Shown here: piece after piece, positions 1 to 64,000 of the stretch
How the letters are laid out: each line of letters begins with the position of its first letter
Position numbering within the stretch: the stretch's first letter is position 1
From: a virus
Lineage: Duplodnaviria; Caudoviricetes
Virus record (IMG/VR): IMGVR_UViG_3300044712_000786
Span: 64,001 to 128,000 of that record
Strand: one strand, 5' to 3'
Length of the DNA: 64,000 nt
The notes under the pieces: generated by a model
Databases searched by the model: none
What the model was told of the DNA's origin: nothing
Seen by the model: only the letters and a program-made list of their open reading frames with translations
Program-made: the position numbers and the translations under genes

Positions 1-1840
1 CTACATCGGCTATAGCGTCTACTCTTTCTGGATTTGTATCAACTGGCTTTTCGACATAACTCTTTACTTTATCTAGCCAATCTTTGGGCTCTTCATTACT
101 AATTAAAACGGAAGCTATGTTGCGAGCGATTTTGTTCTGGTTATCGTCCAGTTCTTTCGTTTTGAATTTCTTAAGAAGAATCTTCTTAATCTCATCTTCC
201 GCTTTCTGAGCAGCCCAAAAGTTATCCTTTACTTTCATTACGCTGTAAGTCGCGCCCATAGGTCTAACTTTCTTAGTAGACTGTTTACTCTTGGTCCCCT
301 TGGGTCTTCCATTTGCGCCAGATATTTTAGGCTTGGGAGCATTATCTACTTTATATTTAGCCATGGCCATTTGGTCCGCTGGACCCCCCGCAATTGGTTG
401 ATACAAGCCCTTGTCTCTAGCCTGTTTAAATGCGGTTTGGCTTTCTAAGGATGAAATATTATCGGGTAGAATGCCCGTTTCAATAGCTTCTATAGTTTCT
501 TCCGCTGTAAGTAGACCAATTTCCGCTAACCTTGTATAAAGCTTGGCATACTCTAAAGAATCCTTCAGGTTAATATCAGCAAAATAAGGAGTAGGGAAGC
601 TTTTAAATCCCATGTCCTTACTAATCCTCTTAATCTCAGGAATTAGGAAGTCATAAAGAAAAGCTTGACGCCCTTGCTTTAATCTTTCGATGAAAACCTG
701 AACCTTCATGCTCTGATTAGCAAACTTTTCCCCATCGCCCATAAGAACGTTATTTAAGCCCATCCTAATGTCTCTATCAACGCTTTCATACTTCTTGGGG
801 TCTAAGAAATTCGAAATGTCAGGGATAATAAACTGAGCCTTCGTTGTCCAATCCGCTATAAGAACCCTGCCAACAGACTCATTTTGGAATAGCTTCTGCA
901 TTTCCACCATTGCCGCTACGTTAGTCCCTCCCTCATCAGGGGGAGCGCCCATAGTAATCAACAAAACAGCCTGTTGAACTGTTCTAGTAACAGCCATGTC
1001 CATTTTGCGCATTTCGGCTTTCCAGTTAAGGTCAGCCAGCACTGGATAACCCATGGGAATAGCAAAAGGCTCATAGCTTTGTTTCTTATAGAAGACAGCG
1101 TATGTTTTATTAGGGTCAAGCGGCATAGACATATTGACCGTGCCGCCTTTTTTAATTTGTTTCTGAATTTCTGGAGGTAGACTCTTAAAAACCTCAAGGT
1201 CTTCATCGGTAACTGGCTTGCGGAGTCTCGACAATTCATATTCACTAAGTATCTTGTTATACAATGTATTAACGAAAGAGATATTCCCAGACGCTTCAAT
1301 TTCCGCTGGATTTAGAACTACATATTTAACTGGCAATCTGAGCGCTGCTGTAGATTGTTCTAGCCCATAGGTTTGTGTAAGTTTTGTAATAAAAGCTTCA
1401 TCGATAAGCGAGTCTAAACGAAGCAGGAACACGCTGCCAGAGCGATAATATTCTCTAAAGAAAATATCCTGTATATTCCACATGCTTATTTTCTTAAATA
1501 AAGCATTAAAAAATTCTCTAGCTTTGGCCGTCCCCCCCTTGAATGATATATCACTAATAGAGAATTCGGTCATTAGGTCTATAGTATTGCGGAATATCGA
1601 AAAGTTATAATAGGCTTTCTGGCATAGCCTTATAGCGTCTTTGACATCGATACTGCAACTAGAACTCCTATGGAAGGGGTCTATACCTGACTCGATATTG
1701 GTATAATTATCCGTCCTTTCTATAGTTCCCGCTCTATTACGTCTCGTTGGCGAAGTGGAAGCTATGCTTTCCGTTACCAGAGGGATAGCCTTACTAACCT
1801 CTACCTTAGCGTCTGCCTTTATATCTTTCTTCTTTGCCAT
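1..1840 (-). CDS. Probable portal protein (runs off the left edge)
   Basis: Missing from the ORF track. Manual translation from ATG at 1840 (MAKKKDIKADAKVEV...AYYNFSIFRNTIDLMTEF...YEPFAIPMGYPVLADLNWKAEMRKMD...) stays open to base 2 (>610 aa). Lies directly downstream of the terminase and has portal-like segments. Confidence 0.75.
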   Translation of the reverse strand, partial: MAKKKDIKADAKVEVSKAIPLVTESIASTSPTRRNRAGTIERTDNYTNIESGIDPFHRSSSCSIDVKDAIRLCQKAYYNFSIFRNTIDLMTEFSISDISFKGGTAKAREFFNALFKKISMWNIQDIFFREYYRSGSVFLLRLDSLIDEAFITKLTQTYGLEQSTAALRLPVKYVVLNPAEIEASGNISFVNTLYNKILSEYELSRLRKPVTDEDLEVFKSLPPEIQKQIKKGGTVNMSMPLDPNKTYAVFYKKQSYEPFAIPMGYPVLADLNWKAEMRKMDMAVTRTVQQAVLLITMGAPPDEGGTNVAAMVEMQKLFQNESVGRVLIADWTTKAQFIIPDISNFLDPKKYESVDRDIRMGLNNVLMGDGEKFANQSMKVQVFIERLKQGRQAFLYDFLIPEIKRISKDMGFKSFPTPYFADINLKDSLEYAKLYTRLAEIGLLTAEETIEAIETGILPDNISSLESQTAFKQARDKGLYQPIAGGPADQMAMAKYKVDNAPKPKISGANGRPKGTKSKQSTKKVRPMGATYSVMKVKDNFWAAQKAEDEIKKILLKKFKTKELDDNQNKIARNIASVLISNEEPKDWLDKVKSYVEKPVDTNPERVDAIADV

Positions 1841-1857
1841 ATTATTAAATTACACTC

Positions 1858-3708
1858 CTAAATCATCATAGGAACGAACATTCCAGTGCTCGTATCCTTA
1901 GGTTGTCTCATGATGTCAAAATAGCACTTATTGGCCCAATTACCCAATAAAAGAGCAGTATAATTGTCCTTCCTAGCCCTATCTACCGAAGTGCTTCTTT
2001 TAAGGTGAAGGGGCAGGTCAAACGATTGGGTTCCCTTAGCTGTAGATTTTACTTCAATTAAGGCACACTGTTTCTTAACGTCATTAATTAATCTATCCTG
2101 AGTATCAATAAGGTCAATTATAGATTCTTCTTTTAACAAGTCCATCGGAATCTTAGCCGAAGACTGAGTAGATAAAGCCGAACCATTAGGATTAATTCTG
2201 GAGCCGAACCATACCTTTTTATGGTCTATGCTAGTCTGTAATAACACGTTAGCATTTCTAATAAAATCGCTGGAGAACACTTGCTTAGTGACAATTCTTC
2301 CACCAATCTTATTTTTACTGTATTGTTGCCTAGCGGTTTTTAACATTACTTCGTAATCCTGTCCGATTAAGTCGCTATCAAAATCTATGAAATCAAAACT
2401 AATGCCAGCGCGTTTAAATAGTTCACTTTCCGTCGCGCTATCAATAAACTGGAAACCTGCATTATCGATTGTGATATATACGATATCAAAACTATTTACT
2501 AAGTAGTATAGATAAGCAATGTGCTCTTTTAAATCTCCACCCGCTACCGCATAATTATGGACTACAGTAGGAACCTCAGTAGCTTCATCTATTTCCATTA
2601 AACACATAGCGAAAAAGTCGCTTGTGGGAGAGTTACTAAAGCTAGGGTCAATCGCTAAGATATACTTTTTATCTCCAGTTCCAACTAACTTAAGAGTCGT
2701 TTCTTCTCCGTCTGGGATTGTGCAAATCTGCATCTTCTTAGCTGAGAAATATCCCTCGCTATCGTCTACAAAAGCTGCTCCATACTCGCGCATGAAGGAG
2801 GAATGAGAAGACCCACCATCTTTTGCCGCCTGAATGATTTCCTGAGAAAGCATGTGCGAAGGTAGGGCTTCATAGCTCATTTGAGCGATGAAATACTTAG
2901 ATGATGTTATCTCTGGGGACTTGATATTATCAATAAATTCGCAGTATTTTTGATATAAATACTCAAAAGTATAGCTAGCCGAAGAAAGAAAAATAACCCT
3001 AGTTTCGTTCTCGAAGACAGTCCTTTTAGCGGGGTCCAACTTGCCTTCTTTAATAAGCTTATCTTCAATTTCGGTAACTCTAATTCTCTCCTTGACGTTC
3101 ATGGGGACGCTCAAGAAGGGGGTCAAAACAGACTCAACAATATCCTGAGGCATTAATAGGAACTCGTCAATAATCAAGACGTTAGCGCGAAAACCACGAA
3201 CCTTATCACCGCTAAGAGGAATAGCTGATATAGTAGAAACGTCTCCCGTAGGATGAGCCATGTTCCATTCGAATAAGTCGTTTCTTCTCTGCTTTAGTCC
3301 GAAAGCTTGCTGCAAAATAATAGAGCTAGGTGAATCTACTATCTTTTCTAATTCAGTAAATATATGTCTAGCTGTTCTGAATGTAGGGCCAGCTATGATA
3401 ATCTTTGCACCGGGATTAAAGATGGGATACAAAAAGCAAAAGAAAGCCGCCATGGTACTTTTAGCTCCACCACGGGAAAGAACCGCGAGACTGAAGTTTC
3501 TATTAAACCATGCTTTAAGCATGATTTCCTGATAAGGAGCTAACTTAATACCACTAAATAATTCGGTGGCTATATATAGATTATGTCTAAGGAATTTTAC
3601 CAAACTGGACTGAGCTTGCTTATCTTCTAGCTCCCCTGTTAACTCCATTAAGCCTTGATTAACGTCAGCCAAGTTTAACTCGTATTTTTCTGGGCACCAA
3701 AAAGCCAT
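1858..3708 (-). CDS. terL: Terminase large subunit
   Basis: Walker A-like SRGGAKST, Walker B LIIDEF, coupling motif FLSSA, C-terminal RNase H-like nuclease LAIDPS and late Asp (RKDNY); 616 aa next to the portal. Confidence 0.9.
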   Translation of the reverse strand: MAFWCPEKYELNLADVNQGLMELTGELEDKQAQSSLVKFLRHNLYIATELFSGIKLAPYQEIMLKAWFNRNFSLAVLSRGGAKSTMAAFFCFLYPIFNPGAKIIIAGPTFRTARHIFTELEKIVDSPSSIILQQAFGLKQRRNDLFEWNMAHPTGDVSTISAIPLSGDKVRGFRANVLIIDEFLLMPQDIVESVLTPFLSVPMNVKERIRVTEIEDKLIKEGKLDPAKRTVFENETRVIFLSSASYTFEYLYQKYCEFIDNIKSPEITSSKYFIAQMSYEALPSHMLSQEIIQAAKDGGSSHSSFMREYGAAFVDDSEGYFSAKKMQICTIPDGEETTLKLVGTGDKKYILAIDPSFSNSPTSDFFAMCLMEIDEATEVPTVVHNYAVAGGDLKEHIAYLYYLVNSFDIVYITIDNAGFQFIDSATESELFKRAGISFDFIDFDSDLIGQDYEVMLKTARQQYSKNKIGGRIVTKQVFSSDFIRNANVLLQTSIDHKKVWFGSRINPNGSALSTQSSAKIPMDLLKEESIIDLIDTQDRLINDVKKQCALIEVKSTAKGTQSFDLPLHLKRSTSVDRARKDNYTALLLGNWANKCYFDIMRQPKDTSTGMFVPMMI

Positions 3709-4700
3709 TAGATTAGTCCTTTCTCGTAAGATAACTGTAAGTCGAACTTAAGAAGTTCCCCTTTAGAGGCAAATATCTTCTGGATAATTTCAGTCGCCTT
3801 TTTCCTATTATAAACGAATAGGAATTGAACATTAGGAAACTCCTGAATCAAATCTCTCACATTATGGAAGATAAAATCGGGGGTTACTCTCATTCCACGG
3901 GGAACATATAAACCGTTGAGTGTAAGGGCGTTACTTATATCAGATTCTATTAAGACTACTAGTCTTCCGCCAGCCTTCCTAGCTCTAACGAATTCAGAAT
4001 TTAATCGTTTGTAACTGGAGCCGAAACTTGATATGAAATCTCCCAGTGATTTACGTTCGATGAATATGTCTGAAGCCTCGACTCCTTTACCTTCATCATT
4101 TCTGTAAATACAGGAATAATCACCAAAGTTAAGAGTTGCAATCTCTGTCCCCCATCTAAATTCAAGAGGTTTTTGTTCTCTCGTGTCAACGAGAATTGTG
4201 GGGGTTTGGTGACTAATGGTTTGACTGATTTCATAATAAGGCTCGTATTTCACTAAATACCCCATCTTTAGAAGCTCTCCATAAAAGCTTTCGAATAATT
4301 GGGTCATGTAGTTAAAGGATGGTAAATACAAGCTTTTACATTCTACCTCCGAGGGAGCATACAACAAATTTTTGTCTGACTTTCGCTTAAGTAAGTAATC
4401 TAAACAGTATTTTTTTTGTCTCTCTTTGTCCTGTTTAATAAACCAAAAATGAAAGTTGTCCTTACAATTAAAATCGTGACTAAAATAGTGTTCTTTATTC
4501 TTAAAAGCCATTGGCTCACAAGTAAATAAATCTACTTTAGGAAAATGCTGGGTATAGTATTTTTCCACAGTAGTTTTATGAGAACGTAGATGACGATGTA
4601 ACTTTACATCATCCTCAAACTCAGTTTTACATATAAGACAATTAACCATTGAATACTTCTCCCCTAGACAGGCCGAATATTCTAGCTTTTGTTTCATCAA
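3708..4700 (-). CDS. C2H2 zinc finger fused to ERCC4/XPF-type nuclease
   Basis: N-terminal CLIC...HRHLRSH; ERCC4 signature ILVDTREQ...GDY...IERKS..D. Confidence 0.8.
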   Translation of the reverse strand: MMKQKLEYSACLGEKYSMVNCLICKTEFEDDVKLHRHLRSHKTTVEKYYTQHFPKVDLFTCEPMAFKNKEHYFSHDFNCKDNFHFWFIKQDKERQKKYCLDYLLKRKSDKNLLYAPSEVECKSLYLPSFNYMTQLFESFYGELLKMGYLVKYEPYYEISQTISHQTPTILVDTREQKPLEFRWGTEIATLNFGDYSCIYRNDEGKGVEASDIFIERKSLGDFISSFGSSYKRLNSEFVRARKAGGRLVVLIESDISNALTLNGLYVPRGMRVTPDFIFHNVRDLIQEFPNVQFLFVYNRKKATEIIQKIFASKGELLKFDLQLSYEKGLI

Positions 4701-5727
4701 GGGCGGATAGTTTCTCTATTTCGTCGCCCAGAAGTCTTTTTCTTTCTTCCGCATACTCTATAAGTCTCTTTCGTCCCTCTTCCTCTTTCCATACTTGGAC
4801 TAAATTAAGGACAGTCGCGTTTTCTTTAATTTGGTCTTGTATTCTCTGACTGCGTTCTTCAGTTAAAGCCTTAAATAGCTTCTGCTGGCGTTGCACGCTA
4901 GAATTGTGCTCCGTTCGGGCAACATTAATAGCTTCTACTAACTGCATGGACATTTTTCCACCCTCTTGGACTATTTTAGTCTGCTCATTTTGAAGCATAT
5001 TAATAGTTCTTTGAATGCTAGAGGCCATAACAACTTCCGTGCATAGCATAATATACTGGTCTATATCTTCCTTAGTAAGGTCGGGCTTATCAAAGGTATA
5101 TTTAATAAAGCTGCTTTCAAATAGTTCCCTGTCTGACTTAGTATCATAGGTTTCCATCTGATATACGAACCTGAAATCATGGAGGTAAGTCATCAGAGAT
5201 TCTATCTCTTTTCTTATCTTAGTAGATATGGTTTTGTAGTCGTAATTACAGCCATGAACATATTTATTAACTCTCGCAACTGCCCTATCTATAGTATTGG
5301 GGGCTTTATATTCGGCTTCAACTGAATTAGGGTCCTCGAAAGGAGAAACTCCCTCTAAGTTTTTAATAAACGATAATACTAACTTGACTTCCGAATGTAA
5401 ATTAGTTAGATTGGGATTATTAAATAAGATTTGGGCTATCTCGAAAGCCTTCATCGTCTGACAGTTATTCTTAATATATTCTTCCTGCTCGGGGGTTAGG
5501 GTAATAGCTGGTTTAACGATGGGCGCAGATTGATTTTTAGGAACTATTTTTCTCTCCGCAAGAAAGCTCTTAATAAGTCTTGCGTGTTTGGTAGTTCCCT
5601 TGTCGCTAACATCAGGTCCGAAAGCCAGACGAATTAACTCTGAAATAGATGGAGGGTCATAAGGTCTATTATTCCACTCGTCTAGGATTTTTTGCTTCTG
5701 TTCGTCTGTTAATGTTAATTCGCTCAT
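4642..5727 (-). CDS. Hypothetical helical protein, possible small terminase subunit
   Basis: 361 aa, two N-terminal HTH-like repeats (LTLTDEQKQKI / ITLTPEQEEYI), coiled-coil C-terminus. The function is inferred from position upstream of terL only. Confidence 0.4.
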   Translation of the reverse strand: MSELTLTDEQKQKILDEWNNRPYDPPSISELIRLAFGPDVSDKGTTKHARLIKSFLAERKIVPKNQSAPIVKPAITLTPEQEEYIKNNCQTMKAFEIAQILFNNPNLTNLHSEVKLVLSFIKNLEGVSPFEDPNSVEAEYKAPNTIDRAVARVNKYVHGCNYDYKTISTKIRKEIESLMTYLHDFRFVYQMETYDTKSDRELFESSFIKYTFDKPDLTKEDIDQYIMLCTEVVMASSIQRTINMLQNEQTKIVQEGGKMSMQLVEAINVARTEHNSSVQRQQKLFKALTEERSQRIQDQIKENATVLNLVQVWKEEEGRKRLIEYAEERKRLLGDEIEKLSALDETKARIFGLSRGEVFNG

Positions 5728-6416
5728 AGAATATCTATTTCGCCTCTATTTAAGCTTTCTTTTACCTTCTTCATAATCGTCTTTCGAAGGTTTTTAATCT
5801 GTTTGTAACCGGGAGCGCGATGTTTTTCTGAAGTTTTAAAGCCCATAATTGCCGCCGCTTCTTCTTCGCTCTTATGCTCAATAAATAAGAGCTTGTAACA
5901 TTTCCACTCCGAAGGCTTTAGAATCTCTTCCATTCTTTTGTGAATATTGGGGGCGGTCCTTTCTATATCTATAGTATCTTCGTAACGGTTGAACACTTCT
6001 TGAGTATGATTGTCTAATGGGACTGGCAACTTAGTATCATAGGCACGCTTTTTAGTCTTTTCCCATCTAGCATAAAGAGGACAAGTAGAGCATTGCTTAG
6101 TGTATATGTTGCATAAGTCATCCCCTTCCGCAGCAGCACATTTTAAGCATGGCCTTGAGAAGTTATAATACATATTCCTAATCAAGTTCTTAATTTGACT
6201 AGAAATAACGGTATTAATCCAAGGGGCTAAGGGTCTGCTGGCATCATAAAGATGCCACTTCTTAAATATATGTATCCTAAGGATTTGCGCAACATCATCG
6301 AAATCGAACCAAGATAACGCCGTCAGGGTCCAACGGCTCTTGCGCTTATTTATTTCGTTATCTATCTCCCCGATATGCTCTTCGAAAAGGGGAGCATTTT
6401 TTTTGCGTCGGGGCAT
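5724..6416 (-). CDS. Sigma-70/ECF-like transcription factor with Cys-rich insert
   Basis: Region-2-like DDVAQILRIHIFKKWHLYDASRPLAPWINTVISSQIKN; region-4-like LKPSEWKCYKLLFIEHKSEEEAAAIMG; CxxC...C...CxxC between them. Confidence 0.75.
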   Translation of the reverse strand: MPRRKKNAPLFEEHIGEIDNEINKRKSRWTLTALSWFDFDDVAQILRIHIFKKWHLYDASRPLAPWINTVISSQIKNLIRNMYYNFSRPCLKCAAAEGDDLCNIYTKQCSTCPLYARWEKTKKRAYDTKLPVPLDNHTQEVFNRYEDTIDIERTAPNIHKRMEEILKPSEWKCYKLLFIEHKSEEEAAAIMGFKTSEKHRAPGYKQIKNLRKTIMKKVKESLNRGEIDIL

Positions 6417-6419
6417 AGG

Positions 6420-6839
6420 TTACTTTTTCTTACCGCGAACCCTGTTTTGGGGTCTAATAGAGCCAGCTTCCCTAGAAAACTCTTCTAGAAACTTTTTCTG
6501 TGATACTTTGGGTCCTTGTCTTGATGGGAGGTTGGCTTTAGAGCCTCCTACACCGCTCATAAGAACATCATTTAGAGTGCTCTTGGGTCTGGCGGGGGCT
6601 ATAATTTCAGATTCTAGCTCTAAATCTTCGGCGCTTAAGGAAGTTACTGCATTATCCGCGTCATCATCGTCATCATCTAGGGTATTATCGTCATCGTCAT
6701 CTGGAGGGGGAGTAACGAAAGTAGAAACTTTGGCCGTTGTTTTGCTCAGAAAGGACTTGCCACAATAGCCACAGAAAGCAGGCGTCTTAGACGAATATTC
6801 AGTCCCCTGACCACAAGACTTACAATAATACTTAAGCAT
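6420..6839 (-). CDS. Zinc-ribbon protein with acidic tract
   Basis: CKSC...CGYC, then a poly-Asp tract and a basic C-terminus; GTGTAA 16 nt upstream. Confidence 0.6.
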   Translation of the reverse strand: MLKYYCKSCGQGTEYSSKTPAFCGYCGKSFLSKTTAKVSTFVTPPPDDDDDNTLDDDDDDADNAVTSLSAEDLELESEIIAPARPKSTLNDVLMSGVGGSKANLPSRQGPKVSQKKFLEEFSREAGSIRPQNRVRGKKK

Positions 6840-6928
6840 AACTGTTAGATTATGTTACACTTAAAGGGATGTTTCTAGAAAATCTTTATTTTTTTTATAG
6901 CCCACTTAACTACTGTAATTAAAATAGG

Positions 6929-7216
6929 ATGCATTCTAAACCATTCATTTTCAAAAATTCTAAAGGAGTAGAATACAGCGTGACTGTAGAGAATATTCCC
7001 CCGAAGAGGGAAGCTTTAGGGGAATGTGATGCCCCTTGGAATAATAACCCTAAGATAGTGATAGAAGCAGACTTAACCGATAGGAGAAGGCTTTCAGTAG
7101 CTATAGAAGAGATAGCTCATGCCTTCTTTTTCGAAAGACCCGAAAAAGATATAAAGAAATTCGCCGCTACTTTAGCGAAATTCCTTTATAAAGATGATTG
7201 GAGAAAGACTTATTAA
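6929..7216 (+). CDS. Small zincin-like (metallopeptidase-fold) protein
   Basis: G.CD...KIVIE..L....RLSVAIEEIAHAF resembles minimal HExxH zincins, but the motif reads EExxH. Confidence 0.45.
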   Translation: MHSKPFIFKNSKGVEYSVTVENIPPKREALGECDAPWNNNPKIVIEADLTDRRRLSVAIEEIAHAFFFERPEKDIKKFAATLAKFLYKDDWRKTY

Positions 7217-7947
7217 GCTATAGGAGCATGAATAGCTTCCAAAGCACTTACTAAGAACTTAAGGAATTCGGACCTAACAATGTCCTCTTTCCCAAATTTA
7301 AAATGGTAAACTCCATGTTCAGCCGCTCCCTCATAACTAGATAAGTGATTGGCTAAGGTCTCAAATCCGCCCCGATTACCGTTCTTTAAGTCTGTCTGAC
7401 TAGGGTCAGCGATAACGAAACACTTAGAAAAGTGACCGAAACGAGTTAGAATGGTTACTATTTCCTTCATGGAGCTATTTTGAACTTCGTCAAATACTAT
7501 TGCTTTTGCGTTCCAGCTTAAACCACGAGCGAAATTAGTTGGAAAAGCAACAGCCCTCTCTTGTTTAAGGAGATTGTCGGCTTCCTGCTTGGGGAGTAGC
7601 TCTTGCAGCTTATCCATAAACGGGATATTATAGAACTGCATCTTATCACCTATGCTTCCCGGTAAATAGCCTGTTTTACTATCCGAACTTTCTACAGCGG
7701 ACCTTACGTAAATTAATTCCGAAACCCTCTTTTCATTTAATAGCTTTAAAGCACAGTAAATAGAAATTAAAGTCTTGGAAGTTCCCGCGCAACCAGAAAC
7801 AAACATAACTCTAGTATTCTTGTCTAGAGCTAATTTTATGAATTCTTTTTGTTTTTCGGTCCAGTTTAATTCTCTGATGTTCAAAATACCCTGAAGCTTA
7901 TCCCTTTGATGAACGTATAACGACTCGTCCTTGTTTCTTTTTTTCAT
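7213..7947 (-). CDS. phoH: PhoH-family ATPase
   Basis: GCAGTSKT Walker A, RSAVE...GYLPG, RGLSW, DEVQN, DPSQTDL, FGKEDIVRS. Confidence 0.92.
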   Translation of the reverse strand: MKKRNKDESLYVHQRDKLQGILNIRELNWTEKQKEFIKLALDKNTRVMFVSGCAGTSKTLISIYCALKLLNEKRVSELIYVRSAVESSDSKTGYLPGSIGDKMQFYNIPFMDKLQELLPKQEADNLLKQERAVAFPTNFARGLSWNAKAIVFDEVQNSSMKEIVTILTRFGHFSKCFVIADPSQTDLKNGNRGGFETLANHLSSYEGAAEHGVYHFKFGKEDIVRSEFLKFLVSALEAIHAPIA

Positions 7948-8066
7948 ATAGTAAGAACCACAATAGATTACACTAGAGACACTTTCGAATAAAAAAATCG
8001 GTTAAAATCTACTTTAAATTTCACAAAATCACTTATCTATTTTAATTTAATCGTGCTTTTGTAAGA

Positions 8067-8101
8067 TTGACAAGATTTAAAACTATTCCTAGAATTAGGT
8101 T
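8067..8101 (+). promoter_or_regulatory. Sigma70-type promoter, leaderless transcript
   Basis: TTGACA-N17-TAGAAT-N6-ATG(8102). Confidence 0.75.
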
Positions 8102-8311
8102 ATGGATGCAGCAGAAAGAGTTAAAAAGCTGTTCGAGCAAGCAAAAACAATAGGTCTTCCTTTTCCTTCGGCGGGAATGATAGAGGATTCTATAAGAGAC
8201 GCGGAATGGGACGCTCTGTATAAACCATTGGAAGTGTCTCAATATCACCACGTTAAACCTCATTTTATGAAGGAAGTATGGAAACGAGCAAACGAAAAAG
8301 TGGAAGTTTAA
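8102..8311 (+). CDS. Hypothetical protein
   Basis: 69 aa ORF starting exactly at the predicted +1. Confidence 0.6.
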   Translation: MDAAERVKKLFEQAKTIGLPFPSAGMIEDSIRDAEWDALYKPLEVSQYHHVKPHFMKEVWKRANEKVEV

Positions 8312-8514
8312 TAACGGAACTAATATTCATCCTTATAGGATTTGGCTTATTATTCCTAAAACTATGGTTTCCCATCCCTTGGTTGGTTATCCTAGCGGTG
8401 GCGACATTCCCAATGTGGTTTGGTTGGCTCTTTGCCATTAGCGCTTTTATTTTATCGTTGCTCGCCGCTTTCTTAGGCGGGGTTTTAATCTGGATTTTTG
8501 GAAAAAGCAAATGA
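8278..8514 (+). CDS. Small membrane protein
   Basis: Two or more hydrophobic segments; overlaps its neighbours. Confidence 0.55.
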   Translation: METSKRKSGSLITELIFILIGFGLLFLKLWFPIPWLVILAVATFPMWFGWLFAISAFILSLLAAFLGGVLIWIFGKSK

Positions 8515-9083
8515 CCCTACAGGACAGAATTGACAATTACGTTGCCGAGACTGGGTTTCCTAGAACTTTATTTTTAGGAGAAGATGGGCGTCTAGTCGGC
8601 ACTTGGGTTATGGGAAATAACTATCATGTCACAACTAGCTATTATGGAGGTTATCCTCACGGTTACTTAAAACGAATTAAGGCAATGTTTCCCGATAAAC
8701 GGAACGTGCTTCATCTTTTTTCGGGCAAGGTAGACACGAAAATTATTCCCGGTCAAACAGTTGATATAAATGATACAAACAAAGCCGATTATGTAGACGA
8801 TGCCCAAGAGTTAACAAGCGTACCTCTGGAACTCTTCGACCTTGTTTTAGCTGACCCCCCTTACTCCGTAGAGGACTGCGACCACTACCAAACTACGATG
8901 ATTAAACGGAACAAGGTAATGGACGCTCTAGGGCGCAGACTTTCAACTAAAGCTCATGTTGTTTGGCTTGACCAAGTACTTCCAATGTATCGTAAAACAG
9001 ATTTCGATATGGTAGGCGTTATCGGTATGGTAAAGTCTACAAACCATCGTTTTCGAGTAATAACTATTTTTCAAAAAAAATAA
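8511..9083 (+). CDS. Amino-methyltransferase-like protein
   Basis: VLHLFSG (SAM-binding-like) and DLVLADPPY (N6A/N4C catalytic motif). Confidence 0.65.
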   Translation: MTLQDRIDNYVAETGFPRTLFLGEDGRLVGTWVMGNNYHVTTSYYGGYPHGYLKRIKAMFPDKRNVLHLFSGKVDTKIIPGQTVDINDTNKADYVDDAQELTSVPLELFDLVLADPPYSVEDCDHYQTTMIKRNKVMDALGRRLSTKAHVVWLDQVLPMYRKTDFDMVGVIGMVKSTNHRFRVITIFQKK

Positions 9084-9269
9084 ATGACTACTATAACTTG
9101 CGACCTTTGTAAAAGTAAAATAAATGGACAACCCATCAAAGTTATTATGCGCGATGGCGAACACCCGCATAATGGCTCAACTATGTATACTACAGTTGAT
9201 TGCTGCGATTTCTGTATTCGGAAGCTTCCTCTAGAATGTAACGCGGAAGTAGACGATTATAAACAATAA
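9084..9269 (+). CDS. Small Zn-binding hypothetical protein
   Basis: CDLC...CCDFC, 61 aa. Confidence 0.5.
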   Translation: MTTITCDLCKSKINGQPIKVIMRDGEHPHNGSTMYTTVDCCDFCIRKLPLECNAEVDDYKQ

Positions 9270-9270
9270 T

Positions 9271-9456
9271 ATGTATACCCTATATTTCAAGCATGAAGGG
9301 AATTGGTATCATTACGCCACTTTTGACGGTAGCGAAATTCCTAAATATGTAGAGTTTATAAAAGTAGATAAAAAAACTAAATTTAGATTAGTCAAGACTG
9401 AGCTTCTGGTTGAGGGGACGGCTGAACGGGTTGCGAAGACTTTAAGCGAGCTTTAA
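9271..9456 (+). CDS. Hypothetical protein
   Basis: 61 aa ORF in operon context. Confidence 0.45.
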   Translation: MYTLYFKHEGNWYHYATFDGSEIPKYVEFIKVDKKTKFRLVKTELLVEGTAERVAKTLSEL

Positions 9457-9682
9457 CGATATACTTTTCCTTGATTTGCTTTAATAAATCTGGATGTGCG
9501 GCTTGCCATTTCTTAGCATTACTTACGTAACGTTCTTTATTCTGTTGATAATGAGATTTCTGGCGTGCATCTTGACAAGACTTACAATCATATCTCAGTC
9601 CATCTTTAGTAGCCGACTGTTTACGAAATTCGCTAATAGGCTTTTCAACTTTGCATTTGGAACAAGTTTTCAATATATCCAT
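9392..9682 (-). CDS. Homing-endonuclease-type N-terminal Zn domain without nuclease domain
   Basis: KTCSKCKVEKPISEF...RYDCKSC matches the N-terminus of the HNH at 50228 (KICTKCLINKPLDEF...RSDCKIC); GTGTAA upstream. Confidence 0.6.
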   Translation of the reverse strand: MDILKTCSKCKVEKPISEFRKQSATKDGLRYDCKSCQDARQKSHYQQNKERYVSNAKKWQAAHPDLLKQIKEKYIVKARLKSSQPVQPSPQPEAQS

Positions 9683-9706
9683 ATAGATAGATTACACACA
9701 ATTAAG

Positions 9707-11880
9707 GATTTTTGAAAAATTATTTATGAATGAAGATGTCAAATTTTCTGATACGGGCGAAGCTCACCTTCACCCTAATACAGACTGCCCTTATGCTGGA
9801 GACTGTCTAGTGGAAATAACCGATGGCCAAGAAAAATATGTCTATTGCGAGGGGTGCGATAAGACTTGGAACGTAAAAGAACTTAAAACTATATGAGACC
9901 AGTCCATAACTCAATTGTCTTCTTTAATAGAACTCTTTATAGACAATACCCAATGACCTTCGATTGCCGCAAAATTCTTAACGAACATATGGAATCTAAA
10001 GTAATCCCCCTACATAATAGGTTTGACAAAGAGGGATTTTTACAACTACCTAATTATGGGAAATTGTCTGGGATTTTTGAAAATAAGCTATGAAACAACA
10101 ACGCTCTCGCATTTTTCCAGAAGTGTTTGATATAGTAGGAGGTAATCGAAACTACGCGTTAATCCGTAGTAATATAAGAATGCTCGTATTTAATTTTCGT
10201 TATCAGGATACAATTAATATAGCTAACAATATCATGGACACTTATAAATATGAATAAGGTTAGCCACCACTTCTTTAATCAATTTAATATAGGCGAGTTA
10301 ATGCGAATAAGGGCCTTAGCCAATCATCTTGATTTCATTGAGAGAGGATTTCCAACTTATGGTTTCGCGGCGGTTATTAAAAACAATTTAGCTCATTGTC
10401 GTTTTGTAGATTTTTGAAAAATACCTTTATGAAGAGTGTCACCCACCTTATCGATGATAACTTTTTTTCATTATTAGAAAATAATGTTCGACATAGTTGT
10501 ATCGACAATGTCCGAGTTAATATGAGGTTTCTTGTTTTTAACAGGGGTCAAAGAATGACGGACAGTATCAGTATGGTTATTTATGAAGGGTATGATTTTT
10601 GAAATATGAAATCCGTAGCTGTCCAAGTTCGCTTGCCTCATTTAGACGTTGATTGTGATTGCATGTGGGAATCTGTATACTATAACATAGAAATAAAATT
10701 AGCTCGTATAGCAAGACTAAGAGACCCGATAAGATTTGGGTTGGAAGAGATTTTTGAAAAATATGAATAGTGTCGGGTTCACATTTGATAGCTTCACAAT
10801 CCAAATGCTTTTCAGTGCTAATGTCAAATACTCTTTTGCTAACAGTAATATATTTGGGACTTTTACTCTTGCCCTGAATATAAAGCATAATTTAAAGGGT
10901 CTATATGAAGAAAATTAAACGCACTTTAGGACCCCACGGTTCCCCTCTTTCTTATCTATTATCCTATCCTCAATGGTTAATATTCGAGAACTACATGGAC
11001 AAGCATTCTTTCAGACCTAATAGAATATTCTACTTAAATCCGTGCGGTTTTCTAAAGTTTGATTATAATGCGATAGATTTTTGAAAAATAACTATGAATG
11101 AATTAGCCCCCCATTTTAATGATTTTATGACTTTCAGTATGGATATTACTGCGCCTGCAATCAACTCAAACCTTGTTTTTGATTCATATAATATGGCGTT
11201 TAATATAAAGTATGATATATGGCTAGATGATAATGTCTATGATGAAGTAAACCTAAATGAACTTTTAATGTGGGAAAATATAGACCATGATTTTTGAAAC
11301 ATGAATAGTTTAAGAGCCCCCCTTGACCATTTCATAACCGACATAATTCAACGCCAGCTAGTCTATCCCTATCCTTTTTTCTATGGCTTTGCCTCTTATG
11401 GAACGGCTGCAATCTTTCGTTTAAATCTAGCTCTACACGCTTATAACGAAATAGGAGACATCGATATATCAAGATTTGCTCCTTTGTCTCTTACCTCTAT
11501 TCCCAGTGGTTTAGACGTTGATGATTTTTGAAAAATTACTATGAATAGATTGCGCGACCATTTTCTCACCTTCGTCCATCACACTCTTATACATAAACCC
11601 ATTTCTTCCGAAGTTTCTTTCACTGGATTTATGTCTTATATGAACGCTTTGACTATTAAGGTTTCATTGTATCGATACGTAAGGAATAGAGATAAAGTAT
11701 TGTTGGATTTTTGAAACTTACTGAACGGGAATATACCGTCCCGTTTTTTCTATATTAAGCGATGTTGTTCCCTAGCGGGAATATTAAGCGAGATTTTTGA
11801 AAAGTTTATTAAAATGTCTTTTTTGGTGCAACATATGAGAGTATACGTAAATACATATATTTATGTATAGATTTTTGAAA
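9707..11880 (+). repeat. 11 copies of GATTTTTGAAA separating mini-ORFs
   Basis: Copies start at 9707, 10072, 10409, 10594, 10749, 11076, 11289, 11523, 11706, 11792, 11870. Confidence 0.9.
9726..11714 (+). other. Tandem array of 11 short ORFs (51-76 aa)
   Basis: Manual translation: 9726-9896, 9893-10093, 10090-10257, 10250-10417, 10429-10602, 10606-10770, 10763-10918, 10905-11084, 11094-11297, 11301-11531, 11541-11714. All abut or overlap; six end in DF-stop. Confidence 0.75.
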
Positions 11881-12046
11881 ATATCTAGTTTAGTGAAAAG
11901 GGGTGGAGTGAAGTCAAGCACCCCCCCCGCCCATATAAATTTCGCTAATGGGCATTTTTTCAAAAACACCCCCCCTACTGGCCCCTCCCCCGTCATTAGA
12001 CAAACTAATATTTGAATTAAAAAAAAGGGAGCATAAGCTCCCATAA

Positions 12047-12253
12047 TTAGCACACTCGCGCATCACATACCCTTACAGTATGACCCAAGCTATTAATGAA
12101 GCTGATATGTTCGCCCCGCTCATTAGTCACAAGGCCGATGGCCTTTTCGCATAAGGCTTGCTCATTACGTTCGCGCAACTTGCGCGTGCTAATGTAACGT
12201 TGGCTACGTTGTTTGGCTATTACGTTTCCTTGTGCATCGCGTACGATAATCAT
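12047..12253 (-). CDS. Hypothetical protein
   Basis: 68 aa; followed by hairpin GGGAGC-TTAT-GCTCCC plus T-tract at ~12019-12042. Confidence 0.55.
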   Translation of the reverse strand: MIIVRDAQGNVIAKQRSQRYISTRKLRERNEQALCEKAIGLVTNERGEHISFINSLGHTVRVCDARVC

Positions 12254-12398
12254 ATTTTATTCTTTCGTTTTAGGGGACATTGGTTTTTCTAACATGGCAA
12301 GGGCAAGGCAGGCTTGCCACAAGTTGAACTTCTTAGTGCGCTTTCGAGATTTCATGGGCTAATATGGCAATGGTTGTCAGTAGTAGGATTGTCATAGC

Positions 12399-12833
12399 TT
12401 ATTCTTGATGGCCATCCCAGCTACCATGAGGGGAACCCATAGACAAGGCATCGCACAAGGCGGCATTAGCTGAGATAACATGGCATTTCTCCGCACTGTC
12501 AAACATCGATTTCGCCATGTCGATTGCTTCCTGCCATAGCTTGCCCCGCATACGCACGTAATCCCCTTTGCCGTTAAGGATACGCAATTGGGCAAGGTTG
12601 AATAATCCCCTTTGCAGCTTGGCAAGGGTAGTAGAGACATAGAAGAAAGCACCAGCATCGCACATGGTCTCAGCGGAATGTGCGTTGACATTCCACAATG
12701 TCATGAAAGCGCCCTGTGCCTGCTCTTCACTGCCATCAAATATGATATAAACTGAGGTGCCATTCAGTTGCACCTTGATAGGACAATTCGCGATTACTAA
12801 CATATCTTGCCTTTCGTTAATGTTGGTTGCCAC
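12399..12833 (-). CDS. Hypothetical protein (GTG start)
   Basis: 144 aa; preceded by TAGACT-N16-TAATCT. Confidence 0.6.
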   Translation of the reverse strand: MATNINERQDMLVIANCPIKVQLNGTSVYIIFDGSEEQAQGAFMTLWNVNAHSAETMCDAGAFFYVSTTLAKLQRGLFNLAQLRILNGKGDYVRMRGKLWQEAIDMAKSMFDSAEKCHVISANAALCDALSMGSPHGSWDGHQE

Positions 12834-13070
12834 TGGTAAAAGATTATCACACCTAGTAGAGAAGTCTAGACCTTAGTTGTAAGTAGTTAATAATCAATAT
12901 AATCCAGTTACTAGAAAAAACGGCCCAGTTAGTAAATATGGTTAAGTGGCTTACTAGCAAGGGTATAGGTTGACAAATGCAAGTTAAGGCTAGCTCATAG
13001 TATGCATAAGCGCAACTCACGCTTCCTAGGCTGCTCTATAGTGCATCGCACGCTTGACCCCTTGTCCTGC

Positions 13071-13103
13071 CCTTGCCTAGCCTTGCCTAGGCTAGCCTTG
13101 CCT
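13071..13103. repeat. Short direct repeats CCTTGCCTAG x2 plus partial third copy
   Basis: ccttgcctag ccttgcctag gctag ccttgcct in non-coding DNA. Confidence 0.85.
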
Positions 13104-13144
13104 ATACTGCGCTTATTTCCGCCCTCTTGTATTTCGCTAAGTAC

Positions 13145-13171
13145 AAAAAAAACGGGGGATATTATCCCCCG
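13145..13171 (-). terminator. Intrinsic terminator after ardC
   Basis: CGGGGGAT-AAT-ATCCCCCG followed by T8. Confidence 0.85.
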
Positions 13172-13175
13172 TGTG

Positions 13176-14021
13176 TTATGCTGCCATCGCTTCTTCTGTT
13201 ACTGCCTGCTCTGCTTTGTTCTCACCTAGCAACCAGTCAACGCGCTTTTGTGCCTGCCCTGCTGCTGCTATAACTAGCTTAGTATCACTACCTAACCTGC
13301 TCGCCCATCCCCTAATGTATGCAACAGAGTTATTATAGACATTGCTTGCATCTATGCCTAGGCGAGCTAAGAGCATATTAGCTCCAATCTCAGCAACTAG
13401 CTCTTCTTTGCTATACTCTTCTCCCACTCCTACAGTATCCTTGCCATCGACAAGCTTGCCAGTCCAGTGAATCAATTCATGCGCGAGCGTAGTCCAGTAA
13501 CCCTCATTAGTAGCAAACTGTTCTTTATTAGGCATTTGCACGTAATGCTCGCTAGGCATATAATACGCACGATTGCCACCATGCCGCAAGTCAACATTAT
13601 GCTTGCTAATAACGTCCATTAGGTTAGTGTCAACCACTACGTTCTTAACCTCAGGCAGCTTAAAGCCATGATTCTCAACATCATCAAGAGAGAATACGTT
13701 GTAGTAACGTAGCATAGCCCAACTTCTCTCTAGCGTGCTGCCATCACTACCCTTAACAGCGTCAAATTTCTTCCAAAAGCAGATAGGATAAGCCTTGCTT
13801 CCCTTCTTAATGTAGCCACCACGTTCTTTGATTTGATTGAACGTAGCAAACCACTGGCCTTTACCTACTAAGGACAACAGAAGGAGGTTAATGCCACGAT
13901 ACTGCTTTTGGGTTAGTGCGTTCTTAGGCCATACCATAGTCCAATCACGTTGCCAAGGCAAGGTCGAACTATCAGTAATGTCTTGTACGATTTTCGAAGT
14001 AATAATGTCGTAAACGTTCAT
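13176..14021 (-). CDS. ardC: ArdC-like antirestriction/ssDNA-binding protein with metallopeptidase domain
   Basis: LPWQRDW...YRGINLLLL, YYNVFSLD, GGNRAYY.PS.HYVQMP, HELIHWTG, YSKEELVAEIGA. Confidence 0.9.
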   Translation of the reverse strand: MNVYDIITSKIVQDITDSSTLPWQRDWTMVWPKNALTQKQYRGINLLLLSLVGKGQWFATFNQIKERGGYIKKGSKAYPICFWKKFDAVKGSDGSTLERSWAMLRYYNVFSLDDVENHGFKLPEVKNVVVDTNLMDVISKHNVDLRHGGNRAYYMPSEHYVQMPNKEQFATNEGYWTTLAHELIHWTGKLVDGKDTVGVGEEYSKEELVAEIGANMLLARLGIDASNVYNNSVAYIRGWASRLGSDTKLVIAAAGQAQKRVDWLLGENKAEQAVTEEAMAA

Positions 14022-14055
14022 AAGCTTATAATAGGCGTTCTTTTTGAGAAGTCAA
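14022..14055 (-). promoter_or_regulatory. Leaderless sigma70-type promoter of ardC (type example of a window-wide family)
   Basis: TTGACT-TCTCAAAAAGAACGCC(16)-TATTAT-AAGCTT-ATG. Confidence 0.85.
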
Positions 14056-14213
14056 CATCTATCTTTGAGTTAGTAAGTGTTGACTAACTAAAAATAGCTG
14101 TTAGTATGTGGTTAGTCAAAGACGACCACCGCTAGGGGGAATGGTAATAGGGGCGGAGCCTGCTCTGATTTTAATTAATAAAATTAGGGGTAGGTGAGTG
14201 GCTTTGTCACGCT

Positions 14214-14232
14214 AAAAAAGGGGAAAGCCCCC
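14214..14232 (-). terminator. Intrinsic terminator
   Basis: GGGG-CTTT-CCCC plus T-tract. Confidence 0.65.
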
Positions 14233-14235
14233 GTG

Positions 14236-14373
14236 CTAAGGTCCAATGTCACGTAATACTTCTGACATGAATATGTCAAGCCACTCGTTATACTCGGCTT
14301 GCTCTTCTGGCGTCATTTGAGCAAAGCGCGAAGTTTCGTCCTGTGCGTCGATTGTTGCGAAGTCGTTTTCCAT
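14236..14373 (-). CDS. Acidic 45 aa protein
   Basis: MENDFATIDAQDETSRFAQMTPEEQAEYNEWLDIFMSEVLRDIGP; own promoter (-35 at 14402-14407) and terminator. Confidence 0.7.
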   Translation of the reverse strand: MENDFATIDAQDETSRFAQMTPEEQAEYNEWLDIFMSEVLRDIGP

Positions 14374-15791
14374 AATCAGAGAATATAGAATCTTTTTAGG
14401 AAGTCAAGCTCTTTCAAGCTCGCCGCTCCAAAACTCAATTACCTTGTCGCCCACTCGAACAAAGTAAACAAAGTAATGATACCATTCTTCTACCCTTTCA
14501 ACTACACCATAAGACTCTAAAGAAGGGATTACTACTTCCTGCCCGACTTTGAATTTTGGCTCATTCATAAGCTAAGAATAGCAAATCTTTTTAAATTGTC
14601 AAGCCCCCTCTTTTTTGACTTGTACTTTCCATCCGTGAATATGGGCTAACTCATACAGTAGTTCGCGGAATCCCCAATGGCACGCGCCCGATGGAAACAG
14701 ATGATAAAACGCATACTCTTGAGTCAGGTCTATTCCCCCAAGATGAGACGCATTATCAGAAACTAAGTAGTCTCCCTTCTCTTTAACCTTGAGTATAAAC
14801 ATTTATTCCCCGCAATCTTGTTTGAATTGTTCTACTCCTTCCGCGTATCCCGCCCAATAATCATCTTGGGGAGTATCAGAATCTTGCATGTTCTGTTTAG
14901 CTACGCAATATTCCCCCGCCCATGTATACCCTTTTTGCTCCGCTGTTTTGTAGCCGCTATTAAAACCGCTTTTGTAATCGCTTTTCATAGTTGAATAATA
15001 GACGGTCTTTTTAAGAAGTCAAGCTTTAGAAAAGCGGGAGACTTTGGCAGCGTATCCAAAGTCCCCCGTAAACCCCTAATAGTCATGCATTTATCCCTTT
15101 TCATGCACCGCCGCGTCTTTTGTAGGTAGCACCCATTAATTCATTCCCTGCTACTTTCGGGTATATCCCCCAATATACATTGTGAGTCACGCGGTCTTTG
15201 TGCTCACACCCCGCTTTCTAGTTCCTACTGGGCCTCTTTTCGAGCGAGGAAACGCGCCAGTCACGGGAACTTACTTTTGGTGGGTCTTTGTTCATATTCA
15301 AATATTATCAGTCTTTTTTGAATTGTCAATACTTTCAACCGATAATCAAAAACTTTTTCTTGGCAATGTGCGCAATGTTATCTAACTCATTCATATCCCA
15401 GCCATCACCGAAAATGTATTGGCATTGCCAGCGAATTAACTTAGCTACTACTTCCAAAGTCACATAAACAGGCTTAAAGTCAGGCAAGCCGCAACCATAG
15501 ACAGTGGAATCATCCACATTAGTAAGGTCTTTGTTGCTCTTGGCGATTTCGAACGCTTGCTTGAATTCGGCTTTTGTCATAATCAGATAATACGCAATCT
15601 TTTTAAAACGTCAAGCCCTTTGTTTACGCAAAACTTAGTACCTATAATTAAAACAATAACGGCCTTGTCTTTTTTTGCGGATTGCGTTTTGCTTTTTAGT
15701 AAATCTTCCTTTCCATGGATAGCATTTTAAGCAAACCCAAGAGCCATGCAAACAATAGTTAGCTAGACAATTACAGTTTGTGCAGTGGGGC

Positions 15792-15932
15792 TTATTCATC
15801 GCATAAGTTATGCTCATAGTCTTCATCAGTTCCCATTCCCGCACTGGCCATGGCAGAATCAAAGTCGCCGTCCATATCATCAGGCAACTCGGTTTGAGAC
15901 TCGTAATAACTATCGATATATTCGTCTTCCAT
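15792..15932 (-). CDS. Highly acidic 46 aa protein
   Basis: MEDEYIDSYYESQTELPDDMDGDFDSAMASAGMGTDEDYEHNLCDE (17 D/E, no K/R); promoter TTGACA-N16-TATTAT-N6-ATG. Confidence 0.75.
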   Translation of the reverse strand: MEDEYIDSYYESQTELPDDMDGDFDSAMASAGMGTDEDYEHNLCDE

Positions 15933-15978
15933 AACCAAATAATAGCGAATCTTTTTAAAATGTCAAGCCAATCCAAAC

Positions 15979-16005
15979 AAAAAAAGAGAGGGGCTTTCGC
16001 CCCCC
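15979..16005 (-). terminator. Intrinsic terminator
   Basis: GGGGGC-GAAA-GCCCCT stem plus T-tract after ORF 16009. Confidence 0.75.
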
Positions 16006-16008
16006 GTG

Positions 16009-16545
16009 CTACTCGATTACCATTGTATCCCCATCCATTCGAACACTTTGCAGAGTCTCACCGCTCAAAACAAACTCGCGCACACGATTAATGGGCAACT
16101 TATCCCGCAAGTTATTCTTTTCTACAGTCAACGGGCGACTTTTGACTTCCTTGTATTCGCCCTTTTCGATTACAACTTTAGTATGGGCCAAACCCATCAC
16201 GTTAATGCAACCCGTTGAAATGCAATACTTTAGTCCATTTGCAATCTGAATGTATGCATCCGCTTTGGTGTAAGCGGGATTATAAGTCCCGTTCTTGATT
16301 GCTTCTCTGCTGTTCAAGAGCGAATCATAGACTTCCTGCCAAGCTTGCAACTGTAAAGCACCAACCATAGCAGGCTTAAGCAATTCCATTTCAGTGATGC
16401 TAGCCTCTATCTGTTTTGCATAGCTTGCGCCCAAAATCAGAGTATGACGGGCGACTTCTCCCGTTCCCTTAGCTTTGTAGGTAAAGGACACAAACTGAGC
16501 TTTACCCGCGTTCTGTCGAATAGACTCGATGATGTCGTGTAGCAT
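16009..16545 (-). CDS. Hypothetical phage protein
   Basis: 178 aa with its own leaderless promoter and terminator. Confidence 0.75.
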   Translation of the reverse strand: MLHDIIESIRQNAGKAQFVSFTYKAKGTGEVARHTLILGASYAKQIEASITEMELLKPAMVGALQLQAWQEVYDSLLNSREAIKNGTYNPAYTKADAYIQIANGLKYCISTGCINVMGLAHTKVVIEKGEYKEVKSRPLTVEKNNLRDKLPINRVREFVLSGETLQSVRMDGDTMVIE

Positions 16546-17624
16546 ACCTAAATAATACAGAGTCTTTTTAAAATGTCAACTGTTTTGAACAAGTTCGTCA
16601 ACACTCAACTTGAACTATTGTTTTAATAACTAAACGACAATTACGATTAGGAAAACACTTAGCCCATACGCGAAACTGTTCTTTAGCTTCTTTTTCGCCT
16701 GTATGGACGGGTAACCCGATAGAATCGTAATAACCGCCATTTGGAGCTTGTTCCTGAATCCAATATTGATGTTCCATTATATTGCCTCCGAAGCGTGAAG
16801 AGATTCAATCATGTTCTCTTTATTCCAGCCGCAATTGTCGCAGCCCATCACCCAAGCACAAGCGTCAATCTGTTCTTGCGTCATGGTTGAAATTGCTTGG
16901 CGCATATTAGCGAAAAATTGTTCCCTTGTTAGCAGCTTTTTGTTCATGTCCTAATACTAAAGGATTTTTTTAAATTGTCAACATTCCCTTGCATCAACGT
17001 ATAGAATCAAGTCAAGGACAATTTGAGTGATTCTCTGGGGATACCGGATTTTGCGCCACAATAATTGATAACGCGGCTTGCGAGTTTTGATGTATTTTTC
17101 CCCCGCCCATTTGTTAATGTAATTTATTAATCTGTAACCACATGGATACAGATAGAGGAACCGAATGAGTTTTATCATCGCCCTTATTATACAATAAATT
17201 GTCAAAAGGGCAAGCTAATTCAGATAGTATCAGTCTTTTTTGAATTGTCAATATCTGCTTTAGCCGCTCGCCTTTCGGCTTTAGCCACCTTGCGCTTATT
17301 GTAAGGCCGAAGATGTTTCCACCACTCGGGAGATTTTGTCAGGGTGTCTTTTCTTTTGTGCGCCATATTTGAATAATATGAAATCTTTTTAAGATGTCAA
17401 TTCTTTTGCGCGTTGGATAATCTTTTCCCTTATCTCTAAACCATTCTCCTTATATTGTCTGGGCGACTCATCCACAGCTTGTAATACTGCTCTATAGCAA
17501 CATTCCCCGAATAGTCCTAAGCTTTCGCCCCGCCTATCATTGACGGGCATAATCCCGCCCCATCCCTTTTTGTTCGTCCTATCTACTCCACATAAAGAAC
17601 AAATTCTTTTGATGTCCATAACGA

Positions 17625-17945
17625 TTACTTAAGCCCATAATAATAATCTTCCTTAGGCAAGCGAGCGTTCTTAGAGACAAAGCTAATAAAGTCGCCCCAA
17701 TTCTCCACAGCCCACTTAGCATCAGCTAGGCGCATAATGCTTTCGCCTTCCCTAGTTGCCTCGCGCAACTCCTTAATAGCCATAATCTTCTGGTCTGAAG
17801 TAAAGCGATATTTCTCTACTGCCCCTTTCAGCTTATTAACCAAATCAGCAGAAACGATGATGTTTACTTCGTCAATGGTTGTGCCCAATTGATTAGACAG
17901 CAAGCCAAGCAATTCAGAGTAAGTAAGAGTAAGTCGCAATTTCAT
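17625..17945 (-). CDS. Protein with ribosomal bL12 C-terminal-domain-like segment
   Basis: QKIMAIKELREATR....RLADAKWAVE resembles the bL12 CTD K(I/V)xxIKxxRxxTGxGLxEAKxxVE. Start moved to 17945 by promoter spacing. Confidence 0.55.
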   Translation of the reverse strand: MKLRLTLTYSELLGLLSNQLGTTIDEVNIIVSADLVNKLKGAVEKYRFTSDQKIMAIKELREATREGESIMRLADAKWAVENWGDFISFVSKNARLPKEDYYYGLK

Positions 17946-20491
17946 AATCAAATACTAGCAAGTCTTTTCTAATTGTCAACACCTAACATCTTATATGCTA
18001 ACTTGAACAATAAATTCCCCCGTGGAAATAGAGCAGTAATTCCCAATCATATCCGCTCTAATAAGTTGTTCTACTTCCCTGCGGTCACTATCGGTATTAC
18101 CTTTACCCTCAACTCTATTGCGTAAACTATCTTCTGTTTCACCTGAATGGACTATCTTGTTTCCAATTGTGAATAAGTAAATGTATTTGCGTTTCATACC
18201 AGTTCGATGTTAAGAGTATAGCAGATGCATGATGCAAGGTCAGAGCCATTTTCGAGTAAGCGCCTGATTAGCACGGGCATACTCTCAGGGGAGATAAGAC
18301 AAATCAGCTTTGCGCCATCATCTTGAAACTTATCGCCCCGCTCGGGGACAAAGCACGCTTCTAAGTGGCTATCAATCCCCTGATTAACCGCTTTCATGCA
18401 GTCTGTTCTATCGACCCCCGCTAAAGACATCAGATAAGGCTCTGTCATAGCTTCTTTAACCGCCTTGCCTAGTTCCTCACTCCACATTGCGCTAAATCGT
18501 TTCATATCTCTATAATAGAGAATCTTTTTAAGATGTCAAGAGCGTCTTTTCTACTATATGCCAATGCTCACCTAGAAAGCGCTGAGCTTGCTTCTTAGTA
18601 ATCTTCTTAGCGAAGCCATGGCCCATTTCTTTTTTCTGCCAGTTACAGGCTCCCGGCAGTCCGCTTTTGAAGAAACTACGCCCCCAAACTGATTTATCAG
18701 GGAAAACGAAGATTCGGGGGGTTTGTGTGCCGTATGTTATTTTGTAGTATGTCATTTTTCTAATTGTAGTTCGCTAAGGTTCCAATCGATTACCAGCCTA
18801 TGATTTCCATCATTCTCAAATTTTAGGAAAGCGGAAGTCCGAACTGTCCAATCGATATTGCCATTATACCCAATGCCGAGTTTTAGCTCGCCCTTATCGA
18901 CATTACTGTTATGAACAAGGGAGTTATCCCTATCGTAAACTTTAAAAGAAGAGACGTTCATTTAATATCTTTCTTAGGGTCATTTCTCGCCTATAGGCCC
19001 AATCCGCATTCTTAGCAAAAGGGTTAGGGTGTTTTAACGTCCAAAGTGATTTTAGACGGTCAATTTCTTCCTGAATAGCTTCCTTAGTCTCACCTTTAGC
19101 CCAATCTTCGGCGTGATATTCTGCTGACATAATCAGAGAATACAGGGTTTTTTCTAATTGTCAACCTTTTTAGTCGGAAGCTCGCTCGGATTGCTATCCC
19201 CACAATAATTACAGCAATATCCGCTAATAACAGGATGACCGCATTTCTTACAAGCGTAGATTGTGGGGACAAAGCTGCGAGCAAGCTGATTAGCCAGAGC
19301 TTGCCAGTGCGGAGTATACGGTTCGATGGTTTTCATATAGTCAACAATATAGAGTTTTTTCTAATTGTCAACCCATTCATAGAGTAGGGCTAACAACAGA
19401 GCTAATATGAGAATTTCCACGATGTTTGGGGCATTTAGCATAAGGTGCGGAATCTGCCCCGCACGTTTGGCATTTACCTTGCGCCTTTTTACGCAACTGA
19501 TACTTGCGTTGACGGGAGATTTTCAAAAATCTTATTTGGTCTCTTATCATGTGTAAATTCTATTGGTTTTTTACTAACTTGCTATACAATCTCTTCCAAC
19601 GTAAGGTAATAATCGAGTTTGCGGGTGGATTCTTGACCCAATACCACAAAAGTAAAAGGTATGAGAGTATTAGGATTCTTAACCCTGAAATGAACAGATT
19701 TAGCTTGTGCTAACAAGTTACGCAACTCTGTAATTTGATTTTCCGCCTCGCTGAATGTCATTACGTTATTATCCAGATAAACATCGTATGAGTAAGCTCC
19801 CACACGAGCGACAATAAACACTTTATATTGCTTTTCCATTAGCTTAACCTCGCAATCTCTACCTTGCTTTCGCCCCGCCGAGACTTGGCTTTAGCGAGTT
19901 TCTGTTTCTTGGTTAGAAGGTCATGAGCCGCTTGACGCGCATCCGCCTCACGTTGCCGCTTCTCTCGTTTAGCGTGCAACACATTCGACTTATAACCGTT
20001 AATCTTGATGTTCCGTTTGGTTTCTGCTTTCATAGTGTAAATCTATATGAGTTTTTTAAGATTTCAAGCCGTTACGCGCTCTGACTAACTTATCGATAAC
20101 ATCGATGGGAAACTCCTGACAGCCGACTATAACTTTATCTTTATAAACAAGGGCAGTATGATTGTTGTTTAGTTTGACTTTTGCTCCCCTACTGAGAGAC
20201 CAATCTATAGAGATAAACTCTTCAAAAGAAAGGTCTTTACACATAGTATCGCCGCATTTAGAGCCCGAAACTTCGCGCAAGTTTCCTTCTATTCTAATCA
20301 TAGAGTAAGGCCAAGTCTCAAAGTCCTGCTCAAAAGAGCCCCTTTCAAGATAGCTTTTCAGGAAAACATTAGGATTCTCATCAGAGTTAATGGACACGTT
20401 CCTATAGCCAGCAATAGCTAGAATAGAAAGAATTGCAACGTGCTCGCTAACGTTTTTTGATTTAATTTGGTATCTCATGTTCTAAGTCTAT

Positions 20492-29444: not shown

Positions 29445-29849
29445 TCACGCTGGCAAGGATGAAAGGTCAGGCGTCTCAAATTCAATATAGCCAAACTTAT
29501 AAGGATACAAATCCATTTCTGCATCTTTAACGATAAAGTTTGTTATTTGAATGCTTTGTAATATTTGTTCCGCTCTTATTTGTGCCTCCGGTAGTAGCCC
29601 ACGCTTTTTCCCTTTGGATTTTCCATAGTCGATATTTAGCAGTTCAAAAAGAGCTATATTTAATAGGGCTTTATTTAAGTCCTCGTTATTTGTCCAGAAG
29701 TAAGCAAAGTTTGAAGTAAGCCAGTGAAGCTCACCCGAAGTTGCCTGATGGTTATAGAATGAGTAATATTTTCGTTCTATTTCGATGGGGTCATCGTTTT
29801 CGATTCCAATTGCTGTAACGGAACCAAAGTCATGGCGATGCAGAAGCAT
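29445..29849 (-). CDS. Hypothetical protein
   Basis: 134 aa ORF. Confidence 0.55.
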   Translation of the reverse strand: MLLHRHDFGSVTAIGIENDDPIEIERKYYSFYNHQATSGELHWLTSNFAYFWTNNEDLNKALLNIALFELLNIDYGKSKGKKRGLLPEAQIRAEQILQSIQITNFIVKDAEMDLYPYKFGYIEFETPDLSSLPA

Positions 29850-30246
29850 AAGGGGCTGCTGCCCTTATATTTAACGTTAACTGCTTCCAAATCAGCTAAC
29901 TTAAACGGCGAGAGAGTCTCTCTTAAGAGTAGCATTATCCCAATCATACCAAGAATTTTCCCAGTGTCAAGTGGGTAAATCCCCCATTTATTGGCTCGCT
30001 TTTAACTTCAAAATCGCTAAATTCTCATGCAGTAGATAAGATGATAGTTGAGATAAGTTAGAGAAACGCATATCAGGATACATTTCCTGAACCCCGTCAG
30101 CAATCTGGACTAACATATTTGAGATAGTAACCATTTGCTCGGGGCCATCTTGGTTTAATACGTCTCTATTATTTAGCACGATTTCGCTCGACATTCGCGC
30201 CAATTCATCTGCCTTATTTTGAATTATTTCCGTTAACTCAGGTCCG

Positions 30247-33200
30247 CTATATGTTCTCATAAATTGCTGTTTCAACTGAATGCCATAAAAGATTAAGAGG
30301 ATTATCTTCGTAGATAAATAGCCTCGCCCCATCTAAATCAACCTTACGAACCTTTTTCTTTAATTTATTCCAAGCTTCGTTATCTATCTGAGGTTTGATT
30401 TTGTAAAAGCACGGGGACATAAGCTGGTTAAATGATATTTCCAAAAAACAGCTTAAAAAATCGTAATCTGTGCGAAATAGGCATTCTAACTCGTAATTTT
30501 ATAAAACTTATTAAAACAGACATATTCTTATATGCCTCAACTAAGGCCGTTGAGCGATAGAATTTAAATCCTTTATTATTGAACCACATTACCTCTGAGT
30601 CGAATTTGTCTTTTACTGACTTCATCCTATTAGCTTTTTTTCACTTGTCAAGTCCTTATAGATTTCTCTTGTTATTGCCGTATAAGGTATATTTCTTAAA
30701 AATCTAAATTTTGCCCAGCTAATACCCATATCTACCCTATGATAGATATGGGAGTGTCCACAACCATTCCTAATCTCATTTGCAAAGTCAAATATTTGTT
30801 TATTTAGCGCTCCCATACGAATATCCTTATTTTATCTACAAGAACATCTACTAATATCCATATTTGGCTTTCGTCTTCTATTCCTTTATAAGCTAACTTA
30901 CGGATATCCGAGTTTACATTAGCAAATAGCTTTCCATAGCTTTGACAGTCTATTTCCCAAAATCTAGACTTAATAGAATCCATATACAGCCCCCCTTACA
31001 TTTGACCTGATGTTCCTAATAACAGATAAATACAGGTGACGAAACACTTCCATATAGATTCCTTCGCGTGCATCTATCTGATTAAGTCTAACAAGGATAA
31101 CAGGTTGCATATTTATTTGAACTTAGTGCGTTAAGTGATATCACTTTGATAGCATTAAATAAAGAAATTCATTATTTAGGGAGAGAAGTTTTTGACAGAA
31201 CCCTATTTGTTATTTTAATCATTCCCATACTATCCTCCATTCTTCTCTATTTCCTATATCCCGCAAAGAGCCTAAGACACTTTCCGTTATCGAATCAATA
31301 TAAGAACAACGCGTCTCTATTTTGTCATAGGCAGAATCAAAGTCCATTGGATTGATATCGTTTAAAGCTTGGTGGCAAAAGGAATCTATTTGCCAATAAA
31401 CTTTATCTTTCAGACTTTTCATCGATTAAATAAACAATTATAAGAGTAAGCTTCGTCCTCTACTTGGAGCCTTAAATCACTTAATGTAAGTGATATTCCA
31501 CTATTATTGATTTTCCTTATTTCTTCAAATTGAACGAAGTCTTTTAATCGCCCCCATGCCCACACATCTAATTCAAAACGTATTAATTTACGTAGCGGGT
31601 TCATCTTTGATTAAATAAACAAATGGATTTTTGAAACATCTGCCCTAGTATTAAGCTTTATATTGATAAAATGAGCTAATTTATGCTCTGTCTCGCGCAT
31701 AACTGAATTAAACATTGGGTTATCTATGCTATTAGCTAAACAAATATGGTAACAGCTATTGTCGCACTGCCAGCCGAAAAATCTAAATAAAGGCGTCATT
31801 TAAAGCCTATCCCTATTATATCTACCCAAAGGAAGTTCCTCAAGCCGTATGTCTTTGCTTTGAGGTTTATTTCGTGGTTAGCTAGGCTTACGCTTTCCCA
31901 ATAAATACAAATATTTAATAGACGCCATCCAGATTTCTCTTCTTCCAATATTAAATTAAAACAGGGCTTCATTTTTTAGACAGACGTTTTCTAGACTCGC
32001 AAGTGATTGTCACCATCAAGCGATTCAAATCAGCAAAATAAAGCAAAGGAAACTCAACAGATTCTTCTACTTGATACCACATGTTGGGAAACCCGCCAAT
32101 TCCCGTAACGTTCGATACGATACTATAACAGCTATTGTCCAGATTCCAAGCAAAAAAGTTAAATAAAGACTTCATTATAGCTCCATAAAGTATCCATTCT
32201 TAAGGCATATCTTAAGTCCCTCAAAGACAGTTTGATATTCGTATTTAGGTTAGCTTCCCTTATTTCTTCAAAGCGAACAAATTCCGCTAATAGCGCCCAT
32301 GCCTCGGAGTCTAATTTGTCAAACTTAGTCCCGATAGGCTTCATTAGATATCCTATCCCTCAGAACAAGAAATATATCCCTTATAAAATAGGGGATTCCG
32401 AGACGTTCTGTTTTAAAATAAGCGTTGGCGGATATAGAAAGCCCAGCCACCCTCGTAACAGCTACCCAGCCAAGAGCATCAGCACCATCAAAAATATTTA
32501 TCCTATTCATTCTGTTAGAGCGAGAAATCTTCTACATAATCATCTACTATCCACTCAATACCATACCTAAGATATTCGGTCACGCCTTTGTAGGTTTCAT
32601 TAATCATGCGAGCACTAACTAGAGAGAACATACCTTGATAACATACCATTTCATGGCGACCAAACTCATCACTTAGACTGTTCATAAGCTAAATAGTTTT
32701 TTCCGTATCTTATTGCAGTAGAACGAATTAACGGGTTTAGCACATAAACGTCAGATATGGTCTCTATCCCATAATAAGCTCTAAAATATGAAATAACAGG
32801 GACAGAACGATTGATAGAATTCCAACAAATAGTATGGACTATAATTTTGACATTTTTAATCGGTTCCATATCCTACCAGCTATTTTCAAAAATACAACTG
32901 TTTTTTACTTCCCAATATATCAAGCCCTTCAATCTAATCCTGTCTATCATAATCTCGACCCGATGGAAGACATGATTAACGATAGGCATGGGCGAGCCTT
33001 GGGTTATCACAGCATAAGCTTTCCTCTGCTCATCTATATAAAACCTATCACGTAAGTTGTTCATCCGCAAGCCTTAACTTAGTCTCCAAGACTATAACGC
33101 GAATATAAAACATTCTCATATTAGAATAGCATTCGCTCCAATCGACAGTACTAATAGTATCTTCTGGAAAAAGGAATTTTTTAGTAGATTTCACAGCGTC

Positions 33201-36200
33201 CACCAGCCGCGCCACCTAATCATCAATGGAAACTGAAGATGCCAATAGTTAATCTTACCATTAGCCTTCAAAGCTTCCCCTTTCATGCTGTAAAACCCTT
33301 CAGGAGTAGCACAGGCGGCACAAAGCCTAGGATTCCCGCCCAAGATGGGAGGGTTAAACTTCCCGCAATTATCGCATCTTTTAATCTTCATATGTTGCGC
33401 CAAACAACTTCCCAATAAACCGTAGAACGAATATCGGGTCTAAGTTTAATTTTAAACCTAATTCCTTGTCTGACAACGTGAAACACCCCCGCATCTAATG
33501 CTTCGGGCCAGCCTCTTCCGCCATCAAAATGGATTCGTTTCATATTTCCAAAAATCTATTTAGGGCACTTAGACAGGGCTTTTTCCAAAAGCTCAAAAAA
33601 TTCGTCTTGAAAGCCAATATTAGGACTTCCGTAGTCTTCGGGGGTCTCGAACTGTTCAATATTATCTAATTTATTCACATGGGTCAAACCTGACCTTACC
33701 ACACTGTTAGAGCTTTCACCGATGATAGCCAGAAGAATATAGGCTTCCTTGGGGCTCAGAGTTAAAACTACGTCAATTTGTTTTGATATAAGGGCAGCTT
33801 TCATTTTTCAATTTTAGCAGTTATTTTCTCAGGGTCAAGGCTAAGATAAAAAACGAAATTGTATATTAACCATTTAGCTTGAATGTTTGTTGGGGGACGT
33901 AAAGCTACATGAGCTTCATCTACGGGACGAGTATTGACTATTTTGCTTAACTTATTAAATGCGTCTATAGATGCATCTTCCCTAAGTCGAAACAAGCTCT
34001 TCATAAGTCTCTATGTAGTTGACAAGGTTGGTTAGATGAATCCAAGGGCAAGCCTCGTGCGGGGCAAAGTGTTCTACTTCAAGACGATAATTCCAAATCT
34101 CATGATTAAAACGGAGTGTATAACTAAATGATTTCATGTATCACAAAATAGTCATTTCATTTACGTCGAATAGCCAATCGTAAAGTATCCATACATGCTC
34201 TTTAATCACTTTAGTTTCTAATTCTTCCGAAACTTGCACTAGAATCTTACTTTGTAATACCTCGCCAACGTGAGGATAGAAAATTAAGCCACTTACATTA
34301 GTCATATTTTAAGCCCCAAGATATTATCCATTTGTTATTGCTTTCTATGTATGGCTCTATTCCTTCCTGAATCTCTAAGATAACGTCATAAGACATCACT
34401 CTAAATAAGTCAACGTTATAGGGGCGGTCACCACAAAATTGAGCCCATAAGCTTTTCATTTTCAAAAATCCAACATTTCTTCTAGCTTGCGACATACTCT
34501 TCCATCTAACCTATGCATAAAATTACCCGCTCCTCCTACAATAAGCTGTTGTTCAAAGGTAATGATTTTATTACCCATTTGTCTTATTACAAGACCAACT
34601 AAATTATAACCGACCTTTTGCGTTACGGGACTCCAAAGCTCTTGACTGTCCATAAATTGGAATTTAAATTGCTCCATCTGTTTCCTTAACTTCTATAGAG
34701 ATAGGCCCAACAAATCTAGCTATTGCCCTCACTTCTTTAGTAACTTGCCTTATAACTAATAAATCTACTTCCGCGCATAGAGAATACCAAGGGGAAAGAT
34801 TCATTCTATTTTTGATAGACTTCATTTATAACTTTCGTAAATAATGGAGCTACTACGAACCTAAAGGTTATGTTTATTTTGTCTCTAGCTAAGCCTCTAA
34901 GATTTTTATTAACCATCTTGCTTATGTAATAACAAAGCATAGGGTCAATGGGATATTTAACTGGCTTCATATCTTCCAACAGCCGCTTTTAATTGTAAGC
35001 AAGATTCAAAGTAAAGAACGCTAACCTTTGTTCTAAATTGTGCCCGAGCTGAGCTAGTTGTCTCTCTATTTAATGTAGTAAAAGACTCGGTGTCACAGCC
35101 CCAAATTAACAGATGAACGCTATTCATGTATATTATCCAAATTCTTCAAGTGACAGACCTTCTACCGTTCGATGTTTCAAATAAAGAGCCGAACAATTAA
35201 ACTCTATCTCTTGCAAAGATATTAAACACTGGATATAAGAAAGGCATTCTTTGCTCTGAGACCAGCAAACCGCATTATAACTATTAAAGATGTCTCTTAC
35301 TGTATTCATTCTAGCGTCTTTTTTTCCCAGAGCAAGCTATATTAAGAGATTAAATGAAAAATACCGTTCAATGACCTAAAAAAAGCGATATTCCTTTCTA
35401 TTCCTTCTTCCGCTTCATAATAACGGCCATTACTAACCTCGAATACAGATAACTTATTACGAACTGACTTCATAATTCCAACTTACGTATTCCTTGGGGA
35501 TAGGTATTCTCGGCATAAATTGCCCTAGCCACCATAAAGCAGAAGCCTCTTCTAAGTTATGAAAGGCATCCGCTCTAACCCAATATGATACGTCATCTTG
35601 GAAGTCTCCCCAAATGTCATAATTCAGGTTAAAAACTTCAATTCTCTTCATAATGAAATAGATTTCTAGGAATAAATATCAACTGCTCTCTTATTATGAA
35701 TAGCCTAGAACTAACTTCTATTGACCTGTAAGTAAGATTTCGCACGTCAACAGAAAGAGGAATTGCGGACCATATGCAAGTATCTATTCTATTAAACTCT
35801 CTACGTAGAGATACCATAATGCCTTACTCCCCTATAAACACTATTAGATATTTCATAAACATCTGTCATACCATATCTTACGTCCTGAATGACCCTTCTA
35901 ATGAATTCTCCTTCTACATGATAGAGTAACTCATCGAATACGATATTAGACAATCCTTCGGGCGTTACTGCAAGAACCTTTTTCATCTAAAGCTTTCTTG
36001 GAAAACAAAAATTTCCTTTTCAAAGCTAACCTCCCTATAGAAACTAGAATTCGGACCCATTAAAGCTACAATCCAGTCATCTAGCTCTAATGCCGCTAGC
36101 GCTATATCAGTCATGTCTCCATTTATAAAATGACTCCTAACCGTCTGCCAATCGGTAGTTTTTTCTCTAAAAAATTCCCTTAAGTTCAGCATAGATTGCT

Positions 36201-37470
36201 CCCTGAAGCGGTTCGACAAGACTCCAAACTTTCAATTGGACATTAAAAACACAAGCCCATCGGACGCTCCAATCGGCATCCCTTAGAATAGCGTCCCAAC
36301 AGTGGTCTCGTATTTCATTAAATTCAGTAATAGGCTTCAATTGCTTTCTTGGAGGTATCTTCTATAATGTCGATTATCTCAATTATAAAGTCATGGTGAT
36401 ATTCAATTCCGAATAAACCCGCCCGTTGAACAACATAAGATGTCCGTTTCATTACTATATCTCCCCACGCTCCAATGCTATAATCTGTAAAATTGTTCAA
36501 ACGTTTCATTTGTTAGCACAAGAGAATCTATTACCGCATCGCTCGCAAATATATTATCAAAAGCCCTTTTAACGACGATTACCTTGCGGTGATATTGCGA
36601 TATAGCCCTAGTCGATTCTAGTTCCACGTTATACAGTCTGTAGACAACGTTATTCATTTAAGAATAGCTGTCTTATTTTTAGCCAACTGAATAAAATCGT
36701 TGACTTTCGCATCTGTAAAACAGACGTATTCGCGCAAGCAAGACTTTAATTCATACATGTTAACAGCATGACGTATCTTGTTGGCTTCCTTGTCTTTACC
36801 CATGCTGCGAAGTTCCTGCAAGCACGCTTCCAAAATTTCACGATAGCTCATTTAAGTATTCTAGACAAAATTTTTCCAAAATCAAGAGCATTCATCACTG
36901 TACTTTTTATTCTGATTACTCTTAACCCTTTAACAACCCTTCGCTCCGCAGGGGTTAAATCGTACAATAGAAGAAACCTTACCTTTTGGCTGTTATAAAA
37001 TGTTATGTATTCCGAAATACTGTTCATAAAAACCCTTCACAGAGTCGTATATTCTTCCCGAAATACGAACGCAATCTATCTTTTCTATAACAAGGTCATC
37101 TGTAGAGTTACGGGGATGAAACAGAAATCTTACTTTATCGTGCCTTAAAGATATCTTGTCCTGTAGTGGAGTCATATATTCCATTTCTAATAGGGGCCAA
37201 TAAGATGGATAATTCCCTTTCTATTCTATCAACGGGGAGAGTCATCCTTAATATAGAGCTAGGCATATTCCGCCACCAGATATCCATATTCTCGGGAAGC
37301 ATTAGTTTAATAGTGTCCATGCCTGATTATCGCTAATTGAAGATTTATATTACCATAACGAGCGTCCAGAGGAATTTTAGATATCCAATTTGATATATCT
37401 GGCTTAATGTTATAAGGGATGAGATAATAAAAAGCCGCAAAACAACCAAGGGAGTATCTTCCTAATGGAT
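30247..37470 (-). other. Dense tandem array of about 35 coupled mini-ORFs (45-80 aa)
   Basis: About 20 are in the ORF track; more under 60 aa were translated manually (e.g. MDSIKSRFW.., MKPCFNL.., MNSLSDEF.., MKSFSYT.., MKSIKNR.., MKPVKYP.., MNSVHLL.., MNTVRDI..). Shared start M-[KNDT]-[SPR]-[LIV]; start/stop overlaps. Confidence 0.75.
33556..33804 (-). CDS. Hypothetical protein, paralog of 37471-37710
   Basis: VVLTLSPKEAYILLAIIG versus VSLTLSPREAYIILIAMG. Confidence 0.7.
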   Translation of the reverse strand: MKAALISKQIDVVLTLSPKEAYILLAIIGESSNSVVRSGLTHVNKLDNIEQFETPEDYGSPNIGFQDEFFELLEKALSKCPK

Positions 37471-37710
37471 TCATACCTCTAAAGCATCAATAATCTGTCC
37501 GTAAGCTTTATCGATAACTTTATGTTCCCTTGTAGTAATAGGCTTCCTGACTTTCTCGGGAATAAACTTAAGGTGCCCGTAGTCACGAACCTGATTAATC
37601 TTTTCTTCTAGCCGCGAGGGGGTTATATCCCCCATAGCGATAAGGATAATGTAAGCTTCTCTGGGAGAAAGAGTTAGACTTACTCGCTTATTCTTACTCT
37701 TGATTTTCAC
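37471..37710 (-). CDS. Hypothetical protein, paralog of 33556-33804
   Basis: Same shared motif. Confidence 0.7.
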   Translation of the reverse strand: MKIKSKNKRVSLTLSPREAYIILIAMGDITPSRLEEKINQVRDYGHLKFIPEKVRKPITTREHKVIDKAYGQIIDALEV

Positions 37711-37872
37711 AGCAGTCCCCTTCGGCTCCGTATTGCATTCGGCGCATCCACTGATTTACATCAATAGGTTCGCTTTGCAGCTTAAAAAGCCCATTGTTAA
37801 AGGTTACAATCTCTTCTTTGGGCTTGTAACTAACCTGCCTACGGGCGAAAAATTCAAATCGTTCTTGGTCGT

Positions 37873-38142
37873 TCATGATTCAATAGTAATAGGATTCTCG
37901 GGGGTAGCCCAATATTCAACATTAAAACCGTCCAGCTTGCTATCAAAGGTTAATTTCTCGCCCACCTTAAAAGGTATCAAATCGCATGAAAGATAAATGC
38001 CCTCGCTCTTTGATAGGGCTAAAACTACGACATCCTTCCATCTCCTGTCCCCTGAACCCACCGCTCCTTGATGAACTAACACACAGGGATAGTCCTTCAC
38101 GTAAGATACTTTCCTAGTCGCGCTTAAATTAACTTTAATCAT
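37873..38142 (-). CDS. Hypothetical protein, paralog of 39304-39570
   Basis: DYPCVLVHQG...WKDVVV versus EYPVLMEHQG...WRGIIV; promoter TTGCGT-N16-TAAAAT-N6-ATG. Confidence 0.65.
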   Translation of the reverse strand: MIKVNLSATRKVSYVKDYPCVLVHQGAVGSGDRRWKDVVVLALSKSEGIYLSCDLIPFKVGEKLTFDSKLDGFNVEYWATPENPITIES

Positions 38143-38179
38143 ACCCCAATTTTAAATTGAATTTTTAAAAACGCAAGAA

Positions 38180-38413
38180 CTATTTACGAACTTGAGCCAT
38201 GGACGAAACATAACATCTGCTCCAAGTTTCAAAAATGAAAAACTCATTCGAAGTAGCTGTATCGGTAACATAGATAATAGTGCGGTAAGTATCTAGTTCC
38301 TGAGTCTCTACAGTAAAGCGGCGTTTAGGGGGAGGGGGAAGCGGGGCTTCCGCTTGCTGAGTAGTTTGCTGGCAGCAACCCGCCAACATAAGGAGTAATA
38401 GACAGTATTTCAT
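38180..38413 (-). CDS. Small lipoprotein
   Basis: MKYCLLLLMLAGC lipobox. Confidence 0.65.
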   Translation of the reverse strand: MKYCLLLLMLAGCCQQTTQQAEAPLPPPPKRRFTVETQELDTYRTIIYVTDTATSNEFFIFETWSRCYVSSMAQVRK

Positions 38414-38688
38414 AGAGTTTTAAAGAGGGGCATTTTGAAATAGCGCGAGGCACGCTTAATCATCTTGTCATAAACGGGAATCATATGGCGGGGCATCACC
38501 GCAACCGTTCCAGTTTTGCAGCGCCCTTCAGCAATGGTCAGAGCTTTAGCCTTATCGAACCTATCGCCAGCCTTGACGTTAGTGTAGCTCCAGCCCAAGC
38601 CCACAGCTTCGCCATGCTTAGCCGCCATAACGCAACCCCGCAATTGATTAGTGCGGGGGTCTCGAACGAATTCATAGATTTTGTCCAT
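38410..38688 (-). CDS. Hypothetical phage protein
   Basis: GLGWSY...DRFDKAKALTIAEGR. Confidence 0.6.
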   Translation of the reverse strand: MDKIYEFVRDPRTNQLRGCVMAAKHGEAVGLGWSYTNVKAGDRFDKAKALTIAEGRCKTGTVAVMPRHMIPVYDKMIKRASRYFKMPLFKTL

Positions 38689-38874
38689 ATTTTAAATTTA
38701 ATTAAATTTTTTCGAAAATAAAGCTAATTTTGAACGTTTCTTCTCTAACAAGGTACGCTAAATCTAGTATCGTATCGTTTACTTGATTATAAATTACTAT
38801 TCGTGCTTTATAGGTGATATTCCAAAACACATTTGCTCTTGTGGGAGCATTAGCAACTACCTCTCTTAAGGGCT

Positions 38875-39159
38875 TCATTCCTGCTCTACTAATATAGGCT
38901 TTACATTAGGAGAAAAGGTTACTTTAATAGTAATAACCTGATTAGTCTCAGATTTAAGCGCCTGAAGCTCTCGCTTAAGGGCTAGAACCTCATTTCTAAT
39001 AGCTTCTCTTTCGGCGCTAAGACGGGCGATAGACTCTTTTAAAGATATCTCTCTTTTAATATCGGGGGAGTCTGTTGCAATAAGGCCCACCAAACCAGCT
39101 AGAAGAGCCACTATGATACAAAGATATAAACAAATAGATTTCATAAATTTTTGTAACAA
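38875..39159 (-). CDS. Membrane-anchored coiled-coil protein
   Basis: N-terminal transmembrane segment followed by heptads. Confidence 0.55.
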   Translation of the reverse strand: MLQKFMKSICLYLCIIVALLAGLVGLIATDSPDIKREISLKESIARLSAEREAIRNEVLALKRELQALKSETNQVITIKVTFSPNVKPILVEQE

Positions 39160-39303
39160 TCATCCAAAGCATATCTTATGATGCTCGCCCATCCAAAGAT
39201 AATATAATTGGCTTTACGAATTAAATCGCCCTGTCTGCATAGTTCAGGACAATTATTACTATTCCACTCTTGGACGGGCATTAAATCCCTGATATGTTTA
39301 ACG

Positions 39304-39570
39304 CTATTCACTGGATAAGGTAATGCTGCCCTTAAAGGGCTTCCAAATGGGCGACATGATATCTTGGTTACAATAGGCTTGCCCCGCTTTAACATGAGGG
39401 TTAAGACTAGACCAAAGGATAGAGCAAGTAAATGCGTTTGAAAAAACGACAATTATACCCCTCCAAAGCTCATTTCCCTTCCCATCCGCCAATAAACCTT
39501 GATGCTCCATTAAAACGGGATATTCCATTTTCCTTACCTCTTCCTTCTGATGATTCACTTCAATCTTCAT
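39304..39570 (-). CDS. Hypothetical protein, paralog of 37873-38142
   Basis: Same shared motif. Confidence 0.65.
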   Translation of the reverse strand: MKIEVNHQKEEVRKMEYPVLMEHQGLLADGKGNELWRGIIVVFSNAFTCSILWSSLNPHVKAGQAYCNQDIMSPIWKPFKGSITLSSE

Positions 39571-39896
39571 ATTCTAATTTTATCTTGGTTTTTTAAAAAA
39601 TCAACAACGAACAGCTTTAAATTGTGCCTTAATCCAAGGGTCCAATCGGGTCTTTTCTCCGTTCTCTTTGAGAAGTCTGTAAAAGAAACTTTATTTAAAA
39701 CTGTATACATAAAGTTACAGTATATCGGTAGCTCTACCTTATTCATAGCTCCAATCCATAACAATACCTTGCATATTAATCCTTAGTGTCATAGTCCAAT
39801 CGGCTCTTTGACGAACAACTAATTGAAAGGATTTGTGTCCTATGCTATCTATAATAAATTTTCTAAATTCTAAATATCTAGGTGTGGCTATCTTAT

Positions 39897-40259
39897 TCAT
39901 TCCTGAGTCTTTTCATAGACGATATGATTAATATAAACAGAACTTAGCAGACTAGCATAAACTATAGTAGCGGTCACGAACCAACCTAAAGAAATACATA
40001 ACCACGAAACAATGAAGTCGAAAGCCATGTTGACCATTAATCCCAAAGGCCAAATCCTCTGTCGGCGCATTGTCCGAATCATCGTATTATAAATGTCATC
40101 CCCGCTAGTCACCCACATGGATACAGCGACAAAGACATTACATAGATTTATAAACCAAAGCAGCCCTTGAGTCATTAAAGGCGTATACTTACCATGGGAA
40201 AAGAAACTGAGAATGACCATTCCAAGTATGCAGAGGTTGCCTATCAAATACTTAAGCAT
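39897..40259 (-). CDS. Multi-pass membrane protein
   Basis: Four hydrophobic segments. Confidence 0.6.
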   Translation of the reverse strand: MLKYLIGNLCILGMVILSFFSHGKYTPLMTQGLLWFINLCNVFVAVSMWVTSGDDIYNTMIRTMRRQRIWPLGLMVNMAFDFIVSWLCISLGWFVTATIVYASLLSSVYINHIVYEKTQE

Positions 40260-40433
40260 ACTGTATGGTCTCAGAATTTTTTAATAAATCAATAAATAAT
40301 TCGGGATAAATATCGATAACCTCATCGATTGTTCTAACATAAAAAATACCGAAGCAATCAGAAGATACATTTAGTATCCTAGTCACATTAACGGAAGCGC
40401 GAATAGCCGTATCGACTTTACGTCTAACGCTTT

Positions 40434-40676
40434 TCACGGCTCTTGAACTTCCTTCAAATCGTCTTCCTCAGTTAGGACAGAGTTACAGATGGCGCAAAAA
40501 CACTCTTCTTTCTCATAGGACGGGTGCCTTGACCCATCGGGCTCTGTCTCCAAGGCTTCCTCTACGTCCTTCCTAAAGCAGTAGAGTAAGTCAGCTATAA
40601 CATCCATGTCCTCGGGACTGGGGGGAAAACAATCCGCGCAAAGGTCTACAAACTCATCACCTACTTCAATTCTCAT
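40434..40676 (-). CDS. Acidic Zn-binding small protein
   Basis: CADC...CFCAIC; very D/E-rich. Confidence 0.55.
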   Translation of the reverse strand: MRIEVGDEFVDLCADCFPPSPEDMDVIADLLYCFRKDVEEALETEPDGSRHPSYEKEECFCAICNSVLTEEDDLKEVQEP

Positions 40677-40679
40677 AAG

Positions 40680-40753
40680 AAAAAAAGGGCGACTTACGTA
40701 GAGCCGTGAGAAACCACACCTAAACCAGTGGAAAACTCAAACGTAAGCCGCCC
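40680..40753 (-). terminator. Long hairpin/terminator with structured 40 nt interior
   Basis: GGGCGGCTTACGT...ACGTAAGTCGCCC followed by T7. Confidence 0.6.
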
Positions 40754-40770
40754 AATCTGTTAACGCTCGC

Positions 40771-41067
40771 TTAGTCAGCTACGTTGCGGATAGCTTCAGG
40801 CGTATACTCAACCTGAATAACCGACTTATAAATACCCTCGTCAATCGTGATAGGGTCATGCTCTTGGTGAACAAGAGTCGCTTTGTCCTTGACTTCAATA
40901 TACTGAGCCAAGCCTTCCTCGTCATCAGCGAAGCCAACGGCCCCGCCGAAGATGGAGTGATGATGTCCAGTAGCTTCGCCATAAGCGAGAGTTACCTTCT
41001 TCGTGCGCTTCAGCCCCGCAGGAACCGAAGCAACCTTAACCAATAGAACGTCACCTTGTCGTTTCAT
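40771..41067 (-). CDS. Conserved small His-rich protein (usual partner of DUF6745)
   Basis: RQGDVLL...LAYGEATGHHH...LVHQEHDPI...IQVEYTP. Confidence 0.75.
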   Translation of the reverse strand: MKRQGDVLLVKVASVPAGLKRTKKVTLAYGEATGHHHSIFGGAVGFADDEEGLAQYIEVKDKATLVHQEHDPITIDEGIYKSVIQVEYTPEAIRNVAD

Positions 41068-41113
41068 ATTTTAATTCTACCAATGTTTTTGTGGTTGTCA
41101 ACTATTTACACTA

Positions 41114-42160
41114 TTATGTTTGCACTTCACAAACATATTCTTCGGGGCGAATGAACAGCATCGACCCATCTTTATTCCTCCAAGTGGACGCTACGGCAGC
41201 TTGGGCGGTCTTAATGCCACCGTAAGCCTTAGGGTCTACCCGAATGAAATAGTCTTTAAAGGTGCCATCAGGCTCAGGGGTTGAGTTAACCACCTTAACC
41301 ATATAGATAGGCTCATCCGCACCTTGCTCCTTCTTATAAAGGGTGCCATAGTCATCCTGACTGACAATAGTCGCCCCGCTATCCAAAATATACTTGGCTT
41401 GCCCGTAGATTTCAACCATCACGCGGCGAACTTCAAGGTTATTCTCCTTGTCAATATCCTGCCAAGTAAAGTTCTTGGTGATAATCTTCTCATTAACGGC
41501 GACTCCGTTATAATACCAGAGCTTAACCACCCCACCACGATAAGCCAAAGCGGGGCCATTAGGATTATGGAGCACATTACGCTCGTTCAAATGAATTTCT
41601 TCAGGGCGATGCTGGAAGATAACCACCTTTTCATAAGGTGCCCACCAACCGCAATTCTCTGCAATCTCATTCAAGCCTTGCAGCTTGCTAAGGTCAATGC
41701 CAACCTCGCGATGAAAGTAGTCATACAGCGAAAGCCAGCTAGCTTCCATGCTACCGAAAATCATATCTTGCACATACTTGGAGAAGTTGCTCTTCAAGTC
41801 TTTGTGCGCCATATTCATGGCCTTTTTGCTCTGCTTGGCGAACTTAGCGGGAAGCTGGGCCAAAAGAGCCTTATTGACCTTCTGCATAATCTCAGAGGGT
41901 TCAATGTTCTCCGCATCTTTCGCGCTATCTTCAGGGAAAAGATAAGCTTTGATAAGCCCCGCTCCGATAGCCGCAGTCACAGGGCAATCGAAGATGAAGA
42001 AATGCTCGGGAGCCTTAAGCCCCGCCAATTCATATGCTTTAATAGCCCCCGCTTTCGCTTTCTCGAAATCGCAAGGTTGCGTGTTTAGGCCAATCTTATT
42101 CCACTTAGCAACATACTCGGGAAACTTGGCCACTTGTTCAGGTGTTAGATTTTCAATCAT
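41114..42160 (-). CDS. DUF6745-like protein
   Basis: GSMEASWL..YDYF...GWWAPY...LHN.NGPAL.Y...N.EVRRVMVE..G...VKVVNSTPEPDGTFKDYFIRV.P. Confidence 0.75.
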   Translation of the reverse strand: MIENLTPEQVAKFPEYVAKWNKIGLNTQPCDFEKAKAGAIKAYELAGLKAPEHFFIFDCPVTAAIGAGLIKAYLFPEDSAKDAENIEPSEIMQKVNKALLAQLPAKFAKQSKKAMNMAHKDLKSNFSKYVQDMIFGSMEASWLSLYDYFHREVGIDLSKLQGLNEIAENCGWWAPYEKVVIFQHRPEEIHLNERNVLHNPNGPALAYRGGVVKLWYYNGVAVNEKIITKNFTWQDIDKENNLEVRRVMVEIYGQAKYILDSGATIVSQDDYGTLYKKEQGADEPIYMVKVVNSTPEPDGTFKDYFIRVDPKAYGGIKTAQAAVASTWRNKDGSMLFIRPEEYVCEVQT

Positions 42161-42340
42161 ACTCTATTCTATTAACTATTTTTGGTTTGTCAACGGTTTA
42201 GTTGTGGAACGCGGTTTGTTTCTTATGTTCTCGGATAAGCCCCAGAGCCTTAACAGCTTCCGTCGCTATGGAGTTCGCTTTAACGTCTCCTTCGTTTTGA
42301 ATCCGCACTAGAAATTTAACTACGTTCTTTTTGGTTAATT

Positions 42341-43600
42341 TCACTTCCCCATCCTCTCAAAGTTTTTTAAAATGTCAATAGCGCCTATCGCTAAATTTCT
42401 AAAATTAGGGAGAATTGCATTCAGCATATTCCATCCGCTCGCAACGCAATAATTCTTCGACTCAATTTTACGATACATTTCTATGGATAATGCTAATGTT
42501 ACTTCATATGCAATGGGCTTCATAAGAATAGTTCCTTATAATGAAGATAATGTCCCATAAATAAAGAGACTGCATGGGAAAGTATTCCATCAGGTCGATA
42601 TCTTTTTCGACGCTTACATTAACAATCGGAAGTAGCAAAGAATTCATAACTAATAGACATCTGTATATTTATTACCGTGCTTCTATCGAACATTCGGCCT
42701 ATTCTATCCGCCGCTTCCCATATCGGCGCAAATGAATCAATTTGTATCTTTCGCTTAATTTGACGGGCACAAGAATCCTCGGAGTGGACGGGTTTATCGA
42801 AAACCTTGGCGATAACGTTTTTCAGTGTCCCTCCTTATAATATCTCTAAAACTGGTTACTTTATAGACTAACTTATCTCGGACTAAGTATAAGACACTGT
42901 ATGAAGCTATAGAGCCTAAAAACCCAGTCCCTACAACGCGAGAAAGTAATTGGGTATGATTCACGCAGGCTTATTTTTAATTTCGTTTCTAGCTTCTGAA
43001 ATTTGCGTTCTAAGCATTGTAGCCCTAAAAGGTCTCGTTATGTCCCAATAGGGCTGAAGACTCTCTATATTCATCTTCGCTTTAATGCGTTTATAACAAG
43101 CGTCAACATCATCCCAGACGATTTTATCGAAAACATCAAAAATTACTTCATTCATTTTAAGTTTTATTTTTAAAAAGTCAATGCATACTTACAGTAAAGA
43201 TAGATAATTCCCCTTAGCTCCGCAGAAAGTAACCCGTCTCTAATTCCATAGTGTGAATCTATCCATATATTATCGCTAATCATCCCCGCAGTAGACATAG
43301 GTTTAGTTAGCTGATATAAGCTTATAGAATTCATGGCGGCAATCAAACTCTATTTGATTTACTAAAAATCTACTTAATCTAATATTAATAGATAAATCGC
43401 ATTGACTCCAAATAACCCAAGGAATGTTACAAACTGCGCTAGGGAAAATGAAGACGCATTTCATTATGGATGACTATATCTATATGGTTTACTAACCAAG
43501 GCAGCTTTCCATACGTTTCACGTAAGACTGTATGATATACACCATCATTAAAAGAAACCCGCTTATCTGCCCATGATTCTGAGTCGCTCCTAATAAAAAG
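42341..43600 (-). other. Cluster of mini-ORFs of the same style as 30.2-37.5 kb
   Basis: MKPIAYEV.. (42523), MNEVIFDV.. (43155), MKCVFIF.. and others. Confidence 0.6.
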
Positions 43601-43611
43601 CGCAACAGATT

Positions 43612-44211
43612 TCATCGAACTTCGTCCAGAGTAAGGACGGGGGGCTTTTCTTTAATTGTAACTTCCCAGCGTTTGTCATGTAATATTTGAGTTAGTTGAT
43701 AGTAAACCCGAAGAAACAGATGCTTATTCGCCTCGCTTAAGAGGGGAAGGAGTAAAAGCTTCTCGGTTAAATAGGTTTTAGCAAAGCCTTCGTCATTCTT
43801 TGCGATGTCTTCAGTATTATCTAGCAAATCGGCAAGCTTAATTAGCTTAGCCTGAGGGGAGGTTAGCTTCAGCCGAAACCGCTCCAGTTCTTTGCGGTCA
43901 GCCCTAACTAGAGTAGGATATCGCTCCTTAGTATACTGGTCGGTTAGCTCATCGACTAGAGATAAGACTCTTGCGCCGAAACGATTCAGAATCCAATCAT
44001 CGTTATACTCTGGAGCTAAAGGAGTTACGTCTTCCTTTAAATCGTGAGCTAATGCGGCGATAATAACATCTTCGTCAGAAGTATACTGAGAGACAATCTC
44101 GGCGACCCTCTCAGTGTGAGTCCAATAGGGCTTTCCCGTATACTTGCGAACCTGCTTGATGCTATCATGAGCATCCCGCAAGAGGGGTCTGGCAATATCT
44201 ACATCGTTCAT
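43612..44211 (-). CDS. HD-domain hydrolase, RelA/SpoT hydrolase (Mesh1/SAH)-like
   Basis: RKYTGKPYWTH...VA...AALAHDLKED...IKLADLLDN; start moved to 44211 by promoter TTGCTT-N16-TAGGAT-N6-ATG. Confidence 0.8.
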   Translation of the reverse strand: MNDVDIARPLLRDAHDSIKQVRKYTGKPYWTHTERVAEIVSQYTSDEDVIIAALAHDLKEDVTPLAPEYNDDWILNRFGARVLSLVDELTDQYTKERYPTLVRADRKELERFRLKLTSPQAKLIKLADLLDNTEDIAKNDEGFAKTYLTEKLLLLPLLSEANKHLFLRVYYQLTQILHDKRWEVTIKEKPPVLTLDEVR

Positions 44212-44405
44212 CTTCAAATCCTATCAGCTATTTTTAAAAAAGCAAATTAAAATCATGAATTATCCTATCCCTCATTCCATATCCAGAGTGATTAGAAGCC
44301 AGCCCAAAGGGGCTCCTTCCCTCTGTCTCTCCTTCAATAAATCTTTCTTGAGGGTGAAACTTAATCAGATTCCAAGCCCAAGCTAATCCATTATATTGTA
44401 GACTA

Positions 44406-45188
44406 TTAAACAGGGGATTCATTAGAGAACAACGCGCAGTTATCCAAACAGAGCTTGTTATTAATAAACAGCCCCGCTACAATGGGATAATAAATAGCTA
44501 AACAAAGCGAGTTAGCTACCTCTTCATTAAAGGTAAACCTAACCGTTGTCTTGTCATAGGTTCGCTTAACCTCTTCCTCCGCGTCTTCTACCATCTTATT
44601 TAACTGAGCTTTAGTATAAGAAGCGGGGTGAGTTTTAATATCCATTAGGATATCTGCCATGCCTGAGTCAATCTTCCTGACATTGACGGGGAAAGACCCA
44701 TTAATAAAGAAATACTTAGCCGCCCAAGCTAGCCTAAGTAGTTGTACTGCATTCTTTTCAGAGAAGCCATGAGACTCAATAGAAGCTTTTCTCTTGCTGC
44801 CTAATGCTCCCGTCCGCTCGCCGTTCATTAGCCTCTTTTCCCCTGACATATAGCCTAGGATAGACTTAAAGAACTGCGCCGAATCTATTAAATCATATCG
44901 ATGCTTAACAACTAATTCCCATTCATTAGAAGTAGTAGTAAAGTTGTCAGTAAATAGCAGCTCCATAGCCTGAGTATTAGTCTTGCGTAAAGAACAAAGA
45001 AAGTGTCTAAATTCAAAGAGGAACTTATCTTCTCCCCCCGCTCTTAAGTCCTGATGCTCAAAGCGGTCAACGCCGATTACTTTATTAAGTTCGGTATTGA
45101 CAAAGCACCCCCTTTGGTCTAAATCACTAGTGGGGGTATTTAACCCGTAAGCATGGGAGCCCCCCAGAGTTTCACAAATAATCTTCAT
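44406..45188 (-). CDS. Pol-beta superfamily nucleotidyltransferase (RlaP/YcgL-like)
   Basis: GGSHAYGLNTPTSDLDQRG...NTQAMELLF...KNAVQLLRL. Confidence 0.82.
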   Translation of the reverse strand: MKIICETLGGSHAYGLNTPTSDLDQRGCFVNTELNKVIGVDRFEHQDLRAGGEDKFLFEFRHFLCSLRKTNTQAMELLFTDNFTTTSNEWELVVKHRYDLIDSAQFFKSILGYMSGEKRLMNGERTGALGSKRKASIESHGFSEKNAVQLLRLAWAAKYFFINGSFPVNVRKIDSGMADILMDIKTHPASYTKAQLNKMVEDAEEEVKRTYDKTTVRFTFNEEVANSLCLAIYYPIVAGLFINNKLCLDNCALFSNESPV

Positions 45189-45189
45189 A

Positions 45190-45976
45190 TTGAAATTGAA
45201 ATCTATACCATCTTTCTAAATTAATGGATAAGTCTCTAATGTTTATTAGCCCTAATGCCCACATATGACTTTTGTATTTGCTATGTGCGTGATTATTAAT
45301 TGCATCGTCCCCGTATATTTCTAAAAATCTACGATTCATAGTCTAAATAAGATGGGGACGGGGGGCGTTTTTCGCTTAGTACTATGCGGTTTCCCCTACT
45401 TTATTCGGAACCGCATTTCCATACCCCCGCCTCGCGTTGTCCCATCTAAAACTATCTTACTTTAAATTTTTTCTTTGTCAACGTTATCCCTGACAATTCT
45501 CTCGGCAGTCTCTTTAAGTTGCACTACAATTTGGTTTCTTCTCATAATTATATTAGTATATCCTAATTGATTCTGTATACGAAGAGAACAATGAGTCCCC
45601 CAGCATGTAGTATATCCTTTCGACCACCAGCCGTATTTAAATAAATTCTTCATAAACAAAGCGGCTTAATTCTATTACCCTAGGTCTAGTTAGACAAGGA
45701 AATTCTTCGAATATGGGGTTCATGATAACATTCATGTTAACTAAGTCATTTAGGTTACCATTAGCATCGCTAAACATTTTATCATCTATCAAACAAATAC
45801 AACTATTCATATCGTCTTTCCATAATGTCCCCCTTAATCAACATTGCTTCTGCTCTAGTTAAGCGATACTGACTCTTACTTACCTGTGCGAAAACAGTCA
45901 AACCCAATTCTATTTCTATTTTACGCTTTAGCTCGTAAAATATCTCTGAGTCTATTTTAGAATCGATGCTTTTCAT
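45190..45976 (-). other. Cluster of mini-ORFs
   Basis: MKSIDSKIDSEIF.. (45803-45976), MNSCICLIDD.., MKNLFKYGWW.. Confidence 0.6.
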
Positions 45977-46914
45977 ATGCCCCTTACCTCCTTTAGGATA
46001 TCCCTGCCTAACTTAGTTATAACTCGACCCCTTTGCTCTATTCCTATCAAGTGATGCCTAAGTAAGAATATCTCTATGTCTCTTTGAACACAAGCTCGGG
46101 ACAAGCCAGTCTTAGCCGCTAGAGAGGTTAGTGAGCACTCCCCGCATTTTTCCAAAATCTCTAGCACCTGAATTTCCAAGGGGCTTAGACCCAAAGGATG
46201 AATATAAAGCTGTTTCTTAATGTCAAGCCAGTCCCCCAAGCTAAGAACATTCTCCTTAATTGATTGTAAATACAGATTTATCTTATTGCCCAGCTTAAAG
46301 GCGTCTCGACCATGGCCCCGAAATACTCTCTTAATCTCTTCCATAGCCTTGTTAGAAATGACGCTAGGAGCCGCCCCCTTACGTGCAATCTCGCAAAGCT
46401 GGTCAGTAGTATAGTCTTGCAAGTCGATACGTTCTAGACGGTCCAGAAGGGGATTAAAGACCTTTTGAATCTCGCTGGTAGCCAATAGCCAAGTAATCTT
46501 GCTAAAGTCTATATCTAGTTGCATGTCCCCGTAGACAAATACGTTCTTATTACCTTTTTCAAGGTCAAGAACTGACAAAAGATTCATTGACAAATCTTTA
46601 GGTATCTCGGAAGCTTCGTCTAAAAATAGGGTTACCTCCCTGCCTATTACCATGGGAAGGAGAACCCTATTGACGAATTGGGCAGTATTCCTAATAGTCG
46701 AACAGTTAATTCTTAGAAAAGGCTTTATCTTAGTTGGGTCAGAAGGGCAAACAAGCTCTTTAGCGAGGCACTTAGCCATACTAGTCTTGCCATTACCCTT
46801 GGGAGCAACGAAGATAGTAGGCATAAAAATGCCCGAAGCTTTATAGCCGTTGAAAGCAAAGCTTAGTTTAGACTTAGCTTCCTCTTGCCCAACTATTTCA
46901 TCAAGATTTAACAT
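45973..46914 (-). CDS. RuvB-like AAA+ ATPase
   Basis: IVGQE..K, APKGNGKT, LFLDEA, PLLDR, C-terminal winged helix LGL...LAAKTG...IE..L.....I..RGR.IT. Confidence 0.8.
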   Translation of the reverse strand: MLNLDEIVGQEEAKSKLSFAFNGYKASGIFMPTIFVAPKGNGKTSMAKCLAKELVCPSDPTKIKPFLRINCSTIRNTAQFVNRVLLPMVIGREVTLFLDEASEIPKDLSMNLLSVLDLEKGNKNVFVYGDMQLDIDFSKITWLLATSEIQKVFNPLLDRLERIDLQDYTTDQLCEIARKGAAPSVISNKAMEEIKRVFRGHGRDAFKLGNKINLYLQSIKENVLSLGDWLDIKKQLYIHPLGLSPLEIQVLEILEKCGECSLTSLAAKTGLSRACVQRDIEIFLLRHHLIGIEQRGRVITKLGRDILKEVRGI

Positions 46915-47143
46915 TAAAGTCAGTCTGAGTTACTTCAATTTGCTCCCCTATAGTTTCGGTCACGTTATGGGACGCTTTAAAGGCAATCCCATTGACCTTA
47001 TTGAAATCCGCCCACTTACGACCAACTACTATGACGGCGTCAGGCTTAAATATTCTATTAAGTTCAGCCAAACTTACTTCAAGGAAACTATATGAGCCAA
47101 GTTTTCTTCCTGACCCAACTCGCCTAGTCTTCTTTTCCATAAA

Positions 47144-48007
47144 TTACCTACGTTTAGCCGCAAAGCGCCCATTCTTGTCTCTCTTAGGGCGATAAGCGGG
47201 AATAAAGCGCCCGTTTTCGTCCCTGCGAGGCTTATAAGCCTTAATCTTGCCTACCTTGGACGAATAAAGCTTCTCTGTCAAGATGTTCCCGTTTTTCCAG
47301 TTGCCCACAACATCCATAGGAACATACTCACAGCAACGCCCCTTAGTGTTGTTGTAATCCGAAGGGATAGCGCAAACGTTTTCGGGAGCGACCTTAACGA
47401 CAATTACTTTACAATCATCCCCCTGATAACCATTAAGATAATCATAAGAGCAGAAGTGCAATCCAGTAGAGCAGGTAACATTCCTATCGGAGTCTACCTC
47501 GCTCCGCTTCATCCTAACAGGCTTGCCAATAACATGCTTATTGTGGCTACCATCGGGATTAGCGTTAAACGAGCGAAAATCGCTATCTACTTTCTTCCAC
47601 GCCAGAAAGCACCCATCATCGGTAATAGGCATCTTTCCAACTTCCAGAAAATCATAAAGCTCATTGCGAGCACTGGGAAGAGGATTCTTGTAAAGCCTAT
47701 CTAAGAACTTCACATAAGGTTGATAAGGCATCCCCTCTTGCATGAATGTAATAATGCGCTTAGTGATAGTGCTATGGACAGGCGAATTCTTATAGAAAAC
47801 CTCCCCATTAATCACCCGCACCTTTCCAAAGCTATACTTCAGAAGAGCCTTGCCAGCATCGAAACACTCTTTAAATGTCTCCCAATCCTTATTGCGCCAT
47901 GCCGTTAAAATCGAAGCCCACATGGGATGAGACTTGTTAGCGGTATAGTTTTTACCGTCAACAAAAGCGGAAATCGAATTTCCGTTATAAATTACAGATG
48001 CACTCAT
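47144..48007 (-). CDS. rIIB: rIIB-like protein
   Basis: FLDRL..NP...ARNELY.FL....MPITDDGCFLAWKKV...CSTGLHFCS..Y...VKV.P..V..IP.DY...KGRCCEY. Confidence 0.85.
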   Translation of the reverse strand: MSASVIYNGNSISAFVDGKNYTANKSHPMWASILTAWRNKDWETFKECFDAGKALLKYSFGKVRVINGEVFYKNSPVHSTITKRIITFMQEGMPYQPYVKFLDRLYKNPLPSARNELYDFLEVGKMPITDDGCFLAWKKVDSDFRSFNANPDGSHNKHVIGKPVRMKRSEVDSDRNVTCSTGLHFCSYDYLNGYQGDDCKVIVVKVAPENVCAIPSDYNNTKGRCCEYVPMDVVGNWKNGNILTEKLYSSKVGKIKAYKPRRDENGRFIPAYRPKRDKNGRFAAKRR

Positions 48008-48029
48008 ATTCCAATTTTAAATTAAATTT

Positions 48030-50150
48030 TTAAACAGTCAAGCTTTTCTCGACCAAGTTGATATAATCTACAAACAGTTGCATATCATTCTCTTTCACCT
48101 GCCAGCTATGGTTGAAATGAGACTCGAAAACTCGCATTAAAGGATAATGCTGGCGAAGATTCTCTAAAACCTTATCCATCTTAATGCGGGGCTTGCCACC
48201 TTTAGCTAGACTAGACTTGTCTAGATAAATAGAGTCGCAAACTTCTTCAATTGCACTTAGCTTATCGTTAGCAATCTTTAGCTTGATAAACTCTCTAATT
48301 GCGCCAGCTAGGGCAGAGTTTTTACCAATCCCCCGAAACTTATGGTCAGTAACAAAGTTTGTATCATACTCTTCAGAGTCAGCAATATACTGAGACAAAT
48401 CATTAGTTTCAAGGTAGCGCTTTACGGTATCTACAATAAAGGTGTGCAAGTTAATCCAACCCTTGCCAATCTTCCCGCTTTGAGAGACTTTAAAACCGTA
48501 GATAGTAGGGACAGGAGTAAACTTGCTCAAAGATTTAATAATATCTTTTAAACTTCCGCTACTATATTCACTGCTACCGAATTTAGCTTTGTAACGGTCA
48601 AGGATGATATAGACCCCCGTTCCATTCTTTAAGTCAGCAGAAGCAATATCCCAGCAAGCTTTCTTATCTGCCCGATATCCCGTATGACCAGTTACATTGA
48701 AAGTAAAAACCTTACTAAGATTCTTGGCGTCAACATAGCCACCCCCGCGAGACTCCTTAGGAGGTTCGGGCAGAGTAGTAGCATCCCCAAAGATAGGGGC
48801 TCCTTCCAGTCCCCATTCTTTGATAATTAGCCTAGCGTCGGCGTCATTATTAGCTTTAACTAGGAAGACATATCGGTGCTCGTTTTCCTTAGTAAAGTGA
48901 CGAATCTTAGATACTAGCCGCTTGATATTGTCAGATTTCTTAACAATAAATACCTTGTTATCGTCATTTACCCGCAGTTCGGAAGTCTCTACCCTTACAA
49001 CTTTATCCCTGCGACCCAAAGCAAACCTCTCTATAGAACAAATAATCTGATGCTTGCTCTTAAAATCATCGGGCAGATGGAATAGAGTAGAACGAATGGT
49101 TACCCCATTAAAAGTAAAGGGGATACTATTAATTACATTCCTTAAGCTGCCTAGAAATAGCTCGCTATTATGCAATTCATGCCAGAGGGAACGAATTTCC
49201 CATAAGCTGGCGCATTGACCAATCCTAGTAACAATGCCAGCGCCAATTTCAGCTTGGACAATATCTAACTGAGCTTTAATGGCGGTCTTAGTCTTGTCGG
49301 TATATCGCAACATTTCACGATTAGCCGCAAAATCCAGAGACCCAAGGGGACAGCGCAAACGCAAGCCAGCTTCAATCAAGCTTTGATGTTCAGGCGTGCA
49401 TCCCAAAGCTTTAGCGTCAATAGGATAAGCAACGTTGCCCATTACCGCCACGGGTTGAGAATCACGATATACTTCCCAATTAGTTCCCTTAAAGTCAGGA
49501 CTAGAATAGTCGCAAGTATTATCCCACTCTTCTTTGCTGATGCCAGTTATAACAGGCTTAATATCAAAAAATTGGAAAACATAAGCCGCTTCCCGCCGAA
49601 TGTCATAAAAATCAGCTTCATCAATAGGAATGATAATCTCAATTCCATTATGCTCATTGGTAGGGGTAGAATCCATCTTGGCTATTTTACCTACTTGAGA
49701 TTCATCGATAAAGGCTGTATAGAAAGTCTTTAGCCCATTATAGTAACTGACAATAGAGAAGGAGTCGGCATAAGCGAAAGCGGACTTGGAACCAATTCCC
49801 AAAGCTCCCGTAGTCAAGTTGTTACCACGCTTAGTAGACTTGCAATACTTAACATAAGTATTCTCAATGTCATTTTCGGACATTCCAATACCAAAATCAC
49901 GAATACGCAATTCGGGCTCTAAAGCATTAGGAAGATGGACACGAATAGGAAGGGTAGGGGTGCCAGCTTCTATATGGGAGTCGGTACTATTTGTTGAGTA
50001 TTCTCTAACAATTGCTTGGTTTTTATTAGAATATAAGGAGTTACGTAAAATAAACAACAGCATCGGAAAATCTTGAACATCTACCCCAAAATCTTTGGTA
50101 GTAAAATTTCCCTCAGACTCAATTGTTACTTTAGCCTGTTCAAATATCAT
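48030..50150 (-). CDS. rIIA: rIIA-like protein (N-terminal GHKL ATPase)
   Basis: LYSNK..AIVREYSTN..DSH, IRDFGIGM, STK...GALGIGSKSAFAY, V.MGNVAYP; directly upstream of the rIIB-like gene. Confidence 0.88.
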   Translation of the reverse strand: MIFEQAKVTIESEGNFTTKDFGVDVQDFPMLLFILRNSLYSNKNQAIVREYSTNSTDSHIEAGTPTLPIRVHLPNALEPELRIRDFGIGMSENDIENTYVKYCKSTKRGNNLTTGALGIGSKSAFAYADSFSIVSYYNGLKTFYTAFIDESQVGKIAKMDSTPTNEHNGIEIIIPIDEADFYDIRREAAYVFQFFDIKPVITGISKEEWDNTCDYSSPDFKGTNWEVYRDSQPVAVMGNVAYPIDAKALGCTPEHQSLIEAGLRLRCPLGSLDFAANREMLRYTDKTKTAIKAQLDIVQAEIGAGIVTRIGQCASLWEIRSLWHELHNSELFLGSLRNVINSIPFTFNGVTIRSTLFHLPDDFKSKHQIICSIERFALGRRDKVVRVETSELRVNDDNKVFIVKKSDNIKRLVSKIRHFTKENEHRYVFLVKANNDADARLIIKEWGLEGAPIFGDATTLPEPPKESRGGGYVDAKNLSKVFTFNVTGHTGYRADKKACWDIASADLKNGTGVYIILDRYKAKFGSSEYSSGSLKDIIKSLSKFTPVPTIYGFKVSQSGKIGKGWINLHTFIVDTVKRYLETNDLSQYIADSEEYDTNFVTDHKFRGIGKNSALAGAIREFIKLKIANDKLSAIEEVCDSIYLDKSSLAKGGKPRIKMDKVLENLRQHYPLMRVFESHFNHSWQVKENDMQLFVDYINLVEKSLTV

Positions 50151-50227
50151 ATTTAAATTTTAATAAATATTTTTGAAAATGCAATCAATTTTTTCACAAA
50201 TCTAACCATTGGTGTAAATATTCTCGG

Positions 50228-50920
50228 ATGAATAGCAAAATTTGCACCAAATGTCTTATTAATAAACCTTTAGATGAATTTGCGAAAGACTCTCGGGGGA
50301 GACTTGGGAGACGGTCTGATTGTAAGATATGTAATTGCGAAAGGAGCAAACGATATCAAAAGCTTCACCTAGAGCAAGTATTAGCAAAAAATAGAGCATG
50401 GGTATCAAAAAATTTAGACCATGTAAAAGAATATAGAAGGAAAAATTTACCTCGCGATAGAGAAAGGACCAGACTAAGATATGCTAACGACGAAACGTTT
50501 CGTATTAAAAAAATAAAAAACGCACGAGAATTCAGAAAAGACCCCAATAATAAACAAAAAATTCTCAGCACCCAAAGAAAACTCGCGAAAGAGTATAGAA
50601 AGAATCCTATATGGCGTATTAAAGCTAATCTCAGACGTAGATTATGTTTTGTTCTACATGGAAAACGTAAAGCTGAACACACTTTTAATCTAATCGGTTG
50701 CACTTTAGAACAACTAAAACAGCATCTTGAATCTCAATTTACAGAAGGTATGCGTTGGGATAATTATGGTAGAAATGGCTGGCATATAGACCATATTAAA
50801 CCATGCGATGCATTTGACTTTTCTAAACCAGAAGACCAAAAGGCTTGTTTTCATTATACTAACTTACGGCCATTATGGGCTAAGGATAACCTATCTAAGG
50901 GTTCAAAAATTATATCCTGA
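50228..50920 (+). CDS. HNH homing endonuclease
   Basis: N-terminal CTKC..CKIC; WHIDHIKPC..FD...CFHYTNLRPLWAKDNLSKG; antisense to its neighbours; GTGTAA at 50212. Confidence 0.85.
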   Translation: MNSKICTKCLINKPLDEFAKDSRGRLGRRSDCKICNCERSKRYQKLHLEQVLAKNRAWVSKNLDHVKEYRRKNLPRDRERTRLRYANDETFRIKKIKNAREFRKDPNNKQKILSTQRKLAKEYRKNPIWRIKANLRRRLCFVLHGKRKAEHTFNLIGCTLEQLKQHLESQFTEGMRWDNYGRNGWHIDHIKPCDAFDFSKPEDQKACFHYTNLRPLWAKDNLSKGSKIIS

Positions 50921-51204
50921 TATTATTTTACCGCTAAGCTTCGCTTCATAAGTAATAACGGTAACATAAGATACTAAGTTAATGCCTCTACGTAAACCCG
51001 CTAGACGCACTTCATAAGAGAAATCCTGATATTGATTTACATCCTGCTCAGAATCATATCTGACAATAAACCTAACGGATTTCCCCATATATCCCAGCAA
51101 TTATTAAATGCATGTTAACCAAAGAGCTAGTATTCATCCCCGCGTTCCAAATGGGCTGTCCTAACCCAGCAGCGTAAAAAACCCCAGTTCCTAGAAATAA
51201 GACT

Positions 51205-51756
51205 TTATTTGCTAGGGGTTTCATTAATCCCAAGAAGTTGTAAGGTCTTCTCCCACATGTCTTTATCTACGAAAAACATGAATCCATTAGAGCAGTCCAA
51301 CCAACCCACGGTCTCCAGCCCCCACTTAGGAGGTTCCTTTTGAAAATGGATATCCAAGTTAATAAACTCTTTTGAACGATAGTTCCCCGCAGCTAGGGTT
51401 TTAATATGTTCCTGAATATCCTTAGCGTGAGCTTTATGGCAAAGGTAATAGACAGTAGGCTTGCCTTCTTTAATTACTAATGAACCCGTGATAATCTTCT
51501 CTCTGTTTTCGATAAGGAAAGATAGGCAGGACGGGACAATGCCCCATTCAAACTCAGAGCTTCCCATATAATCGAAGGAGAAGATGTTTCTAATTGCGTC
51601 CATTCCTTCTTTAGAAATGCCTCCGTTTTTCAACCCCCCGCCAAAGCTAAAAGGATTGTCTTGTATTCCGAGCTTTTCATGAAATACTTGGGGGGCATTC
51701 AACCTTTGAACTAGCCAACTACGGTCCAGCTTCTCTTTGAAATAAAATTTATCCAT
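51205..51756 (-). CDS. Hypothetical phage protein
   Basis: 183 aa; FSFDYMGSSEFEWG. Confidence 0.65.
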   Translation of the reverse strand: MDKFYFKEKLDRSWLVQRLNAPQVFHEKLGIQDNPFSFGGGLKNGGISKEGMDAIRNIFSFDYMGSSEFEWGIVPSCLSFLIENREKIITGSLVIKEGKPTVYYLCHKAHAKDIQEHIKTLAAGNYRSKEFINLDIHFQKEPPKWGLETVGWLDCSNGFMFFVDKDMWEKTLQLLGINETPSK

Positions 51757-52247
51757 ATTTAGTTTTTAAAGTCCACCAGCAATCTTGGCATACATATTCG
51801 GGTCCAAGCTTTCTATAATTATAACCGACTTTTTTGCAACGTAAACAAGATTCTTCGTGTTTTAAAAGGGGGGAATCGTGCTTTTGAAGTTTGGGAAGTA
51901 TAGCGGGATGCATACAAACATTATGCCCGTCATTCCAAAGACAGCCAGTATGGTCATTAACGCACATTCCTTCTATGTCGTTAGTAACATTCGTTTCGGC
52001 TAAACGAAGACAACGTTCTGTGCCTTGCCAGCTATGAGTGTTCATGCCCCCAATCCTACCCGCTATTTTTTAAAAAGCAAATTAAAAATCGAAATTCGTA
52101 ATCCCATTGGAGCGAAGAAGGGTTATGACTAAATCAGTTGCCGACATAGGAAGACGTAAGCCTTTACGATAAAGCGCGCTGTATAATTCATTATACTCAA
52201 TAGCGCTGCTACTATCGTTAAATCGAATAGCATTGGAAACAATACGG

Positions 52248-52569
52248 TTAGAGTTCATAGTCAACTACTTTATTCTTTATATCTTGCCTGAGGTTCTCTG
52301 TTAATCTATTATCAGCTATACTCTTAAAAAGATAACGGCCAAGAGCAATCCTAAATGAATTAAACCTCTCTAGGTCTTCGGAGTCATTATCTAGACGAAC
52401 AGTAAGTTTAAGGGAATTCATTGTTAATCACACGCGAAATATTGGAAAGTAATTGAGAAATATCCAAAGATGGAGCTAGCTTATACCCAAATGCTAGCAG
52501 CAAAAGTTGTCTATACTCGCTCATATTTGCCGTATCATCTAAACGGACAATCACTTTAAGCGGGTTCAT
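52248..52569 (-). other. Two tandem VR[LY]D-type mini-ORFs
   Basis: 52408-52569 MNPLKVIVRLDD..; 52248-52421 MNSLKLTVRLDN.. Confidence 0.7.
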
Positions 52570-52732
52570 TTACAGTTTGAATACTAAGGTTTTCCCTACT
52601 GTCTTACATCGCCAGCCATCGGAAACGCAAGAATTACCCAATGCTTCTAGAATTACTCTGAATGTCTGAGCTTCCGCTTGAGTAAGTTCTACCGCATCGC
52701 CTTCTTCCATATGTTCGGCGAGAAGTATAAGG

Positions 52733-53170
52733 CTATTTAGCTTTGTTCTTCTTTGGGGCTTTCCTCGGGGCTTTCTTAGACCCTTTATTACAGTATAAGT
52801 CTGCATGTATTGTAGCCAGTGCATGTTTCGGACTTAATCCACTAAAGTTATATTGGGGTTTTACTCCAATTAAATCCTTCCAACCATCCGAAGGCTTTTC
52901 TTCTGAATCTCCATCCATCCAATAACGGGCGGCAATCGCTTCCCTTCCTACATCGAAAGTCCACTCCCTAGACTCGTTTTCTTCTTCGCTTAAAGTTTCT
53001 TCTTGCGTATTGTTATAGATTTCTTCAGATGATAAGTCTTCTTCTAGAACCTTAATACTCGCATCTATTTTATCCCAATTACTATCCCCGAAAGCCGTCC
53101 TCTCGGGAATGAGAGGCTTGATTTCTTTCAGCTTGGCTATTTCAGCTAGAACTTCTTTATTAGTCTTCAT
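52733..53170 (-). CDS. Hypothetical protein, acidic core and basic tail
   Basis: 145 aa. Confidence 0.6.
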   Translation of the reverse strand: MKTNKEVLAEIAKLKEIKPLIPERTAFGDSNWDKIDASIKVLEEDLSSEEIYNNTQEETLSEEENESREWTFDVGREAIAARYWMDGDSEEKPSDGWKDLIGVKPQYNFSGLSPKHALATIHADLYCNKGSKKAPRKAPKKNKAK

Positions 53171-53967
53171 ATATTAACGTCAAATTCTCATTAGCTTCAT
53201 TCATTATAACCGTATGATATGATAATATGCCATAAGAGAAGCGTATCCCCGAATCTACGATAGCGATTTTCATCGATAAATATTCGGCGGTATCATCATG
53301 GGTATCATACCTTACTTGCTCTTTTATACTATCCATGTAATATTCACGCCTACTTCCACCAATTAGGGTCTACGGCAGCTAAAGCATCGCCTAATTCTTT
53401 AGGGGATACCCAAGCTAAGTCAGCGTAGGTATGTTCGTCATTGTCATTAGGCATATCGGTAACTAACCTAAGGCAACGGTGATTTTTAGTTAAATGAGCT
53501 ACCGTGCGTAGAAATTGCTCTAATTTTTCTTTATCGTGAATTTGTTTCATAACGGCTTCTTAGACGCAGCTTTGCAAGCTTTGCACATTTTAGGATACAT
53601 AAGCTCATAATTAAAGAACACTGCATCAAACATAATTAATTTGCCGCCCGATATCCCACATAGGGCCTTACTTCTAGATAGTCTTTTATACTTATCCGCA
53701 TCAACGAAGTGCCGAATTGTGCCACGGCGAGAACCGACAGTTACTAAGTTCATGCTCTCTCTTCGTTTATATTAAAATACTCGGCAGCTACCTTTCTAGC
53801 ATACTCATAGCACCTATCTCGTTCTACAGCCGCCCTAGTCCATTCGTTTTTAGCTCGCTTGCTAGAACCGCTTCGCCCCGAAACATCGCACAGCCTTTGA
53901 CTATACCTCTCAGCTTTTCGGAGGCTTCTAACTGCTAAGTATAGTTGTTCTAGGCTATCTATGTCTT

Positions 53968-54357
53968 TCATTTGTATTTAAAACATTCTCCATCTTTACA
54001 TTTGAACATTTCGCCCACGATGAATGTATGAGCAGGAATATAGGCTAATACAGCCGTATAAGGCCCCCCTTCTATCTTCTCCCCATTCTTTAGAAAGGTT
54101 TCTATATCCTTCATGGCCTCTTGCTTAGAGCGATATGTCCTAGAGTAAATTGTTACTTGCCCATACTTATCGTATCCAATATAACTCCACCCAAGAAATT
54201 CATCAATCCTTACTTGCCTTGTATTAGTAATTTTCTTCTTTTCAGGGATACGGGGGGTATCCTTCCAATGACAATTGTGGCAATAGAATTGAAGCTTTCG
54301 ACCTACGCACCACCTATCCCCAATATCTTCAGAGCCGCATTCAGGACAAGTTTTCAT
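53968..54357 (-). CDS. Zn-ribbon hypothetical protein
   Basis: CPEC...CHNC. Confidence 0.55.
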   Translation of the reverse strand: MKTCPECGSEDIGDRWCVGRKLQFYCHNCHWKDTPRIPEKKKITNTRQVRIDEFLGWSYIGYDKYGQVTIYSRTYRSKQEAMKDIETFLKNGEKIEGGPYTAVLAYIPAHTFIVGEMFKCKDGECFKYK

Positions 54358-54727
54358 TTTTAAAAAGTTTCCAAGCTAACGCTCCCATAAAAATCACTAT
54401 TCCTGTAGCAAATATCTCTATTCCCACGCTAAAGAATAATCGGACAATAAAGGGCACTACTTCGTCTGGAACAGAAACAAAAGATTCGTATGATAATGCG
54501 GTAAAAACTAACCAAACCCCGAAACAGATTAATACTGCAATGTATTTCATACCCCTAGTCTCGCAGATATTTTTTAAAATGCAATAAAAAATCGTGAGTT
54601 CTCCCCGATATCATATCGCAATCAAACGGGGGAATAGTTATCTCATTACTCAACAAAGCTTCCCACGAATGAGAAAACTCTTTAAGACTATCAGAAGTAT
54701 CTAAACGAACTATCCTATTTAAGGGCT

Positions 54728-55372
54728 TCATATCTTAGTACAATAATACATAGAAGAGGGGCCATCAACGACTTCTTCTATTTTAAAGCGGGGGGATAAT
54801 ATATCCCTATATTCTTCCTGAGAAATCCAATCAAAGGTAGTTAGATGAGGCTCTAGCCCCGAAGATGTTTGTATATGATGAATCTTATCACCATCCATAA
54901 AAGTGACTTCCATATACCTTCTATTATTTAAGCTATAGCGCCTCGCCTTAGGTTCAGAAGAAGGTTTGCGCCCGAAGGTATTAAACACAAACATACCTCC
55001 AGCAACTAATTTATTAGCTAAGTCTTTGGCATCTATCTCTTTAAGCCAATAATTCACACCTTGACGGCACACGATTAAATCAAATGGCGCGTCTATCTCC
55101 TTAAGCCACCGTTGGATAGAACAATTATGGTATCCAAACTTATGAGAAACATGAGCTTTAAATTCATCGGGCACCATTAAAGGCTCTTGGTCTACTAAAG
55201 CAACAAAATTAGCCCCATGACTCAAAGCATATTGAGATAATAACCCATTTCCACAGCATAAGTCAGCAACGTCCTTACCCTTAATATCCGTCTTAGCGAA
55301 GAATGCCTCGGGGCCTTTCTTTAAGAAACGTGCATAAAGAGCTTGATAAGTTTGATAAGCGGGATATCTCAT
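54728..55372 (-). CDS. Class I SAM-dependent methyltransferase
   Basis: VADLCCGNG, VALVD, FDLIVCRQG, L..GG.FVFNT. Confidence 0.85.
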   Translation of the reverse strand: MRYPAYQTYQALYARFLKKGPEAFFAKTDIKGKDVADLCCGNGLLSQYALSHGANFVALVDQEPLMVPDEFKAHVSHKFGYHNCSIQRWLKEIDAPFDLIVCRQGVNYWLKEIDAKDLANKLVAGGMFVFNTFGRKPSSEPKARRYSLNNRRYMEVTFMDGDKIHHIQTSSGLEPHLTTFDWISQEEYRDILSPRFKIEEVVDGPSSMYYCTKI

Positions 55373-56463
55373 ATTCTATTCCCATTTTTATCTAACAAGA
55401 GGAAACAGCCATGGTCTTGGATGTTAAAAGAACTAAGTATATCTCTTTGAGAATCCCTAACCGTACCTGCGATAGCATAAGGCAACGTAGGCAATTCGGG
55501 TAGCTGCCTATGGAAATGAACGATAGCTTTAACACTTTTGTTTTTCTTAAATAACCAATGCAATAAAGGCGCATTAAGAGTAGCTTTAGCGCCACCAGTG
55601 CAAACCTCACGCAAGTCATGTTTAACAGCGTATACGGGAACTAAATCTTCTAACTCTCTCTTGCCCCTTCCAGTAGTCAAGAAGGCTAGACTCTCTGTTT
55701 CATAGCGAACGGCTATAGTCCCAAATACATATCCTTCGGGAGTTGCCTTAAATTCCTCTTTATAGGTCTCTGCCAGTTTATGGAAAGTGCTCTGTTCGCT
55801 TAAATAGTCGGTTGTTCTACCCCAGACTTCCGTTTTATAGTATTGGTCTTTGACACACGTAATTACAAAATCAACTATTTCTCGATTACTCATAACGTGT
55901 TCCCCACGCTCTTTGGTAACCGCATACTTAGTAAGCAAATCTTTAGCGTCATTAGCAAAAACAGCCGTTGCTTTAGATTCCAATAAAACTCCGTAAGCAG
56001 CACTAATTAACTCTTCATGAGTAACTTCGGATAACAGTTTAAAGCCAAACAAGTGAGTCTTGGGGGCTACCTTTTTAACTTCATCGATAACTCTAGGAGC
56101 AATTGTAAAATCAATAGGTATAACATCCCCCACTTTATAATTATGAGAGGGAAACTTCCCTCTAATAGCATTAAGAGGAATTAAATTGGCTACAGCAGCC
56201 CCAAGAATTACAGCGTCCATTTTGGGAGCTAGCTCTTTTACTTTGTCAATATAGTCATGAATACCACAATGCTTAATTAATGTCATTCTATGGGGATGAA
56301 AAGGAGCTTTAGCTTCAGGACTAGAAAGATACGTAACCTTACAATCCTCTAGACAGAATCTATCCGCTAAATCCGCCATTAACCCACCCTTAAACTTATT
56401 AGTGATGATTTTTACTGCATCTAAATGAGCGTGAACAGGACCACCAGTAATTAAGACTTTCAC
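55369..56463 (-). CDS. CoaB-like (phosphopantothenate-cysteine ligase fold) fused to class II aldolase-like domain
   Basis: KVLITGGP..AHLD.V..ITN...G, DAVILGAAVAN, LFGFKL, VFAN (CoaB/DFP C-terminal motifs); C-terminal NAPLLH...KAIVHFH...HGCF. Confidence 0.7.
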   Translation of the reverse strand: MKVLITGGPVHAHLDAVKIITNKFKGGLMADLADRFCLEDCKVTYLSSPEAKAPFHPHRMTLIKHCGIHDYIDKVKELAPKMDAVILGAAVANLIPLNAIRGKFPSHNYKVGDVIPIDFTIAPRVIDEVKKVAPKTHLFGFKLLSEVTHEELISAAYGVLLESKATAVFANDAKDLLTKYAVTKERGEHVMSNREIVDFVITCVKDQYYKTEVWGRTTDYLSEQSTFHKLAETYKEEFKATPEGYVFGTIAVRYETESLAFLTTGRGKRELEDLVPVYAVKHDLREVCTGGAKATLNAPLLHWLFKKNKSVKAIVHFHRQLPELPTLPYAIAGTVRDSQRDILSSFNIQDHGCFLLLDKNGNRI

Positions 56464-56876
56464 TTAGTTCCTTTCTCGGAGAACTTACTAAAATAGCGCA
56501 AGGGTCTCCAAAGATGATTATTAACCCAAAAGCCCCACTTACGATAGGGACGACTGCAAAGAAGAATAGTCCAAGCCCCACCTTCGGGAATTTCTAAACG
56601 GTGCTGTTTATCTCCCCTAGCATACCATATAGAAGGAGCTTTAATATGTCTACTGCCATCGGGGGTAACATTAGTATAGCTACCTTTGAATAAGATGCTT
56701 ATAAAATCAAAAGGATGGTCATGAAAATGGGGACCAACGTCAGAACCAATCCAGTGATGCAATCTTATTGAATAACCAAACAAGATAAGCGACCAACGGC
56801 GAAGATAAACTTTATCGCCCTGAGTCAGGGTCTCGCGCCTGAATTGAAAAGCTTTAAATTGTTGATAATTACTCAT
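56460..56876 (-). CDS. Cupin-like protein
   Basis: YLRRW...IRLHHW..SD...HFHDHPFDFIS..FKGSY.....G....HRL; true start MSNYQQ at 56876. Confidence 0.7.
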   Translation of the reverse strand: MSNYQQFKAFQFRRETLTQGDKVYLRRWSLILFGYSIRLHHWIGSDVGPHFHDHPFDFISILFKGSYTNVTPDGSRHIKAPSIWYARGDKQHRLEIPEGGAWTILLCSRPYRKWGFWVNNHLWRPLRYFSKFSEKGTK

Positions 56877-56893
56877 GTTCAAACTTAAAGGAC

Positions 56894-57077
56894 TCAGCGA
56901 GGGAGGACTCGAACCTCCAACCTCGTTCATGTAATGAACCCCTATTTACTGACTATCCTCGATTTTCTTACTAGTAGTGAAGGGTTGCAACCCCGCACTA
57001 TGTTCAAATTATCTACTTTTGTCAGCTTTTTCGGGAGGGTTACTAGCCCTGCGCTCTGCCAATTGAGCTACTCGCCG
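56894..57077 (-). ncRNA. tRNA-like RNA (AGU anticodon arm) with 111 nt insertion at position 42/43
   Basis: CGGCGAG/CTCGCTG acceptor, GCTC-AATTGGCA-GAGC D arm, CAGGG-CTAGTAA-CCCT [insert 57035-56925] G, GGAGG-TTCGAGT-CCTCC T arm; promoter TTGCTT-N16-TAGAAT at 57080-57113. Confidence 0.8.
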
Positions 57078-57392
57078 ATATTTAAATTCTAAAATAAATT
57101 TTTCAAAAAGCAACCTAAAAATTCTCGTATGCAATTAGGTAATTCCCAAGAGTGACTCTGACTCCCTCAATCGAAAATTCAAAATTTAAATGTTCGGGAA
57201 AAGCACTCATTAATTCAACGTACTCATCTAAACTAGATGAATCTTCCCAACGGGCAAAGCGGCGAATAGAATTCATCTACCAAGAAGTCTTGCCACGAAT
57301 CTTATCTATAGCACCCAGCACCATCAAAGGAAAAAAGACGATGAACATTCCCACTTTAATACAAACCCACATAAAAAACTTGATAAGAGTAT

Positions 57393-60075
57393 TCATATTT
57401 TGTCTACCTCTTTCAGTATCTCTAACGCTCGTTCATCCCCGCCGCTTCCTTCGCAAATCGCTTTAGCTAACCCATCGGGGATAGGATAGCCATGTTTTTC
57501 GAGAATACTTAACATATCTAAAGCTACTGTATGTCTACAAATAGAAGGAAAAGGAAAGTTAAGCATATTCCTTACCTCTTGAACCAAGTCATTCTTTATA
57601 TCTTCCATTAGTAACTATCAGAGGAATATTGATACTCATCCCCGTTATCGTCCCCAATAGGATTGTCAAGTCCATACTTAACTGCGACTGCCTTGTATAG
57701 AGGGAGCCCGTATTGAGCATAATTCTCAAAATCTTGTAATTCATCGTCTAGCACCCACATCCACATCTTAATGACATCCCACATGAGGCTAGAAGAAATA
57801 CCCCTTTTATTAAGAGCTTTTTCGAAAGCAAAGCTCAAATCACCCTTAAGGCGTTTAATAACTTCTTCTTGAGTTAAAGGAACCGTTACGACAGTCTTAG
57901 GGTCTACTCCTTCTTTAAGGGTAAAGCCAAACTTAGACCAATCTTCTACAGGGATAAAGTCTATCAGGCGAGACAAGTCTCGATTGTCAATAAGGCTAGT
58001 AGTCTCCCCGCCTTTGTATTCGTATAGTTGTTCTAGCGTTTTCATCTTTCCTAAGTCTACCCGCTTTTTTTTCGCTTGCAAGAATTTTTTTTAATCTTAT
58101 TAAAATAAATCTCGTTCGCCCAATCTGAATCTTCCTTGTTGATTTCGAAGGGTTTAACAGGTTTTCGACGGCAAAGATACCAATACAATCTATCGGCTAA
58201 ATTTGTGCTCGGAACGCTGCTCCCCTGAATGATTACCCATGTCGGTACCCCCTGAGTATTAAGTAAAGCTTCTATCTTCTCTAAAGTGACCTTATTTAAG
58301 TTGACTTTGATTTCCTCTAGCCGCTTTTTAAGTTTATTCGTCTTTACCATAGAAGAGGTAAGTTGCTATTTCTTTGCCTAAATAACTAATAAATGTAATA
58401 ATACCCGAAATTACCGCGAGTGGCCAGCCGAATAGGTAAGTCAACGTATCTTCCCAGAACCTTTCCCTAAATAATCCTTTCGAATATTTATGAACGAATT
58501 TCAACTGAAACAAATTAAAGATAGCTACAAAACAACCAATCAAAAAATAAGCTATTACACACGAGAGGACAATAGCCCCCTCGCTAAGTTTGACTGTTTC
58601 AGCTTCGGCTAACATACGTCATGATTCCTTCAAACCCGCTTCTTCTATAAGCTGTTTTCGTTTCTCCTGATATAAAGCGTAAGCCATAGCCATATTAGTA
58701 ACTAGAGCTACTTCTCTACTAAATTCTCCTTGCCCAATTGCCAAAACTAACTTCCCGCAGCAGTAGTCGTTAAACTTGTTATAGTCATATTTTAAAAAAT
58801 CAGAGCCCCCACCAAAACCAACAAAATACATTAAGCTTAGCTCTTTTTCAATCCTCTGCTCGGCAATTAGTAAGTCTCTCTTGCTCATTTCTTTTTCTTC
58901 TTTTTGGGCTGGCGCAATTCAATCTGCTCGGCTAAAAAGACGCCTACCTGAATATAGTCATACGCCTGATTACTATACTCTTCAGCTTCCGCATCCATTC
59001 CTACTTGTTTAAAAGTGCGGCTAGCAAACTCGCTTTCCTTAGCACATAGCTCTAACTGGCGAGCAGCCCGTGTCATAGCGTTAATTGAAGGTATCATCGG
59101 CATCCTTGCACAATTTCCCAAGCCCTAGCCGCCCGACTTGCCTTGCGGCAGCTATTATCACGGAAGACCTTGCTAATAAGGTCAGTGTTAATCTTTTCGC
59201 CCTTTTTCAAAAGCTCCGCTTCGCTTTTTAGGGTCTCTTCTTTAAAAATTTTCTTCATATTTGAATTCTATTTTAAATTTTTCAAAAGTCAATAGTGTTA
59301 ATTAGCCTTTGAATAATAAACATCTCTGGACATAGCCTAGATACTCTGGAGAAACGGACTGTCCCCTTAACAAACTCCCAAAGAACCACATTGATTCCAT
59401 TTAACTGGGGGCAGTACATTGTTGGATGTTTATCTATAGCTCTCGTTAAACTTTTCATATTTCACTAATAACAACTTCTCCACCCTCCGCGTAGCTGAAA
59501 TAGCTTTCCTTTTTACCGAAATATTTGACTTTAGTTCGATAAGTACCCGATATTGAATCTAGATATCTCAGGGGAATATTTGTTTCTACTTCTCTGAATA
59601 ACCATGGATTATCACTGAAAAGAAACCCGCCCATTCTAGACATATGAGGATTCAGAGAATTCTTCAGTCGCTTCATTTAATAACTAATCTAAAGGTATCT
59701 TCCTTACGTTGTTTGGAAAGCTTCTCTAAGTATAACAAAGCCTGCTTCCTACCTTCTTTATTATGAGGAAAAGCCCCTTGAATGCGCGTTCCACTGTAAA
59801 TACAGTAAAATTTAACCTTTTTGGGCATTTTCAATCGTCTTGTTAAGATAATGAGCTTCCCATTTTGCTCCCAGCTTGCGAGTTAGCTCCGCTATTTTTC
59901 TGCTCTCAAAATCGTTCTTAGCTAATACCAGCTTCAGTTTCTTGCGCCCTTCTTCATCACTTAATTTCCCAGAATCAATTTCGTCAATAGTATTAGCTAA
60001 CTCATTCCACCAAAATTCCACGCTTTGAGCAACGATTTCTCCCTCTTTTTTTAATTTATTTAAATTCGGCTTCAT
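57393..60075 (-). other. Small hypothetical genes
   Basis: ORFs 57393, 58057, 58334 (membrane), 58619, 58885, 59455, 59812. Confidence 0.55.
57608..58081 (-). CDS. Hypothetical phage protein
   Basis: 157 aa; AFEKALNKRGISS...YAQYGLPLYKAVAVKYG. Confidence 0.65.
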   Translation of the reverse strand: MQAKKKRVDLGKMKTLEQLYEYKGGETTSLIDNRDLSRLIDFIPVEDWSKFGFTLKEGVDPKTVVTVPLTQEEVIKRLKGDLSFAFEKALNKRGISSSLMWDVIKMWMWVLDDELQDFENYAQYGLPLYKAVAVKYGLDNPIGDDNGDEYQYSSDSY

Positions 60076-60203
60076 GCAAAATCTGCATTAACTGCTTGAT
60101 ATGAAAGGTCATAGAACTTTCTGCGACCTGAATATTTCCCTCGAAAAGAGACTTATCTTGCTTATCCGTAAGTAAGGAAAGGACTAGCATGTCCTCCAAC
60201 AAA

Positions 60204-60611
60204 CTAATTGCTTGTTCTTTTTTGTTCTCGTTCATTTAATATTAATCCTATAATATAAGCATAGAGAGGGCTTATGCTTAAGTCGAGAATTTTATTCAAA
60301 TGGTCTGTCTCTAATTCGGATAAGGGGACATATTTAGTAGGTTGGTCTCCTTTAGGGCCACTCGTTCCCCAAAGCAATTTCTCCTTGATAGTGTTTATGC
60401 TATCATTACGAGTTAAGCAAAAGTCCGCAACAATCGCTTTAGTATTCTTTCCCTTGGTTCCGCCTCGCCTACAGTAGTCATTTCCACCGTCAACAAACAC
60501 GAAACTACCATCAGCAAAAGTATACTGGTTAAAATGATGTCTACTAACGGAAGCTACATAAGTAGTTTTTCCTTTTTCTATAACTTTAATGGCGTTTTGA
60601 ATCAGGTCCAT
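60204..60611 (-). CDS. Hypothetical phage protein
   Basis: FVDGGNDYCRRG...LLWGTSG..GDQP..YVPLSELETDHL..IL. Confidence 0.65.
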   Translation of the reverse strand: MDLIQNAIKVIEKGKTTYVASVSRHHFNQYTFADGSFVFVDGGNDYCRRGGTKGKNTKAIVADFCLTRNDSINTIKEKLLWGTSGPKGDQPTKYVPLSELETDHLNKILDLSISPLYAYIIGLILNEREQKRTSN

Positions 60612-61165
60612 AGATATCTCCTATTTTGAACTATCCAAGTTAAGTATTCGGTATCTTTATTTTCTAGCTCCGCTTCTACCTTATAGACTTTATCGTATAC
60701 ATTAGGGGGAGTCTTACCCGCCATAATATCTTCTATAGATATATTGGGATAACTTTGTTCTAGCTCTTTTTCCTTAGCGGGGCGACCCTCTTTAATCCAA
60801 GCATAAATTTCTTTGATTTTAGCAGCAACCTCTATGTCTTTTTCGTTATTACCCCACTCGATTACTTCAAAACATTTCTCTCCTTCTACATAATGGACAA
60901 GTCCATTAAAAAGAATGACTCGGAAAAGCTCATCTTTATCCCGCCAGCAACGGGGGACGCCCTTCATTAGCCACTTATTTTGAGGAAAGAAGAAATTCCT
61001 TACGTGATAATAGCCCAACCTCGTCTTTAAACGATTAATTCTAAAGAGCAATTCTACTCGCCAGCCAAGACTCTTCATACCTAATTTTACCACTTTTTTT
61101 TCAACAGTCAATGGCATATTCTTTAAAATGAGCTTTAAAATGCTCAAACGCTTGATTCGGCTCAA
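60602..61165 (-). CDS. Hypothetical phage protein
   Basis: 187 aa ORF. Confidence 0.6.
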   Translation of the reverse strand: MSRIKRLSILKLILKNMPLTVEKKVVKLGMKSLGWRVELLFRINRLKTRLGYYHVRNFFFPQNKWLMKGVPRCWRDKDELFRVILFNGLVHYVEGEKCFEVIEWGNNEKDIEVAAKIKEIYAWIKEGRPAKEKELEQSYPNISIEDIMAGKTPPNVYDKVYKVEAELENKDTEYLTWIVQNRRYLWT

Positions 61166-61327
61166 TCATCTGAACGAAAGGGTGAGTTTTTATTAGATTA
61201 CTAAAAGTAACTCCGTCGCTTCTATTTATTAAAATAAGAAATACGCTATTCTTTCTCTTCTCTACAGATACAGAATAAGTCAATTCTTGAGGCTTAATCG
61301 CCGCTGTTCCTTCAATTGTAGCTTCCA

Positions 61328-62329
61328 TTATTTGGGTCCATTTACTAAGATGGGCTCATACCAATCTATTCTGCTTAAACTCTTCTGGGGTCCGAATCTA
61401 ACGGTGTGCTGATGTCCTATTCTAAAATGCATCCTAGGACTTAAGTGACTGCCACCCAAATAGTTAGCTTCAGTCTTAATTTTATAGCCCTTGCCAATAT
61501 AGCTAGGGTGCCATAGAGCATCTTTACTTAGTTGTCCCTTCTTAAACCTAGCCTCTCTCGCTATAGAACCACTACTAATCATGCCAGACCTAGCGGACAA
61601 TACTAACAAAATTTTAACTGCTAACTGAGTTAATTTGCCAATAATTTCTCTCTCTTCTTCTTGGGGAGGTATCGGGCAATCATGCTTGCATAAGCTATCT
61701 CCCAAGCCCTCGCTAATTGAATTAAACAGCTTTCTTTCCATCGCTGTAGTATCTTCAAAGTAAGCGTCATCTTTAAAGAGGGTAGTTAAGTCATGGCCTA
61801 AATGATACCAACTCGCGTAACTAATAGCGAAACCATCATCGGGAATAAACAGAAATTGAAACCCCAGAATATCTTTGCCTACAGGAAGAGTTTTACCTCC
61901 CTGAGATACTACTTGATTTGCGTCAATCTTAGAAAAAGCAATATAGGGAATGCGCCACTTAATACTATTGAAGATGTATCCCTGAGGCAGGACGAAGAGC
62001 ATAGAGTCTAGCGGCAACTTTATATCGCTAAACTTAATATCTAAGGGAGGCTTAGTATAATCACAAGCCATTAAGAATTCGGGCTCTACAAAGTAAGTAG
62101 GAAGCCGAAATCTTAAAAGATTTTCCATAATAGCCGCAATGACACAATTAGTCTCACTAGGAAGAAGGTCCATGTCAAACCCACCCCTCGCGGCTATACT
62201 TAAAGAGTAATACTTGGGGTCATAGTATCCGTTAGGACATACTATCCTTCTGGGGTAAACTAAATTCCAGAGTTTGGGGCTATTATCCTTAAACTCTTCT
62301 ATTTGCGAATCTAGCGGGGGAATTTTCAT
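61328..62329 (-). CDS. Hypothetical phage protein
   Basis: 333 aa; C-terminal SPRMHFRIGH...IDWYEPILVN. Confidence 0.65.
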   Translation of the reverse strand: MKIPPLDSQIEEFKDNSPKLWNLVYPRRIVCPNGYYDPKYYSLSIAARGGFDMDLLPSETNCVIAAIMENLLRFRLPTYFVEPEFLMACDYTKPPLDIKFSDIKLPLDSMLFVLPQGYIFNSIKWRIPYIAFSKIDANQVVSQGGKTLPVGKDILGFQFLFIPDDGFAISYASWYHLGHDLTTLFKDDAYFEDTTAMERKLFNSISEGLGDSLCKHDCPIPPQEEEREIIGKLTQLAVKILLVLSARSGMISSGSIAREARFKKGQLSKDALWHPSYIGKGYKIKTEANYLGGSHLSPRMHFRIGHQHTVRFGPQKSLSRIDWYEPILVNGPK

Positions 62330-62749
62330 TTAATACCAACTACAATCATAAACCCACTTGACATCATTAAAGTTAAGCTGATGTTCATTAGACCTTATTT
62401 CTAAGGAGTAAGCTTCATTGATAAGTTTCCTATATTCCTCAAAGTCTTTCGGAACTTCGGTTTCTTCTAATAGAATGAACTTATCTCGAAATACGTAATC
62501 AGTATGTCCATCATCGCCATAGTTCTCATGAACTTCAATAGCAACGGTTCGAACATTCTGAGAATATCTACTACCGTTATAGTTCCCTTCCTTTAAGACA
62601 GGGGGAAAATCAGTATAATAATAAAAAGCTTCGTTTAAGCGAAATTCTTGGTTAGGTTTCTCAAGGACTAGCTCGGTGGGCAGGAAACATAAAAAATGAC
62701 GCCCCCGAAGCCACTTTACATTAAAATCCTTTAAACCTATAATTTTCAC
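62330..62749 (-). CDS. Hypothetical protein
   Basis: 139 aa ORF. Confidence 0.55.
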   Translation of the reverse strand: MKIIGLKDFNVKWLRGRHFLCFLPTELVLEKPNQEFRLNEAFYYYTDFPPVLKEGNYNGSRYSQNVRTVAIEVHENYGDDGHTDYVFRDKFILLEETEVPKDFEEYRKLINEAYSLEIRSNEHQLNFNDVKWVYDCSWY

Positions 62750-62869
62750 AAACCTCTTTCGCTCAAATACTTATCGAGCTTATGACATTGCTGAAAAACA
62801 GAAAGCTTTTTATTCTTTTTTAATTTTTCGTAGAATTTATCGACTGCCTTAGTTACCTTTTGATATTTT

Positions 62870-63070
62870 TTAGCCATGCACCGATTCTATCGAAACTTTT
62901 CTTGAAGTCAACGACGAAGTCAGGTGCCAAAGACCGCAAAACTCGCAACGATAAGCCATAAAGCCCTTAGCGCTAGAGTCTTCCTCCATTATCTCGGAAG
63001 CTCTTAAAAATGCCGCATCGTGACTTTTAAAGCCAATCTTGCCCGTCCTAAGACATTTAGACCGTTTCAT
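62870..63070 (-). CDS. Small Zn-binding protein
   Basis: C..TGK..F.....A...AYRCEFCGLWHLTS. Confidence 0.65.
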   Translation of the reverse strand: MKRSKCLRTGKIGFKSHDAAFLRASEIMEEDSSAKGFMAYRCEFCGLWHLTSSLTSRKVSIESVHG

Positions 63071-63204
63071 TTGTCTCTGTTTTTGCTTTACAAATATCTG
63101 AGCAAAACCAAGACGTTTTCAGGTCTTGAATCTCGGGGGTCCATCCGTCCATCCAAACATCTTTGATGTTTCGAACTTCTAACTCCTTACCGCAGGACTC
63201 GCAC

Positions 63205-63843
63205 TTAACTTTCATTTTTGTGAATTAAGAAGTATTCCCATTCGGGCCTTACAGATTCTTGAATCAGGGCGCAAGCAGGAATCTTCTTGGGTTCTTTTAG
63301 TCTATATTGAGGTTTATATTTCCATTGGGTAACAGGAATGTTACCCCTTTCGCTATTGAGTTTTTTGTCTGCAATAGCTAAATTGCCCCAAGTATTTTTG
63401 CCCTTATGACTCTTGGGAGTCATGTGTTCAATAGAAGCTTCATTTAAACTAAGCTTTCTATTAGACCAAATGCATTTACCCCCATACATCTTGTATAGAT
63501 TTCTCTTAGTGGGGTGAATTTCCTTCATTACCATCCTATCATAGTTTTTAGCAACTAAGACGATGGGGGCACGAATAGTCAGTCTGGGAGTATTAATGGG
63601 AACATCCCAAGGTCTAACAGGAAGGGAAAACCAGTCTTCACACGTAGTAGGGTAATACTCAACATCTTCGGTCCAATTGGGATTACCATCTTTGTCTAGA
63701 GTATACCGTAAGTCTAAAGCAATAGCGGCAACGTCCCCATCTTTGGTGGAGTTCATTGCCACTAAAGCCTTCTTAATCGTTATCACACCAATAGGTTGAT
63801 AAAGCGAATTAAGAACTAAAACCCATTCTTTATTTAGATGCAT
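63205..63843 (-). CDS. HNH endonuclease (McrA-like) with N-terminal VLVLN domain
   Basis: VLVLNSLYQPI; SIEHMTPKSHKG.NTWGNL......N..RGN. Confidence 0.8.
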   Translation of the reverse strand: MHLNKEWVLVLNSLYQPIGVITIKKALVAMNSTKDGDVAAIALDLRYTLDKDGNPNWTEDVEYYPTTCEDWFSLPVRPWDVPINTPRLTIRAPIVLVAKNYDRMVMKEIHPTKRNLYKMYGGKCIWSNRKLSLNEASIEHMTPKSHKGKNTWGNLAIADKKLNSERGNIPVTQWKYKPQYRLKEPKKIPACALIQESVRPEWEYFLIHKNES

Positions 63844-63887
63844 GTCAATTACATGCTCGCAGGAATTTTTAAAAAATCAAGAAAAAA

Positions 63888-64000
63888 CTACTTGGTGGGA
63901 GGGACAGGAGGGGACATATTTTCGGTATAGGCTTGCCATACCTTTGAGCCTAGCAAGGCCCCCAGAACGACAACGACACCCCAAGGGATGTCCTCTACCT
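63888..64000 (-). CDS. C-terminal fragment of a small membrane protein (holin-like), runs off the right edge
   Basis: ...GHPLGVVVVLGALLGSKVWQAYTENMSPPVPPTK-stop. Confidence 0.35.
   Translation of the reverse strand, partial: VEDIPWGVVVVLGALLGSKVWQAYTENMSPPVPPTK

Follow-up and report, generated by a model that had tools for sequence, protein, structure and literature searches.

Short invariant words at gene seams recur in the accessory-gene arrays of phages, as SAS, stoperators and PeSLs illustrate. In phage T4, the sites of RegA are A/U-rich and degenerate, lie at the start codons of many early mRNAs and overlap the AUG. The SAS of Cluster K mycobacteriophages are 13 bp long, asymmetric and one-oriented, and they typically lie 3 to 7 bp before a start codon (PMC3203893). 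Most of the starts concerned are ATG starts of non-structural genes, the upstream stop codon sometimes falls inside the SAS, and the description by Pope et al. in 2011 left the mechanism undetermined (PMC3203893). Here we analyze GATTTTTGAAA, an 11-base word repeated at mini-gene seams in an uncultured soil phage with a complete genome of 202,704 bp. Our leading interpretation, which we put forward tentatively from the arrangement of words and genes, is that GATTTTTGAAA may act in the mRNA as a start/stop-associated element at which translation is (re)initiated or a factor docks.

An 11-base word at the seams of a mini-gene array

Within the window, the 64,000-nt stretch of the genome that was analyzed, GATTTTTGAAA occurs in 14 exact copies on the two strands, against a mean of 0.23 and a maximum of 2 in 100 dinucleotide shuffles. 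Eleven of these are co-oriented on the + strand inside 2.2 kb (starts at 9707, 10072, 10409, 10594, 10749, 11076, 11289, 11523, 11706, 11792 and 11870), at irregular copy-to-copy spacings of 78 to 365 nt, as the first-pass annotation had described them. The whole genome holds 16 copies where an order-3 Markov model expects 0.47, so that GATTTTTGAAA ranks as its most over-represented 11-mer, and 11 of the 16 fall in the array. The word is made of A/U plus two G (G-A-U5-G-A3) and is asymmetric, with no dyad beyond a partial A/T mirror; the asymmetric conservation led us to drop a CodY box or other dimer operator. In an information profile around the copies, the conserved block is sharply bounded at exactly 11 nt, followed by a weak A-A-T preference and preceded by nothing conserved, and no -35, -10 or extended -10 partner is conserved with it. 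A search of Rfam matched no family. Six copies read as D-F-stop, two as I-F-E, and three are non-coding; because the word is read in two frames and is also present in non-coding DNA, selection acts on its nucleotides and not on a peptide.

The array is a chain of 11 abutting cistrons on the + strand, closed by a single intrinsic terminator. At its head, copy 1 (9707..9717) lies 8 nt before ATG 9726, without an upstream + strand cistron and overlapping the promoter region of a divergent gene (9392-9682, - strand). The first unit (9726..10093) comprises ORF 9726-9896 (56 aa, CxxC Zn-ribbon-like) and ORF 9893-10093 (66 aa), which are joined by an ATGA overlap without the word and have no detectable kinship to the family formed by most of the other cassettes. 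Copy 2 (10072..10082) is read in frame as ATT TTT GAA (..GIFENKL-stop) and lies 7 nt before ATG 10090, the start of a second unit (10090..10417) of two 55-aa ORFs that overlap by 8 nt, again without the word: 10090-10257, a borderline family member, and 10250-10417, a family member that takes its D-F-stop from copy 3 (10409..10419). ATG 10429 follows 9 nt on and opens a 57-aa family member (10429..10602), whose D-F-stop is provided by copy 4 (10594..10604). One nucleotide further, ATG 10606 opens in frame a 54-aa cassette outside the family (10606..10770), which runs through copy 5 (10749..10759) as ..EEIFEKYE-stop, so that this copy lies within the upstream ORF and 3 nt before ATG 10763. The next unit (10763..11084) joins ORF 10763-10918 (51 aa, family member) to ORF 10905-11084 (59 aa, outside the family) by a 14-nt overlap without the word. 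Copies 6 (11076..11086), 7 (11289..11299) and 8 (11523..11533) each provide the D-F-stop of one ORF and are followed in frame by the ATG of the next, at 11094 (7 nt on), 11301 (1 nt on) and 11541 (7 nt on), respectively; the three cassettes opened there are all family members (11094..11297, 67 aa; 11301..11531, 76 aa; 11541..11714, 57 aa). Copy 9 (11706..11716) forms the D-F-stop of the last cassette, with no ATG or gene downstream, and the array ends in the intrinsic terminator (11723..11746, an 8-bp stem and then a T run). Copy 10 (11792..11802) lies in the non-coding convergent spacer, where an ATG 11 nt downstream opens only an 18-codon micro-ORF ending at copy 11 (11870..11880), which is itself non-coding, sits at the edge of a C-tract island and has no ATG after it.

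Two regularities reported in the first-pass annotation hold throughout. Eight of the 11 copies each precede an ATG that opens a 51- to 76-aa ORF, at distances of 8, 7, 9, 1, 3, 7, 1 and 7 nt for copies 1 to 8, and six ORFs end in GAT TTT TGA (10250-10417, 10429-10602, 10905-11084, 11094-11297, 11301-11531 and 11541-11714). With the outside copy at 34460 included at 0 nt, the distances are bimodal (0 to 3 and 7 to 9 nt); measured from the core GAUUUUUG, the ATG lies 4 to 12 nt away. At all 10 internal junctions, stop and start lie within -14 to +11 nt of each other, and three of the 10 are the ORF overlaps without the word (9893/9896, 10250/10257 and 10905/10918). The short word-bounded units of 86 and 78 nt contain no mini-gene.

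The cassettes had been called dissimilar, which is true of four that are unrelated, but six or seven are diverged paralogues. The coding sequence flanking the copies has diverged to about 25 to 35% amino acid identity or to no similarity, next to 11 invariant nucleotides. The paralogous cassettes appear from their sequences to have arisen by in-situ tandem duplication and not by import. An M-[KN] start, previously taken as a trait of the cassettes, is instead a feature of the whole genome, in which 42% of predicted genes begin with ATG-AA, against 12% of all ATGs. A profile of the family matched only the phage's own proteins in collections of 5.8 billion and 1.84 billion sequences, and an AlphaFold2 model of the 76-aa cassette is helical with a pLDDT of 54, too poor for a fold search. 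The mini-protein array adjoins anti-restriction genes, with an ArdC neighbor.

Outside the array, the exact copy at 34460..34470 on the - strand joins unrelated genes in the same manner, ..MLDF-stop being followed directly by an ATG (MKSLW..), as had been noticed before. The one-mismatch variant GATTTTTGGAA at 8493..8503 (+ strand) lies 7 nt before ATG 8511 of a 190-aa methyltransferase-like gene, and another copy of the variant at 33546..33556 (- strand) directly follows an upstream TAG stop, 2 nt before ATG 33543. Since these sites occupy junctions between unrelated genes, the word is not only a duplication scar. The 8493 variant belongs to a + strand operon upstream of the array, headed by sigma-70-like hexamers at 8067-8095. 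Iterons, pac sites and Chi were dropped as explanations because the positions are tied to gene seams; three exact copies of GATTTTTGAAA outside the array are antisense to genes.

No array-bearing relative was found in any collection searched. A blastn search of 9-13 kb against 50,697 phage records returned nothing, and the ArdC neighbor had no relative in IMG/VR and, in JGI metagenomes, only homologues of 31 to 45%, none of them from a phage relative and none with the word. Terminase relatives (about 55% amino acid identity, 54 loci) contained neither the 11-mer nor any junction repeat comparable to it. The 190-aa neighbor is 70 to 84% conserved in thousands of large-phage contigs, which are not syntenic and do not carry the word upstream of it. 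Scans for a double-word pattern, in IMG/VR at four spacings and in GTDB genomes, gave chance matches only, which fell in hr repeats of baculoviruses, LRR genes of giant viruses, a paralogous coding repeat and AT-rich 56-nt satellites in Bacteroidota MAGs. The only other assembly with readable sequence is the same phage, at 99.96% identity and with the same order. One soil read run contains a relative about 92 to 95% identical around 12-14 kb, with fragmentary cover of the array; loose read ends near 10595, 11067 and 11524 have matches of about 35 nt at 80% likeness, attainable by chance, and were left out of the evidence.

Start signals and transcription in the phage

Two classes of leaderless promoter, both strictly spaced, are predicted in this genome: TTGACa-N16-TAnnnT-N6-ATG and GTGTAAT-N7/8-ATG. 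A regex for TAnnnT-N6-ATG gave 57 hits, and about 50 early-type sites were counted by regex; about 43 predicted genes carry a leaderless promoter of the early type, and about 27 are linked to the late motif. In addition, the start codons of 11 ORFs lie exactly 4 nt downstream of a tRNA 3' CCA (CCAATTTATG), an arrangement implying that processed 5' ends are used. The starts in the array look different. None of them (9.7-11.9 kb) matches TTGACa-N16-TAnnnT-N6-ATG, and the spacing from GATTTT to ATG ranges from N6 to N14 at the eight array starts, or from N5 to N14 with the copy at 34460. The loosely spaced word fits neither leaderless promoter class nor the tRNA-linked starts. A Bacteroidota-type TAnnTTTG promoter was also dropped, given that the phage's own promoters are TTGACA/TAnnnT. 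Near the word-linked starts there is no GGAG-type Shine-Dalgarno sequence or GAGG, the anti-Shine-Dalgarno being taken as CCUCC. Because a Shine-Dalgarno sequence is present at only about 12% of predicted genes and at none of these starts, the inner cistrons would need another start signal.

No promoter-like site was found within the array or co-located with the copies, and none was found between 9457 and 9725. The array can be transcribed from the putative sigma-70-like promoter at 8067-8095, with no terminator between. Whole-genome searches found no T7-type or multisubunit RNA polymerase and, by family, none of the candidate factors RegA, Hfq or an S1-domain protein. The genome has a single sigma-like gene, for which a link to the GTGTAAT class is more plausible. 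No tyrosine or serine recombinases or integrases were detected, PF00589 being absent from the whole genome. Genome-wide recoding of TGA was dropped because 25 of the 103 long genes terminate with TGA and no suppressor tRNA turned up with ARAGORN.

Possible roles of the word

The first-pass annotation had proposed either a junction for shuffling cassettes or a translational coupling element, and the second option is the best fit to the anatomy. The distance from word to ATG is short but loose (1 to 9 nt), as at a ribosome-binding site and in contrast to the strict promoter spacings; the range of -14 to +11 nt from stop to start has the geometry of coupled cistrons; and the array has no partner hexamers or promoters and a single terminator after the last cassette. 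Together, these features point tentatively to an element for translation, which by analogy would be functionally SAS-like while unrelated in sequence to the SAS of Cluster K mycobacteriophages. A ribosome would terminate at the UGA inside the word, or arrive de novo at copy 1, and would restart at the nearby AUG free of any Shine-Dalgarno sequence. The invariant word would be bound by a ribosomal component or by an RNA-binding factor encoded by the phage or its host, and such a factor could switch the whole mini-gene set on or off together. The array would have grown by tandem duplication of a cassette plus its junction, with a few unrelated mini-ORFs added, and copies 9 to 11 would be outer seams of the duplication process or extra factor sites.

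Several features weigh against an element for translation. Copies 9 to 11 are fully conserved without a gene start, copies 10 and 11 sit beyond the terminator in non-coding DNA, and a pure start signal fails to explain them. No base differs among the 11 copies, a strictness unusual for ribosome-binding sites, three internal junctions work without the word, and the bimodal spacing does not indicate one optimum. In addition, the predicted RNA accessibility of the word equals that of AU-matched 11-mers, no candidate factor was found, and three exact copies outside the array are antisense to genes.

Copies 9 to 11, at the operon end and the convergent junction, would be accounted for if a monomeric phage protein bound the asymmetric 11-bp word in DNA and blocked RNA polymerase in an orientation-dependent manner, like a stoperator; the block would shut off the mini-gene operon and keep transcription from running on into the convergent early region. 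Copies elsewhere that lie antisense or within genes would be explained as well, the site is asymmetric and co-oriented with transcription, and the intergenic spaces are very short and overlap stop and start codons, as in L5-type phages (PMC9283540). However, stoperators are a feature of temperate phages that have an immunity repressor, and here no integrase or resolvase is detectable. The sites are packed in 2.2 kb and not spread over the genome, a roadblock does not require a tight link to the next ATG, and no cognate binding protein was identified in the genome. We consider a DNA roadblock unlikely.

The reliance of this phage on 5'-proximal AUGs, at leaderless promoters, late-motif genes and tRNA-linked ORFs, suggests another possibility, namely, cleavage of the polycistronic RNA of the mini-genes at every GAUUUUUGAAA by a sequence-specific endoribonuclease. 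Inner cistrons would then become near-leaderless mRNAs with very short leaders, usable by leaderless-adapted translation, and the array would parallel, in a bacterial virus, the tRNA punctuation of mitochondria. A strictly invariant word is in keeping with recognition by an enzyme, and with n+1 copies each unit has one at either side, also at the 3' end ahead of the terminator. The GA|UUU within the word matches the RNase E preference (R-N|W-U-U), which we count in favor of cleavage. Processed leaders would not be uniform, however, since the distance from word to AUG varies from 0 to 9 nt, in contrast to the tRNA-linked starts with their constant 4 nt; the site is missing from three junctions, and no nuclease candidate was identified. 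Punctuation of the RNA is, in our estimation, rather unlikely.

GATTTT retains the A at position 2 and the T at position 6 of a -10 hexamer, and with TGAAA as discriminator the word could be the single-element block of a third, middle class of promoter, at which host RNA polymerase plus a phage factor would make a leaderless or 2- to 8-nt-leader mRNA for each unit. The opposite strand follows a rule of one promoter per mini-gene, copies 4 and 7 have the leaderless geometry GATTTT-N6-ATG (N5 at 34460, N7 at the 33556 variant), and the stretch 9457 to 9725 offers no other promoter; copies 10 and 11 could drive the micro-ORF and a structured RNA (z = -3.15). Nevertheless, there is no -35 or extended -10, and the ATG distance runs from N5 to N14 whereas both proven-looking classes are strict. 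Copy 9 would have to act only 6 nt before the terminator hairpin, the phage encodes no RNA polymerase and its sole sigma-like gene is better tied to GTGTAAT, and the promoter at 8067-8095 can already transcribe the array with no intervening terminator. These points make a promoter role improbable.

The n+1 copies bounding n units, including those of 86 and 78 nt without a mini-gene, are also what a recombination seam would leave, the word being a crossover point, by microhomology or an unknown enzyme, for duplication, loss and exchange of cassettes, either as a gene accordion or as integron-like or PeSL-like shuffling. The paralogues would reflect repeated duplication, unrelated ORFs are interspersed among them, and PeSLs provide a precedent for regulatory repeats as crossover sites (PMC2839356). 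The order of cassettes is nonetheless unchanged in the other assembly (99.96% identical), most cassettes look like in-situ paralogues rather than imports, 11 bp without dyad symmetry is short for homologous exchange, and no recombinase is encoded. Recombination alone explains neither purifying selection on every base nor the proximity of the ATG, and we judge it distinctly improbable as the role of the word.

A leaky or shifty stop (UUU-UGA-A), with read-through fusing neighboring cassettes into multi-domain proteins, is very improbable: the cassettes of 10905-11714 do share one frame split only by the TGA of the word, so that reading TGA as sense would leave a single open frame longer than 300 codons, copies 5 to 9 are spaced by multiples of 3 throughout, and 10429 and 10606 are likewise in frame, but junctions 2, 3 and 5 are out of frame, TGA serves as an ordinary stop with no suppressor tRNA, and the in-frame junctions are partly mutual copies (J6 with J8, J4 with J7), which makes the coincidence of frame weak evidence.

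If GATTTTTGAAA does serve translation, its role would not be ascribable to ordinary rRNA pairing, because the word lacks a Shine-Dalgarno sequence in a phage with leaderless starts. Should it recruit a dedicated factor, it would represent a new means by which inner cistrons are translated or silenced and could provide a compact, portable linker for synthetic operons in Shine-Dalgarno-poor hosts. The array also suggests that a constrained seam and tandem duplication can build an orphan mini-protein family beside anti-restriction genes.

Comparison with described systems

The first-pass annotation was right that the array resembles neither integron attC sites nor CRISPR repeats. The attC sites are about 57 to 141 bp long, form a hairpin through imperfect inverted repeats, and need an adjacent IntI tyrosine recombinase, whereas the word has 11 nt and no such dyad, and PF00589 is absent from this genome. 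CRISPR repeats measure 23 to 55 bp and recur at a regular period between non-coding spacers; here an 11-nt repeat recurs at irregular spacings of 78 to 365 nt, and the "spacers" are ORFs. Like the word, RegA operators are A/U-rich start sites through which one protein could control a gene set translationally, but RegA sites are degenerate and include the AUG, and a family search found no RegA homologue in this phage.

PeSLs of T4-type phages (Arbiol et al., 2010; PMC2839356) are regulatory repeats that separate small, non-essential ORFan genes within a plastic early region, and, like the word, they could serve as crossover points; they bound insertions, deletions and replacements that distinguish related phages. 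Each PeSL combines a strong sigma-70-like promoter (-35 and -10) with a terminator stem-loop; the word lacks both partner hexamers and a hairpin, and the abutting cistrons of the array share one terminator, after copy 9, in place of one per repeat. The stoperators of L5 and Cluster A phages (PMC9283540) share with the word asymmetry, a similar length (about 13 bp), short intergenic stop/start boundaries and an orientation that follows transcription. They are spread over the genomes of temperate phages and bound by the immunity repressor, in contrast to a clustered word that is tied tightly to ATGs in a phage with no lysogeny module.

The closest likeness is to SAS, despite clear differences. 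SAS contain an AGGAG Shine-Dalgarno core (GGGATAGGAGCCC), while the word has no GGAG, no similarity to the SAS consensus and no anti-Shine-Dalgarno complementarity. No ESAS-like inverted repeat lies upstream of it, its copies crowd into a single 2.2-kb operon, and three of them are not start-linked. Otherwise, both are short asymmetric words (13 and 11 bp) in about 11 to 19 copies, nearly all in one orientation and a few nucleotides before mostly ATG starts, with some copies holding the upstream stop. Both serve genes from different families, both are absent from other phages, and for both a translational role is proposed and unproven. By analogy, then, GATTTTTGAAA appears to work like a SAS but is not a member of that group, having no sequence or phylogenetic relation to it.

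The cassette array and its junction word

Eleven ORFs of 51 to 76 aa run head to tail on the plus strand from 9726 to 11714, and the distance from stop to start at all internal junctions lies between -14 and +11 nt. The first-pass annotation had reported eleven exact copies of the 11-mer GATTTTTGAAA on this strand at 9707-11880; all of them were recovered, and they are highly non-random (0.23 copies per window in dinucleotide shuffles). The genome-wide count that had been proposed as a check gave 16 copies versus 0.47 expected, making GATTTTTGAAA the most over-represented 11-mer of the genome. Copy 1 precedes the first ORF and seven internal junctions carry the motif, with gaps to the ATG of 8, 7, 9, 1, 3, 7, 1, and 7 nt for copies 1 to 8, as expected from the earlier placement of eight copies 1-9 nt before an ATG. 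Also upheld was the reading of six copies as GAT TTT TGA, which encodes D-F-stop at the end of the preceding ORF; two copies read ATT TTT GAA within the preceding ORF. At the junctions at 9893, 10250, and 10905, stop and start overlap without a motif. Copy 9 closes the last ORF and is followed 6 nt on by the sole intrinsic terminator of the stretch (11723-11746, plus strand), and copies 10 and 11 lie in a non-coding spacer where plus- and minus-strand transcription converge.

When the 11 copies are profiled for information content, exactly 11 positions are invariant; a weak A-A-T preference follows, and the 45 nt upstream contain no conserved positions. Because the motif persists whether it is read in either of two frames or is non-coding, selection acts on its nucleotides and not on a D-F carboxy terminus. 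GATTTTTGAAA is also found inside an unrelated AT-rich satellite of ~56 nt (..AAAATTTTGGAC-GATTTTTGAAA-AAAATTTTTTT..), which is tandem in several Bacteroidota MAGs (contigs L107, L132, L141, L196, and L225) and has no gene association.

The region beyond the last ORF has features of its own. Two copies of a direct repeat, ATATTAAGCGA, lie at 11745-11791 between the terminator and motif copy 10, the second adjoining the motif, and a C-tract island without an Rfam match occupies 11880-12060 between two convergent terminators. The plus-strand RNA that begins at copy 11 has a more stable predicted fold than its shuffles (z = -3.15). Within a stretch predicted to be single stranded it exposes UUUUUUCAAAAAC (~11955-11967), the complement of the motif core, UUUUUGAAAAA.

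The cassettes had been described as unrelated, which our pairwise BLASTP, alignment, and leave-one-out profile tests (500 shuffles each) contradict. The ORFs starting at 10250, 10429, 10763, 11094, 11301, and 11541 form one diverged family (0-1 of 500 shuffles reach the real score) with the pattern MNxLxxHFxxF...Y..A..IK.NL...DF; 10090 is a borderline member (13/500), and BLASTP and leave-one-out profiles detected no kinship to the family for 9726, 9893, 10606, and 10905. These relationships indicate that the array arose mainly through tandem duplications, and that a small number of other mini-ORFs make up the rest. An M-K/N start is no mark of the array ORFs as had been supposed, since 42% of predicted genes open with ATG-AA. 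The family is an orphan: its profile, run against sets of 5.8 and 1.84 billion proteins, returned only the phage's own copies, the cassettes have no PHROGs or Pfam match, and an AlphaFold2 model is helical and unreliable (pLDDT 54). No other genome with the array was found in GenBank phages, IMG/VR (searched with a neighbor protein, the terminase, and four double-motif patterns), JGI metagenomes, or GTDB genomes. The remaining assemblies that carry it are the same phage, the readable one being 99.96% identical with the same cassette order. One soil run contains a relative that is ~92-95% identical in the region of 12-14 kb; it covers the array in fragments, and the short matches it gives close to motif copies are no more than chance can produce.

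Genome context and gene starts

The virus is a large tailed phage with a complete record of 202,704 bp, direct terminal repeats, and 39% G+C, derived from rhizosphere metagenomes. Numerous tRNA genes are present, and a search of the genome found no RNA polymerase of the phage's own. Minus-strand genes include the terminase (1858-3708), a sigma-like gene (5724-6416), and an ArdC-type anti-restriction gene (13176-14021). Upstream of the array, a plus-strand operon headed by sigma-70-like hexamers (8067-8095) contains as an inner gene a 190-aa DPPY methyltransferase-like protein (8511-9083). Homologues with 70-84% identity occur on thousands of metagenomic contigs, some of 200-360 kb, in non-syntenic neighborhoods; judged from these matches, the gene belongs to the core of a broad group of large phages and is unusually well conserved among them. 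Between operon and array lies an antisense gene for a 96-aa CxxC...CxxC protein (9392-9682, minus strand), which starts with GTGTAAT-N8-ATG and whose upstream region overlaps motif copy 1. It matches PHROG 1035 (E = 1.5e-14), with similarity limited to the zinc-binding part of phage endonuclease VII/HNH families.

About 50 sites fit TTGACa-N16-TAttaT-N6-ATG, nearly all on the minus strand at 14-63 kb of the window (e.g., 14055, 15966, 16579, 17400, 18539, 22694, 29104, and 59292); the plus-strand hexamers at 8067-8095 are also of this kind. Their predicted transcription start is the A of the ATG, and by this geometry they are putative sigma-70-type promoters of leaderless mRNAs, often one per mini-gene. 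Their spacer has a conserved T-run/A-run (ttTtAAAAAg) and resembles the array motif (TTGACTTTTGAAAAAT versus nnGATTTTTGAAAAAT). A second promoter-like class, apparently mostly leaderless, is GTGTAAT. More than 25 late or structural genes have it upstream of their ATG, at a distance of 7-8 nt or sometimes 15-25 nt, as at 7947 (PhoH), 6839, and 9682 on the minus strand and at genome coordinates 28272, 37132, 40571, 46479, and 65840; the phage sigma-like protein presumably takes part in its recognition. The word CCAATTTATG occurs 11 times, at genome 136903-147371 on the minus strand, past the window end, with one copy at window 34660 (minus strand). In the tRNA region its CCA forms the 3' end of a tRNA, and exactly 4 nt beyond it a small ORF begins; eleven small ORFs start within CCAATTTATG, and the ARAGORN tRNA-Gln end (genome 140638) falls inside one such word. 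These starts look like tRNA punctuation that would yield near-leaderless mRNAs. GGAG-type Shine-Dalgarno sequences precede ~12% of predicted starts versus 5.6% of all ATGs.

Readings of the junction word

No separate promoter is required for the array; the operon headed at 8067-8095 runs into it with no terminator between. A one-mismatch variant, GATTTTTGGAA, stands 7 nt before the ATG of the 190-aa operon gene, and the junction role is repeated between unrelated genes by a variant at 33556 and by an exact copy at 34460-34470, both on the minus strand, the latter as the first-pass annotation had it. The motif is thus more than a duplication scar. Its gap to the ATG is short without being fixed, its UGA often doubles as the stop of the preceding ORF, the cistrons are arranged as coupled ones are, and no Shine-Dalgarno sequence is present, all of which is in keeping with a ribosome-binding element. 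Together with the copies between unrelated genes, these traits lead us to rank first, if tentatively, a start/stop-associated element acting on the mRNA. GATTTTTGAAA could serve as a Shine-Dalgarno-free translation (re)initiation site, probably as a word at which part of the ribosome or a specialized RNA-binding factor docks. Of the two roles originally offered, translational coupling is the one that fits best. Three observations are left unexplained if the motif is a start signal and nothing else: copies 9-11 are fully conserved although no gene follows them, 11/11 copies are perfectly identical, and three exact copies elsewhere are antisense to genes.

These same features, and the orientation of the copies, would be explained by a stoperator-like DNA roadblock (PMC9283540); this is nonetheless unlikely in a phage in which no lysogeny genes were detected and whose motif sites are clustered. 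Cleavage of the transcript at the motif, an RNA-processing site, would account for its strict invariance and its occurrence at either end of each unit, and would parallel the tRNA-linked ORFs, but it is doubtful given the uneven leaders it would leave and the lack of a nuclease candidate. We ruled out membership of the motif in the TTGACa/TAttaT or GTGTAAT class, there being no partner hexamers and variable spacing: at the eight starts in the array, GATTTT and ATG are separated by anything from N6 to N14, whereas the distance is strict in both classes. A third promoter class is improbable as well; four junction copies do show GATTTT-N5/6/7-ATG, but the spacing to ATG varies, partner elements are absent, and copy 9 directly precedes a terminator. 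Recombination at the motif, the other role originally offered, would fit the n+1 arrangement of copies and the paralogy of the cassettes, yet with no enzyme, symmetry, or comparative support we regard it as quite improbable. Read-through or frameshifting at UUU-UGA-A is very improbable: four consecutive cassettes do share one frame (10905-11870, plus strand) with only the motif TGA between them, the frame stays open for >300 codons past the terminator up to copy 11 if TGA is sense, and every motif spacing from copy 5 to copy 9 is a multiple of three, but the genome uses TGA as an ordinary stop codon, and the tRNA search revealed no suppressor.

Comparison with known elements

That the motif resembles neither attC sites nor CRISPR repeats, as the sequence had first suggested, was confirmed: the hairpin and IntI of attC are absent, and the defining features of CRISPR repeats, like those of a Shine-Dalgarno site, are lacking. 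A PeSL is likewise ruled out, as its defining promoter and stem-loop are absent. In function, the closest described counterpart is the start-associated sequence (SAS) of Cluster K mycobacteriophages. This 13-bp asymmetric word is present in 11-19 copies in one orientation, typically 3-7 bp ahead of non-structural genes that begin mostly with ATG; some copies take in the upstream stop, and a translational role is proposed but unproven (PMC3203893). Unlike SAS, the motif has no AGGAG core, no SAS sequence similarity, and no ESAS partner, which rules out membership in that family. GATTTTTGAAA is a new A/U-type junction word, A/U plus two G, in an unusual, leaderless-dominated phage.

Follow-up and report, generated by a model that had tools for sequence, protein, structure and literature searches.

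The locus considered here raises three linked questions: whether an almost unbroken run of very short open reading frames (ORFs) in a caudovirus genome consists of genes, whether these genes belong together, and what they might do. No part of phage genomes is less well understood than their blocks of small orphan genes, from which many host-takeover and counter-defence proteins have come. The window, that is, the whole stretch of 64,000 nucleotides that was analysed and to which all coordinates refer, appears to hold an unusually large private phage gene family, with about 60 back-to-back genes that share a short N-terminal signature.

Layout and coding capacity of the array

The main array is covered to 97.5% of its bases by curated minus-strand ORFs, which bears out the near-gapless tiling of about 7 kb by ORFs of 45-80 aa with overlapping starts and stops given in a preliminary description of this DNA. 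Overlaps occur at 34 of the 44 junctions in the curated list for 29988-38142, 12 of them by 4 nt (ATGA), seven by 17 nt and five by 14 nt; since real overlaps of 14-20 nt proved common, a start-refinement rule that allowed at most 4 nt was dropped. Family members measure 58.0 +/- 5.7 aa and are rich in aromatic residues, as the preliminary description had noted (F+W+Y 13.4%, compared with about 10.3% for the rest of the phage proteome). Two non-family paralogs each head one half of the array (Table 1), and no RNA structure above shuffles was found in the two largest array gaps (35310-35341 and 31111-31218).

Further members lie outside the array: about 22 are dispersed along the minus strand between 38.7 and 59.7 kb, and about 10 occupy the plus strand at 9.9-11.7 kb, five of the latter having DF as their C-terminal residues. 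All recurrences previously listed (42.3-43.6, 44.2, 45.2-46.0, 50.9, 52.1-52.6, 53.2, 54.6 and 59.5 kb) were recovered, as was that at 9.9-11.7 kb, albeit on the plus strand, and the earlier estimate of roughly 60 or more family ORFs in the window was about right. The family totals about 60-65 copies, or roughly 11 kb and some 5% of the 202.7-kb phage genome.

Table 1. Position of the array, its promoter-like words and the individual genes and family members
Feature	Coordinates	Strand	Remarks
Main array	30247..37474	-	41 tiled ORFs, 43-82 aa, ~37 with the family signature at the N-terminus
Array ORF examples, upper end	37307-37474, 37135-37320, 36993-37175, 36848-37027	-	Stop included
Array ORF examples, continued	36478-36657, 36324-36509, 36167-36340	-	Stop included
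Array ORF examples, lower end	30428-30625, 30247-30420	-	Stop included
Non-family 82-aa gene within array	33556..33804	-	Paralog of 37471-37710, 29% identity
Non-family 79-aa gene directly upstream of array	37471..37710	-	ATGA-coupled to 37307-37474; paralog of 33556-33804
Non-family 66-aa gene within array	33191..33391	-	CxxC...CxxC, zinc-ribbon-like
Non-family 65-aa gene within array	36654..36851	-	Start MSYREILEAC
Putative sigma-70-like promoter	38138..38176	-	TTGCGT, TTTTAAAAAT, TAAAAT, 6 nt, ATG; abuts start of 37873-38142
Degenerate copy of promoter word within array	32867..32897	-	Directly before ATG of 32669-32869
Dispersed member	38702..38878	-	MKPLREVV; ATGA-coupled to 94-aa gene 38875-39159
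Two adjacent members	39567-39746, 39739-39900	-	Paralog pair
Member with GTG start	40252..40437	-	MKSVRRKV
Member cluster 42341..43615	42341-42523, 42504-42647, 43170-43334, 43439-43615	-	43439-43615 ATGA-coupled to HD-domain gene 43612-44217
Family-like ORF in the same cluster	43303-43464	-	
Member	44234..44422	-	MNPLFNSL; 17-nt overlap with end of RlaP-type nucleotidyltransferase gene 44406-45188
Three members	45462-45653, 45637-45810, 45803-45976	-	45803-45976 ATGA-coupled to RuvB-like AAA+ gene 45973-46914
Two members	50903-51088, 51072-51224	-	50903-51088 of VRYD type
Three VRLD-subfamily members	52082-52258, 52248-52421, 52408-52569	-	
VRLD-subfamily member	53160..53336	-	MDSIKEQVRYD
VRLD-subfamily member	54555..54731	-	ATGA-coupled to methyltransferase gene 54728-55372
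VRLD-subfamily member	57115..57276	-	MNSIRRFARWED
Two members	59282-59458, 59455-59676	-	
Mini-array of ~10 family-like ORFs	9893..11714	+	54-76 aa; starts include MKSVAVQVRL, MNSLRAPLDHF, MNRLRDHFLTF

Several observations support the view that the array ORFs are real coupled genes forming one recognisable, extremely diverged class. With a codon table trained on phage genes of at least 200 aa, the codon score was best in the ORF's own frame for all 36 array ORFs tested, and the mean codon log-likelihood was 0.127, compared with 0.167 for untrained genes of 100-200 aa and 0.001 for decoy ORFs on the opposite strand. The closest paralog pair is 64% identical at codon positions 1 and 2 vs 40% at position 3. 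Moreover, public protein collections contain gene products whose sequences and starts are identical to the curated calls, and contigs of four rhizosphere metagenome runs contain the same sequence, identical to the letter wherever they cover it; the phage is known from metagenomes alone, and no RNA run is listed among those that contain the stretch. Although the ORFs are short orphans with structure predictions of low confidence, the reading that they are chance frames, pieces of one frameshifted or recoded large gene or decaying pseudogenes is barely credible and largely refuted by one-strand runs of open frames that are unexpected in DNA of 34-39% G+C, a strict start motif met 38 times vs about once in shuffles, the gene-like codon usage, the deficit of non-synonymous change between paralog pairs, and the letter-for-letter agreement of the four runs, which makes an assembly error unlikely. 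Reading TGA, TAG or TAA as sense produced no long gene of which the ORFs might be parts.

The N-terminal signature and common ancestry

We favour, with moderate confidence, a private and heavily expanded paralogous family in which an N-terminal module is joined to a diverged body, which grew by tandem duplication, would be expressed from promoters and by reinitiation, and might have an early host-directed role. Each gene would encode an aromatic-rich mini-protein of about 58 aa, with a conserved module of about 12-23 residues followed by a body of about 35 residues that has diverged beyond recognition. Most tentatively, the proteins may act early on host targets, in takeover or counter-defence, the common module providing a structural anchor or handle and specificity residing in the variable body. 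It is only the size, position and neighbours of the genes that suggest a takeover or anti-defence role: the early-type accessory block shares its strand with rIIA/rIIB, an anti-restriction homologue and HD and RlaP enzymes. The library of anti-defence or host-interaction peptides proposed in the preliminary description accordingly stays conjectural. A further reading, conceivable though unlikely, is a phage binder library in which the conserved module docks all copies on a common hub, for which a host protease or chaperone, a phage enzyme and the capsid interior are candidates, and the bodies of about 35 residues each recognise a different host protein. If so, dozens of inhibitors or adaptors directed at host defence and physiology would derive from one duplicating scaffold, which would provide a prokaryotic-virus counterpart of the multigene families found in large eukaryotic viruses and a natural source of minimal binding domains.

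The signature of the proposed family reads M-[KN]-[SP]-[LIV]-x3-hydrophobic-x2-3-[LIYF/hydrophobic]-D-x3-[WFY]. The start motif singled out earlier is well founded: in the strict form M[KN][SP][LIVF] followed by an open frame of 35-100 aa, it occurs 38 times on the minus strand and 0-2 times in block shuffles, and a relaxed form yields 53 candidates at 30-60 kb, two of them probably spurious. An N-terminal position weight matrix proved to fit its training sequences too closely (leave-one-out median 4.6 bits), and the census made with it does not enter the counts. The D-x-x-x-[WYF] motif is likewise real and present in the consensus of an array subset (A3), MKSxxxxFxxxDxxxWxxxxxxVxxxxxxxAY. In a nucleotide logo, information resides at the ATG and at +3, +4, +7, +10 and +22, with none at the third positions +5, +8 and +11 and no conservation upstream of the family starts; Ser3 is encoded by TCN in 12 cases and AGY in 10. 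With third codon positions free and Ser drawn from both codon families, it is the protein sequence of the signature that is under selection.

These data bear directly on an improbable alternative, according to which most of the genes are unrelated orphans that share M-K/N-S/P-L/I/V starts as a word or nascent peptide required for efficient reinitiation or early elongation in overlapping operons lacking Shine-Dalgarno sites, and owe them neither to common ancestry nor to a protein function. The motif does sit exactly at the stop of the upstream gene, overlaps of 4, 14 or 17 nt account for 24 of the 44 junctions, and ATGA forces an A at +3. However, the codon pattern just described speaks against convergence, as does the uniform length of the members, and the motif does not follow coupling: 34 of 65 coupled small genes at 30-60 kb have it, compared with 3 of 47 on the remainder of the strand (Fisher p = 1.4e-7), and its frequency among the uncoupled genes of the 30-60 kb region, 10 of 19, equals that among the coupled ones. 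The signature is not a by-product of gene coupling.

Beyond residue ~23 the members still resemble one another, weakly but significantly. The N-anchored BLOSUM score over residues 5-44 gives z = 7, and the column hydrophobicity variance is 0.0113 vs 0.0047 +/- 0.001. In a cross-validated hidden Markov model (HMM) stripped of the first 4 or 8 residues, held-out members outscore their own shuffles (p = 7e-4 and 1e-6, respectively) and control small proteins (p ~1e-14), with an effect size of only about 1.5 bits, so the similarity is not confined to the start residues, a possibility that the preliminary description had itself raised. Smith-Waterman (SW) scores of at least 35 are reached by 31 pairs where 8 are expected, and the mean score is 26.2 for pairs less than 400 bp apart vs about 21 for distant pairs (permutation p < 0.0005). 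This decay with genomic distance fits old tandem duplication followed by dispersal; such order-dependent similarity, surviving the removal of eight residues, is not what convergent starts would produce. More in keeping with convergence, jackhmmer within the genome recruited at most four members per seed, one seed taking in a shuffled decoy, and an hhalign comparison of the array subset with the dispersed VRLD subset (A2) aligned residues 1-12 only, at a probability of 7%. Because these two best-defined subfamilies align over residues 1-12 alone, some genes of the "family" could be unrelated small genes with an N-terminal word in common.

The paralog rates do not demonstrate an ongoing arms race. 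The closest paralog pairs have dN of 0.51-0.95 and dS of 1.2-2.5, which is saturated, with dN/dS below 1; the single closest pair has dN 0.51 and dS 2.5. The closest paralogs show purifying selection, contrary to the diversifying selection earlier suggested, and all duplications are old, given the saturation of dS.

Relatives and comparison with known systems

The family is supported as lineage-specific. Only this genome's own proteins were recovered when 1.84 billion representatives were searched with a profile, and likewise in two word-index searches; by megablast, the array had no match among 50,697 phage records. Two scans of metagenome contigs revealed no close relatives; in these contigs the 134-aa neighbour had no match and the RuvB-like gene met only AAA+ proteins at 25-46% identity. 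A Pfam scan of 33 members at E <= 1 yielded eight families with one member each, the best at E 0.008 and none at gathering score, PHROGs v4 gave only two single hits at E ~0.05, and the profiles of both subsets found no PDB sequence at E <= 10. A literature search on paralogous small genes in jumbo phages turned up nothing relevant. In an IMG/VR relative (G1) with the order rIIA, rIIB-like, RuvB-like, about 3 kb, 134-aa gene and GP88, the gap between the RuvB-like and 134-aa genes is about 3 kb vs 16 kb in this phage, so that the block is absent from a syntenic relative. Searches with tblastn detected no small-ORF homologues of the block in this 116-kb relative, in 115 kb of a second one (G3) or in nine GP88-containing IMG/VR loci, and neither G1 nor G3 shows motif enrichment.

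Among known systems, the internal protein (IP) locus of T4-type phages consists of diverse small ORFs with a common N-terminal capsid-targeting sequence of about 10 residues. The present block resembles it in that small, fast-turnover genes absent from relatives lie between conserved genes and combine a short conserved N-terminus with unrelated bodies; here, the signature spans residues 1-12(23) and the bodies are unalignable between subfamilies. In contrast to the handful of genes at the T4 locus, about 60 copies are present, the genes follow putative host-type promoters, and the motif ends in hydrophobic-Asp rather than [LI]-x-Glu; no PHROG or Pfam hit indicates homology to IPI, IPII or IPIII. 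By analogy with this hyperplastic locus and its layout of a short conserved N-terminus and a hypervariable body, the N-terminus of about 12 residues might be a capsid-targeting or processing signal and the remaining ~45 residues a counter-defence arsenal injected with the DNA. The common ending of the motif in [LIYF]-D at residues 9-13 would suit such packaged cargo, but the reading is quite improbable, as the genes stand behind putative host-type promoters in an accessory block and not among head genes, no larger protein of the genome has the same N-terminus, and the T4-type protease consensus [LI]-x-E is absent.

The host-takeover module of SPO1 and the early blocks of T4, T5 and Twort-like phages contain dozens of genes of 50-100 aa behind strong host-type early promoters, mostly mutually unrelated orphans presumed to act on host machinery. 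The present block shares with them orphan small genes packed head to tail; it differs in that most genes belong to one signature class derived from duplication and are chained by stop/start overlaps without Shine-Dalgarno sites. In eukaryotic viruses, the amplification of poxvirus K3L ("genomic accordions") and the multigene families of giant viruses and asfarviruses exemplify tandem amplification of a host-interaction gene followed by divergence. Amplification, divergence and occupation of several per cent of the genome are common to both situations, although the eukaryotic viruses involve larger proteins and accordion copies are recent, whereas all duplications here are beyond synonymous saturation. 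Prochlorosin-type precursors of RiPPs join a long conserved leader to a short hypervariable core rich in Cys, Ser and Thr, and an enzyme that modifies them is encoded nearby. The present array does not fit this pattern: conservation is restricted to the first 12-23 residues, some 35 residues make up the variable part, which is not Cys-rich (Cys 1.7%), and no lanthionine synthetase or cyclodehydratase was found among the scanned neighbours (HD, RlaP, methyltransferase, DFP, RuvB-like, rIIA and GP88).

Tying most of one small-orphan block to a single duplicating scaffold, with about 60 natural variants in one genome, brings the long-standing question of how new small phage genes arise, and of what purpose they serve, closer to experimental test. 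The family offers a comparative set for structural work on a 58-residue domain and a pooled library for toxicity and defence-inhibition screens, and the conserved N-terminal peptide could serve as bait for a common partner.

Predicted structure and expression

Structure prediction suggests that the family proteins are probably helical. The AlphaFold2 (AF2) model of the array subset (pLDDT 67) has four helices from residue 4, the first at 4-22, and that of the VRLD subfamily (pLDDT 62) is coil or extended at 1-14 with helices at 15-36 and 40-55; both are of middling to low confidence, and they disagree at the N-terminus. Foldseek against the PDB gave no matches, a wide VIA-align search peaked at Z 4.2, within noise for helical models, and two members searched in ESM Atlas yielded no usable feature hit, the Atlas model of one having a pLDDT of 0.53 and heterogeneous structural neighbours. 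The single small fold postulated earlier finds no backing in these differing models and unproductive searches, nor in the 12-residue profile alignment. The extended segment followed by two helices in the VRLD model is as expected of a ribbon-helix-helix (RHH) monomer modelled alone, with an N-terminal strand (xVRLD), and the conserved D before S/T-x-x-[WFY] resembles a helix N-cap after a strand, which would point to small dimeric DNA-binding or antitoxin-like proteins. Such an assignment is very unlikely: in the array subset the model consists of helices from residue 4 onwards, canonical RHH proteins have shorter helices, Pfam, PHROG and PDB sequences gave no match at permissive E-values, and no RHH family is among the Pfam hits of the 33 members. 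The VIA-align matches listed include no RHH protein. A predicted VRLD-subfamily homodimer scored 0.01 with a partner pLDDT of about 40, which speaks neither for nor against dimerisation.

As for expression of the favoured paralogous family, the array would be transcribed by host RNA polymerase from sigma-70-like promoters abutting start codons. The putative promoter at its upper end (Table 1) is likely the start of a transcript running into the array, and no intrinsic terminators are predicted on the minus strand from 38 to 30 kb. A repeated promoter word, TTGAC-TTTTAAAAA-...-TAnnAT-N6-ATG, occurs at 44245, 39604, 38176, 29104, 16579, 15966 and 15614; only one copy, degenerate, lies within the array. 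Early timing is suggested solely by promoter-like words from a consensus scan that overall gives no more sites than shuffles. Translation may proceed by termination-reinitiation at the overlapping stop/start junctions. The genome has almost no Shine-Dalgarno sites, with similar words upstream of 17-25% of genes vs 13% at random positions, and the array represents a clean example of stop/start gene chaining without them, in which selection on start words is separable from selection on the protein.

Coding status and layout of the array

Across the main minus-strand block (30247-37474), 41 curated ORFs of 43-82 aa cover 97.5% of the bases, and 34 of 44 junctions between 29988 and 38142 overlap, with preferred overlaps of 4 nt (n = 12), 17 nt (n = 7) and 14 nt (n = 5). 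The minus strand carries 38 copies of the strict start word M[KN][SP][LIVF] that open a frame of 35-100 aa, versus 0-2 in shuffles, and 30 of these copies fall at 30.6-59.5 kb. The array of tiled small ORFs reported in the preliminary description is confirmed far beyond chance. The recurrences listed outside it are confirmed too, with the set at 9.9-11.7 kb lying on the plus strand. A relaxed word yields 53 candidates at 30-60 kb, two of them probably spurious; the 51 kept as members all have an ATG start, measure 58.0 +/- 5.7 aa, and as a family contain 13.4% aromatic residues versus about 10.3% in other proteins of the phage.

Codon usage speaks against the view that these ORFs are non-genes: with a log-likelihood table trained on the phage's 88 genes of at least 200 aa, the annotated frame came out on top in all 36 array ORFs versus 52% of opposite-strand decoy ORFs, and mean scores were 0.127 for array ORFs, 0.167 for untrained genes of 100-200 aa and 0.001 for the decoys. 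The best family pair is 64% identical at codon positions 1 and 2 and 40% at position 3, and public protein collections contain these gene products with identical starts. Recoded long genes were ruled out, as reading any stop codon as sense produced none.

Two paralogous ORFs (79 and 82 aa; 29% identity), each heading one half of the array, contain the stretch (V)xLTLSP(R/K)EAYI(I/L)L. Elsewhere in the array, two further paralog pairs lie on a single strand in the order A' B' C B A, which is not the order expected if an A-B pair had simply been duplicated in tandem.

Start signature, weak similarity and fold

As to whether the start word is a feature of DNA or of protein, the nucleotide logo carries information only at ATG, +3, +4, +7, +10 and +22, which are first and second codon positions, with zero information at third positions +5, +8 and +11 and no conservation upstream of ATG. 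Ser3 is encoded by both TCN (n = 12) and AGY (n = 10), and residue 4 by 12 different codons. Coupling itself does not account for the motif: 34 of 65 coupled small genes have it at 30-60 kb, but along the rest of that strand just 3 of 47 do (p = 1.4e-7), and it is equally frequent in uncoupled genes at 30-60 kb. Because the stop of the upstream gene often falls inside the motif of the next, the recurrent C-terminal [YN]-E-x-x endings are a by-product.

The rival reading of convergent start words agrees with the reach of hhalign, which joined the array and dispersed VRLD alignments over residues 1-12 only, and with that of jackhmmer, which recruited at most four members per seed. Direct searches of all small ORFs recovered few relationships, namely eight paralog pairs, of which five lie within the family. 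Similarity past the start residues is present, albeit weak. In five-fold cross-validation with known paralogs excluded and composition-matched shuffles, held-out members outscored shuffles after removal of the first four (p = 7e-4) or eight residues (p = 1e-6), and also control small proteins (p ~1e-14), with a gain of only about 1.5 bits. The N-anchored BLOSUM score over residues 5-44 gave z = 7, and column hydrophobicity peaks at residues 8, 16, 19-20 and 23 (variance 0.0113 versus 0.0047 +/- 0.001 in shuffles); the 16-member consensus reads MKSxxxxFxxxDxxxWxxxxxxVxxxxxxxAY. With the first four residues removed, Smith-Waterman scores reached at least 35 in 31 pairs versus 8 expected, and averaged 26.2 for pairs less than 400 bp apart versus about 21 for farther pairs (permutation p < 0.0005). 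This decay with genomic distance, together with the weak positive tests, is the mark of old tandem duplication.

One small fold, as first proposed, may exist but is unproven: AF2 models differed between the array alignment (four helices at 4-22, 25-35, 41-51 and 53-59; pLDDT 67) and the dispersed one (coil 1-14, helices 15-36 and 40-55; pLDDT 62). Structural and sequence searches returned no known structure or sequence resembling the family. Ribbon-helix-helix-like binders would be a rival reading of it. The pair heading the array halves has a strand-then-helix look that recalls ribbon-helix-helix regulators, and neither protein of that pair gave a Pfam hit.

Putative expression signals and gene context

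The promoter-like word TTGAC(A/G)-TTTTAAAAA(G)-N6-8-TA(nn)AT recurs 6 nt before ATG codons, a spacing that suggests that each unit's first gene has a leaderless mRNA. Shine-Dalgarno-like words precede 17-25% of genes versus 13% of random positions across the whole genome; their scarcity, which extends to large structural genes, points to a host that is probably an SD-poor bacterium. No terminator-like site was found on the minus strand from 38 to 30 kb. Taken together, these features suggest that the array is probably transcribed as one or two long transcripts, with internal cistrons probably relying on termination-reinitiation. Just upstream of the presumed promoter of the array, in the same operon region, lies a 77-aa ORF with a lipoprotein-type signal (MKYCLLLLMLAGC).

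Dispersed members overlap the stop codons of six larger genes, four of them through ATGA and the other two by 17-20 nt. This looks like a pattern in which gene ends are where new family copies come to rest, or in which every enzyme is paired with a small protein.

Features of the window by position
Feature	Position	Strand	Remark
Promoter-like word	15614	-	
Promoter-like word	15966	-	
Promoter-like word	16579	-	
Promoter-like word	29104	-	
Promoter-like word	38176	-	
Promoter-like word	39604	-	
Promoter-like word	44245	-	
Promoter-like word, further copy	73694		same word; window-relative, past window's end
Larger gene, member at stop	38875-39159	-	94-aa membrane-like protein
Larger gene, member at stop	43612-44217	-	HD_4 domain
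Larger gene, member at stop	44406-45188	-	RlaP-type nucleotidyltransferase
Larger gene, member at stop	45973-46914	-	RuvB-like AAA+
Larger gene, member at stop	51205-51756	-	183-aa protein
Larger gene, member at stop	54728-55372	-	methyltransferase
Paralog heading array half	33556-33804	-	82 aa
Paralog heading array half	37471-37710	-	79 aa
A' B' C B A order	31419-32344	-	32159/31419, 31969/31611, around 31796
Lipoprotein-type ORF	38180-38413	-	
tRNA-Leu	21127-21215	-	anticodon TAA
DFP-domain protein	55369-56463	-	364 aa

Distribution and possible role

The virus record measures 202,704 bp, of which the window spans bases 64001-128000, and its large genes encode a portal, a large terminase, an ERCC4-type nuclease, an anti-restriction homologue, rIIA, a RuvB-like AAA+ protein and a GP88-family protein. 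Its terminase is only about 25% identical to those of the nearest phages in a GenBank-derived collection and about 55% identical to those of IMG/VR relatives, and four rhizosphere metagenome runs have contigs with identical DNA (zero differing letters), although two of these runs may be where the record came from. The minus-strand block at genome positions ~64-170 kb holds about 186 ORFs of at most 100 aa.

Large phages commonly carry blocks of small genes; what is out of the ordinary is a 60-copy signature family, about 5% of the genome, without a relative in 1.84 billion protein clusters. An exhaustive hmmsearch of these representatives with the array alignment gave 12 hits, all the phage's own proteins, and word-index searches, one started from a single member and one from the dispersed alignment, likewise returned own proteins only. 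The 116-kb IMG/VR relative G1 is syntenic (rIIA, rIIB-like, RuvB-like, the 134-aa gene, GP88, and further on terminase and portal), with about 3 kb between its RuvB-like and 134-aa genes versus a 16-kb gap, mostly family, in the phage (45973 to 29849). Neither G1 nor G3, a second relative, showed motif enrichment, and both hold small paralog groups only.

What stands of the earlier interpretation is thus a real, private and very large mini-protein family; an anti-defence role is unproven, as is diversifying selection, with dN of 0.51-0.95 and saturated dS of 1.2-2.5 in the five closest pairs. With moderate confidence, we regard the members as early host-interaction genes, a reading that fits their size, orphan status, lineage-specific expansion and neighbours (rII, anti-restriction and RNA-repair-type genes); the conserved N-terminal module would be an anchor shared by all members, and specificity would come from the variable body. 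A less likely rival reading makes them packaged cargo with a targeting signal.

In G1, at least seven plus-strand ORFs at ~18.5-30.6 kb share near-identical pseudo-N-termini (MSHPLCYT(L/R)RM..., ...FLCYIIRMK..., ...FSCYIITMK...), which probably arise where the longest-ORF rule extends frames through a repeated DNA element upstream and do not mark a protein family. Its 105-116 kb stretch, about 11 kb without a long ORF under code 11 where tiling gives only Pro/Val-rich short frames, may be recoded or repeat-rich. The tRNA-Leu is the sole tRNA that ARAGORN detected in the window, and the protein with a DFP (CoaB-like flavoprotein C-terminal) domain, which adjoins the methyltransferase, may form with it a nucleotide or DNA modification module.

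What the first reader, a model, noticed from the sequence alone, without database searches (positions are those of the whole stretch)
56894..57077. tRNA-shaped RNA with a 111 nt structured insertion in the anticodon stem
Acceptor, D and T arms are textbook, and the RNA has its own promoter (+1 near 57079). Removing 57035-56925 restores a perfect CAGGG/CCCTG stem around CT-AGT-AA, giving a 73 nt tRNA with an A34 (AGU) anticodon, which is rare in bacteria. Position 42/43 is not where known bacterial group I tRNA introns sit (the anticodon loop), and 111 nt is below the ~200 nt of the smallest group I introns. The insert is folded (GCTGAC/GTCAGT; TAGTG/CACTA; GGGT-TGCA-ACCC) and ends in a second anticodon-like hairpin, GTTC-AT-TAC-AT-GAAC. 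Joining C27 to that hairpin would instead give a UAC arm. Inference: a new small tRNA intron class, a switchable two-anticodon RNA, or a tRNA-mimic decoy against anticodon nucleases. No CCA is encoded.
Basis: partly seen in the sequence, partly recalled or inferred. Interest (0 to 1): 0.85.

Follow-up and report, generated by a model that had tools for sequence, protein, structure and literature searches.

The report
Two-headed valine tRNA look-alike in phage
This phage gene makes a tRNA-shaped RNA whose anticodon stem is replaced by a four-way junction carrying two anticodon-like hairpins and a long rod. Related phages keep the same design, so it is more likely a working tRNA look-alike than a new kind of intron.

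Summary
Window 57077-56894 (minus strand) has textbook acceptor, D and T arms, no encoded CCA, and a 111-nt interruption. It sits behind one of the phage's stereotyped promoters, with +1 predicted at A57079.

The key new fact is symmetry. Deleting 57035-56925 gives a perfect 73-nt tRNA-Thr(AGU). Deleting 57050-56940, also 111 nt, gives an equally perfect tRNA-Val(UAC). The RNA is best drawn as a linker-free four-way junction on the C27:G43 pair:
- arm A: 4 bp plus loop CUAGUAA
- a 96-nt rod
- arm B: 4 bp plus loop AUUACAU

Three other complete genes, one variant and one truncated copy in related uncultured phages share this layout. Both arms covary. Arm B always shows a valine anticodon (NAC) and arm A always has U36-A37. 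The rod ranges from 16 to 113 nt with no significant sequence similarity.

Uninterrupted tRNA-Val genes occupy the same place, upstream of a cysteine-dioxygenase-like cupin gene, in other relatives.

I found no Rfam intron or ribozyme match, no group I ends, no bulge-helix-bulge motif, and no RtcB, Rnl1, Rnl2 or splicing endonuclease gene in the phage. No RNA data exist.

My best reading (about 0.4) is an unspliced tRNA-Val-derived mimic. Splicing by an unknown route is about 0.25.

This scan earlier noted tRNA mimics with a four-way-junction head, and a tRNA-Ile with a second anticodon arm, on other DNA.

The parts
57086..57113 (-). Stereotyped phage promoter: -35 TTGCTT (57113-57108), 16-nt spacer, -10 TAGAAT (57091-57086). 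Predicted +1 is A57079, two bases before the tRNA 5' end.
   Evidence: A position matrix from six strict TTGAYT-16-TAnAAT-6-ATG promoters ranks this site 8th of 202,661 minus-strand positions. It is nearly identical to a training promoter listed in that call.
57053..57077 (-). tRNA body, 5' part: acceptor strand CGGCGAG (57077-57071), U8 A9, D arm GCUC / AAUUGGCA / GAGC (57068-57053).
   Evidence: Sequence; fold; ARAGORN cloverleaf.
57051..57052 (-). G26 (57052) and C27 (57051). C27 pairs with G43 (56924) as the single base pair joining the tRNA body to the four-way junction.
   Evidence: C:G in 3 of the 4 strict members and also in L103; A.G in L102.
57036..57050 (-). Arm A: 4-bp stem AGGG/CCCU with 7-nt loop CUAGUAA (U33, anticodon-like AGU, A37).
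   Evidence: The stem is paired in all six copies, with pair changes at 3 of 4 positions. U36-A37 is invariant.
56940..57035 (-). P0 helix plus rod, 96 nt. It contains CCC/GGG (57035-57033 with 56942-56940), GCUGAC/GUCAGU (57026-57021 with 56953-56948), UAGUG/CACUA, and an apical GGGGU-UGCA-ACCCU hairpin (56994-56981). A second CUAGUAA lies at 56974-56968.
   Evidence: Fold z = -3.35. Homologues have 16, 18, 96 and 113 nt here, with no significant sequence similarity.
56925..56939 (-). Arm B: 4-bp stem GUUC/GAAC with 7-nt loop AUUACAU (U33, valine anticodon UAC, A37).
   Evidence: NAC sits at the centre of a 7-nt loop in all four strict members; the stem varies at 2 of 4 pairs with pairing kept. 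The loop closely resembles the loops AUAACAU and AUAACUU of uninterrupted tRNA-Val genes at the same locus in relatives.
56894..56924 (-). tRNA body, 3' part: G43 (56924), variable loop AGGUU, T arm GGAGG / UUCGAGU / CCUCC (56918-56902), acceptor strand CUCGCUG (56901-56895), A73 (56894). No CCA is encoded.
   Evidence: All 17 ARAGORN-called tRNAs of the phage's main set but one encode CCA.
56460..56876 (-). Downstream cupin gene (138 aa), called 'cysteine dioxygenase' in cultured phages. It is the conserved neighbour that identifies the orthologous loci. A CoaB-like gene and a methyltransferase follow.

Best explanation
This is a tRNA-Val-derived, tRNA-shaped RNA that most likely works unspliced.

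How it is made. Transcription starts at A57079 from a stereotyped phage promoter, as the 5' end of the cupin / CoaB-like / methyltransferase transcript. The canonical acceptor, D and T arms should let ordinary tRNA-end enzymes cut it out (inferred).

What it folds into. Instead of an anticodon stem it has a linker-free four-way junction seated on the C27:G43 pair. The junction carries three branches:
- arm A, an anticodon-like hairpin with U36-A37, here AGU
- a rod of variable length, here 96 nt
- arm B, the ancestral valine anticodon hairpin, here UAC

What it does (inferred). Two extra branches at the base of the anticodon stem should keep it out of the ribosomal decoding sites. It would then act as a tRNA look-alike that presents a tRNA body and two anticodon stem-loops to tRNA-binding proteins. 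Candidates are valyl-tRNA synthetase, anticodon-loop modification enzymes, and host tRNA-cutting defence nucleases.

The architecture, its conservation and the promoter are shown. Processing, absence of splicing and the protein partner are inferred.
For: 1. Symmetry. Either 111-nt deletion gives a perfect cloverleaf, Thr(AGU) or Val(UAC). Neither arm can therefore be singled out as junk.

2. A conserved family. Ours, L065/L066, L002 (=L062) and L102 share the strict layout. L103/L104 has an expanded arm B, and L063 keeps only the 5' half. The strict scan gave 0 hits in shuffled sequence.

3. Selection on both arms. Every pair of arm A, P0, arm B, the T arm and the acceptor is kept in all strict members. 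Pair identity changes at 3 of 4 arm A positions and 2 of 4 arm B positions. The junction never has unpaired linkers. Between ours and L063, arm A changes AGGG/CCCU to AGGA/UCCU.

4. Loop conservation. Arm B loops are AUUACAU, UACACAU, AUCACGU and AUCACAU, all NAC. Arm A loops all carry U36-A37.

5. The rod is dispensable. It is 16 or 18 nt in L002 and L102 against 96 to 113 nt elsewhere, and pairwise similarity has z of 2.4 or less. It cannot be a shared ribozyme.

6. Valine origin. Uninterrupted tRNA-Val(AAC) genes with C1:G72, A73 and near-identical loops sit at the same place in L075, L077 and L101.

7. No splicing signature or machinery was found.

8. Not needed for decoding. The phage's main tRNA set already has Val(UAC) and Thr(UGU) genes with encoded CCA.

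9. The helices are all intact and the fold is significantly stable.
Against: - There are no RNA data, so absence of splicing is not shown.
- A clean cloverleaf after deletion is what an intron would also give.
- Other tRNA-like genes of this phage group carry roughly 100-nt inserts in the D loop (window 21222-21409, L070, L077) and inside the T stem (L068, L109). A T-stem insert is hard to reconcile with a working tRNA body and favours removal.
- This gene, unlike its family members, lacks an encoded CCA.
- No binding partner has been identified. The claim that it cannot enter the ribosome is my structural inference, not a test.
- The family has only four strict members.
Confidence: 0.4

Rival explanations
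1. It is an intron-containing tRNA gene. A 111-nt segment, either arm A plus rod or rod plus arm B, is cut out by an unknown, probably protein-dependent and host-supplied, pathway. The halves are then ligated to give tRNA-Val(UAC) or tRNA-Thr(AGU).
For: - Either excision restores a perfect 73-nt cloverleaf.
- Orthologous loci hold uninterrupted tRNA-Val genes, so the insert is present in some relatives and absent in others.
- Inserts of about 93 to 116 nt occur at three further positions in tRNA-like genes of this phage group, including inside the T stem.
- Short unexplained inserts in phage tRNAs have been reported in Lak megaphages (PMC6784885).
Against: - There is no Rfam intron or ribozyme match.
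- The ends do not fit group I, and there is no bulge-helix-bulge motif at the required junctions.
- In L002 and L102 the 'intron' would be only about 31 to 35 nt, so there is no common catalytic core.
- The phage has no RtcB, Rnl1, Rnl2 or EndA gene.
- The part that would be discarded keeps a perfect anticodon-arm shape and conserved loop positions in every homologue. That is unexpected for a discarded segment.
Confidence: 0.25
2. It is a working two-anticodon tRNA. The linker-free four-way junction can stack either arm under the tRNA body. One RNA, probably charged by valyl-tRNA synthetase through A35-C36 of arm B and A73, would then read GUR codons or, with arm A, an ANN codon. That would be deliberate recoding or miscoding.
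For: - Both arms have a 7-nt loop with a purine at position 37, and nearly all have U33. Each forms a 5-bp stem with C27:G43.
- Arm A anticodons (AGU, AAU, UUU, UCU) all read ANN codons and keep U36-A37.
- The same phage has a tRNA-Ile(UAU) with an extra hairpin showing GAU, so identity hairpins appear to be used here.
Against: - Two extra branches one base pair below position 26 would probably clash with the ribosome (inference).
- U33 is missing in arm A of L065 and arm B of L002.
- Inserting valine at Thr, Ile, Lys or Arg codons would be harmful.
- There is no evidence of charging, and no CCA is encoded.
Confidence: 0.12
3. It is mainly a cis-acting leader. The tRNA-shaped 5' element would be cleaved by RNase P and RNase Z to set the 5' end, stability or translation of the cupin operon mRNA, in a phage that otherwise uses leaderless mRNAs.
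For: - The promoter puts +1 two bases before the element.
- The cupin ATG lies 17 nt after A73, and the scan called no terminator in that spacer.
- tRNA or tRNA-like genes lie 4 to 17 nt upstream of the cupin ATG in many relatives.
Against: An ordinary tRNA serves that role in relatives, so punctuation alone does not explain the conserved two-arm junction or the rod. In L103 the element lies about 240 nt from the cupin gene.
Confidence: 0.1
4. It is a dead tRNA gene disrupted by a DNA insertion and now drifting.
For: It lacks the CCA that its family members encode. One relative, L063, keeps only the 5' half.
Against: Every helix is intact. The architecture is kept with compensatory changes across divergent phages. 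It also has a strong dedicated promoter.
Confidence: 0.04

Closest known systems
Group I introns in bacterial tRNA genes (tRNA-Leu(UAA), fMet, Ile, Arg; the Azoarcus intron is about 205 nt; established knowledge, see also PMC3984707)
   Same: An intervening sequence in a bacterial-type tRNA gene whose removal restores a cloverleaf.
   Different: This one is 111 nt and has no group I core or Rfam match. It lacks the U/G splice-site ends and sits in the anticodon stem rather than the loop. Homologues shrink the variable part to 16 nt.
'Enigmatic' tRNA introns of Lak megaphages (Devoto et al. 2019, PMC6784885)
   Same: Short, conserved, unexplained inserts in phage tRNA genes with no known splicing mechanism.
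   Different: The Lak inserts were called in the anticodon loop with eukaryote settings, and one may itself encode a tRNA. Here the insert forms a four-way junction with a second anticodon-like arm.
Class II tRNAs, allo-tRNAs and engineered aptamer-tagged tRNAs (PMC7590224)
   Same: A tRNA body that carries an extra helical arm and can stay functional.
   Different: A class II variable arm is one short hairpin between positions 44 and 48 with an intact 5-bp anticodon stem. Here two branches leave the anticodon stem between 27/28 or 42/43, and one of them copies an anticodon arm.
tRNA mimics that present anticodon-like arms to synthetases: the E. coli thrS operator (two anticodon-arm mimics) and the valine-accepting tRNA-like end of turnip yellow mosaic virus (from my own knowledge, not tested here)
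   Same: Anticodon stem-loop mimicry used to bind a synthetase; valine identity carried by a CAC/UAC-type loop.
   Different: Those are parts of mRNAs or viral genomes without a full canonical tRNA body. No binding is shown here.
Phage tRNA mimic with a four-way-junction head, and tRNA-Ile(UAU) with a second GAU arm, noted earlier by this scan on other DNA (e1-1918950, e1-1192678; unpublished AI notes)
   Same: A tRNA body with a multi-helix head in place of the anticodon arm; an extra hairpin displaying a synthetase identity anticodon.
   Different: I did not compare sequences, so membership in the same family is untested. Here both arms look like anticodon arms and a long rod is present.

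Membership tests
Group I intron (Rfam RF00028) | Conserved P3-P9 catalytic core, size of about 200 nt or more | tested here: not met
   The insert is 111 nt. No Rfam match at E up to 10 on 601 nt with permissive filters, and none at gathering score.
Group I intron (Rfam RF00028) | U at the end of the 5' exon and G at the intron 3' end | tested here: not met
   Thr form: the exon ends in U but the intron ends in C. Val form: the intron ends in G but the exon ends in C. The boundaries cannot slide.
Archaeal/eukaryal protein-spliced tRNA intron | Bulge-helix-bulge motif at the exon-intron junctions | tested here: not met
   My scan for 3-nt bulge / 4-bp helix / 3-nt bulge found no candidate at junctions 42/154 or 27/139. 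None was found at the insert boundaries of five related interrupted genes either.
Archaeal/eukaryal protein-spliced tRNA intron | Splicing endonuclease and RNA ligase available | tested here: not met
   The phage has no PF01974 (EndA), PF01139 (RtcB) or PF09414 match. The PF09511 search was also blank, but its controls were blank too. A real Rnl1-type ligase from a cultured phage also found nothing. Host enzymes could not be tested.
Canonical tRNA (Rfam RF00005) | Full-length match at or above the gathering score of 29 bits | tested here: not met
   Only partial matches of 18.3 and 15.5 bits. ARAGORN finds the gene only after a 111-nt deletion. The short-rod homologue L002 scores 57 bits.
Class II (long variable arm) tRNA | Single extra hairpin between positions 44 and 48, with an intact 5-bp anticodon stem | tested here: not met
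   The branches leave between 42 and 43 (or 27 and 28), and there are two of them.
YrlA / Y RNA-like (Rfam RF02553) | Permuted tRNA-like head with a loop-closed acceptor on a Ro-binding stem | tested here: not met
   No RF02553 match on this locus. The acceptor ends are free and in the normal order.
tmRNA | tRNA-Ala-like ends with G3:U70 and a tag reading frame | tested here: not met
   ARAGORN run with its tmRNA option on the whole genome called only tRNA genes. The pair at 3:70 is G-C.
Four-way-junction tRNA-Val-like family (defined here) | C1:G72 and A73; arm A of 4 bp plus a 7-nt loop with U36-A37; closing P0 helix; arm B of 4 bp plus a 7-nt loop with NAC; no junction linkers | tested here: met
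   Ours, L065, L002 and L102 pass the strict scanner, with 0 hits in shuffled sequence.
Four-way-junction tRNA-Val-like family (defined here) | Encoded 3' CCA | tested here: not met
   The other members end in A-CCA. Ours has A73 followed by GUC.

The most novel reading that the evidence does not exclude
It is a natural bistable two-anticodon tRNA. The linker-free four-way junction isomerises like a Holliday junction, so either the valine arm (UAC) or the ANN-reading arm (AGU) stacks under the tRNA body. One phage RNA would then have two decoding or identity states. An example would be valine charged through arm B and delivered at a threonine codon through arm A.
Probability: 0.1. Interest if true: 0.92.

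Novelty: new variant of a known kind. Interest (0 to 1): 0.62.

Why it matters
- Phage tRNAs are now known to counter tRNA-cutting bacterial defences (PMC11464382, PMC11555353, PMC12445682). A selected RNA showing a full tRNA body and two anticodon stem-loops would be a new design in that conflict, or a new way to engage a synthetase.
- If it is spliced after all, bacteria or their phages would have a tRNA-splicing route that needs neither a group I ribozyme nor a bulge-helix-bulge motif.
- In practice, standard tRNA finders and Rfam miss this gene and several of its relatives, so phage tRNA inventories are incomplete.
- The 184-nt RNA and its 102-nt homologue are small enough for direct biochemical and structural tests.

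Tried and rejected
- RNA evidence: no RNA holder was listed for this stretch. Laying contigs from four DNA runs gave only the source assemblies, unrelated bacterial tRNAs sharing the D and T arms, and a 238-nt relative whose cupin gene is about 97% identical. That relative has a different tRNA 3' end upstream.
- Phage collections: GenBank phages have no DNA match. Exact and degenerate pattern scans of IMG/VR found only L062/L002 and the truncated L063. Terminase relatives are 57% identical or less and mostly fragments.
- Shared rod motifs: the first apparent similarity between this insert and the D-loop insert (z about 3.9) fell to z = 2.4 when arm B was left out. All other rod pairs have z of 1.8 or less.
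- CUAG recurrence: CTAG is not avoided in this genome, with 798 seen against 721 expected. I dropped it as a signal. The two CUAGUAA copies remain a minor oddity.
- The ARAGORN intron mode forces the intron into the anticodon loop and gives a poor stem, so I rejected it.
- Literature searches for small phage tRNA introns, two-anticodon tRNA-like RNAs and T4 stable RNAs found nothing that describes this architecture.
- A phage CCA-adding enzyme was sought and not found.

Full report
**Setting**

The window is bases 64001-128000 of a 202,704-bp IMG/VR phage genome with direct terminal repeats. The DNA comes from rhizosphere metagenomes. The genome has about 40% G+C and densely packed small genes on the minus strand. 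Its large terminase is 57% identical at best to other uncultured phages and 25-28% to cultured ones, so it belongs to an uncharacterised lineage.

**The observation**

On the minus strand, 57077-56894 reads in this order:
- acceptor strand CGGCGAG, then UA
- D arm GCUC / AAUUGGCA / GAGC
- G26 and C27
- hairpin AGGG / CUAGUAA / CCCU
- 96 nt that fold into a rod
- hairpin GUUC / AUUACAU / GAAC
- G43 and variable loop AGGUU
- T arm GGAGG / UUCGAGU / CCUCC
- acceptor strand CUCGCUG and A73, followed by GUC rather than CCA

ARAGORN and Rfam at gathering score see only the tRNA-Leu elsewhere in the window. With permissive settings Rfam gives two partial tRNA matches of 18.3 and 15.5 bits and nothing else of note.

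Removing 57050-56940, also 111 nt, gives an equally perfect 73-nt tRNA-Val(UAC).

It has z = -3.2, and none of 200 shuffles folds as well. The rod alone has z = -3.35.

**Promoter**

The phage uses stereotyped promoters of the form TTGAYT, 16 nt, TAnAAT, 6 nt, then the A of a leaderless ATG. The sequence before this gene is TTGCTT, 16 nt, TAGAAT, TTAAAT, then A57079-U-C57077. A matrix built from six other promoters, with the ATG columns left out, ranks it 8th of 202,661 minus-strand positions.

The cupin ATG is at 56876, 17 nt after A73. The scan called no terminator in that spacer. The RNA is thus the 5' end of an operon transcript.

**Homologues**

The downstream 138-aa cupin is labelled 'cysteine dioxygenase' in cultured phages. 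I used it as an anchor and recovered 32 metagenome loci, one IMG/VR locus and further contigs. In most of the phage-like loci one or more tRNA or tRNA-like genes with C1:G72, A73 and encoded CCA lie just upstream.
- Some are ordinary tRNA-Val(AAC) genes with loops AUAACAU or AUAACUU (L075, L077, L101).
- Others have 8-, 9- or 11-nt loops extended on the 5' side of NAC (L068, L069, L077, L078, L002).
- Three complete genes share the exact layout of the finding: L065 (=L066), L002:2077-2179 (=L062) and L102:1259-1364.
- L103:1047-1262 (=L104) has the same layout with an enlarged arm B.
- L063, from position 1248, is the closest match to our 5' half but lacks arm B and the 3' half.

A strict scanner for the layout finds the four complete genes among the held loci and the genome. 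It finds nothing in 577 kb of shuffled sequence.

**The shared architecture**

The order is N27 (C in all copies except L102, which has A), then arm A, the P0 helix, arm B and G43, with no unpaired junction bases.

Arm A:
- It has 4 bp and a 7-nt loop.
- The loops are CUAGUAA, CUAAUAA (twice), UAUUUAA, UUUCUAA and UUAAUAG.
- U36 and A37 are invariant.
- The anticodon-like triplets are AGU, AAU, UUU and UCU, all for ANN codons.

P0 helix and rod:
- The helix begins with a C-G pair.
- The whole element is 16, 18, 96, 96 or 113 nt long.

Arm B:
- It has 4 bp and a 7-nt loop.
- The loops are AUUACAU, UACACAU, AUCACGU and AUCACAU, always NAC, the valine anticodon.

In the four strict members every pair of the acceptor, arm A, P0, arm B and the T arm is a standard pair. 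Pair identity changes at 3 of 4 arm A positions and 2 of 4 arm B positions. Between ours and L063, arm A changes AGGG/CCCU to AGGA/UCCU.

The rods show no significant sequence similarity; z is 2.4 or less against shuffles.

**What this means**

- The body and arm B descend from the tRNA-Val genes that occupy this locus in relatives. 'tRNA-Val(UAC) with arm A and a rod added' is therefore at least as apt as 'tRNA-Thr(AGU) with an insert'.
- Both hairpins are under selection as anticodon-arm-shaped structures, so neither looks like disposable intron sequence.
- The only long part, the rod, is dispensable and unconserved. That rules out a shared ribozyme core.

**Tests for splicing**

- No intron or ribozyme family matches this locus, the second interrupted gene, or eight related loci.
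- The group I end rule fails for both possible excisions.
- A bulge-helix-bulge scan found no motif at the junctions that would restore a tRNA, here or in five related interrupted genes.
- The phage has no match to RtcB, EndA or the Rnl2-type ligase family. It also has no match to a real Rnl1-type ligase from a cultured phage.
- The Rnl1 Pfam search was blank, but its controls were blank as well.
- No CCA-adding enzyme was found.
- Host enzymes cannot be assessed, and no RNA data could be found.

**Context in the same phage**

- The main tRNA cluster, about 128-152 kb on the genome, has its own Val(UAC) and Thr(UGU) genes.
- Those genes encode CCA and have unusual GUGCAAA-type T loops.
- The gene studied here has a canonical T loop and no CCA, so it is an extra gene of different ancestry.
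- The cluster's tRNA-Ile(UAU) carries a variable-region hairpin with GAU centred in a 7-nt loop. Anticodon-displaying extra hairpins therefore recur in this genome.

**Evidence that keeps the intron reading alive**

- A second gene, at window 21409-21222, has a 114-nt insert in the D loop.
- Its counterparts in L070 and L077 differ at 18 positions. These include 5 compensatory pairs and no broken pair.
- L068 and L109 carry inserts of about 93 and 118 nt between positions 51 and 52 of the T stem, and the T stem covaries.
- Inserts inside a T stem are easier to understand if they are removed.
- The anticodon loops of these other genes are non-canonical: they lack U33 or have 8 nt.

**Verdict**

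The sequence feature is real, selected and transcribed from its own promoter.
- Unspliced tRNA-Val-derived mimic with a two-armed four-way-junction head: about 0.4.
- Splicing by an unknown pathway: about 0.25.
- True two-anticodon decoder: about 0.12.
- Mainly a cis-acting leader: about 0.1.
- Decaying pseudogene: about 0.04.

I found no description of this architecture in Rfam or in the papers I could search. Earlier unpublished notes of this scan describe tRNA mimics with four-way-junction heads and second anticodon arms on other DNA.

Noticed in passing
window 21222-21409 (minus strand): A second interrupted tRNA-like gene next to tRNA-Leu(UAA). A 114-nt structured insert sits in the D loop (GCUCAGCGGU | insert | AGAGC). 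The anticodon loop CCAGAAG lacks U33 and no CCA is encoded. Counterparts L070:965-1149 and L077:1340-1524 have an insert at the same position, with 5 compensatory pairs and no broken pair between them.
   Followed up: partly
L068:108-277 and L109:501-696: tRNA-Val-like genes with 8-nt anticodon loops (UGUAACAU, UUUAACAU). Inserts of about 93 and 118 nt lie inside the 5' strand of the T stem, between positions 51 and 52, and the T stem covaries (GUG|GG/CCCAC against GCG|GG/CCCGC).
   Followed up: partly
L069:315-470, L077:2329, L078:2012, L002:2185-2263: Relatives carry tRNA-Val-like genes whose anticodon loops are extended on the 5' side to 8, 9 or 11 nt (UGAAACAU, UGCAACAU, CAUAAACGA, GUAGUAAUACG, GUCUAAUACAU). 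They may decode four bases or resist nucleases. PTH2 genes lie nearby in L101, L102 and L105.
   Followed up: no
L098:5549-5641 (genome 150549-150641): The phage's tRNA-Ile(UAU) is 93 nt long. Its variable-region hairpin GCAC / UAGAUGA / GUGC shows GAU, the ordinary isoleucine anticodon. This matches a design this scan noted in other phages.
   Followed up: partly
L097:14578-14731 (genome 142578-142731): A third tRNA-shaped gene inside the main tRNA cluster. It has about 100 nt between the D and T arms, including a class II-like hairpin, and no CCA. ARAGORN's intron mode calls it Phe(GAA) with a 60-nt insert, but the fit is poor.
   Followed up: no
L097 and L098 (genome 128-152 kb): Nearly all tRNAs of the main cluster have GUGCAAA-type T loops, with G where U55 normally is, and encode CCA. 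The interrupted genes and tRNA-Leu(UAA) have canonical UUCGA T loops.
   Followed up: partly
L113:1189-1312 (MW805361.1, about 113999-114122): The cultured Paraglaciecola Antarctic GD virus 1 has an unannotated 124-nt tRNA-like gene (Rfam tRNA 41 bits). It lies about 180 nt upstream of its 'cysteine dioxygenase' gene. The anticodon arm is long and branched and ends in loop UUCUAGU (CUA). An Rnl1-type RNA ligase and a phosphatase lie just upstream.
   Followed up: partly
window 54728-56876 (minus strand): The operon after the RNA holds a cysteine-dioxygenase-like cupin, a CoaB-like (DFP) protein with a weak class II aldolase-like C-terminus, and a SAM methyltransferase. In Caulobacter and Brevundimonas phages the cupin sits next to a methyltransferase instead of a tRNA.
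   Followed up: partly
L063:1248-1340: The closest homologue of our 5' half (acceptor, D arm, arm A with loop CUAAUAA, a short P0) runs straight into unrelated sequence. No arm B, T arm or 3' acceptor strand was found anywhere in the 14.9 kb held for this locus.
   Followed up: partly
L102:1374-1449, L002:102-178, L074: Relatives carry tRNAs with a CUA anticodon (amber suppressor type), so some phages of this group may read TAG as sense.
   Followed up: no
window 56968-56974 and 57040-57046: The heptamer CUAGUAA occurs twice in this RNA, once as the arm A loop and once in an internal loop of the rod. CTAGTA occurs 64 times on this strand of the 203-kb genome.
   Followed up: partly
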